NCBI GenBank assembly: GCA_001643675.2
Contig: LSRY02000039.1
Span: 961,344-1,025,343 of the forward strand
Origin: Monocercomonoides exilis PA203
Lineage: Eukaryota; Protista; Preaxostyla
DNA length: 64,000 nucleotides
Reading direction: 5' to 3'
The notes below the pieces were generated by a model. That model ran no database searches, was not told the origin of the DNA, and saw nothing but the letters and a program-made list of their open reading frames with translations. Numbering within the stretch: the first letter of the stretch is position 1; each line of letters begins with the position of its first letter. A program made the position numbers and the translations under genes. Of the stretch, positions 1 to 64,000 are shown piece after piece.

Positions 1-96
1 TTTGAATAACTGCAATCTCTTGAATGTTTCTTTATTCATAAAGCAAAAATAAACAAATGTGAAAGCCACAATCTCTTGTTTATTATGATTATATGC

Positions 97-163
97 AAAA
101 AGAAAGAAAGAAAGAAAGAAAGAAAAGAAAAGAAAAGAAAAGAAAAGAAAAGAAAAAGAAAAA
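97..163 (+). repeat. (AAAG)n/(AAAAG)n microsatellite
   Basis: Direct observation. Confidence 0.9.
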
Positions 164-1056
164 GATAAATAGAAAAAAAGAAAATTTATCCACTCTGATA
201 TTAAGAAATTAAATATTCACTTGCAAAAATTTAATGATTATCAATTGTCATCATAGTCCTTTGTTCGAGACTGAAATTTCAAAAAAGTCATTTCTAATGT
301 AAGGAAATCGATAGGTGAAAAATAAAAAATTCTCAGAATTTTCACTTTTGTTTTCGCATCCCTCTTAAAGAAGATCAACAAGTTTTTGAGAGAAAAGATG
401 TTTCATTTTTTACATTAGGTTTGAATGTTGTTTTTCATGAAAATTGATAAGGAGAGAGAATCATTCAAATAAGTTTTTTGAAAAATTGATATTTGAAAAT
501 CAGATTACTCTTTATGTTGAAATTATCTTCTTTGTCAATCTTTTTGATTCAATTCAAAACAGTCAAAAGCAAATTTCAGATAATCTGGTTAAAACTCATA
601 TATGCAATGATATGAAAAAGAGTTATAAACGAAATAAGAAAAAACAATGACATATTATTCATGAAACTTGTATAAGCATTTTTAAATGCTCAGATTTCTT
701 ATAAAAAACAGATAAGAAAAATGTTCGGATTTTTTGAAATAAAAATAAAAAACAAACAAACAAATAAATAAATAAATAAATAAATAAATCATTTCAATAA
801 TGAATTCATATTCAAAAAGAATCATCACAAAACATGAAAAAACAGAAAAACAGAAAAAATAACTCAAAAAATTTGTTTTCCTTTCGAAATTTATCTCTAT
901 AGCTCTTGTTTCACCAATTATATTTCAAATGCAAATAAAAAACAAATAAAGAACTCTGGGCATTAAAGCCAACAATAAACAAAGTACATCCATTGAACAA
1001 ATGCATATTGTGAACTTAACTTCAATAAACTTTTAAATTTCTCATTGCTCAATGAT

Positions 1057-2512
1057 TTATAAATTTACAAAAAATTCAGCAGGATCCATATTCAAGTCTT
1101 CTGAGAAAATGTCACTGAGTAATAGTTCATTCATTTCGGTGAGTGTGTCTTCAAAACCTTCTTCTTCCAACTTGACATGAACTTCTCTTTTTTTCTGTTT
1201 CCATTTAACCTGCTCATTTTTTGAATCCATATTTTCTTTTAATCTTTTTGTGAGACATTGAAAGAAAATCAGACAGTTATCTGTTGTTTCATCTTTCAAT
1301 GTTGCGAGCTGAATGTCCTCCAAAATTAAATTTATTGCCCCTCCACTTAATAATAATCCAACTGACTCGAATGAGCGAAAATGTACCATGCTTTGAAATG
1401 TTTCAATAAATCCATTCGTGATCTCTTGATAATTGTCTTTTGCCAATCTGCACAATTTAGTCAAACATGATACGAGAACAGTATTTTCTTCTTTATGCAA
1501 TTCAAACCCCAAAAAGAATGTATCAATTGTCTGACGCCATCTCAAAATCAAATATTTTTTTTCTTCATCTTGCTCGGTCTTCTTCCAGTCCATGTCCATC
1601 ATCAGTCCTTCCAATTCTTGTGTTGTTTCACCAACAAAATGGAGATCATTTAAAATAACATTCCTCAACCTTCTGTCATATTTGACTCTGTTGAGGAAAA
1701 ATTCCAAGCAAGATTGATAACCAAGACGAGTCAGATTGTGATGCTCCTGATGATGCTTCACAAGTTCCACAATCGTCTCCGAATACAACTCTTTCTTCAA
1801 TGACTGTTCAAATAAGAATTACATAAAAATTTTCAAAACAAAAATGAAAGAAAAGAAAAGAAATCTGCTCACACAAAAGACTGATCAAAGCAGCTCAAAG
1901 CCAACAAAGCCATTTCAACTTCAGTTTTTGCTTTTTCGGTTTCATCCTTGTTGGATGAAACCTTCAAAAGGCAAGACAAACAAATTGATACCAACTCTTC
2001 TGACCTATCAAAACAAAATCCATGAAAATAAAGGAAACTTTCGCATAAATCCACCAAAAGCGATTCATTCTTCTTTTCTTTTTTATTCTCTTCATCAACA
2101 ATCGATTTTTTGAATCTTGCACATAACGAGGAATCTTCAAAACTTGAATTCCCGATTCGCATCAATACCATGTTATATCCGATATTTCTCAATAGTAAAG
2201 ATGCATTCTCCAATGATAACTTCTTTCTTTCAGTCAGGCTTTCGATATCTTTTAGTAATCTGGTGGTGCATATCAGTGACAAATAATAATTGCCTGAATT
2301 GTCAATCAATTCCATCATTTCTTCAATCAATGGCTGTTGCTCATCAGGATCACAAAATTCAAGTCGACTGATAGCGACTTTTCAAAAGAAATGAGAATAC
2401 GTTTTATGAAGCCAAGACTTATGTGTAAGAAATATGATCATACATGAAAATTTCTCTTTTGGCGACATTTTCGACAATTTGTCATCTGTTTTATTGAAAT
2501 CACAATTCTCCA
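1057..2512 (-). CDS. Expanded host family protein (helical, 'EEEGxED' family), multi-exon
   Basis: ORFs 1869-2330 and 1057-1800 with LLVDLCE, EVEMALLALS, HHQEHHNLTRL and KLEEEGFED; short GT-AG intron between them. 5' end uncertain. Confidence 0.75.
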
Positions 2513-4240
2513 TAAAAATATTCCAAAGATAAAAATAAAGGATGTTCCACTTCTTTTGAATGAACAAAAACAGTGAACTTATAATGGCTAAATAATTTAT
2601 TTCAAAAAGTTGAAATTATGGTAATCTCGGAATAAATTGTTTTTTATTTCACCGAGTACAAAAAAGTTTAATTCGACAAACAAAACGTTATTATTATGTC
2701 GAAATATTTTTAAAATTTAAAAAAAAAACTTCATTTTTAATGAATTATTCTTATTTTTTATATTTATTTGCAGGATGTACCCATATTTTTAAAATATGCT
2801 ATTCTCTCAGAAAATTTTGTTTTTTTTGTTAAAAAAAAATAAAAATAAAAATAAAAATAAAAATAAAAAATAAAATAAAAAAAAATTGACATATGAATCA
2901 AAAAGGATATATGCAAATTTTGTTGTTAAGTTGTTTTTTTCAACGAAAGCTGGGAATATTTCTGAAGCTTATGATGGATGGAATGCACTGAAGGTTCAAT
3001 TTTATTATTGTTCATAAAGAAATAATATGATTTGAAAAAAATCTCACTGAAAAAAAATAAAGCACTCATTCATTTAATAACAGAATAGTCACAAAAAAAT
3101 GTGGATTTTTTTGTTTGAGATGGAAAAGAAAAACAAATAAAATAATTTCTTATTTCCAAATTTGTTTCTGTTGATTCTCGGTTTCATGTGTTCAAAAATA
3201 CTTTTCAAAGAAAAGCGTTTTTATTGATAGATGTGAAATGAATTGATGTGGTATGAAAGAAAATGGCGTAAAAATTCTAATCCTCCACTGTTCGATGTTT
3301 ATCGCTGCCTTAAAAGCTGGATATGAAAAAAGACTTAATGAGCGTTTTTCAATTAATAAATTCTTTAATAAAGTTGTAATGTATTTTGTTGATGATGTGG
3401 GACAAAATATTTGACTTCATGCTTTTTTATTGAAAAATTACACACTTTTCATTAACTTTTTGAGATCACAAATCTCAATAAAATTATTTCCATTTTTTGA
3501 CATTCGTGAAGTGTCACCATGCTTAATGTTTTGATTTCTATGATTCCTGTTTAGAAATTATTAAATCCGATTTATTTTGAAATCTGAGAGAGCGAAATAA
3601 AGATATGAACGAAGTTATTTTAATATGCCCTATGCAAAAAAAGCTTGAAAGTCCGTATTTTCCCCCATGTGTTTTCAAAATATTGATTTGCTTCATGGGT
3701 TAATTTTTATGATCAAAAAATTAAAACAGGAAGAAATTGTTAGGGGAAATAATGAATTAAAAGAACAGATGGTTTTTCGAATGTTGCTTTTTGTGGAAGA
3801 GTCTTGAAAAACTGAAAAGCGTGTAGATGGTGTATTAATGCAAGTTGGAAAGTCGTTAATCAATAAGTCGAATGTGGACATTTTTTTGAAAAAATAGCAG
3901 AAAAAAATTACAAAGCAAATGGAACAAACAATTTTTTTAAGTTGTAACAGGATGAATTCGAAAACAAAAGGAGTGATGAATATTTTTGGAAATGTTCTTT
4001 TTTTTCATTCAAGTCTTGTTAATATTTTCTTTCAATAAAATGCTTTGGATGTGTATTTTTATTTTTGAATAGTCATTATTTTCGAATTCAAATTTTTTTT
4101 CAATTTTTGAACTGTTGTTGATAAAGCATCTGAGATTGTCATGATTTTGTTGTTTAAAAATATCGTGATTTTCTTTGTAAGTGGAATTTGCACTGCAGTT
4201 TTGAGTCTCCTTGTTCAAGTGAATAATTATATATATATAT

Positions 4241-4496
4241 AAGTGATTATTTTTGTAATCATAATTTTTATTTGGGTGTTAATTTTTCAATGGTTTTTAT
4301 TGTTTGGTTAAAAGGGTTTCACAAAAATGGTTCATCCATCGTGATTGTTTCAAAAAAAAGATTTTTTAAATGAAAGTGAGAAATAAATACTACAAATTGT
4401 GCCATAACTTATCGGTGTTTTATCATTAATATTCTTCGCACAATTTCGAACAGTATTTTTTTTTATGAAAGAATATGATTTCAAAAATAATCACCC
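4241..4496. mobile_element. 256-bp MITE, same family, degenerate left end
   Basis: AAGTGATTATTTTTGTAATCAT / ATGATTTCAAAAATAATCACCC; same length as 39740-39995. Confidence 0.6.
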
Positions 4497-4549
4497 AAAT
4501 ATAAATATGGTTTGTTTGTTTGCTTGCTTGTTAAATCTCCAAAAAATGA

Positions 4550-4850
4550 TTGAGAAATTAGTAGCATTTGCTGAGATCATCCTAAACTTTTTGTTCTTTT
4601 CTTTTTATCTATATTCTTCAATAATCACTTTCTTGAATCTTTTGAGAAATTGGAAATAAAAAAGTTCATTTTTTTCAGTGTCATAAATAAATTTCCAATA
4701 ACCGATGAACTTCATCAATAAAACGATATTTTCCATCAATATGTTCATTTCTTCAATCATTTCGTCTATTTTGTTGAGTAATTCTTTTGATAAAATGGAC
4801 TTGAATTCTTCCTAATTCATTTCTTTGACTTGTTCATTCATAACGAGAAT
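4550..4850 (-). pseudogene. Degenerate 5' fragment of the same family
   Basis: Minus-strand translation ...EMN*EEFKSILSKELLNKIDEMIEE...ENIVLLMKFIGYW matches the family N-terminus; in-frame stop. Confidence 0.65.
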
Positions 4851-6249
4851 TTTGTGTTAGGTAATTAATTAATCCGAACATTTTTTATGTAGTTTGAATA
4901 AGAAACAAAATTTCCATATTTTTTTTATTGTTTTTGGGATATAACGAAAAGTTTGAAGTTGGAAATTTGGATTAATTACCTAAACTCAATCTCTGATATG
5001 GTGAGATTGGACGGGGTTAGTTTCTCCATCTCTGATTAATGTTTCCCCTGAGGAGATTAGGTTATAGCAACTGGGCTGGCAAAGTTAGAATTTAAATAAA
5101 AAATATTTTTTTGATTGTTTTTCATTCAGAAAAAAATTTTTTAAAAAAATAAAAATTAGATTATAACCAAGAATTTTTTGAAATGAGTGTTGTCGAAAAT
5201 TAAATACAGCAAGGATTAAAGAAAATTGGAAGCTTAATGTCATCCTTTCAATATTACCATATGGGTGTTTTTTTATGGGATCATTAAAATAGTACAATCA
5301 AATAAAAAGTTTTAATTGACTCATCATTTTCATTTCTTTCCTTATTAATTGCAGAATCATTCATTAGGAATTTCATTAAACGCATTTTAATTAAGCCAAC
5401 AATATTTTGAAAAAATCAATACAACCCCATTATAAAATTTCTTTGAAATAAGTTTCATCCATATATCTCCATCACACAAACAAAATGAAAACCTTGTCAA
5501 TGCAAATTTTAAAAAAATTAACTTTTATTTCAACATAGACAAATGTGGTTTGTTGACAAATACGTGTTTCTTCATTTCCAAATTATTAATGTTTTTCAAT
5601 GAGAAACAAACCCCATCAATGAATGGAAAATCTGCAGCAATTAGATGAATGGACAATATTGCTCTTGTGAACATCCTAAAGCAATCAGGAAGTGAAATTC
5701 ATTTGAATTTTTAAAGAACTTTAAAACTGTGACTTTATTTTTTCTCACTGTTTGAAAAAGTGTGTGAAGTTATTGTTTTTGTTATAAACAGAAAATGTTC
5801 ACAATATATATTTTATTTTTTAATGTTTGTGTATTCGTTGCATTGAGGAAAAGCTGGAATCTTTCATTTAATATTTTGTCTCAAATCATCTTAAACTTTT
5901 GCGAAAGTCAATGGAAGAATACAAGGAGGTGAAAGTCCCGTCAATCATTAACATTTGTTCAAGGTTTTGAGGGAGTCTTTAACAGCAGGCCTTGCGGGCA
6001 TATTATTTTTTGATATTGTTCATATATCTCAATATTTGTTTTTTAATTATTTTAAAGCAAAAATAACAAGAGCACTTCATCATCAAACGTTATTGTGTGG
6101 TATTCAATTTTTTCAACTTATCATGCTTTATCAATCTTCAATAACTATAACTTAATATTTCAAGAAAAATGAAAATAACAACGATTACACAAAAAGTTCA
6201 ACATTTGATCAAAAAAAATCAAACGCGCACCTTCAAAGCATTTGACACA

Positions 6250-9200
6250 AGAATCACTGGAAATGATAACATTTTCTGATTTCATCAAAATTTCTCGATG
6301 GTTTCTACTTCTAGTTTTGAATATTTTCCATATCATCGGAAATTCCTTTGAATTTTCATCTTCATTTCAACTGGAGTACATATTATCACTTGTCTGACAT
6401 AGAGCCCAAAATCAGTACAGATGAAAATATTTCTTCGAGGTTCTTTCATCTGATTTAGCTTCTTCATCATTTATAAAAAAAGATCGTTGTTTTAAGGAAT
6501 CATCAATTTCTTCTCTTCAAATAGCATCTCTTTCGATAATATCAGCAAGCTCTTCAAAACTTTCAATATCTTTTGCTATTTTCACTTCTCCTTTTTTTCA
6601 GCTGAAGATACCCCTCCTTCATAGTATTATCCTTCGATAATTGATTTTCCTGAAACAACCACTTTCTCTCTTTGTTTCATCTTCTGTGATATGTTGAAGG
6701 CATGTAATAGCGCGATCTCTCGAAGATCACCTTCGCAATCGTTCGTTCCAAATAACGTCTTTTACCATGCTCCTTCTGTTTTCTGTGAATTCTTTCAATC
6801 TCAAAATAAATAACGCAGATTCGATCATCATGGATTGTGCACCTGATGATCAGCTATTCTTGGTTTAATGCAGAATCATTTCTGCTGTCTCATGATTTAT
6901 ACAGACATTCCATGATAGAATAAACATTAGTTTTGCTTCTCCAAATTCAAGCTGAAGGCGAAGTCTGCTGTCCAATATGAGGATTGTTGAATGAAAGAGA
7001 AGGAGGCGAAGATAGAGCAGATAGTGAAAGTGGAGAAAGTGAGACAGGAGTAGCAAAATTTGCAGAAGATGGATGGACAGCTTGAGATGAAAGGGAAGGA
7101 GATAAAGATGTTCTGAGGGAAGGAGAAGATTGCTGTTGGATGTTCATAAACAATGACGAATTGACAAATGACGAAGTACAATGAGAAAGAGGATGAAGAG
7201 CAATGTTTGTATTAACAGAAAAATCAGCTGCTGAATCAAAAGGCGCAACCAAATTGAGGGCAGAATATTTCTGCATCAGATCCATCACCATTGAATTCTG
7301 CTACGTGAAGAAAAACGCCAACTTTGAGAACGACAGCTCATCTCGTTGCACAAGCACGTTGTTCTGACTGAATGTTCTTTTCCCTTTCTCCTTCTGAAAC
7401 AGCAGAGCTGATCCTTTCCCTGCTCCTTTCCTTCCCTTTCTGTGTGTCGTCTCTACTTCCTCTTTGTTCGTACACCAGCCCCGCCACATCATCCCTCTTC
7501 CTCTTCTCAGCTCCGCCCTGCTCTGCCTCAGCCCACTCTTCAGTGCACTCATCAGATCCAACCGCGTTCTTGTCTGCCTCGAATCGACTGCTGCATACAC
7601 AGGCACCTTCCGCATCTTCCACACAAATTGCCCGTTTTCCTCGCTTTTGATACGCACATAGCGGCAGGGCACATCCAGTTCATCGCTCAAATCTTCAAAG
7701 TCAGAATTCGCTAAATCATTCAACATGCAGTCCAATTTCCGTTCTCTTGTCAAAATTGGCGTTTGGCTTTCTTTCGCCTCTTGTTGCGCCTCGCTTGCCA
7801 TTTTGTTCTCTTTCTGGTTGGTTGGTGTGCCTGTCTCAAGATGTGGCTGTAATATTCCTTGGATGCTGCTAAACAGATTCTTATCTTTTTCCTCTATCTT
7901 CTTCGCCATTTTCTCCATTTTCCTGCGCTCCCGCTCTTCTTTCTTCTTTCGCCTCCTCTCTTTCTCTTCTTTCTCCTTTTTCTTCTTCTGTATCTCCTGC
8001 AGTTTTATCAGCCGAAGCAGTTTTTCTCTCTGTTTGCGTCTCATCTCTCTTCGCAAGTCTTCATCGCTGATGATGGAACTGTTGGAAAAACATTCACTTT
8101 CTTCATTCTTCTTCTTTTCCTTCAAAGAATTTCTTCTACTCAATGATAAACTCTCGTTTTCTTCTGCTTTGACATTATTTTCTTTTTCTTCATCATTGTT
8201 ATCTCCATCATTTTCAGGCTTCAATGCCTTCCTCATCTTAATCATTTCTCTTGTCCTTATTTCCCTCCCTTCTCTCGTTCCTTGCTCCTCTCTTTCTTTC
8301 CTTCGCTCTCTCTCTTTCTCTTTCTCTCTTCCTTTTCTCCAGATTCTCTGCATATCGCTCCATCATCCGAAACTCTGCAAAAAGCGTTAGCGACTCAAAC
8401 ACATCTGGAGAAAAAATAAAATATTATCTTTTTATTCTTCCAAACTGCTGCAACATCCTTCTCATATGCTGCTCTTCACCTGTCAGGAATTTGTTGTGAA
8501 GCAATGGACGAAACAAGGAGGAATAAGAAGAAGAAGAAGAAGCGTTCGATGAGATTGAGGCGGCATCCACTTGTGCGCAGCTGTTGAGATATCGTCTGAG
8601 GAGGAGAGTGTGCATTAATATTATACGAAGCGCCGGTTAATCTCAGAGCAGTGGGGTGGTCATGGGTGGAGAGAGAGATCGGTTGCTGTTGGAGAAGAAG
8701 AAGAAGAAAAAGAAAAAGAAGAAGAAGAAGAAGAGGAGGAGGAGGAGGAGGATAAGGAAAATGCGATGATGAAGAAAATCTTGTTGATGATGATGAAGTT
8801 AATACCGATTGAGAATGGGAAGAAGGAGAAAGAGAAGAAGAAGATGATGATGATGACAACGAAGCAATAGAATGAGCATTCATTCCATTGGTATAAACAT
8901 CATCATCATCTCTATTTCTGTATGTGTTTTGATGAAAGAAATATTCTGTCAATGAAGATGTGAAGAGTGCATTGGGAGAGCTTATCAATTGAGGCATCTG
9001 TCGTTCTGATTGTTCAGAAGAAGAAGGAGAAGAAGAAGAGGAAGAGGAAGAAGAAGGAGGAGGAGGAGGAGAAGAAGAAGAAGAAGATGATGATGGAGGA
9101 GGAGGAGGAGAAGAAGAAGAAGATGAAAGAAAGAAAGAAAGAAAAATTGAATGAAATGAGTTTGATGGGACTATTTGAGGGCGGATGAGCAGTAAAGACC

Positions 9201-10330
9201 AACAAGACTCATTTGAAGGAAATGAAGAAACATTGGATGGATTAGAATTTTAAAATAAATAGCAACAACAGACGGAAGATCCATTCCATGTTGCTTCATG
9301 AGAATTTGAAGGCTGTCCAAACAACAAATTCTCAAAAACGAAGAACGTCTTTTTTGTATCAACCAAGTTAATAAAAAATATCTTCAATAAAGAAATCGGA
9401 GGAGAATGAGAAGAAACCATATTATCATCAAAAATACTGCTTGAAATGGATTGTCTTCAAGAATGACGCTCGAAGAAATAGAAACTGCAAATTGGAATGA
9501 GAAAAAAGATATTAAAATAAAAATAAAAATAAGTTTTGCATTGATTATTAAAACTTTTGAAAAGAATGCATACACCCTCTCTATTGCAAAATCAGAAGAT
9601 TGCTTTATCACCGATGCTGCCAATTTCCTTACTCCATCAACCTTGTTTCCTTCATGAATATCCTTCTTTCTATGTTTTCATCCACTTTCTTATTCAGAAA
9701 AAATACCTCTTCATTTTTTCCTTTCCAATAACTGTCCAATTGTTGGAATTCTTCTTTTATTTCCTCTCATCCAAGTGCTTTTCTATTGAGAATTTTCATT
9801 CTCTGTTCCAATTGAATACAAAAAATATGCAATTCCCATCTGTTGATTGTATCTTCGCATCCAGCTCTCTTCTGATGATCGTTCAGAAAAACAAAGGAAT
9901 AAACATTTTTATATTTTATCAGATTCCTGGATTATGAAAAAATAATAAATATAAGTATCTTCTCAACGAATAAGACCAATAAAAAAGGCATACATAAAAA
10001 TTTCCGTATGTTATTTTGAAAAATGAATTTCCTTCAAAGATGTTTTTCAAAAAAAGTCATCTCTCACAATTCCACTGCCAATGCCTTGAAGTCGCTGTCT
10101 CGTGCACCCTCTCAAAATAATAACTACTATCCTTCAGAAAATGTTCATTTACTCTTCTCTTATCCGATATATTAGCTTTCACGGAAAAAAGATAATTGAA
10201 TTATCAAATATACCTTAATATTTTTTCTGTTTCAATTATTTTTTTAAAATATCATCGATGGATTGCATGTTTTCAAGTGCTTCAAAGATCTCTCTTTCGA
10301 TTTTCTGAAGAATTTTTATTCGTTTCATGA
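6250..10330 (-). CDS. Large multi-exon, low-complexity hypothetical gene
   Basis: Chain of minus-strand ORFs (6947-7291, 7301-8353, 8476-8997, 9384-9623) with Ser- and Lys/Glu-rich tracts; exon structure not resolved. Confidence 0.4.
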
Positions 10331-12502
10331 AAATTTTTAACAACAAACAAAAATTACTCATGAAAGATCAACGATGCAACGATTTTATGATCTCAAAAAA
10401 AATCACCCATATAGAAAGTGGATTGGAACGTGTTACAACAATTATCGCTAATGGAGAAGTTTGGTTACTCATGTTGCAAACATGAAGGAATTTACTCGCT
10501 CGGCAATTGATAGAGCAGTTACAGCTGTGGAAAAAGGAAGGAAGGCAGGGAAAAATGGAAGACCAGAATAATTCAATAAGGAAAAAAAAGAAACCATATT
10601 TGGAGTGCTAAAAATCGAATGTGAAAGTGGGACAAGTTACAATGCTGGTCAAATGAGGAAATTTGTTAGTCACTATTCTTTTAATTAGTTGTATTTTCAC
10701 CAAAAATAATTCAAAGTCGATAACTTTCATTCGAAGTCGAAAAAGTTGCAAACGAAATCGAAAAACTTTCAATCGAAATCGAAAATTTGACAAAAATATA
10801 AATAATTAATATTGAGAATTCAATTGAAGTGGATCTTTGTTCTTTTGTTTTTGTGTTTATTTTTATCAATGTTTGTGTTGTTGTTTTCTACAAATTTTGA
10901 AGATTTCGTACCAAAATAAACTCAAAAATAAACTCTCAACGAAACATAAAACATTTGTTTCCTTCCATAAGAAATAAGTTTTTTTAAATGAAAAACGCGA
11001 AATAAGAGAGCCAATATTGCGTTCATCATTCTTCATTAATTGTGAAAAATTATTATCAAAAATTTTTTGCAAATCTTTTGAAAAGCAGTATTCTTTCAAT
11101 TGAAATAAAATAAAAATATGTCAGAATTTCTCTCACATTTTTTTATTTTTGCGATTGGACAAAAGGAAGCAAAGAAAAATATCGGAAAAAAGATGAAAAA
11201 TCATTAAAATTACAAATGTCATTGATATTTCAACAATAAAAATATTTTTTGTCTTTTAATGAATTTTGTCAACTCATTGAAATTTTGAAAAATTTCGAAC
11301 TTTCGACTTTGCTTGAAAGTTTTTCGACTTTGATTGAAACTTTTTCGACTTCGAATGAAACTTTTTCGACTTCGAATGAAAGTTTTCCGATTTTGAATAA
11401 TAATTTTCGATTTCTTTTGAAAGTTTTTCGATTTTGAATAATTTTTGGTGTATCTATTTTTAATATATTCAGATAAACACTGTTTTCAATGATAGGAAAA
11501 AAGACAATATTGATGAAGAAGATGAAGAAGTGAACATTTCAAAAGCATATTCCTATCAATACACCAAAAGGAACGCAGAGCTTAAGGCTTCACACCCTCG
11601 AAACGTTGACATCCAAGGGCTCTCTGCATCAAATCAGCAAACTCTCCGTCCCTTTTTCACTCTTCAACTAAACCTTCATGACCAACATCATTATTCGAAC
11701 TCTCTCATCTTCAATATTGATGAATCTTCTCTTAGGCTCTCTGATTCTTTCTCTTCTCTTGTTTTTCACCCTTCCGACATGCCTGCTGGTTTCTCCAAAA
11801 CACCAATGAAAATTCCAAACGCAACTCTCGTTGTCACAGGTGCAACTGATGGCTACTCCCTAAAAAGCTTCGTTCTGTGGCCTTGTCACAAATTACCTGA
11901 TGAACTGCGCCTTGTTCTGAGCTCGCAGTTGGATGTTTGGGGTGAAAATGAATGCTGGATGACTGAAGCACTATTCCTCAAATATGCTGAAGAAGTGTTG
12001 CTCCCAGGAATCGCGCAAAGAAGAGAAACTTTGAAGAAGAATGATGAACGTTGCCTTCTCCTTCTTGATTCGCATTCATCGTGAGCGCAGCCTGACTTAT
12101 GGAAGAAGTTTGCCGATTCTTCAATAGATGTCGTCACCTTCGTGCCCCACACCACTCACATCGCTCAGCCGTTGGATCGTGGCGTATTTGCTGTTTTTAA
12201 AAAAAACAATTAATACAAATAACAAAGCACCTTCTTCTTCTTCTGTTATTTTGAAACTAAAAGCACTAGCTGATTTGCTTCCACAAGCTTTGCAAACTTC
12301 TTTGTTGCCTTCAACAATCAAATCTTCATTTGCGAAGAGCGGAGTACTGTCGCATCAGTGGCACGAAGTGTTAGCGATGCTGCCAAAAGAACCTTCTGTC
12401 ACTCTGAATAAAAGTACAAAAAGGCTTGATTATTTTGAAATATTTTTCACTGATGAAGTGTTTTATATAGAAAAGAAAAAAGAAAAGGATGAAAGAAAAT
12501 AG
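10327..12502 (+). pseudogene. pogo/Fot1-like (DDE_1, DD35D) transposase pseudogene with one intron
   Basis: GRPR motif (~10560); IFNIDESS; LLLLDSHSS*...QPLDRGVF with 35 residues between D2 and D3; IKSSFAKSGV; premature TGA at 12082, frameshift ~12200; phase-0 intron 10665-11472. Confidence 0.85.
10698..11450. mobile_element. Foldback/MITE (CACCAAAAAT TIR, ~21-bp subterminal tandem repeats), copy A
   Basis: CACCAAAAATAATTCAAA...TTTTGAATAATTTTTGGTG, with arrays of TCGAAAAA-type ~21-mers in inverted orientation at the two ends. Confidence 0.8.
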
Positions 12503-13192
12503 TTAAAAAAATGATGAAAAAGAGTATGAAGAAACTGAAAATATTTTATTTGATGATGAAAAAACGAAAAAAATAAGAAAATTCAACTCACCGAAAATAT
12601 TAAATGATTGTTTTTCTGAGGATGGAAAAAAAAAAGAAATACTCAAAAAATAGTGAAACGAGAGCTTGTGGATTATATTTATTATTGGTATTTTTTTGTA
12701 ACATGAAATCAATACACAATTAACAAAAGAAATTTATTTATTATTTGTTCGGGCTTTCAAAAAAATATTCGGGTTTATCTATCACCTTATTTGCACTTTC
12801 TCTTCGCAATCTTCCAGTTCTGAAAATGATTCTTCAATGAAAAAAGAAAGAAATGAAGATTACAAAATTTTAAATGAAAAAATGAAAATAAACTCGAAAA
12901 CTTTTTGTGTTGAATTTCTCCTGCATTTTTTCAAATTAATTTCATTCAAAAGGAAATGTCGTTTTATCATTTATATTGAATTAACATTTGTTTGGGCTGA
13001 AGAAAATGCATCAAAAATTAAAACTTGAAATAACGCAAAAAATTAGAATTCACATTATTCTTCTTTGCCTTTGCATTTAAAGAAAGTTACAAAAGAGAAA
13101 GCAGGTTTTGAAAATTAACTCTTGTTTCAATGTATTCAACGATATAATAATTTTCTTTGAACTGAAATATCCATTGGCAAAATGGGAGATTT

Positions 13193-13847
13193 GGTCATTA
13201 GTCGATTCGATCGACACCAAAAAATATTCAAAATTTTGGATTTCTTTTTGATAGTAATAACAAACTTATAATTATAAATGTGTTTTGTAGCATTTGAGTT
13301 TTGAAATTAGGGTTTGAAGTGGGAAAAGGAGCAATTAATTAATATCACTTAGGGTTTGAGTTCGAATTCTTATTCGTCAAAATTTCTTTTTTAATAGAAT
13401 TAGAAAACGATATTCCGTCTGTTTAATCAAAAAATAAATCAACTATGTCTTCAGATTCTCTTCATTTTTGATTTCTTTATTCGATCAACTCTCCCCTATT
13501 TATATTTTCTCAATTATTGGAAAAAACAAATTCTTTTCACTACTCTCATTCTGTCTTTAACAAGTCCATTTCTGTAACTGAAATCATATTCATCATGTTT
13601 CTTCAATGTGAAAATTGTTAATTGGGTTGAGAATTCCTTTTTAAAACAAGTCAGATTCATACTTGATTATTGATGATCATAATTCCCTTTTTTATATATA
13701 ACTCCTCGATTTTCGGTTAAAAAAACAAGAAAATTGAACTTTGTTAAAAGTTTGTCAATAAACTTCTATTTGTAAAATTAGTTATTTTTTTCAAATATAA
13801 AATTGACTTAACGATTTTTTAGGGTGTCGATCTAATCGACTATTACC
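13193..13847. mobile_element. Non-autonomous TIR element (~655 bp) with a 7-8 bp TSD
   Basis: TAGTCGATTCGATCGACACC (13199-13218) / GGTGTCGATCTAATCGACTA (13823-13842); GAGATTT(G) on both flanks. Confidence 0.8.
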
Positions 13848-14029
13848 GAGATTTGTGAGTAAAAATGTTCTGAAAATTAATAATTTTATTTCTTGTATTG
13901 GAATGGAAAACAGAAAAAATCATTTCTAAAGAAAGATTTCTGCAAAATAAATTTTGGAAACTGGAAGACCAAAGAGATACAACGGTTTTATCATTTAATA
14001 AAATTATCTACATGTATGTAAAATTAATT

Positions 14030-14900
14030 GTTCTGTTGATTGCGAAGATCTTTCCATCCGTATCCTTTCCAAAACTCAGGAATCTGAGTTATTGTTGAAA
14101 TGGCCAATCTCCGCTTTGGAGAGAAAGACAATAGAAATGGAGCTTGAAATTGTATTACAATTAGGAAATAAATGAAGTTACGCAAGTGTCATGCTTTTCA
14201 GAATATTCTATTTGAACAAGAGGTGAAAACAAACTCAGATTGTGTTTTATTGAAGGAAGACAGAGGAGAATGGAATTCTTTGAAAAAGCTGAAACACTCA
14301 AAATTATATAGGATTTTGGAGCATGAGGAAGAGGAGTAGTTTTTTGTATTTTTGGACAAGGAAAGTGGTTGGCTGTGTGGAAAGCGAGATATTAGAAACA
14401 AAAAGATGCGAAGAAATGAATGCAAGCAATGAGATTGGAGCTCGGCACAAGTATTGAGTTGACCATCATCTGTTTTTGCAGTCAAAAAGGTATGCCCATA
14501 TATTGTGGAATGCCTTTTCAACGAAGCATGGTTTTTGGTGGCTATGCTGTTGAAACAGAAGAAATGAAGATCAGCAGCTTCTGTTTCAGGCCATGCATTT
14601 GAAAGAATAACAAAATTTGAGAGGAGAGCTTTAATCGCACACCATCTTATGCCTTTGAAGGATTTGCGAAACAAGCAGACAGAAATCAAACTGTCTTTGT
14701 ATAGCAACCTGCTTTCGATGATGTTGAAAAGAAATGATGAATGCGTTGAAAACACAGAATCATCATCATCCTCGTTGTCATCGGAACCTTCTTCTTCTTC
14801 TTCTTCTTCTTCTTCTTCTTCTTCTTCTTCTTCTGGTTGCTGAGTGGAGTCGTATTCAGATGCAGTTGGATTGGCAAGAGAATGCATCAGGCAGATTCAT
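14030..14900 (-). CDS. Hypothetical protein with poly-Glu tract and a C-terminal module shared with 22434-22775
   Basis: ORF 14198-14887 plus downstream paralogous exon. Confidence 0.45.
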
Positions 14901-15322
14901 TCTTCATTCAGCCCTCATTTCTTCCCCAACACGAAAGGAGACAAGAAATCAACAGGAAAAAATAACAAAATTTCTGAGGTGCTTCAGAAAAAGAGGCCAA
15001 ATAAATCAATTGCGCACTCAAAAATAAGGAAAGATCAAGTAATAAGTCAAGAACGTAACATTTCTTTCTTTGAGGATAATATTTATTCACATTTCAAAAT
15101 TAACCATTTCATTAACATAAGTTCGCCCAAATTCAAGTACAGATTGATCATTCTCACATTAAAGATGAGCAAAATATATATTGGATGATTTTTTTCGTTC
15201 CATTTGATTTGAATTAATACATCTTATGGGTTTGATTAACGAAAACCATTTTTAAAAAAAGAAATACGTTTGTTATTTTTGAAACAAAAATCAAGCACCA
15301 CTTGATTGAAGTAGCATTTTTT

Positions 15323-16600
15323 ATGTCAGAAGAGATTCCAACAAAATTTTGTTGTTTTGGTGATGGATCGTATGGAGATTTTTACAAAAACATGCCATCG
15401 TCAAAAAGTCCCGATCAAATAAGCTTCGATGAACTGGATGAACATATTTTTGATGAATTCCAACCGCCTTTGCCTTTTGGTGAATATGATAAATTCACCA
15501 AACCATCAAAACGTACAACATTTATGATTGAAGATATTGAAATGAAAGAACATGAAAACATGTTTGATTCGTTTTTTACCCAGGAGATCCCAACTAACTA
15601 TGAAAGTGAAATTGAACCTATGAACACGTATGATGCTTTTGACAATGGGCTGAAAGACTCAACTATTACAGATGGTTTTGGTTGCGTAGAAAATCCTCTC
15701 CCCCCTGATGGTTTCTCAAATTCGTCTATTAGTTCATCTTACCACCTACCTTGCTACGAAAATGAATCACCAAAACAACCAGAAATTATCATTTCCGATA
15801 ATTGTGCAAATCCAAAAGTTATGTTTAATCAATTTGATCTTCCTGAATTAAACAGTCGAGAAGAGATGAAAAAACAAGTCATATTTGTTAAACCGACTAT
15901 TTCTCCAGCAAAGATTCATTTGTCGAGGCGATATAAAAATTTGGATATTCGTTCAATTACGTTTTATTATAAACAAGAAAAAATATCGCATTCCTTTGAT
16001 TTGATCGAAGCAGAACTGATTTTACGTGGACCAGCACAACAGTTCTGGTTGAGATTTAAAACTGCAGAGGAAATCTTGGATTTATCTCCAGTTGGAAAAT
16101 TATTAAAAATTCAACCAAATGATGTAATTCCGGAAGAGTCTAGTTTTTATGCCAATTCAGCAGATGTGAAGCCAATTATGGAAGTGAAAGTCCCTGAAAG
16201 CTGCATAAAAACATGTACATTGGATGCAAGAAAACACGAGAACATTTATTTTAGGATTGTTGGATTTCATAAATCAATCTTATCCTATATAAAAACGAAA
16301 AAAGGATATTTGGAACATCCTCAAAAGCGTTATCCTATTCTATTATGGATTGAATCACCGGGTCAGATGGAATTTACTTCTAACGTTATTCGGGAAAAGG
16401 GAGGCTTGAAATCAAGTGGTGCTGAGTCAAGTTTTAGTATTAGTGATACTTTTGCTATTAATGATGCTGCCTCTCAGCCGAACATGATATTGCTTGTGAT
16501 CGAAACTTCGATTGGTAAGTTTCAAAGTGCAATGAAGCAGTTTCTGGCCTGTGGAGACCGTTCTCTGAAAGAAAAATGTTATGAAGTGATTGAATGTTAA
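15323..16600 (+). CDS. Hypothetical protein, single exon (~425 aa)
   Basis: Long open frame of normal complexity from ATG 15323; acidic, disordered N-terminal half. Confidence 0.75.
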   Translation: MSEEIPTKFCCFGDGSYGDFYKNMPSSKSPDQISFDELDEHIFDEFQPPLPFGEYDKFTKPSKRTTFMIEDIEMKEHENMFDSFFTQEIPTNYESEIEPMNTYDAFDNGLKDSTITDGFGCVENPLPPDGFSNSSISSSYHLPCYENESPKQPEIIISDNCANPKVMFNQFDLPELNSREEMKKQVIFVKPTISPAKIHLSRRYKNLDIRSITFYYKQEKISHSFDLIEAELILRGPAQQFWLRFKTAEEILDLSPVGKLLKIQPNDVIPEESSFYANSADVKPIMEVKVPESCIKTCTLDARKHENIYFRIVGFHKSILSYIKTKKGYLEHPQKRYPILLWIESPGQMEFTSNVIREKGGLKSSGAESSFSISDTFAINDAASQPNMILLVIETSIGKFQSAMKQFLACGDRSLKEKCYEVIEC

Positions 16601-16779
16601 GTTGCTTCAAATGTGAAGCATTTTAACATTTAATTTGGACGAAAAAGAAAGAAAGAAGATTTTGAATAAACAAGTTTATGAGAAAGAAATCTTTCAACTT
16701 ATTCTCATAATCCTTTTTTCTTTATTTCTTTTTCATAATTTCCTTTTCATTTATATTATTGTAGATTCATAAATATGTT

Positions 16780-18638
16780 TTATGAATGGTAATGTTGAGA
16801 AGTTATCGTGTGCACGTTGGTAACAACAAATTCCCTTGCACAACTATATTGTTGCTGCACTGCTGAATGTTATTATTATTGTCCACACAATAGCTATCGG
16901 AAATATTCGTTTTGTAAAATTACGAATATTCTACCCTATTACTCTATTAATCACTTCACTTTTTAATTTTTTAATTTAATTTAATTTTAGTTAATTTATT
17001 TTTTTTTTTGAAACAACAGCAATATATTTTGTCCTGCCTTGATTTATTAATTTGTTTTTTTGAACGATCAAAAGAAACAAAATTTTTATTGGACAAAATT
17101 ATGGAAATTTCGTATGGTGATTTGTCGCTAGGCAATGAAACAGATTTTTCAAATGAAATCGAATTAACTGAAAACGAACGAAAAATTTCGAAATTTACGA
17201 GGAGATGTTTTCGAATACTTTTGCATTCACGAAAAATTAAACCTCAAACGATAGTAGAAATTCTTCTCACATGACTCAAGATTGCGAGGAAATGAAAGCG
17301 GAATATCACAATAAAGTCATTGCTACAAGTGTTGATCAAACTGAAGACATTTGATTTCATTTCTAACAAAAAAAATGTCAACAAATGAATATTTCCTTTT
17401 ATAAAAGAATGCCAAATTGGACTTTTTACAGATTGCATCAACAAAGAAGTCACTTTTCTTGAATCTGTTTGAATATGCTATTTTTAAATTGTTTTTGATG
17501 CTTGACTTTTTTCATTTTCCAATCCGATGCAGCTTTGCAATGATCACTTAAGAAATCAATTAATAAGACCTCATTCTCTTCAATTTTTGTATGCCTTGTG
17601 TAAAAACCTTCCTGATGTTGTAATCCAAGAACATTTTGAAGATGAATATCAAAATATTGAAAACCAGTTTCCGTTGTTAATATCAATAAAAATATTTGAT
17701 TTTTAGGATCTTCTTTTTGAAGCCATTTGGCAAATTGCTGTTGAAGATGAATGCTATGTATCCAGAGTGTTTTCGACAGCTATGATTTCGCTCCTTTGTG
17801 CATATGGATCGTTTCGTCAACAAATTCTTGATCTTGGCTTTTCATCGATTTTATTGACTCGTTTAACATCTTTAATCTGCATGCACTATTTGTTCGTCTA
17901 TAGGATGCATCTTTTTATCTAATGATATGTGAAAAGTTTATTTTTCCCTGCAAACATCAGAAAATGTGGATGAACATTCGTTTTCTACCTCATCCATCAC
18001 AACTCAAAAGTCGAACACTTCTTCTTTTTCAACTTCACTTCCTTCATCAAAGCAGACAGCACCAACCACAGCAACTGCTGTGTCACCACTGCATCATTGA
18101 TCGCTCTTCTCGTATGCATCATCAACCAAGTCTGCAGCGTCTCAACCGCTTCTCCTTCCTCTTCTGAGTGAAAGAGAGATGGTGTCGATGGAGTTTCTCT
18201 GCTGTGCAGTCGGGTTGTAGGCGCTCTGCTCTTCTACCGCGTCGATCTCTTCACTGCTGCAGTTGGGCTTAGTCGCTGTGAAGCTGAGCAGAAGCGTGGC
18301 AAGTGCGTCGTGGACGCGAGTTTCTTTTGTCAAGCTGATGAGTGACAAGAGAAAAGACGTGCAGACATCGAAAGGATCTGCAAAAGCATTCAACCACAGC
18401 TAATAAGCTATTGGCATCAGAAAATGCTAATTTATCGTCTTCTGCTGAGCATGAAAAGCAGATTCTGAATGAAGAAGCACAACATTCGCTATCATCACCA
18501 ACACCAACATCATTGCCAAATATTGCCATCGGAAATAATTATACTATTACTGTAGGAAATATTTCAATATCCGATCTCTCATTTTGCAAACCTATGTTCC
18601 AGTTAAAAGATAATTATTCGATCTCGAATTCATTGTAA
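16780..18638 (+). CDS. Multi-exon hypothetical gene or pseudogene
   Basis: Plus-strand ORF pieces (17008-17274, 18342-18638) with short intron-like gaps. Confidence 0.3.
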
Positions 18639-18941
18639 CAAATCAGAAAAGATAAAACTTAAAGCATTTTTAGTTTCATTTATCACTTTCCAAAAAATGC
18701 AAGTGCAAAAAGCTGCAGTGCGAATACACAAATTTCATTGGCCGTTTTGGGTTTTGTTTTTTGTCTTTTCCTTTCTTAACATTTACGAATTCAGTGTGTA
18801 TGATAAAAATTTGTTTATTTTCTGAATGTCGTGTATTTTCGAAAATGCAGGGACTATCTTTCACCGAAAAATTCACTGGTGTGCAATCAATGATGTTTTT
18901 TTCTTGATTGTTTCAATTTTTTCTTCATTATTTTTTAAGAA

Positions 18942-20228
18942 TTGCTTTCTGAGCTGGAAGATTGCAGCGAGGAAGAGCAAAAACAGAAAATTATTGAAAT
19001 AAATGAAATGATTGAGAGGATGGATGCAAACGAACTGGAACTTGTTTGTTCAGAAGAGATATTAGTGAGCCTTTGGATAAAGATTGAAAAAAGGAAACTG
19101 TTTTTGGAAAACGCCTTTTTGCTATTGAAACATTTGGGGTATTGTAACGTGCTGAAAGGAACGTTTAAAAATTGTTTAGACTGTGATTCATTGAAATATG
19201 GATTCGAGAAAATGATTATAGAGGAAGAGCAGAAAAATGAAGGAAAGAATGAAAAACTTTTGGTTGATCTTTGCGAGTGCTATGTTTTTATGCAAGGTTT
19301 AAATTCACAGAGATTGCATTCGACTTGCATGCAATGTCTTCTGAAAGTTGCATTGAACAAGGAAGAAAACGAGGAAACACAAAAAGAAGTGGAAATGGCT
19401 TTGCTTGCATTGAGTGACATTTACGAATATTGCGTATGTTCACTTCTATATCCTTTATGTTGTATTGATATATTTCTTATTTCTAATCAGTTTATCGAAC
19501 AAGAACTTTACCTCAGTGAAATCAAAGAGATAATACAATATCATCAGGAGCATCACAATCTGACTCAATTAGCTTCCCTATCTGCTTGGCAATTTTTTTT
19601 CAGGAGATTATGCCATGATAACAGTTTGGTGGGAGTGATTGTGAATGAGCTGCATTTTGCAAGAGAGGCAACAAGAGAGTTGGAAGAGCTGAGAGAATGC
19701 ATTGATTGGAAGAGAGAGAAAAAAGAGAAAAGAAGTGTTGAAGGGGAAAAAGAAGAGTTTCTAGTTGTGAGATGGATCATTTCGTTGAATGTCTATTTGT
19801 TTTCTTGCAAATTGTTGAATGAAGAATTAAATGGGATTTTAAACAGAATTGTTCAGGAGTTCCAAGCAGCAAGGGACAATTGCATCGAAATAATCATGGA
19901 TTACTTTGATATATTTATAATTTCAATATTTGGAGGATCCATGGAGATTGTTGACTTTCTGAAAAGTGGAGCTGTTGATCTTATTTTGAAGGAGATTCAG
20001 CGACCAACGATGAAAGATGAAATACCATCTAATAGCTTGGAAATCTTTATTGAAATGTCAAATCGATTGAAAGAAGAAGAAGATAATGAAAACGAAGAAA
20101 CAAAACGAGAAGAGATGAAAAGGAAAGTGTTTGAAAAGATAAAAGAAGAAGGATACGAAGATGTTATTTCAAGCTTTTCAGAAATAATATCATTTCTTTA
20201 CTATTATTATAGAATGAATTTATTGTGA
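18942..20228 (+). CDS. Expanded host family protein (57-nt in-frame intron 19434-19490)
   Basis: Same motifs; GTATGT...CTAATCAG at the family-conserved intron position. Confidence 0.8.
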   Translation: MLSELEDCSEEEQKQKIIEINEMIERMDANELELVCSEEILVSLWIKIEKRKLFLENAFLLLKHLGYCNVLKGTFKNCLDCDSLKYGFEKMIIEEEQKNEGKNEKLLVDLCECYVFMQGLNSQRLHSTCMQCLLKVALNKEENEETQKEVEMALLALSDIYEYCVCSLLYPLCCIDIFLISNQFIEQELYLSEIKEIIQYHQEHHNLTQLASLSAWQFFFRRLCHDNSLVGVIVNELHFAREATRELEELRECIDWKREKKEKRSVEGEKEEFLVVRWIISLNVYLFSCKLLNEELNGILNRIVQEFQAARDNCIEIIMDYFDIFIISIFGGSMEIVDFLKSGAVDLILKEIQRPTMKDEIPSNSLEIFIEMSNRLKEEEDNENEETKREEMKRKVFEKIKEEGYEDVISSFSEIISFLYYYYRMNLL

Positions 20229-20565
20229 GATATTTCTAATTTTTTTAATATCTGCTTGAGGAACTGAAACGATTTCAGTTTTATTCTCAGTTTTGAAATA
20301 TTATCTTCTTTCTTTTTTTTATTTCAGAAAAAAAAAGCATTTTCAACGACATTTTAAGTCCATTTTCAACTCACTTCATTGGAAAGCATCAAGGAATGAA
20401 AAAAGAAACAAAAAGTGATGAGCATTCGAATTTCAATTTTATCCTTAATCTTCGCCAAATGAATTTCACACTCAAAAAATACTTTTTTTGAAAAATAAAC
20501 AAAAATAATTAAATAAATAAAATAAAAACAAAACAAAAAACAAAACAAAAAAAAATTCTACTCAG

Positions 20566-21875
20566 TTATAAATAAATAAAAAGCTCTTCAATACTTTTGA
20601 TAGACAAATAACAATAATCCACTCCTTTAAAAACATAATACTGCAGCAAGATGATGCAATCTTCGTATCCTTCTTCCTCTAACTTTTCAAATACTTTTCT
20701 TTTCGTCTCTTTTCTTTTTTCTTTTTCGATTTCACCATTTTTTTCCCCTTTCAATCGCTTTAAAATTGTAATGAAGAATCTCAAGCTTTCAAATATCATT
20801 ACGTCATTCAATGTTGATTGGATAGTTTCCTCCAAAACGAGATCAACTGCTCCTCCTTTCAGAAACACTTCAATTTCCGAGGCTCTTTTTCCAATTACTG
20901 CTTCAAATATATAAACGCACCAATAGCTAATTTCTTTGTGATGATCTTTTGCTGCTCGAAATATCTGAATTATGCTACGAAAAAGTCCAGAAAGTTCTTC
21001 GTTCCACAACTCACCAGATTCAAAGAAAAATGCTAATGCTAAGAACCATCTCATCAAAGTTAGTTCTTCTTTCTTTTCTTTCACTCCTTTTTCTTCTTTT
21101 TCTCTCTTCCAATCCACACTATTTGTCAGCTCTTCCAATTCCTTTATTGCCTCTCTCACGAAATGAAGTTCATTCACAATAATTTCTTCTAAGCTTCTAT
21201 CAAATAAAATTCTTCTAATCAAAAACTGCCAAGCAGACTGATAGGCAAGTCGTGTCAGATTCTGATATTCCTGATGATATTGGATAATCTCTTTGATCTC
21301 ATTATAATACAGTTCTTTTGGAACTTTCTAATATAAATCGAAAAAAATCAATAGCGTTAAAAATGAAAAACAAGTGCTCAAACATCATATACTGGAATTT
21401 TGTTCAAAGCCAGCAATGCCACTTCCACTTCTTTTTGAACTTCCTCACTTTTCTCTTTCTTCGATGCAGCTTTCAATAGACATGGTACACAAATAGAAAG
21501 CATTTCCGAATCGAACTGGTTACTAAGCAAAAGATAGCATTCGCAGAGATCAGTCAGAAGCTTTACGTTCTTTTCTTTTTTCTTTTCTTCTTCATCAATA
21601 ATCATCTTTTCAAATCTTCTGCTCAGCAAAGATTTTTTAAAGAATAGGTTCCATACATTTTTCAGCGCATCGCAATATCCTACATGTTTCAGCAGCAAAA
21701 TTGTATTTTCCATTGACATTTTCTTTTCTTCAATCATTTGGTGTATTTTATTGAACAGTTCTTCTGTGAAAATGGATTCAATTTCTTCTTCGTTCATTCC
21801 ATCAACTACTTCATTCATTTCAAGGATTTTCTTTCTCTGTTCATCTTCATTGCAATGCTCAAGTTCACAAAACAA
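20566..21875 (-). CDS. Expanded host family protein, convergent with the previous gene
   Basis: ORFs 21378-21875 and 20566-21222, same motifs, intron ~21329-21383. Confidence 0.8.
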
Positions 21876-24164
21876 TTCTGTTATTAGAAAATAGTTTAAT
21901 CAGAATAAGCCAGAATTCAAATGCAACTGCAATTGCACACTATTGAACTTTTTTGTGCTGTCTGTCTCCTATATACAGATTTTTTTATTAAAAATTGAAC
22001 AAGAAAACAACACCATTTTGATATTCACAATGAAAGTTAAAATGATTGGATTGGAGAAAACAGATGAAAAATTAAACTTCACAAAAGATGAAAGAAATAT
22101 ATGCATTCAAACCGTTCCATCAAGCATTGACATTTTCGACTTGTAATTTCAAAGAAAAAAAACGCTTTGTTTTTTCTCTTTGTTGTTATGGATGTTTTGA
22201 TCAAAGTTTTATTTCAAAAGGAATACTCATTAACAAAGCGAGAGTTCAATTAATAAACATTTTTACAGAATTAGAAGAATTATTTCCAATGAAGGCAGCT
22301 GGAAATGAGGCAATGAAATATTTTTGAAATTCAATCAGATGATTTTTGAAAATTTGATGAACAAGAAAATTCATCATGTTATTTTTTGAATAAAGGCATC
22401 TGTATGCGTGTATTTTATATTATTCTATTGGTAGCGAAGATATTTCCATCTGTGACCTTTCCAAAGCCGGGAAATATGAGTTATTGTTAAAATGGACAAT
22501 CTTCTCGTTGGAAAGCAATACGATAGGAATGGAGCAGATTATTATATAGTCATTGGGAAATAAATGAAGTTACGCAAGATATACGATTTTTATTTGGAAC
22601 AAGAGGTGAAAACAAATTCAACTTTCATTTTATAAAATGTAGATTTATGGATGGAATTCTGTGAAGGACAAAATCTGCACAAAATTATATAGCATTTTGG
22701 AGCATAAGGCAGATGGAGCAGTTTGGGGTATTTTTTTTGCAAGGAAAGTGGATGGCAATATCGAGGGAAGGATATCAATCACAAAAAAAAGCAACAATTC
22801 AACGAAAAAAAAGGAGAGACCCAAAATATCAGTTTTATTTATAAGGTTTTCCTGTTTCTCGGACCGCGCCAGGCAGACATGGAAAAAGACGAATTTCTAT
22901 TTTTGATTTCGTTTTCGAACCAAAAGAAAGGAGAAACGCCAACTACGAGACATCCAATTATCGAATATTTGTTGGCGGGAGAACAACATTCCACCAATTG
23001 CATCTGGATTTCATTCTTCGAAGGGACAGTCATTTTGAACAAGCAAGGCAATTATCATTCGATGTTTGTTTTCATCGACGCTACAGGCACCTACAGAAAA
23101 ATACAGAATATTTTTGATCAGCCTCTTCAAGCGCAGACAGCCAGAGATTTTATTGTTGTGTTCCATTTGCGCGGCATCGATGCGGAGTTGATTTGTAGGG
23201 ACTTTGTTGCTTCGTTTGGTGTGCGCTGAGGTGTTTGCAAACATTAGACAAGACGGCCATGTTTTCTCAGACGAACATCGAGGGTGAGCAATTTCTCTGA
23301 AGACCGTTTAATTTATTTATTTCTGATTGTTATGATGTTGGTTTGTGTTTATCTTGTGTTGTGGCTTCTATTAGAAATGGTTTTTAAAAATAGGGAATTC
23401 TTCAGATTCTGCTTTCAAGCGAACATATTTTCTAGCGCTGATTGAGTTCACTCTGCTGCTCGTGTGCCAACAAGAAGAATAAAGTATCATTCATTCATTC
23501 ATCTTCTTGGTGAGTTGCAGCAATTATTGAAGCAGTGGCATTGTTTTATGTGAGGGTGCTTTCACAGCGCTAAGTTACAAACGCAATGAAACGGGGAATT
23601 CACTTGTTTGTCGGCTGGAGATAGCAGCGGTTGAGCAAGAAAAGCAAAAAAAAATGTTCATGTTTTATGCAGGTCAAGGGAGATATTTGTTGCAGAAGCA
23701 GAACTGCGGAGGAAGGAAACGAATGAGAACAAATGATAAAGATGAAGAAGAGGAAGCTGTTGCGGAGAAATATGGAGAAATGGAAGAAGAAGAAAGAGAA
23801 GATAACGCAAATGAGGTTAATTGAAAACAGAAAAGTTGTGAAGAAGAACCTGCAAATTCAACTTCTCCTTCTTCAACTTCTCCTCCGCCTTCTCCATTCT
23901 CTTCCACTTCAGTAGCTGTCGAGTTCTCTTCTTCTTCTTCTTCTCATCCGACAAACTCACAATTAGCATAACATTATTCATCATCATCATCATCATCATC
24001 TTCTTCTTCCTCTTCCTCCTCCTCCCCCACCATCAAATCGAGTCTCTCCTTCTCCATCCAGCACCGCCTCATCTCCTCCGTCTTCCCCATCAACCACCCT
24101 CTCCGCCACTTCCTCTCCCTCTGCTCCTCCCTCCCTCTTCACTCCGCCTCTTCCCTCCTCTGGC

Positions 24165-25220
24165 TCAAAGGCCTGGCTGTGCTTGACACCTGTAGAGAAA
24201 CACAAGTCCAGTTATTTTTCTCTGTTGTTCTGAGGGTGTTGTGCCGAGGAATAGCTCACCCGGATGCGAAAGTGAGGCAGACGGCGTTTGCGTCTGCGGT
24301 TTTGTTTGTGGCGAAAGCAGAAAGCGCACAGGAACACAGGCTGGCGATGCTGCTGGCTGCAGAGGAGAATGCGAGAAAGTCGCTGAAGAGAGTGAAAGAA
24401 GGGAAGGAGGAGAAGGAGGAGAAGGAGGAGAAGGAGGAGAAGGAGGGGAAGGAGGGGAAGGAGGAGAAGAAGAAGAAGAAAGAGAGATAAAAGCCGATGA
24501 ATGAGCAGAGGGATGAGGAGAGGAGGTGGGGGAGGTCGAGGTTGAATTAGAGTAAGAGGAAGAAAATGATTGGGATGAATTAAAAGAGGAAGAGGAAGAA
24601 GAAGAAGAAGAAGAAAAAGAAGAAGACAGAAAGAGAGGAAGATAATTGTTTGGCAGTGAAGATACCAGCTTCAGTGCGTGTGTGTCGTGGTCGAATAACC
24701 CCGCGGAGAAATTCAGAGGCAGACAAGAATAAGCCAACAGCACTTTCTGTGGCTGGCTGTTCTTTTTTGTGTGTTTGCACTCCAAATGGAAGAACGTGAA
24801 GAGCACATGATACATCTTCCTATTCTTCGGCCTCGTGAGTGAATTCGCTGCTGATTCATTCATTTGCTGCCATCCTCCTCTTTCTCCACTTCCTCCTCCT
24901 CCCATCTGATTATTCACCACATTCGGAATACAGCCCTGCCCTGTTTCTTCGTCGCTCCAGTCCAATCCATTGAGCGGCAGGCGTATTTTGATCTCATCTC
25001 CAAAAAATGGAGGATGCGAGTGATATTGCATGGTGCATCTGAACGCAGAGATATACTCAGGGATATTGTCGTCTGTTGTGTTGAATATAATCGGCAGCCC
25101 TGGTTCTGAGGGCGATTTGTCGTTGTCTTTCACTCGCACTTCAAGAACGATGTTGCGAGTGGAGTGGGGCAAAGAAAGAGGGGAAAAATTGACGGATTGA
25201 GGGTAGAGGTAGAGGAGGTG
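24165..25220 (-). CDS. DOCK-family (dedicator of cytokinesis) C2/DHR-1 domain exon; the gene probably extends over ~22.4-27.3 kb
   Basis: HLLYLYPQSVNF...RNIVLEV...LPIIF...YHSHPPFFGDEIKIRLP...HVLFTFFHLECK...LAYSCLPL matches the DOCK-C/D DHR-1 pattern. Confidence 0.8.
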   Translation of the reverse strand, partial: HLLYLYPQSVNFSPLSLPHSTRNIVLEVRVKDNDKSPSEPGLPIIFNTTDDNIPEYISAFRCTMQYHSHPPFFGDEIKIRLPLNGLDWSDEETGQGCIPNVVNNQMGGGGSGERGGWQQMNESAANSLTRPKNRKMYHVLFTFFHLECKHTKKNSQPQKVLLAYSCLPLNFSAGLFDHDTHALKLVSSLPNNYLPLFLSSSFSSSSSSSSSSFNSSQSFSSSYSNSTSTSPTSSPHPSAHSSAFISLSSSSSPPSPPSPPSPPSPPSPPSPPSLLSLSSATFSHSPLQPAASPACVPVRFLLSPQTKPQTQTPSASLSHPGELFLGTTPSEQQRKITGLVFLYRCQAQPGL

Positions 25221-25302
25221 GCAGAGGGAGAGGCGGGGTGATATGTCAAGGGCGGGGGAGGAGAAGGGGAGGACGGCACGTGCATCGGGGGGGATACGAG
25301 AA

Positions 25303-25334
<32 letters not shown>

Positions 25335-27749
25335 AGAGGAAGATTGAAAAAGAGAAGAAGAAGAAGAAGAAGAGGAGGAGGAGGAAGAGGAGGAAGAAGG
25401 AAGAGAAGAGAGAGAAGAAGAAGAATAAGAGGAAGAAGAAGGAGATAACGATGATGATGCAGAAAAGATAAAGGAAACGTAATTTTATGAGTTTAATTGT
25501 CGTTATTTTGTTCACAGAAATATGCAGAATTCCTTTTGCTTGTTTTTCTCTTTATATTTTTCATTTAAATTTTCCTTCCTTTCTTCCTTTCACTCTTCTC
25601 CATTCATCTTTTTCCTTCTTTCCTACTCTTTGACAGCGCAATCTTTTTTCCATCTCTCTTTTCTCTGTCAAAATGCTATCCCTCTTTGCACAAATCATCT
25701 GATGAAATATCACCTCCTTCTCTTTTTTCTTCTTTTTCTAATTCTTCGCTTCAGCTGCTGATGTACTCAAAATCCTACGTGTTAATATCCAAAAACATCT
25801 CCGAAGAATTAGAGGCAACGGAGAAATATCCCTCTTCGTTTGATTTTCTCCGCTTTGGCTTTATTTTTCTGCTTCTTTTTCTTCTCATCCACTCAATTTA
25901 TTTTTCTCTCTGGAGATTCCCCCTTTCAGAACATCTTTTTGGTATTTTGAAGATTAAATTAATTCAAGTATTTTCTTCTTTTCTCTGAGACGATATCAAA
26001 ATGTTATTCTTTTTCTCGTCTTTCTCTTCTTTCTCTGCATCTTTCCATCTTTTCCTTTATGTCATTCCGTTTTCTTCTTTCAGTGCCTTCTCTTTCTCTC
26101 TCTCTTTCTTTCTCCAAATGCATGACTTTCTCTCTCTCCAGAATTGTTCGGTTCTCGCTCTTTCTTCTCTTTTTGCTATTCTTTCCTCCATTTCCCCTCA
26201 ATGCAATTTTTCTTTTCCACAATCATTTCCCCCCAGTTTACGAGTCAATCGCTGCATCTTCCCTCCTTTTTCTCTTCTCTTTTTGGAAGCACTCCAACTC
26301 CAACTTAAATTCTGCATATTTCACCAAAATTGTGAATCTTTCCATTGAAGCATCAAAATTGCTGTTTCCATCAAACAATTCTTGGAAAAGCCGATGAATG
26401 CGAAGAAGAAGATGAGTTAATCGATGATGAAGCATGCATAACAGATGGCAGAAGGAATGAATGCCATCGTTGAATACGATGCAAACAAGAATAATCTCAA
26501 AAGTTCCGGCTCTTTTGAAAAAGGATAAAAAGGCTTATTTCCCTAACATTCCTGTTCATAGTCAATCTGTATTTATTCAAAGAATACCTTTAAAGAAAAA
26601 TGAATCAAATGAAAAAAAAAGTCAAACCATCTTATTGGCATTTAATTATTTTCCCATCTCCATTGCACTCGAAATGATCAACCCAGCTGGCTTTCTTGCT
26701 CTCCAAAATTGCGTCTCACCTTCACATAAAAAATTCAGACAACTGGATAACAAATGGCTGATACAGAACGTCTTCGAAAGCAGAGAATCCTTTATGAAAC
26801 TGATAATGAAGTGAAGTGAATGATTATATTCTCCAAATCAACTCCTTTTCAAAGTACAATTCAACACCATGTCTTTGTTGATAGATTTCCTGCAGGATTC
26901 ATGCAAAATGCAAATGCGATAGTTGTAAAGGCCTGTTGGGTGTCTCGCTCAACTCGTTTCCTCCATTGTCCAATCCTCAATTCCCTTTCCTTTTCCACAA
27001 AGAAAATCTTCCCCCAAAAAATCACGCAAAACAAGTCCTGTTCAAAAGATATGTCAAGAGCACTGCACTTCCCTCGAAATGAACAAGCTGTGCAATTCTA
27101 TCTTTCTGGCATTTTGCTCGCTTTTTCTGCATCTTGTTTGAGTCATTTCCCATTCAAAATATCGCAGCCGACGTTCCTTCATATGTTTTGCTATGTATGA
27201 CCAAGTTCAAATTTCGTGCTTGTCTTCTCCACAAATTCACTTTTCAAATGCAAATGATGCAAACAGTCACTCGCTCCTCCATCTGAAAATATAATCCCTG
27301 CTCTTCTACAGTGCTAAAACTCGCATGGGCGCATCTATGGATGTGCAATCAAGCAGCTCAAACATGCTCTTGCTGCAGCATTTAATTTATCAAAAAAATT
27401 CTTCACTTATAAAATTATAGGTTGATCTCCCTTATTTATTTGCACAAAAACAAGATTTTTTAATATAAAGATTTGCATGTTTTGATGCAAAAGACATTGA
27501 TGAAAAATGAAGATTTTTGGACTCGCGTGTTATTATATGTTTGACTTGATATTTTTAGTTCTTTTAATGTGAGTTTTACACGACAATTCTGAAAAACGAA
27601 TCTATTTGTTGTTTTGGTTTCATTTTGCATTTTCGCAGTCAACTTCAAAAAGACAAATATTTCGGGGTTTGCCAAAAATTTATATGAAATAAATGGTTAA
27701 ATTAATAAATGTGTATTTTTTTCTCTTTTGATTTTAATATTTTTTTAGA

Positions 27750-29084
27750 GAAACTTTCACAGCTGGAACAATTCACCGAAGCAGAACAGAAACGAGCAGT
27801 CGTCGAAATGAATGAAATAATGGAAGAGATGCGTAGAGAAGATATTGAATCCGTTTTCACGAAAGAACTGTTTGACAAAATCGATGAAATGATCGAAGAG
27901 GAGAAACTTTCAATGGGAAATTCATTGTTGTTGCTGAAGCATGTTGGATATAGCAAAGTACTGAAAAATATATGTGATCGATGCTTTGAACATTCAACAT
28001 TGAGCAAAAGATTGGAAAAAATAATTAAAGATGAAAATGAGAAAAAAGATGAAAAGAATGAAAGGCTTTTGACTGATCTCTGTGAGTGTTACCTTTTGTT
28101 ACATAACGAATTTGAGTTCCCTCCAAAAACCACAACAAAATTTTGTGTTCCCTACCTTTTGAAAGTGGCATCAAACAAGGATGAAAGCGAAAAAAAACAA
28201 AAAGAAGTGGAAATGTCTTTATTTGCATTAAGTTGCATCGAAGGATATTGTGTTTGAGGATTTCAATTTTCTTTTGACATTTTTCAGTTTTTTTCTGATT
28301 TTTTGCATAGGAAGTGCCAAAAGAATTGTATCAAAATGTAATCAGTGAGATTTTTCAATATCATCAAGAGCATCATAATTTGACACGAGTTGCCTATCAA
28401 TCAGCATGGGAGTTTTTGGTATGCAGATTACTCAACGGTGAACTCATCAAAGGAGTTATTGTGAATGAGCTACATTTTGGAAGAGAGGCAACAAGAGAAT
28501 TGGAAGAACTATCAAAATTTGTGGATTGGAAGATGAAAGAAGAAGAAAATGAAAAGAGAAGAAAAAAGACAAAAGAAGAGCTTGATTTGATGAGATGGCT
28601 TGAAGCATTGAAGCAATATTTATTCAAATGCAAATTGTGGAATGAAGAATTTATTGGGCTTTTAAGCAACATTGTTCAGGTATATCGAACAGCGGATGAT
28701 AAATTCAGAGAAATTTGCTGTTGGTGCATATTTCCCTTGAGAGAAGCAGCAGGAAATAGAGTTGTTAAAGTTGAAGACTTGCTGAATGGCGGCGCTATTG
28801 ATGCTGTTTTGGAGGAGATCCGTCGACAAACATTGAATAAAAACATTGAATATTTTTGCTTGAACTTCTTTTTGAGTGTTTCGGTGAGATTAAATAAAAA
28901 GGTGGATAGTGAAGCAGACAAACCAGAAAGAATAATTACAAAAAGGAAGGTCCTTGAAAAGCTGGAAGAAGAAGGATTCGAAGATACCTTCACAAGTTTT
29001 CATGCAATTATTGATTTTCTCAACGAAAAATATTATTTTGATAAATTATCGTTGAACTTTTCGGATTATTCCGTAAATGTTTGA
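27750..29084 (+). CDS. Expanded host family protein (intron 28252-28310)
   Basis: ORFs 27709-28257 and 28314-29084 join in phase 0. 5' end uncertain. Confidence 0.8.
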
Positions 29085-29190
29085 GGAAATGAGATGTTAT
29101 TTAATCTGAAAATCTAAAATTTTATTTATTTTTCTTTCAGCTTCATATCACAATTCGACAAGCCTAAAGTTAGTTTTACAGCTTTGTTTT

Positions 29191-31160
29191 TTAGATTTTG
29201 TGAAATGATAAAAATAAACATTCATTTGAACCTAATTTCAAAAGCCATTTTTTAAAATTTTGAAATGGAGCAAAAAATAAAAAAGAAAAAGAAAAAGAAG
29301 AAGTAGTTGAAAATGAAAATGAAGTTACAAATAACAGTTGATGAAGATTGTGATTTATCTTTTTCTTCCTTTCTGTTCTTTCTTCTTCTTCTTCTTCTTT
29401 CTCTTCTTCAAATAATAAAAAAATAAAAAAATCACCAAAAGCGAATTCCCCTGTTTGGGGCAGTTCCATTTTTTTAAGAGATAATTCCGCAACTTGGTTT
29501 GAAAATAGACACGTCAAATCAAAATGATATGAAACATGTCAAACTGACAGAAGAAGAAGAAGAAGAAAGGTGGAAGAGAAAGAGAAGGAAAAGAAGAGCA
29601 AAAAAAAATTCAATTCATTGAATATGTTGGGTGATGGGGGTATTTCATTGAATTCTTCTTCTTTGTCATCATCCATATCAAATTTACCTTCGTTCATTTC
29701 AATTTCTTCTTCTTCTCCTCCTCCTCCTTCTTCTCCTCCTCCTCGTTCTTCACATCTGTCAGCAGATTTGACTGACTGCAGCAGCATCTTCATTCTGTTT
29801 GTAACAGTTTTCTCCACTCAGATTCTGTTCAGCATCTACGAAGTGTCATCCAACGATATCCCAGCGACTAGACTGTGTTTATTGAAGGAAAGGTGGAAGA
29901 TTCCTTTAAAGGCAAATGCTTCCAGAAGCTCAGTGAAACAAGCACGATGAATGTGAATGTCTTCGCAAGTTTCTGCAAGTTGCTGAGTCTGAATTGATAA
30001 GGATCTGCCAGACGAATCCGTTTTTGAGTGAATTATATTTTTAAAATTCGCAAAATTAACCAATAAATTTTCTGAGAAAAGAATACAAAGAAGAAGAAAA
30101 ATATGAAGTTCAAAATGAGGTAATACCTTTTTATAAGAAAACTCGTCTTCTCGCCTCTCTGATTGAAGAAGCCAATCTTTTACCATTTCTTCCATGTAGT
30201 TTTTTTTATTAACTGAAGTCAAAAGAATAGTGATGAAACACTTAAAGTGAAATAAAAAAAGAGATAGAATAGAAAAGATAAAATTAGAAATTATCATTGC
30301 GAAAAAAAATTAGAATCAATGATTACCATCAAAACAACCCAAAATGATGAATTTTCCGAAAAAAATGTAACAAGTGTCTTCATAGAAAAATACATATCAA
30401 GCGGTAACACCACTGAACGATCAAAATGCTGAAATGAATTCTTAATCCCGCATGTACTCAGTTCCGCATGTTGAAATAATCTTCCTTCGTCTTCTCCATT
30501 TTTTTTCATCTTCTCTCCGCTTCAAAGCCTTTTGGAATGAAATCTCTTTCATTGCATGTTTTATTATGATGTCCAATATTGTCATGAAACTTTCCCAAAT
30601 GAATCCAATTGCCACACTCCCGAACATCAAAAATTCGCGGAATAACTAAATTATGATCCGCTCCATCAATCTTCCTTCAGCCTGTTAACCCGCTCAATGG
30701 AGGAACTTATTATAAAAGTATCTATATCGCTTATGATTTCAACGAACACGTGAAATCGAAACATCCCAGGAAACCAGCAAACACTTCAAAATGATAGAAA
30801 TAATCATTTCGTTGAAGCAAAGATTCCAGAAAACTCTTAATGCGAATTGCAAAATTGAAATGCAATTGTCTCAATTAAGATTTGAAGTGAAGTTGGAATG
30901 CGTATTATAAACTGCCAGATTGCTGCTTTTTTGTCTCTTCTTTGAAAAGTTCTTCAAAACGATTCGTTTCATTCTTCAAACATCTCAAAATATTTAAATG
31001 GAAATTATTTTTTAAACAATTAATGCCATATTTGTGGAATAATTTCCAATAAGTTCAAGATTTCAATCGAAAGTCCGTCCATTTCAATGAAATAAATTAT
31101 TGTTGGCTTGATCAGATAGAAAATAAACTCTTTCGTATTTGATTTAATATAGCCTGTACC
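29191..31160 (-). CDS. Multi-exon hypothetical gene
   Basis: Successive minus-strand ORF pieces 29539-29817, 29836-30297, 30294-30630. Confidence 0.35.
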
Positions 31161-31441
31161 ATTGGTTTCTTTGTGATTTCTTTTTTTACACAAATTTTTA
31201 TTAAGCAAAGGAATTGAGTTTGACAATTATATTTTAATTTTGTCAATTATCAACAATGTTTGTTTTTTTGTTTTTCATTTGAAATTTTGCTGCAAATTGA
31301 TCTTTGCTAAAAATAGATAGAATGGAAATGTGTGATGAAGACAAATCCAATGATGACACTCAGGAGCCATCTCTTGCAGACAAGTTTTCAAGTTTGTAAG
31401 CAATAATTGTGTATTTTCAAAGATCTCATGTTTTATGATTT

Positions 31442-32786
31442 TTGATGCTCGGGGAAGAATTGCTTGATCAGTTGGAGCATTGCAATGAAGAAGAGCAGAA
31501 ACAGAAAATTGAAGAATTAAATGGAATTATTGATGAGATGAATAAAGAAGAATTTGAATCTATTTTAAAAACAGAGCTGTTCAACAAAATGGACAAAATG
31601 ATTGAAGAAAAGAAACTTTCGATGGAAAATGCATGCTTATTGCTGAAGCATATTGGATATTGGAAAACTATGAAAAACGTGAATGCTGATGGCTTTAATC
31701 GTTCATTGCTTTACGAAAGATTTGAGGAGATGATCATTAAAGAAGAAGAGAAAAAAGAAGAAAAGAATGAAAAGCTTTTGATCGATCTCTGCGAATGCTA
31801 CGCTTTGCTTTTCGAAGGATTTTTTTCAAACTTGTTTCAAATTTGCGTGCCTTTTCTTCTTAAAGTTGCATTGAAGAAAGAGGAAAACGAGGAGACTCAA
31901 AAAGAAGTGGAAATTGCTTTGTTTGCAATAAGTTGCATCAGCCAATATATTGCATGAGCATTTCCATTTCCATTTTGATGTTATTGATTTTTCTTCATTT
32001 ATTGGCAAACAGGAAATCAAAAAAGATTTGTTTTTGAATGATGCGAAAGAAATAATTCAATATCATCAAGAGCATAATAATTTGACACGAGTTGCCTATC
32101 ATTCTGCTTGGCAATTTTTTATTTACCATTTTTGGTATGGCAAAAGCTTGGAGGGAGAAATTGTGAATAGTCAGCGTTTTATAAGAGAAGCAGCAAAAGA
32201 AATGAAAGAGCTGACAAGAAATGTGAATTGGAAGAAGAAAGAAGAGGAAATGAGCAAAGATGAAGCGAATGAAGTGCTGGTAATTAGGAGATGGATCAAA
32301 ACACTTGAGAATTATTTTCTCTATTATCAATTTCCGAATGAAAAATGTGTTGGCCTTTTCAGCAGAATTGTTCAGATATATGGAGCAGCGAAGGATAATT
32401 ACAGAGAAATAAGAAGAGAATACATTTATGTATTTGAAGAAGCATCAGGAAACAGGACTATGAAAATTGATGACTTGTTGAAAGGAGGAGCAGTTGATGC
32501 TGTTTTGGAGGAGATTCAACAATCAACGTTGAATAAAGAGAAATTATATGATTGCTTGGACTTCTTTTCGAATGTTTCATATCGATTGAAAGAAAAGAAA
32601 GGAGAGGAGGATGATGAATTTGAAGACGCTAAAAGAAAGATAACGAAAATGGAGATATATGAAAAATTGGAAGAAGAAGGATACGAAGATTACATAAAAT
32701 GCTTTTTTGAATCTTTAAAACATTTTCAACGTTATTATTATTGTAATTTATCGTTGAATGCTTGTGATTATTTTGTATTCGTTTAA
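31442..32786 (+). CDS. Expanded host family protein (GC-AG intron 31952-32012)
   Basis: ORFs 31442-31957 and 31950-32786 join in phase 0 at the conserved intron position. Confidence 0.8.
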
Positions 32787-32837
32787 ATCAAAAGCGCTTT
32801 TTCTATTTCTGATTTTTCGGAAATTGTATTTGAAAAG

Positions 32838-33075
32838 TCAGGAAAAAAAAAAAAGAAAACAGAAGAAGAAGAAGTGGAGGAGGATGAAGAGGAGGAAGAA
32901 GAGAAGAAGAGAAGTAGAGAAGAAGAAGAAGAAGAAGAAGAAGAAGAAGAAGAAGAAGAAGAAGAAGAAGAAGAAGAAGAAGAAGAAGAAGAAGAAGAAA
33001 GAAGAAGAAAGAAGAAGAAAGAAGAAAAAGAAAGGAAGCAAAAGAAGAAGAAGAAGAAGAAGAAGAGAGGAAGAA
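32838..33075 (+). repeat. (GAA)n microsatellite / purine tract
   Basis: Long GAA run. Confidence 0.9.
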
Positions 33076-35823
33076 TTTGATGACAATCCGAAAAGAGTCT
33101 TTTTCATCGGTACGGGCAATGCCAATTCATTCTTCATCTATCTCCTTCAACAACTTCTTCAACAACAACAACAACAATTACACCTTCTCTTTCACCTTCT
33201 TCATCCTCCTCCTCTCCATAAAATTGTCAATTTATTTCTTCTTCTCCTTCTCCTTCTCCTACTCCTACTCCTTCTTCTTCTTCTTCTCTTTCATCATCAT
33301 CATCATCTTCATCTTCATCCTCATCCTCATCATCATCATCATCATCTTCTTCTTCTTCTTCTTCTTGCTCTTTCAAAGCACTTTTCCTTCTTCTTCTTCT
33401 TCGGCAACTTTTTTGACTGCCTTATATATAGCCATCGCAAAGTACAAATGAAGAAGATGCTGATACAGAACAAAAATGAACATTTTGAGAAGATTTTAAA
33501 GAGGACAAATGCATAATCACTCCAGAATAGAGAAGCTGGAAAAGGAAAATATGGCTTCACTTCGTTTCAGATGGAAAGCGACAAAGAAGGCGATTCATTG
33601 AATGGAATGCGTTGAACCTTTTTCTTCTCGTTGACAAACTTCCTCTTCATGTTCTTCACTCAAACTTCTCCTCAATTTCTCCTTTTGATTCAAAGTCTTT
33701 CATGATTTATCCTTCTCTGCATTCGCCTGTTCTTGTTTGAATTTGCTTGGTGCGTCATTTGATAGCTATGGATGAGAAAAGAAAGCTATTAGCTCTAAAG
33801 TGGTTGCAATAACTTTGAAATTGGTGGAATAGAATCTTAATATACAGCCGAGCAAGAGGAAGATGAGGAAGAGGAAAAAATAAGAGGAAAAAAAAGAAGA
33901 ATAGGAAAATAGAGAATTCTGTAAAGATAAGAGGACAAAGAATAAGTTGAATGCATGTTTGCAGATTGAAGCTGCTGAATTTGATAAGCGTTGCAATTTG
34001 AATCCGTTTTATGCAAATCAGTGATAATTATGACGGCACAAGGCGAAAGGGTTGGAGATGATCAGCTATGAATATTCAGAGCTTAAAGAGAAAGAATTAA
34101 AGAATGAAGCATCAGCGTCAAATACAGTCACAGCGATAAACTTATAATTCTCAGTTTATGAAGCGCTACTATTCTGTTGAAGCTCAAATGAGTTTAGAGA
34201 TTCATTTCTTCTTCTTCTTTTTTTTTTTTTTTGAGTTCATTGAATCATCGCCTTCTTCTTCAATAAGCTCATAAAAGATTTATTTAGAGTTTGATTCCTT
34301 CTTTCTTATCAGTTTTTTATTACAGTGAAAATTCCGCAACTCAGTTGATTACAGACGCATCAAGTGGAAGTGATATGATCCATACAAAATTGTTGGAAGA
34401 AGCACATGCAAATGCACTAAATGTGAAGAAGAAGGGGAATGAAGGAGAAGATAAAGAGAAAAGAAAGGCAAAAAAGTGGAAGAAGAAGTTTTCATTTGAA
34501 AATTGAATCAAAGTTGGCAGTTCAATGAGAATTTAACAACCACTTTTCAATTGGGCTGCTTTGTGATTCAAAGAAAATCAAATTATTAAAGGAAGAAATA
34601 TTGGGAAACCTCATTTTCATATTTTCAAACTTCTACGAGCCTATCCTTCATGAAATTTTGCTTTGAAGAACAATTAACGAAATATTTTAAAAATTCTGTT
34701 TCAATTTAAAGAAAATGTGATGAAAAAATTTGAAAAGAAATTCTATTTTGAAAACAACCTTTTAGAAACGCAAAACGAAGTTTAATTTCTTGTTTGAACA
34801 ATAATTTGTTGATTTGCTATTCTATTTATTTATGGTTTTTTGATCTGAATTCAAATTTGATGTGAAGGGGTTATGGGGCATAATATTTTTGTTATTTTTA
34901 ATGTTAATGTTTTTTATACACCAAAATGAATGGAATTAATAAATATGCATTTTAAAAATTATTCATTTACTCGTCATGCGAAAGATAAAGATATTCTTTA
35001 AAATCAATTTGAGTGTTTCTTTTAAATGGATTAAAAATTTTGATATTGTTTTTTTTCCTCAATCAATTTTTCAAAACTAATCTAGCTTAAAGAAAACGTT
35101 GACAAATTGCAAATTAATGATTTTTTGTTGTTCAATTAAATATTATTGGGAAATTTCACATTTTCAAGTTTAAAACAGTTTTATTCATTTATTAATCAAG
35201 TTCATCAGAAAATTTTTGAAATAATTGTTTGTATTTTTGTTCGTCATTCTGTGCATGGAATTGTTTTATCAAAAAAATCTGACTTTTTGATATTAAAGAA
35301 TATAAGATAATATGCTTATTGAATATCTATTTAACATTCAACACAGATCTATCGAATTCTATTTGATGTGTTTTCTTCTTGTATCTATCTGAAAAACAAT
35401 TTTCTTATATCTTTTCGAAAAACTTTCTCCAATACTCTCTCTTCTTTTTTCTTTATTTCTTTTCTGGAACAGGAATTTTCAAATATCTTTCGAGTTAATA
35501 ATACAAAGTGTTCTTTTTCAATTTTCATCTCTTTAACTTGCTTAACATAAAAGCACTTTCCAACAGCTCTGATGTGAAAAGATCTTTTTGTTTCATTAAA
35601 CTTTCACAAATTTCCATTTCTTAATTAGTATCAAGGATTTTTTTCACTTGAAAATATTTATCATATTTATTCTTTCTCTTTCAAACGTTTCTTTTATCGA
35701 TTTTCACTGACAATCGGAAAATTTCTTTTTTCCCCCTCTGTCTGTGCTAATTCTGTGGAAAAGTTTATTGTTTATTCAATTTATTAAATATTTCCTTTAT
35801 TAATTTTTTGAATAAAAGGAATA

Positions 35824-36670
35824 CACCAAAAATTATTCAAGATCGAAAAACTTTAATTCAACATCGAAAATTATTATTCAAAATCGAAAAAGTTTAATTC
35901 AAGATCGAAATTAATTATTCGAAATCGGAAAACTTTAATTCGAAATCGAAAAAGTTTAATTCGAAATCGAAAATATTTAATTCAACATCGGAAAAGTTTA
36001 ATTCAAAATCGAAAAAGAAGTTAATTAGTTCAGAATTTCTATTAAAGTCAAAACCATGAAAGTTTTATAGAAACAAATGTTAATAGAAGCAAATGTTTAA
36101 TTATTGGAAATGTTTTTCTTTCGTTTTTAACAACTGTTTTCTATGATATAGACTGATATCAATCGATTCTTTTCTCATTTTGAATATTGAAAATGTTTTA
36201 TTCTATCAGTTTCCAATGCAATAAATGAAATTCAAAACATTTCGTATTCAATGAATGAGATGAATTTCTGTCTTTTTGTGCACAAAACAAGATCATGAAC
36301 CATTCTATCACTTTTATTTTTTGCAAAAATTGCTTATTATATTCTGAGCACATGTGAAGAGTTAAGAAATAGTAAATTTTTTCTTATTCACTCTATTGAA
36401 CACAATCAAACACCACAAAAAATATAAAAAATATTTTTCTAATTGAAATTGACAAATTTCTCAGATCAATTACTGAAAGAAAAGAAACTGACATGAGAAT
36501 GAATTTTGAAAATTATTAAAAATTTTTTTTATAATAAAGAATTTTCGATGTTGAATTAAATATTTCCGATTTCGAATAATTAATTTCGATCTTGAATTAA
36601 ACTTTTTCGATTTTGAATAATAATTTTCGATCTTGAATTAAACTTTTTCGATGTTGAATAATTTTTGGTG
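35824..36670. mobile_element. Foldback/MITE of the same family, copy B
   Basis: CACCAAAAATTATTCAA...TTGAATAATTTTTGGTG, with inverted ~21-bp repeat arrays at 35824-36015 and 36541-36670. Confidence 0.85.
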
Positions 36671-36858
36671 TGAAAAATGAAAAAATAATAAAAACTGTTG
36701 TTTAAAAATAATAATTAACAAAAAACAAAATTTTCAACTCTTTTGCAATAATTAAAATCATGTATCATAAGAACTCATTTCACAAATTTTGATTCAAAAC
36801 TTTATTCTTTATATGTCAAAACTTTATATCATAATTTTGTGACAGAGGTCAAGTGAAC

Positions 36859-37122
36859 ATGTCTGAAATTAACTTATCTTGGACTGAGAATGAATATTTA
36901 AAGGCATCTAACACCCTAAGATTTGTAACCTTGCAGATACAGAGACTAACTGACATCATAAACAGCAGCAAAGAAATAGACGCCGTGCCGGATGCAGCCT
37001 GGGAAGAATTGGATAACCTAACAATAAGAAGAAATGCCTTATTAGTCTATATTAACAAACTTTTGAACGACCGTTTTGAATTTTTAACATGTCACGAACA
37101 AGAAATAAAACAAGAATCCTAA
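36859..37122 (+). CDS. Solo copy of viral ORF3 outside the array
   Basis: 36835-37146 matches the viral sequence base for base (compare lines 36841-37140 with 45721-46020). Confidence 0.8.
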   Translation: MSEINLSWTENEYLKASNTLRFVTLQIQRLTDIINSSKEIDAVPDAAWEELDNLTIRRNALLVYINKLLNDRFEFLTCHEQEIKQES

Positions 37123-37281
37123 TTTGACATTATTTATTTATTTTTTTATAAAATATTGAAATGATGAAAAATATGCATAATCGAGGTTAAGAACAGGGAG
37201 AGCATCTCTGCCCATCCAGGTTTCCATTCCAATTCTTCCACTCACCCACATTAGAACTGAAATGAATTGAGCGGGTCAATT

Positions 37282-37341
37282 CGAATTGATTAAGTCAAAA
37301 CGTTTTTTGTTTATTTAAACGGTTTTGACTCAATCAATTCG
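37282..37341. repeat. ~24-bp hairpin
   Basis: CGAATTGATTAAGTCAAAACGTTT / AAACGGTTTTGACTCAATCAATTCG. Confidence 0.75.
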
Positions 37342-37479
37342 GTTTAATATTAATTTTTGATCGCTGTTTTTCTATTTTTTTTATGGAAACATTTTGATCT
37401 GATTTTTTTGCATGTTTCACAAAACTTAATGTTTAGACAAATGAGCGAAAAAACGCAATGGTCTATGTTTATTTATTAA

Positions 37480-37517
<38 letters not shown>

Positions 37518-37903
37518 ATTACGTGTGGTCTTTTTTCGATCATGCAATATAATTTTGATCCTAAATTTTTTGCATAAAATGTGTTTCAAGTCTTATCTTG
37601 AAACGATCTGCATTGCCAGTGAGACTCGGACCATCAGGAGTTTAATCACAAGAATGAAGTCATTGTTTATTTCGCGTATCGATTTCCTTTTCTCTGTTTT
37701 TTTTATAATTTTTTATTTCTTTGACTCCACATTGAAAAAATCGATGATCAGCTTTATTTAATTGAATATTTTTAAAAAATCTTTCCTCAATTTAAAAAGT
37801 ATAACATTTTTAATATAAATAAGCTACTGTTAAATATTTTAGAAAAGTGAATTGACATTATTGGAAAATTTGTTTTAAATATTATATATAAATAACTTTT
37901 GGC

Positions 37904-38400
37904 TTAGAAGTGATTGAAAAGGAATTGAAATTGTGTTGTTTTTTGTGATCCTGCTTTTTCTGTAATATTTATTGATGTTCTGCATGAAGTTGAAGATGAG
38001 GAAGTCGTTTGTGCATAATGAATATTTAATGAGTCTGAATCATTTAAACTTTCATTTTGAGATAGAGGAATTGATGAAGATAATTGATCAAAACTGGAAA
38101 ATGAAGGGACTCGAGAAGAAGATGAAAAGGAAGATGAAGATGATGAAGATGGTGAAGAAAACGCAGGAAAAGGTTGAGAAGATGTTTGAGTGAACAAATT
38201 GGTTGACTTCCATTGATTCGGAAGAAACCAAGCCTGAGAATTGTCAGATATCATACCTTGTTCATCAGAGATGCATCTTTCTCGCTCAAGCCTTTTAATT
38301 CTTTTATTATTTTTTTGATCTTGAATTGTTACAATTTCTATCTCTCTTCGCTGCTTTGCTTTTTCAGCCAATAATGTTTTGTGATCACTATCTGAAACAT
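37904..38400 (-). CDS. Ser-rich hypothetical ORF next to the transposase (possible accessory ORF)
   Basis: ORF 37904-38485; basic helical start followed by a Ser-rich tail. Confidence 0.3.
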
Positions 38401-38459
38401 ATAAAAAAATTAAAAATATATCCATTTTTTTTTGAAAGGTTCCTTCAGTTTTATTTTCG

Positions 38460-38619
38460 AATAAAACAAAATTTTCATATTTCAATCAATTTTCTATTCC
38501 CACTCACGAAACTTTTTTTGAATAAAAATAATAACATTGTTCAGATTTTATTATCATGACAGCGAAATTTGGTGAGTGGGAATAGAAAATTGATTGAAAT
38601 ATGAAATTTTTGTTTTATT
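38460..38619. repeat. ~50-bp inverted repeat (foldback/MITE-like)
   Basis: ATAAAACAAAATTTTCATATTTCAATCAATTTTCTATTCCCACTCAC at 38461-38507 and its reverse complement at ~38572-38618. Confidence 0.85.
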
Positions 38620-39740
38620 TGTAAATTAAACAAAGGGAACTTTTCAAAAAAATTTAGACATCTCTCGTTTGTTATTATTCTGGCTTCTATATTTCTTACG
38701 TGACTCGCATATAGTTCTTCCAAAAACGATGAATTTGCTTCATCATCATTCTTTTTGAGTGGATTTTGTGGTTTAAGAAAATTGGTGAAGCAGCATGCAA
38801 CTTAAAAATAGTCTGCAACCATCACTGCATCAAATAACCAAGGTTTTCTGAAGGTGGTGAAGAGTGTTTTGATTCTTCCGAAAAATCTTTCCACGATAAC
38901 GCGATGTGTGGCCATTTCTGGGGTTTCCATGGGCTTTGTGATGATGGCTTCCAGCTCTGGTTCTGCTCCAATGAAAGCAATATCAGCTAAAATCTTAGCT
39001 CCTCCAAGCTTTTGAACAAATGTGGGGTAATGTTCTTTGAAAATAGTAAAATCGTGAGTTGACCCAGAGTAGATAGAACTGATTGTACTTGCTGTCCCCA
39101 CCTTGGGGTTCACTCCTACCTCCGCCTTGACACAATAGATGTGACGCTTTCCTGAATAAAACTTTTTTCCATTATCCAGCTTTCCTCCCGGTCTGTTTGT
39201 TGGAATGACTGTACAATCAACAACAATTCCCACCTCCTTCATTCCTTCAAGACGATCAGGACGAAAAGATAGAAAAAGTTCTGTCAGTTGATGTTTGATA
39301 GATGTTGCTTCTGAGTGCAACAAACGAACAACCGCACTTTGTGTTTCATATTTGGATTTCACAAACAACAATGTCAACCTGAGTGAGCCATAATGAAGAA
39401 AATTTTTTAGCAAGAAAAGTTGCTACCACAAAGTATCAATTGCTTTGACCTTTCCAAAATGAGGGAAAGCATTATCAGAAAGAAGCCGGGAAAGAAGATC
39501 AAATTCTGAACGACTAAATCCAATCAATCTGAAAAACCCAGTTGACTTATCCAAAGATTTCGAACATGTTATTTCGATAATTGTTGTGATTTTTTCTTCT
39601 TTTGTTGCATGAATATGTGTCGGAATGACATTCCTTTTTTCCACACATTTCAGAACATCCATAAAAGTGTTTTGAGACATCAATTCACTCTTTTCAAAAC
39701 TTCTTAAACAATGCAACCCTTCATTTATATTTATCAAATG
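38620..39740 (-). pseudogene. PIF/Harbinger-ISL2EU-like (DDE_Tnp_4 type) transposase with two in-frame stops
   Basis: Motifs VDCTVIPTNRP, FYSGKRH, GSTHD, ILADIAF, HRVIVERFFGRIK and VACCFTNF. ORFs 39423-39761, 38802-39413 and 38541-38723 share one frame and are separated only by TAG (39423-25) and TAA (38802-04). Confidence 0.85.
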
Positions 39741-39995
39741 GGTGATTATTTTTGAAATCAAACTTTTTTTCTGTGTAGTTAATATTTTGAAAATTTATTA
39801 TCATTTGCTGAATAATTGTCATTTGAACATAAAATGTTTATCATTCGTTTCAGAAGCCAAAGTTTGACTTGAAAATTTTTGAAGCTGCATCATTAAAAAA
39901 ATCTATCACTTTTCAGGGTACATTTATGAATATCTTTTCAAATTTTCAAACTGAAATTTTTGACAAAAATAATATGATTTTGAAAATAATCACCC
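39740..39995. mobile_element. 256-bp MITE (GGGTGATTATTT TIR, AAAT TSD)
   Basis: GGGTGATTATTTTTGAAATCA / TGATTTTGAAAATAATCACCC, with AAAT on both sides. Confidence 0.7.
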
Positions 39996-40142
39996 AAATG
40001 ATCAAAAATGCACCCATGATTTGATATAAAAGTTTTGACTTTGTAAAAACCGTTTTTTATTTATTATATTTGTTTTATGTTCGTTTAAATGGTATTGAAT
40101 TTATCTAACACTTAATGACCAAATAAAATAGTTTTTGTTCTA

Positions 40143-40397
40143 TTAATCACTCTTTTTCTCAAGCAAATCATGTAAATCAGAAGATGAATCAATAGAATAC
40201 ATTGCTGCTCAAGGATTATTTACCATAGGATTCAATGCATTACCAGAGAAAAAGAAATTTTCTTTACCATTTTGATTACCAAGAACCACACCATTCGCAC
40301 ACTTCCAATAATTTACCATTCCATATTAATAATTAACTATACAATAATTACTTGCATAAGCTCGACAATAATAAACATCTGAAAATTTATTTTGCAT
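40143..40397 (-). pseudogene. Older, diverged endogenous CRESS capsid 3' end with two in-frame stops
   Basis: Manual translation MQNKFSDVYYCRAYASNYCIVNY*YGMVNYWKCANGVVLGNQNGKENFFFSGNALNPMVNNP*AAM... aligns without gaps to the intact cap VQDKFNNTYGTVDENLATCKINMVCHTTNYWKYVAGMRLPSADDQETYKPCGNTVNPFSPAPRSM; 18 identities in 62 positions. Confidence 0.85.
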
Positions 40398-41277
40398 ACC
40401 AGTACCTGCAAGAATAACAGCATCATAATACCATCTAGCACGATCCCCAAATCCATCATAACGAGTATGTTTTTTAGGGTATATTTTACATTCATATTCT
40501 GTGACATAATTAGTATCACCTGTAACCCTAAGCAACTTATCAATATACAACTGAACACCATACTGCTTACACCAAATACGCCTAAAATTTTTAACATAAC
40601 CACTAGTAATTAACTCCGGATACTTAAACATAGTATATATTATATTCTTTAAATCATTATTTTCATTAGGTCTATAACCCCATTTACGGAACACAAGGAC
40701 CCTAACATAAGGAACTTGCCAATATCTCTGAGCATCACCAGGATTTACAGGTCCAACATTAAATGTAAATTTATACCTAGACATATAATTTATATAATCC
40801 GACCTTTGTATATCATCACCAGCAGGAGTAGTAGACTCCATCTGAATAATTTGATTTTGAGGAATCTGAACTAAATCAATAGGATTAAGAGTAGTATAAG
40901 ACAATGCATAATTATAAGCTGTAAAAGTCTCAACAGTATGATCAACTGAATAATATATATCCGGTCTATTTTTATATAACCATGTAACATACTTAGATCT
41001 CGCCTTTTTAAAAATCTTTTCTCTTCTTTATCTTATATCTTATCTTAGCCTTTCTACCACGACGCCTCTTTTTAAGAAGACCCATACCTGTTTGCTTAGT
41101 CTGCTTCCAGTTCTCTACTCTCCCCTGACCATAACGACGAACAGCTTGAAGAGTTTTACGACGTGACTCCTCACCTTTTCGTAGATAGTACAACAACGCC
41201 TTATTGATACCGGGGTACCTATAGTATTTACGCTTTGCAAATCTATGGAATGACTTATATCTTCTTCGGCCATCCAT
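40326..41277 (-). pseudogene. cap: Chimeric capsid: current-virus cap (to ...ILAGTG, 40398) fused to a diverged C-terminus; T-run frameshift at ~41008
   Basis: ORFs 41008-41277 and 40326-40904; identity to the intact cap stops at 40398. Confidence 0.88.
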
Positions 41278-41352
41278 TTTTAATAATGATATTCCCTTTT
41301 TGGTCAGGTCAATTTTACCATAATTTTTTCAGCCGTGACAGAGGTTGTGACA

Positions 41353-41384
41353 GGGGTTGCCTGGTAATACTAGCAGGCAACCCC
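41353..41384 (-). promoter_or_regulatory. Rolling-circle origin stem-loop 1 (nonamer TAGTATTAC on the minus, cap-sense strand)
   Basis: 11-bp perfect stem GGGGTTGCCTG/CAGGCAACCCC; loop GTAATACTAG is the reverse complement of CTAGTATTAC; adjacent iteron-like repeats GTGACAGAGG/GTGACAGGGG. Confidence 0.95.
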
Positions 41385-41516
41385 CTACACAAAAAATAAA
41401 ATAGTGGGTATGATCAAAAATTTAATTTCTCCGTTTCTCCGAAATAAATAAAATAGTGGGTAAGTTGACTATTTAGGAAGTTATTAAAACATAAAACTGA
41501 CATTTTTGTGACACAT

Positions 41517-42494
41517 ATGCAAAGACAACAACATAGAGCTTACTGTTTCACTTTAAATAATTACACAGAAGAAGAAGAATTTCATATAATACAATTAAAT
41601 TATAATTACCTAGTATTCGGTTACGAAGAAGGTGAAGAAGAACATACACCTCATTTACAAGGATATATACAATTTAAAAGACAAAAAGACTGGCACAAAG
41701 TGAAGGATATGTTCCCAATAAGAACTCATTTAGAGCCTGCACACGGATCACCACAACAAAACATAGACTACTGCACAAAGCAAGGTAACTGGAAGGAATT
41801 TGGTGAAAGACCTCAACCCGGAAAAAGAACTGACCTAGCAAGAGTAGCTCAGAAAGTAGTAGAAGGCACAAAGGTTTCTGACTTAGCAAAAGAAGAACCA
41901 GAGATAACAACTAAATACTATAAAGGCCTAACTTTCCTACAAGCACAAGTAAACTGGGACAAGAGAGGTCAAAGAGAAAAAAGAAGACATACTTACTGGA
42001 TATGGGGTGCAAGCGGAACAGGAAAAACATACTTCAGTTGCGAGCAATTAAAGAAGATGCCTGGATATAGAAAAAGCGAATTCTACATGTGGCCAAAGAG
42101 CAAAGACTTCATAGACGCTTACCAAGGAGAGAAATATGCACTATTCGATGACTTTAGAGCTGAAGGAAGTATGGACTTCGACACTTGGCTAAGACTTTGC
42201 GACCCTTGGATGAACCCTACAATATCTATAAAAGGTGCAAGCGCCACTTGGAGCCCTGATGTAATATTCTTTACAAGCATAATGCCACCTGAAACATGCT
42301 GGCTGTCACAGAAAAAACTAAGCGCTGAAGATACCAACCAAATAAGAAGAAGGGTACATGTCATAGATATTGCTGACTGTGACGTCCACATACCAGAAGT
42401 ACCAGATGATGAGCCTGAATTAGTACAACATGCCTTAATGATGTTAGTAACTAACATGTCTATTAACACAGACTTAGATTTATCACATCAATAG
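41517..42494 (+). CDS. rep: CRESS virus replication-associated protein (HUH endonuclease + SF3 helicase), copy 1, intact
   Basis: RCR motif I CFTLNN, II PHLQG, III YCTK; Walker A GASGTGKT; Walker B LFDDF; motif C-like FFTSI; Arg finger QIRRR. ATG at 41517 (ORF track starts at GTG 41508). Confidence 0.97.
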   Translation: MQRQQHRAYCFTLNNYTEEEEFHIIQLNYNYLVFGYEEGEEEHTPHLQGYIQFKRQKDWHKVKDMFPIRTHLEPAHGSPQQNIDYCTKQGNWKEFGERPQPGKRTDLARVAQKVVEGTKVSDLAKEEPEITTKYYKGLTFLQAQVNWDKRGQREKRRHTYWIWGASGTGKTYFSCEQLKKMPGYRKSEFYMWPKSKDFIDAYQGEKYALFDDFRAEGSMDFDTWLRLCDPWMNPTISIKGASATWSPDVIFFTSIMPPETCWLSQKKLSAEDTNQIRRRVHVIDIADCDVHIPEVPDDEPELVQHALMMLVTNMSINTDLDLSHQ

Positions 42495-42744
42495 GAGGGC
42501 TTCGCACGGATGACTCGTCGCTACGCGCGCTCCCGTCGCGCTAGCTCCTCAAACACCAAGACGCCAATTTAAGATGCAGTTATAGTTAAAAAGAGTAATA
42601 TACTTATAATATTTTTTATATATTTTTCCGAATTTAATTTTTCCGAATTTTAAGGGACACCCACAACATATTTTTTATATACTTAAATAAGTAGTCATTA
42701 AAACATACAAATGGCATTTTTTTTGTGACAGAGGTCAAGTGAAC

Positions 42745-43008
42745 ATGTCTGAAATTAACTTATCTTGGACTGAGAATGAATATTTAAAGGCATCTAACAC
42801 CCTAAGATTTGTAACCTTGCAGATACAGAGACTAACTGACATCATAAACAGCAGCAAAGAAATAGACGCCGTGCCGGATGCAGCCTGGGAAGAATTGGAT
42901 AACCTAACAATAAGAAGAAATGCCTTATTAGTCTATATTAACAAACTTTTGAACGACCGTTTTGAATTTTTAACATGTCACGAACAAGAAATAAAACAAG
43001 AATCCTAA
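42745..43008 (+). CDS. Viral ORF3, unknown function (87 aa, predicted helical), copy 1
   Basis: Unchanged in all six units and in the solo copy; preceded by TTTTGTGACAGAGG and followed by a T-rich tract. Confidence 0.7.
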   Translation: MSEINLSWTENEYLKASNTLRFVTLQIQRLTDIINSSKEIDAVPDAAWEELDNLTIRRNALLVYINKLLNDRFEFLTCHEQEIKQES

Positions 43009-43129
43009 TTTGACATTATTTATTTATTTTTTAGAAATGAAAAAAATAAAAAATAAAATTTTAAAAACTAAAATATAATAATATATAAAAAAAATTGGTA
43101 GGAATGGTATCCGAACCGGGAGCGCTTCT

Positions 43130-44272
43130 TTACTTGGCCAAGTCTTCATTCCGATCAGCTACCATCCCCAATTCTTCATGATCATCTTTAATAATTTTCA
43201 TAGAACGAGGAGCAGGCGAAAATGGATTAACTGTATTACCACATGGTTTATAAGTCTCTTGATCATCAGCAGAAGGTAATCTCATACCAGCAACATATTT
43301 CCAATAATTAGTAGTATGACAGACCATATTAATTTTGCAAGTAGCCAAATTTTCATCAACGGTACCATAAGTATTATTAAACTTATCTTGAACACCAGTA
43401 CCTGCAAGAATAACAGCATCATAATACCATCTAGCACGATCCCCAAATCCATCATAACGAGTATGTTTTTTAGGGTATATTTTACATTCATATTCTGTGA
43501 CATAATTAGTATCACCTGTAACCCTAAGCAACTTATCAATATACAACTGAACACCATACTGCTTACACCAAATACGCCTAAAATTTTTAACATAACCACT
43601 AGTAATTAACTCCGGATACTTAAACATAGTATATATTATATTCTTTAAATCATTATTTTCATTAGGTCTATAACCCCATTTACGGAACACAAGGACCCTA
43701 ACATAAGGAACTTGCCAATATCTCTGAGCATCACCAGGATTTACAGGTCCAACATTAAATGTAAATTTATACCTAGACATATAATTTATATAATCCGACC
43801 TTTGTATATCATCACCAGCAGGAGTAGTAGACTCCATCTGAATAATTTGATTTTGAGGAATCTGAACTAAATCAATAGGATTAAGAGTAGTATAAGACAA
43901 TGCATAATTATAAGCTGTAAAAGTCTCAACAGTATGATCAACTGAATAATATATATCCGGTCTATTTTTATATAACCATGTAACATACTTAGATCTCGCC
44001 TTTTTAAAAATCTTTCTCTTCTTTATCTTATATCTTATCTTAGCCTTTCTACCACGACGCCTCTTTTTAAGAAGACCCATACCTGTTTGCTTAGTCTGCT
44101 TCCAGTTCTCTACTCTCCCCTGACCATAACGACGAACAGCTTGAAGAGTTTTACGACGTGACTCCTCACCTTTTCGTAGATAGTACAACAACGCCTTATT
44201 GATACCGGGGTACCTATAGTATTTACGCTTTGCAAATCTATGGAATGACTTATATCTTCTTCGGCCATCCAT
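43130..44272 (-). CDS. cap: CRESS capsid protein, intact (380 aa)
   Basis: Long Arg/Lys-rich N-terminal arm followed by a Tyr/Val-rich beta-type core (YVRVLVFRK); ambisense to rep and diverging from the origin. Confidence 0.88.
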   Translation of the reverse strand: MDGRRRYKSFHRFAKRKYYRYPGINKALLYYLRKGEESRRKTLQAVRRYGQGRVENWKQTKQTGMGLLKKRRRGRKAKIRYKIKKRKIFKKARSKYVTWLYKNRPDIYYSVDHTVETFTAYNYALSYTTLNPIDLVQIPQNQIIQMESTTPAGDDIQRSDYINYMSRYKFTFNVGPVNPGDAQRYWQVPYVRVLVFRKWGYRPNENNDLKNIIYTMFKYPELITSGYVKNFRRIWCKQYGVQLYIDKLLRVTGDTNYVTEYECKIYPKKHTRYDGFGDRARWYYDAVILAGTGVQDKFNNTYGTVDENLATCKINMVCHTTNYWKYVAGMRLPSADDQETYKPCGNTVNPFSPAPRSMKIIKDDHEELGMVADRNEDLAK

Positions 44273-44347
44273 TTTTAATAATGATATTCCCTTTTTGGTC
44301 AGGTCAATTTTACCATAATTTTTTCAGCCGTGACAGAGGTTGTGACA

Positions 44348-44379
44348 GGGGTTGCCTGGTAATACTAGCAGGCAACCCC
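44348..44379 (-). promoter_or_regulatory. Origin stem-loop 2
   Basis: Same sequence as origin 1. Confidence 0.95.
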
Positions 44380-44511
44380 CTACACAAAAAATAAAATAGT
44401 GGGTATGATCAAAAATTTAATTTCTCCGTTTCTCCGAAATAAATAAAATAGTGGGTAAGTTGACTATTTAGGAAGTTATTAAAACATAAAACTGACATTT
44501 TTGTGACACAT

Positions 44512-45489
44512 ATGCAAAGACAACAACATAGAGCTTACTGTTTCACTTTAAATAATTACACAGAAGAAGAAGAATTTCATATAATACAATTAAATTATAA
44601 TTACCTAGTATTCGGTTACGAAGAAGGTGAAGAAGAACATACACCTCATTTACAAGGATATATACAATTTAAAAGACAAAAAGACTGGCACAAAGTGAAG
44701 GATATGTTCCCAATAAGAACTCATTTAGAGCCTGCACACGGATCACCACAACAAAACATAGACTACTGCACAAAGCAAGGTAACTGGAAGGAATTTGGTG
44801 AAAGACCTCAACCCGGAAAAAGAACTGACCTAGCAAGAGTAGCTCAGAAAGTAGTAGAAGGCACAAAGGTTTCTGACTTAGCAAAAGAAGAACCAGAGAT
44901 AACAACTAAATACTATAAAGGCCTAACTTTCCTACAAGCACAAGTAAACTGGGACAAGAGAGGTCAAAGAGAAAAAAGAAGACATACTTACTGGATATGG
45001 GGTGCAAGCGGAACAGGAAAAACATACTTCAGTTGCGAGCAATTAAAGAAGATGCCTGGATATAGAAAAAGCGAATTCTACATGTGGCCAAAGAGCAAAG
45101 ACTTCATAGACGCTTACCAAGGAGTGAAATATGCACTATTCGATGACTTTAGAGCTGAAGGAAGTATGGACTTCGACACTTGGCTAAGACTTTGCGACCC
45201 TTGGATGAACCCTACAATATCTATAAAAGGTGCAAGCGCCACTTGGAGCCCTGATGTAATATTCTTTACAAGCATAATGCCACCTGAAACATGCTGGCTG
45301 TCACAGAAAAAACTAAGCGCTGAAGATACCAACCAAATAAGAAGAAGGGTACATGTCATAGATATTGCTGACTGTGACGTCCACATACCAGAAGTACCAG
45401 ATGATGAGCCTGAATTAGTACAACATGCCTTAATGATGTTAGTAACTAACATGTCTATTAACACAGACTTAGATTTATCACATCAATAG
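44512..45489 (+). CDS. rep: CRESS Rep copy 2, intact (E>V variant, YQGVKY)
   Basis: Identical to copy 1 except A>T at 45125. Confidence 0.96.
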   Translation: MQRQQHRAYCFTLNNYTEEEEFHIIQLNYNYLVFGYEEGEEEHTPHLQGYIQFKRQKDWHKVKDMFPIRTHLEPAHGSPQQNIDYCTKQGNWKEFGERPQPGKRTDLARVAQKVVEGTKVSDLAKEEPEITTKYYKGLTFLQAQVNWDKRGQREKRRHTYWIWGASGTGKTYFSCEQLKKMPGYRKSEFYMWPKSKDFIDAYQGVKYALFDDFRAEGSMDFDTWLRLCDPWMNPTISIKGASATWSPDVIFFTSIMPPETCWLSQKKLSAEDTNQIRRRVHVIDIADCDVHIPEVPDDEPELVQHALMMLVTNMSINTDLDLSHQ

Positions 45490-45705
45490 GAGGGCTTCGC
45501 ACGGATGACTCGTCGCTACGCGCGCTCCCGTCGCGCTAGCTCCTCAAACACCAAGACGCCAATTTAAGATGCAGTTATAGTTAAAAAGAGTAATATACTT
45601 ATAATATTTTTTATATATTTTTCCGAATTTAATTTTTCCGAATTTTAAGGGACACCCACAACATATTTTTTATATACTTAAATAAGTAGTCATTAAAACA
45701 TACAA

Positions 45706-46002
45706 ATGGCATTTTTTTGTGACAGAGGTCAAGTGAACATGTCTGAAATTAACTTATCTTGGACTGAGAATGAATATTTAAAGGCATCTAACACCCTAAG
45801 ATTTGTAACCTTGCAGATACAGAGACTAACTGACATCATAAACAGCAGCAAAGAAATAGACGCCGTGCCGGATGCAGCCTGGGAAGAATTGGATAACCTA
45901 ACAATAAGAAGAAATGCCTTATTAGTCTATATTAACAAACTTTTGAACGACCGTTTTGAATTTTTAACATGTCACGAACAAGAAATAAAACAAGAATCCT
46001 AA
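45706..46002 (+). CDS. Viral ORF3 copy 2 (98 aa if the upstream ATG is used)
   Basis: T7 tract puts the upstream ATG in frame (MAFFCDRGQVN extension). Confidence 0.7.
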   Translation: MAFFCDRGQVNMSEINLSWTENEYLKASNTLRFVTLQIQRLTDIINSSKEIDAVPDAAWEELDNLTIRRNALLVYINKLLNDRFEFLTCHEQEIKQES

Positions 46003-46123
46003 TTTGACATTATTTATTTATTTTTTAGAAATGAAAAAAATAAAAAATAAAATTTTAAAAACTAAAATATAATAATATATAAAAAAAATTGGTAGGAATG
46101 GTATCCGAACCGGGAGCGCTTCT

Positions 46124-47267
46124 TTACTTGGCCAAGTCTTCATTCCGATCAGCTACCATCCCCAATTCTTCATGATCATCTTTAATAATTTTCATAGAAC
46201 GAGGAGCAGGCGAAAATGGATTAACTGTATTACCACATGGTTTATAAGTCTCTTGATCATCAGCAGAAGGTAATCTCATACCAGCAACATATTTCCAATA
46301 ATTAGTAGTATGACAGACCATATTAATTTTGCAAGTAGCCAAATTTTCATCAACGGTACCATAAGTATTATTAAACTTATCTTGAACACCAGTACCTGCA
46401 AGAATAACAGCATCATAATACCATCTAGCACGATCCCCAAATCCATCATAACGAGTATGTTTTTTAGGGTATATTTTACATTCATATTCTGTGACATAAT
46501 TAGTATCACCTGTAACCCTAAGCAACTTATCAATATACAACTGAACACCATACTGCTTACACCAAATACGCCTAAAATTTTTAACATAACCACTAGTAAT
46601 TAACTCCGGATACTTAAACATAGTATATATTATATTCTTTAAATCATTATTTTCATTAGGTCTATAACCCCATTTACGGAACACAAGGACCCTAACATAA
46701 GGAACTTGCCAATATCTCTGAGCATCACCAGGATTTACAGGTCCAACATTAAATGTAAATTTATACCTAGACATATAATTTATATAATCCGACCTTTGTA
46801 TATCATCACCAGCAGGAGTAGTAGACTCCATCTGAATAATTTGATTTTGAGGAATCTGAACTAAATCAATAGGATTAAGAGTAGTATAAGACAATGCATA
46901 ATTATAAGCTGTAAAAGTCTCAACAGTATGATCAACTGAATAATATATATCCGGTCTATTTTTATATAACCATGTAACATACTTAGATCTCGCCTTTTTA
47001 AAAATCTTTCTCTTCTTTATCTTATATCTTATCTTAGCCTTTCTACCACGACGCCTCTTTTTAAGAAGACCCATACCTGTTTGCTTAGTCTGCTTCCAGT
47101 TCTCTACTCTCCCCCTGACCATAACGACGAACAGCTTGAAGAGTTTTACGACGTGACTCCTCACCTTTTCGTAGATAGTACAACAACGCCTTATTGATAC
47201 CGGGGTACCTATAGTATTTACGCTTTGCAAATCTATGGAATGACTTATATCTTCTTCGGCCATCCAT
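46124..47267 (-). CDS. cap: CRESS capsid copy with homopolymer frameshift (~47111)
   Basis: ORFs 47085-47267 and 46124-47263; extra C in a C-run. Confidence 0.85.
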
Positions 47268-47341
47268 TTTTAATAATGATATTCCCTTTTGGTCAGGTCA
47301 ATTTTACCATAATTTTTTCAGCCGTGACAGAGGTTGTGACA

Positions 47342-47373
47342 GGGGTTGCCTGGTAATACTAGCAGGCAACCCC
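47342..47373 (-). promoter_or_regulatory. Origin stem-loop 3
   Basis: Same sequence as origin 1. Confidence 0.95.
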
Positions 47374-47505
47374 CTACACAAAAAATAAAATAGTGGGTAT
47401 GATCAAAAATTTAATTTCTCCGTTTCTCCGAAATAAATAAAATAGTGGGTAAGTTGACTATTTAGGAAGTTATTAAAACATAAAACTGACATTTTTGTGA
47501 CACAT

Positions 47506-48482
47506 ATGCAAAGACAACAACATAGAGCTTACTGTTTCACTTTAAATAATTACACAGAAGAAGAAGAATTTCATATAATACAATTAAATTATAATTACCT
47601 AGTATTCGGTTACGAAGAAGGTGAAGAAGAACATACACCTCATTTACAAGGATATATACAATTTAAAAGACAAAAAGACTGGCACAAAGTGAAGGATATG
47701 TTCCCAATAAGAACTCATTTAGAGCCTGCACACGGATCACCACAACAAAACATAGACTACTGCACAAAGCAAGGTAACTGGAAGGAATTTGGTGAAAGAC
47801 CTCAACCCGGAAAAAGAACTGACCTAGCAAGAGTAGCTCAGAAAGTAGTAGAAGGCACAAAGGTTTCTGACTTAGCAAAAGAAGAACCAGAGATAACAAC
47901 TAAATACTATAAAGGCCTAACTTTCCTACAAGCACAAGTAAACTGGGACAAGAGAGGTCAAAGAGAAAAAAGAAGACATACTTACTGGATATGGGGTGCA
48001 AGCGGAACAGGAAAAACATACTTCAGTTGCGAGCAATTAAAGAAGATGCCTGGATATAGAAAAAGCGAATTCTACATGTGGCCAAAGAGCAAAGACTTCA
48101 TAGACGCTTACCAAGGAGAGAAATATGCACTATTCGATGACTTTAGAGCTGAAGGAAGTATGGACTTCGACACTTGGCTAAGACTTTGCGACCCTTGGAT
48201 GAACCCTACAATATCTATAAAAGGTGCAAGCGCCACTTGGAGCCCTGATGTAATATTCTTTACAAGCATAATGCCACCTGAAACATGCTGGCTGTCACAG
48301 AAAAACTAAGCGCTGAAGATACCAACCAAATAAGAAGAAGGGTACATGTCATAGATATTGCTGACTGTGACGTCCACATACCAGAAGTACCAGATGATGA
48401 GCCTGAATTAGTACAACATGCCTTAATGATGTTAGTAACTAACATGTCTATTAACACAGACTTAGATTTATCACATCAATAG
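47506..48482 (+). CDS. rep: CRESS Rep copy 3, 1-bp homopolymer frameshift (~48301)
   Basis: Split ORFs 47497-48309 and 48285-48482; A-run is one base short. Confidence 0.9.
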
Positions 48483-48730
48483 GAGGGCTTCGCACGGATG
48501 ACTCGTCGCTACGCGCGCTCCCGTCGCGCTAGCTCCTCAAACACCAAGACGCCAATTTAAGATGCAGTTATAGTTAAAAAGAGTAATATACTTATAATAT
48601 TTTTTATATATTTTTCCGAATTTAATTTTTCCGAATTTTAAGGGACACCCACAACATATTTTTTATATACTTAAATAAGTAGTCATTAAAACATACAAAT
48701 GGCATTTTTTGTGACAGAGGTCAAGTGAAC

Positions 48731-48994
48731 ATGTCTGAAATTAACTTATCTTGGACTGAGAATGAATATTTAAAGGCATCTAACACCCTAAGATTTGTAA
48801 CCTTGCAGATACAGAGACTAACTGACATCATAAACAGCAGCAAAGAAATAGACGCCGTGCCGGATGCAGCCTGGGAAGAATTGGATAACCTAACAATAAG
48901 AAGAAATGCCTTATTAGTCTATATTAACAAACTTTTGAACGACCGTTTTGAATTTTTAACATGTCACGAACAAGAAATAAAACAAGAATCCTAA
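48731..48994 (+). CDS. Viral ORF3 copy 3
   Basis: Identical protein. Confidence 0.7.
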   Translation: MSEINLSWTENEYLKASNTLRFVTLQIQRLTDIINSSKEIDAVPDAAWEELDNLTIRRNALLVYINKLLNDRFEFLTCHEQEIKQES

Positions 48995-49113
48995 TTTGAC
49001 ATTATTTATTTATTTTTTAGAAATGAAAAAATAAAAAATAAAATTTTAAAAACTAAAATATAATAATATATAAAAAAATTGGTAGGAATGGTATCCGAAC
49101 CGGGAGCGCTTCT

Positions 49114-50256
49114 TTACTTGGCCAAGTCTTCATTCCGATCAGCTACCATCCCCAATTCTTCATGATCATCTTTAATAATTTTCATAGAACGAGGAGCAGG
49201 CGAAAATGGATTAACTGTATTACCACATGGTTTATAAGTCTCTTGATCATCAGCAGAAGGTAATCTCATACCAGCAACATATTTCCAATAATTAGTAGTA
49301 TGACAGACCATATTAATTTTGCAAGTAGCCAAATTTTCATCAACGGTACCATAAGTATTATTAAACTTATCTTGAACACCAGTACCTGCAAGAATAACAG
49401 CATCATAATACCATCTAGCACGATCCCCAAATCCATCATAACGAGTATGTTTTTTAGGGTATATTTTACATTCATATTCTGTGACATAATTAGTATCACC
49501 TGTAACCCTAAGCAACTTATCAATATACAACTGAACACCATACTGCTTACACCAAATACGCCTAAAATTTTTAACATAACCACTAGTAATTAACTCCGGA
49601 TACTTAAACATAGTATATATTATATTCTTTAAATCATTATTTTCATTAGGTCTATAACCCCATTTACGGAACACAAGGACCCTAACATAAGGAACTTGCC
49701 AATATCTCTGAGCATCACCAGGATTTACAGGTCCAACATTAAATGTAAATTTATACCTAGACATATAATTTATATAATCCGACCTTTGTATATCATCACC
49801 AGCAGGAGTAGTAGACTCCATCTGAATAATTTGATTTTGAGGAATCTGAACTAAATCAATAGGATTAAGAGTAGTATAAGACAATGCATAATTATAAGCT
49901 GTAAAAGTCTCAACAGTATGATCAACTGAATAATATATATCCGGTCTATTTTTATATAACCATGTAACATACTTAGATCTCGCCTTTTTAAAAATCTTTC
50001 TCTTCTTTATCTTATATCTTATCTTAGCCTTTCTACCACGACGCCTCTTTTTAAGAAGACCCATACCTGTTTGCTTAGTCTGCTTCCAGTTCTCTACTCT
50101 CCCCTGACCATAACGACGAACAGCTTGAAGAGTTTTACGACGTGACTCCTCACCTTTTCGTAGATAGTACAACAACGCCTTATTGATACCGGGGTACCTA
50201 TAGTATTTACGCTTTGCAAATCTATGGAATGACTTATATCTTCTTCGGCCATCCAT
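49114..50256 (-). CDS. cap: CRESS capsid protein, intact (380 aa)
   Basis: Identical protein to 43130-44272. Confidence 0.88.
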   Translation of the reverse strand: MDGRRRYKSFHRFAKRKYYRYPGINKALLYYLRKGEESRRKTLQAVRRYGQGRVENWKQTKQTGMGLLKKRRRGRKAKIRYKIKKRKIFKKARSKYVTWLYKNRPDIYYSVDHTVETFTAYNYALSYTTLNPIDLVQIPQNQIIQMESTTPAGDDIQRSDYINYMSRYKFTFNVGPVNPGDAQRYWQVPYVRVLVFRKWGYRPNENNDLKNIIYTMFKYPELITSGYVKNFRRIWCKQYGVQLYIDKLLRVTGDTNYVTEYECKIYPKKHTRYDGFGDRARWYYDAVILAGTGVQDKFNNTYGTVDENLATCKINMVCHTTNYWKYVAGMRLPSADDQETYKPCGNTVNPFSPAPRSMKIIKDDHEELGMVADRNEDLAK

Positions 50257-50331
50257 TTTTAATAATGATATTCCCTTTTTGGTCAGGTCAATTTTACCAT
50301 AATTTTTTCAGCCGTGACAGAGGTTGTGACA

Positions 50332-50363
50332 GGGGTTGCCTGGTAATACTAGCAGGCAACCCC
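50332..50363 (-). promoter_or_regulatory. Origin stem-loop 4
   Basis: Same sequence as origin 1. Confidence 0.95.
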
Positions 50364-50495
50364 CTACACAAAAAATAAAATAGTGGGTATGATCAAAAAT
50401 TTAATTTCTCCGTTTCTCCGAAATAAATAAAATAGTGGGTAAGTTGACTATTTAGGAAGTTATTAAAACATAAAACTGACATTTTTGTGACACAT

Positions 50496-64000: not shown

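What the first reader, a model, noticed from the sequence alone, without database searches (positions are those of the whole stretch)
40143..40430. The new virus is joined in frame into an older, diverged endogenous capsid: homology-directed superinfection of an EVE
Seen: left of the junction (40398) the flank is not ordinary host DNA. It continues the capsid frame without gaps for more than 60 codons, keeping Q-KF, Y, C--N, NYWK, G, L, E, GN, NP and P (18/62 identical), with two stops; the TGA aligns with an Arg. The crossover is at the ILAGTG codons. Inference: a related virus was endogenised here long ago, and the incoming virus recombined with it, replacing everything distal. Old EVEs would then act as landing pads for new infections, and this telomere would be a recurrent virus-capture locus.
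Basis: partly seen in the sequence, partly recalled or inferred. Interest (0 to 1): 0.9.

Follow-up and report, generated by a model that had tools for sequence, protein, structure and literature searches.

The report
New virus grafted onto viral fossil
At one chromosome end of the gut protist Monocercomonoides exilis, about six near-identical head-to-tail copies of a small circular DNA virus are joined codon-for-codon to the stop-interrupted capsid gene of a distant relative, likely because that older viral fossil gave the matching sequence through which the new virus was copied into the chromosome.

Summary
A 6.4-copy array of a CRESS DNA virus (40398-59519) ends a Monocercomonoides exilis chromosome and is capped by TTAGGG repeats. 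Left of 40398 the capsid frame continues without gaps: 21/84 residues identical, two internal stops, score 83. None of 10,000 shuffles reached that score. Of 5,988 possible placements on the viral unit only the actual one scores (83; next -13). A profile of five other family capsids, built without the new virus, finds the flank on its own. The flank is about equally distant from the new virus and from other lineages, so it is a different virus, and it was probably already broken when the nearly unmutated array arrived. Contigs of three DNA runs (one sample) carry the junction at single-copy depth. The host is monoploid, lacks NHEJ and keeps homologous recombination. The capsid family sits on seven host contigs; on one other, a different virus borders a seven-copy array. 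Best reading (about 0.7): homology-primed copying of the viral circle from a broken old EVE, then telomere healing. The replaced part of the old element and a pre-integration allele were not seen.

The parts
40146..40397 (-). Remnant of an older CRESS capsid of the same family: last jelly-roll strand and tail, 84 codons, two internal stops (40326-40328, 40209-40211)
   Evidence: (profile without the new virus, E 9.5e-6)
40383..40398 (.). Left junction: 12/16 matches to the virus in register, at the conserved G-x-G-x-x-x-K-[FY] block ending strand 282-293 of Cap
   Evidence: contigs end at 40427 in X1-X3
40398..59519 (.). Head-to-tail array of the new CRESS virus, 19,122 bp, unit 2990-2996 bp, 6.39 copies; 7 aligned copies differ at 15 indel and 2 substitution columns, nearly all in homopolymers or short runs
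   Evidence: X1 depth 30.8 against 4.57 for the flank
40326..41277 (-). First, chimeric capsid copy: 293 new-virus codons, 23 old-element codons, then a stop; the extra base near 41017 is absent from X1 and X3 contigs (assembly error)
41353..41384 (-). Origin hairpin with the nonanucleotide TAGTATTAC (41364-41372) in the loop; iteron-like GTGACAGAGG at 41335 and TGTGACAG at 41346
41517..42494 (+). Rep, 325 aa, HUH endonuclease plus SF3 helicase; 80% identical to Sigmofec virus UA08Rod_11492 Rep
42745..43008 (+). Third viral ORF, 87 aa, no Pfam match
43130..44272 (-). Intact capsid, copy 2, 380 aa; cressdnavirus capsid look-alikes by features and predicted structure
59517..64000 (+). Right junction at Rep codon 16: viral TTA runs into telomeric TTAGGG/TTAGG repeats (610 and 100 units counted)
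36835..37146 (+). Isolated 312-bp patch, 100% identical to the new virus (iteron-like motif, whole third ORF, AT-rich tail), 3.3 kb proximal to the array
   Evidence: its junctions are not confirmed by the contigs listed
38700..39680 (-). Decayed PIF/Harbinger-type transposase (DDE_Tnp_4, two stops) between the patch and the old capsid; multi-copy in the host

Best explanation
A young tandem array of a CRESS DNA virus is joined in exact codon register to the stop-interrupted capsid remnant of a different virus of the same family, most likely because a chromosome break in that older endogenous element was repaired by pairing with the incoming viral circle at a conserved capsid motif, copying round it 6.4 times, after which telomerase likely healed the end. 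Shown: the register, the separate lineage of the flank, its stops, the near-identical copies, the telomere cap, and junctions away from the viral origin. Inferred: (1) the remnant was a resident, already dead EVE; (2) the crossover used homology that lay mostly in the part now replaced; (3) the mechanism is single-strand annealing or break-induced replication. The chromosome strand running 5'->3' towards the telomere is complementary to the strand that carries TAGTATTAC, so the broken 3' end could have primed directly on the virion-sense single-stranded circle; (4) everything distal was lost and TTAGGG was added at a viral TTA.
For: Unique register: 1 of 5,988 placements scores, and 0 of 10,000 shuffles reach 83. 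Different lineage: the flank scores 83 to the new virus, 77 to Sigmofec virus and 76-78 to other host EVEs, and a profile of five capsids without the new virus finds it (E 9.5e-6). Neutral decay from the new virus reaches 21/84 identity in 3 of 2000 runs. Dead before joining: two stops in 84 codons arise in 3% of runs at 2% divergence, 13% at 5% and 35% at 10%, whereas the array copies show 2 substitution columns in ~19 kb. Neither junction is at the origin. The crossover lies in a locally conserved block (0.44-0.56 against 0.11 just beyond). The host is monoploid, lacks NHEJ and encodes HR (PMC6759080). The left neighbours are host repeats and a decayed transposase, not viral genes. On another host contig a ~52%-identical capsid lies two accession numbers before a seven-model array.
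Against: The old element right of 40398 is gone, so the homology actually used cannot be measured. The visible 12/16 match is not unique: 14 sites in the unit reach 11/16 or more. Overall nucleotide identity is only 45%, and the host has mismatch repair, which should resist such pairing. Identity by codon position is 35/38/40 of 84, without the third-position excess expected from purifying selection. 177 of 2000 neutral runs also give two stops or fewer. A tree of the C-termini puts the flank weakly next to the new virus on a long branch (68/74). Rep at 80% against Cap at 40% identity to Sigmofec virus suggests capsid exchange between free viruses in this group. The strand polarity fits, but would by chance half the time; TTA occurs 92 times in the unit. 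All DNA support is from one sample.
Confidence: 0.7

Rival explanations
1. The junction formed between two co-infecting viruses, or between a virus and a defective viral DNA, and the chimeric head of a concatemer was then integrated in one event.
For: Recombination is common among protist CRESS viruses (PMC7493932 passages). Rep/Cap discordance with Sigmofec virus. Selection on free viruses favours in-register crossovers.
Against: The flank has two stops, so the chimera is not a selectable capsid, and the array is too uniform for two nonsense changes to postdate it. Only the first copy is chimeric. No viral Rep or third ORF of a second virus lies left of the flank. No family member carries this C-terminus.
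Confidence: 0.12
2. The flank is not decayed but comes from a virus adapted to a host that reads TAA as Gln; its capsid would then be open to the TGA at codon 63. The join would still be homology-guided, but 'old' would not follow from the stops.
For: Only one TAA precedes the TGA, and homology fades at about that TGA. TAA/TAG=Gln is known in some oxymonads (recalled, no call).
Against: The TGA sits in a column where relatives keep Arg/Lys/Asn after the conserved Pro and all continue. The new virus's Cap, Rep and third ORF and several host ORFs end in TAA or TAG. One codon cannot establish a code.
Confidence: 0.06
3. The flank is the diverged edge of an old array of the same virus whose interior was homogenised by concerted evolution.
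For: The flank is colinear with the new virus without gaps and weakly sister to it in a tree. Array edges are known to escape homogenisation (recalled).
Against: The step from 100% to ~45% identity is abrupt. The flank shares residues with other lineages that the new virus lacks and is equidistant from them. Neutral decay gives 21/84 in 3 of 2000 runs, with a mean of 5.3 stops. All viral ORFs are intact, and a detached patch is 100% identical.
Confidence: 0.05
4. Two independent insertions at a break-prone chromosome end, joined by microhomology, with the register a coincidence.
For: The family has inserted on at least seven contigs; short matches of 11/16 or better are common in the unit.
Against: The register is 1 of 5,988 placements, or 1 of 14 among sites with comparable microhomology.
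Confidence: 0.05
5. Assembly artefact: a free virus was mis-joined to a similar host sequence.
For: The copies carry homopolymer errors; the DNA runs may be the source sample; the contigs stop one base short of the tool's bridging rule.
Against: Three separately assembled runs contain the junction words with 0 differences, and the depth ratio in X1 (30.8/4.57 = 6.7) matches 6.4 copies. Identity of 45% is too low to mislead an assembler.
Confidence: 0.02

Closest known systems
Endogenous CRESS viruses of gut protists (Naryaviridae/Nenyaviridae in Entamoeba, Vilyaviridae in Giardia, PMC7493932; Kirkoviridae in parabasalids, PMC9615429)
   Same: Whole Rep+Cap genomes integrated in an anaerobic gut protist, which points to the host; capsid-module recombination within a host cluster.
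   Different: The host here is an oxymonad, named in neither paper's main text. PMC7493932 says integration is likely Rep-mediated, while both junctions here are away from the origin. No telomere term occurs in its main text. Family membership was not tested against these families.
Endogenous caulimovirid tandem arrays and hotspots (review PMC10377300)
   Same: Tandem arrays proposed to arise from concatemers or from homologous recombination between a resident element and an episomal virus; Rad52-type annealing suggested.
   Different: There the idea is a proposal and concerns a cognate virus. Here a single junction is resolved to the base, the partner is ~25% identical in protein and 45% in DNA, the virus is ssDNA, and the product ends in a new telomere.
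Integrase-independent Tf1 insertion into existing copies by Rad52 annealing (as described in PMC10377300)
   Same: A resident relative serves as the target for a new element.
   Different: Tf1 is a retrotransposon using closely related copies; there is no rolling-circle array or loss of the chromosome end.
Sigmofec virus UA08Rod_11492 and Banfec viruses 4 and 5
   Same: Same capsid family (40-45% identical); Sigmofec Rep is 80% identical on a 3,200-nt record.
   Different: These are free genomes of unknown host (faecal origin inferred from the names); the arrays suggest oxymonad hosts.
Telomeric integration of HHV-6 and Marek's disease virus (recalled)
   Same: A virus copied into a chromosome end by homology, with a telomere distal to it.
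   Different: Those viruses carry telomeric repeats as the homology; this unit has none, and the handle is an older viral gene.

Membership tests
Cressdnaviricota (new virus) | Rep with HUH motifs I-III fused to an SF3 helicase | tested here: met
   Pfam Viral_Rep E 3e-18 and RNA_helicase E 7e-10; FTLNN, PHLQG, YCTK, GASGTGKT and ALFDD present (motif names recalled)
Cressdnaviricota (new virus) | Origin hairpin with a NANTATTAC-type nonanucleotide | tested here: met
   TAGTATTAC in the loop of the hairpin at 41353-41384
Cressdnaviricota (new virus) | Single jelly-roll capsid with a basic N-terminus | tested here: inconclusive
   Atlas look-alikes are cressdnavirus capsids (features 0.94; TM 0.53-0.58). 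Own model pLDDT 59 with the expected strands. No Pfam or PDB sequence match; fold searches could not be run
Cressdnaviricota (new virus) | Encapsidated circular ssDNA genome | not testable with these tools
   Circularity is inferred from the head-to-tail unit and from a free 3,200-nt relative
A named CRESS family (e.g. Naryaviridae, Vilyaviridae, Kirkoviridae) | Rep falls in the family clade in a phylogeny with classified references | not tested
   No classified references were retrieved; the 118 other Reps listed are 30-39% identical and unclassified
Same capsid family (flank) | Matches a family profile built without the new virus | tested here: met
   E 9.5e-6 in six frames of the window
Rep-mediated, origin-specific integration | Junction at the nicking site or origin | tested here: not met
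   The left junction is at Cap codon 293 and the right at Rep codon 16, about 170 bp past the origin
Homology-directed integration into a resident element | Junction at homologous positions of donor and target | tested here: met
   1 of 5,988 placements
Homology-directed integration into a resident element | Pre-integration allele carrying the continuing old element | not testable with these tools
De novo telomere healing | Telomeric repeats added in phase at a short seed, without subtelomeric DNA between | tested here: met
   Viral TTA runs directly into GGTTAGGG; weak, since TTA occurs 92 times in the unit
HHV-6-type telomeric integration | Telomeric repeats inside the viral genome | tested here: not met
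   No such tandem repeat in the unit

The most novel reading that the evidence does not exclude
In NHEJ-less oxymonads, viral fossils are standing landing pads: broken chromosome ends prime on the single-stranded circles of even distantly related incoming CRESS viruses at conserved capsid motifs, so each chromosome end repeatedly swaps its old EVE for a fresh, complete, tandem provirus and is re-capped. The several arrays in this genome would be successive captures of a circulating, previously unassigned oxymonad virus family, with in-register junctions and a fixed strand polarity at each.
Probability: 0.35. Interest if true: 0.82.

Novelty: new variant of a known kind. Interest (0 to 1): 0.64.

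Why it matters
How non-retroviral DNA viruses enter eukaryotic genomes is usually put down to Rep activity or illegitimate end-joining, and is rarely readable from a junction. This one is readable and points to homology with a dead, very diverged viral gene. If that is general, EVE positions are not independent events, EVE dating and counts are biased by overwriting, and homeologous repair at chromosome ends tolerates more divergence than expected. It is testable in a cultured, monoploid, NHEJ-less protist that has at least six other loci to check. It also assigns a likely host group (oxymonads) to an unclassified CRESS lineage, which I did not find in print.

Tried and rejected
Searches for a free carrier of the flank's C-terminus found nothing: protein search among longer proteins (0 of 28 candidates; weak test) and viral contigs (0 of 35 pattern hits). 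Family capsid scans found nothing in viral contigs (0 of 193 and 0 of 14), metagenome contigs (0 of 134) or phage records. Rep scans gave 78 distant loci, none with this capsid family, and 0 of 384 in metagenomes. No old Rep was found left of the junction (best E 0.055). The idea that the 312-bp patch converted a second old remnant is only weakly supported: its right flank resembles the virus downstream (1 of 2000 shuffles, one of several comparisons tried; nhmmer E 0.1), there is no protein-level match, and the region is multi-copy in the contigs; its left flank does not resemble the virus (1523 of 2000 shuffles reach the score). RNA run X5 has three low-depth contigs on Cap and next to none on Rep or the flank, which does not show transcription. 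The C-terminal tree is unresolved. Fold searches were not run. Earlier scan findings returned nothing. A non-standard host code was considered and set aside.

Full report
Setting. The right third of the window is a head-to-tail array with a unit of 2990-2996 bp running from 40398 to 59519 (6.39 copies), followed directly by TTAGGG/TTAGG repeats. The unit encodes a 380-aa capsid on the minus strand, a 325-aa Rep with HUH and SF3 domains and an 87-aa third ORF, and has a hairpin with TAGTATTAC at 41364-41372. Labelled protein records matching the capsid come from a 1,025,343-nt contig of Monocercomonoides exilis. The nearest free relative found is Sigmofec virus UA08Rod_11492: Rep 264/328 identical, Cap 40%. 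The capsid has no Pfam or PDB sequence match, but its nearest Atlas clusters are cressdnavirus capsids. A model of modest confidence (pLDDT 59) puts the junction at the end of strand 282-293, so the flank supplies the last strand and tail.

The observation. The last flank-specific base is 40397. The flank continues the Cap frame without gaps: 18/62 and 21/84 identical residues, stops at codons 24 (TAA) and 63 (TGA), score 83; 0 of 5000 dinucleotide and 0 of 5000 residue shuffles reach it. Of 5,988 placements on the unit, only the real one scores (83; next -13). Most of the signal lies in the first 62 codons. In runs X1, X2 and X3 one contig matches the flank with no differences and ends at 40427, where the assembly graph must branch. 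In X1 the flank depth is 4.57 and the array depth 30.8, a ratio of 6.7. This is one base short of the tool's bridging rule, only the longest contigs were shown, and the three runs are one sample that may be the source of the assembly. It argues against a mis-join but is not a second strain.

What the flank is. A profile built from the C-termini of five other family capsids, without the new virus, finds the flank (E 9.5e-6). A ten-capsid profile finds it as the only hit below E 0.1 in 1-40397, and a 119-sequence Rep profile finds nothing significant there. Against 13 family C-termini the flank scores 83 (new virus), 76-78 (two host EVEs), 77 (Sigmofec) and down to 32: it is a further lineage, close to none. 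Random decay of the new virus's own C-terminus to the same nucleotide identity (113/252) gives 21 or more identical residues in 3 of 2000 runs and a mean of 5.3 stops. Against this, 177 of 2000 runs also have two stops or fewer, identity by codon position is flat (35/38/40 of 84), and a tree places the flank weakly beside the new virus on a long branch.

Order of events. The seven aligned array copies differ at 15 indel and 2 substitution columns, nearly all in homopolymers or short runs, and at least one of these is absent from the contigs (41017). The array is therefore very young, or homogenised. A detached 312-bp patch at 36835-37146 is also 100% identical to it. Two stops in 84 codons arise in 3% of simulations at 2% divergence and 35% at 10%. 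The flank was therefore most likely dead before the join. That removes selection for a working chimera as the cause of the register and leaves homology. Left of the flank lie host repeats and a decayed PIF/Harbinger transposase, which fits a resident element.

Mechanism. Neither junction is at the origin, so Rep-directed integration is not indicated. M. exilis is reported to be monoploid, to lack NHEJ and to encode homologous recombination and mismatch repair (PMC6759080; passages and the section on genome maintenance). The crossover falls in a locally conserved block of the family. The visible match is 12/16, but 14 sites in the unit reach 11/16, so the decisive homology must have lain in the replaced part, which cannot be seen. 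The chromosome strand that runs 5'->3' to the telomere is complementary to the strand bearing the nonanucleotide, which by established CRESS biology is the virion strand. A broken 3' end could thus anneal to the single-stranded circle and be extended round it. This fits but has even odds by chance. Telomeric repeats begin in phase at a viral TTA, a weak seed. I put this whole reading at 0.7, a virus-virus recombinant at 0.12, and the other rivals at 0.06 or less each.

Is it recurrent? Family searches returned 11 and 13 proteins. Cluster look-ups place host copies on seven contigs, five of the other six with two or more models, several as runs of alternate accession numbers (at most four accessions are shown per row). 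In this window accession order follows copy order, judged by matching model gaps to frameshifts (my inference). On the 789,622-nt contig a capsid about 52% identical to the array capsid, sharing no exact peptide longer than 10 residues, lies two numbers before a seven-model array. That is a second case of a different virus at an array edge, but I could not see the DNA, so register and telomeric position are unknown. If insertions favour the 80-100 chromosome ends implied by PMC8767320 (40-50 chromosomes; passages), co-location alone is weak evidence.

Comparison and novelty. Whole CRESS genomes in gut protists are known (PMC7493932, PMC9615429; passages). Recombination between a resident element and the episome of a cognate virus has been proposed for caulimovirid arrays, with Tf1 as precedent (PMC10377300; passages). 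PMC3198968 gave nothing relevant (one passage). I found no paper on CRESS viruses in Monocercomonoides, or on a CRESS array joined in register to an older EVE or capped by a telomere (search listings). The assembly paper has no 'virus' or 'viral' in its text or four supplements. The library lacks most subscription papers. A supplementary table of PMC6759080 listing 196 genes of transposon or viral origin could not be read and may already flag some of these genes. The idea is thus known in outline; the base-resolved case with a partner this diverged, the telomere cap and the oxymonad host appear new.

Verdict. Observation confirmed; interpretation supported but not proven, since the pre-integration state was not seen. 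New variant of a known kind; interest 0.64.

Noticed in passing
window 36835-37146: A 312-bp patch 100% identical to the new virus (iteron-like motif plus the whole third ORF) lies 3.3 kb proximal to the array. It could be a template switch in the same repair event, a separate patch conversion, or an assembly artefact; its junctions are unconfirmed.
   Followed up: partly
window 37147-37255: The right flank of the patch weakly resembles the virus just past the end of Cap (1 of 2000 shuffles; nhmmer E 0.1), possibly a second remnant; the region is multi-copy in the contigs.
   Followed up: partly
host contigs of 789,622; 433,378; 233,226; 98,982; 1,221,067 and 1,346,700 nt: The same capsid family, annotated as uncharacterized host proteins, occurs on six more M. 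exilis contigs, mostly as multi-copy runs, from at least five further viruses; those on the 433,378- and 233,226-nt contigs are 98% identical.
   Followed up: partly
P0140 (MONOS_18319), first model of the run on the 433,378-nt contig: The model leaves the family sequence about 12 codons before the position of this window's junction; the cause (frameshift, gene model or a similar junction) is unknown.
   Followed up: no
window 41517-42494 and 43130-44272: Rep is 80% but Cap only 40% identical to Sigmofec virus UA08Rod_11492; an unnamed ENA capsid fragment (P0006) is 66% identical with a nearly identical N-terminus. This suggests oxymonad hosts and modular capsid exchange for these viruses.
   Followed up: partly
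window 38427-38652 and 38700-39680: A 226-bp palindrome next to a decayed PIF/Harbinger transposase; related inverted repeats lie at 39730-39813 and 39925-40005.
   Followed up: partly
window 1120-2282, 4561-4829, 18937-20228, 20653-21879, 27760-29070, 31455-32772: Six dispersed paralogues of a ~400-aa acidic host protein with no Pfam match, forming a subtelomeric gene family.
   Followed up: no
window 35823-36017 and 36515-36671; 10722-10785 and 11301-11442: Pairs of inverted 21/41-bp tandem arrays flanking 500-600 bp spacers, resembling ends of a non-autonomous element.
   Followed up: no
window 40383-41015 (run X5): An RNA run holds three low-depth contigs over Cap in the array-internal form and next to none over Rep; transcription is not shown.
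   Followed up: partly
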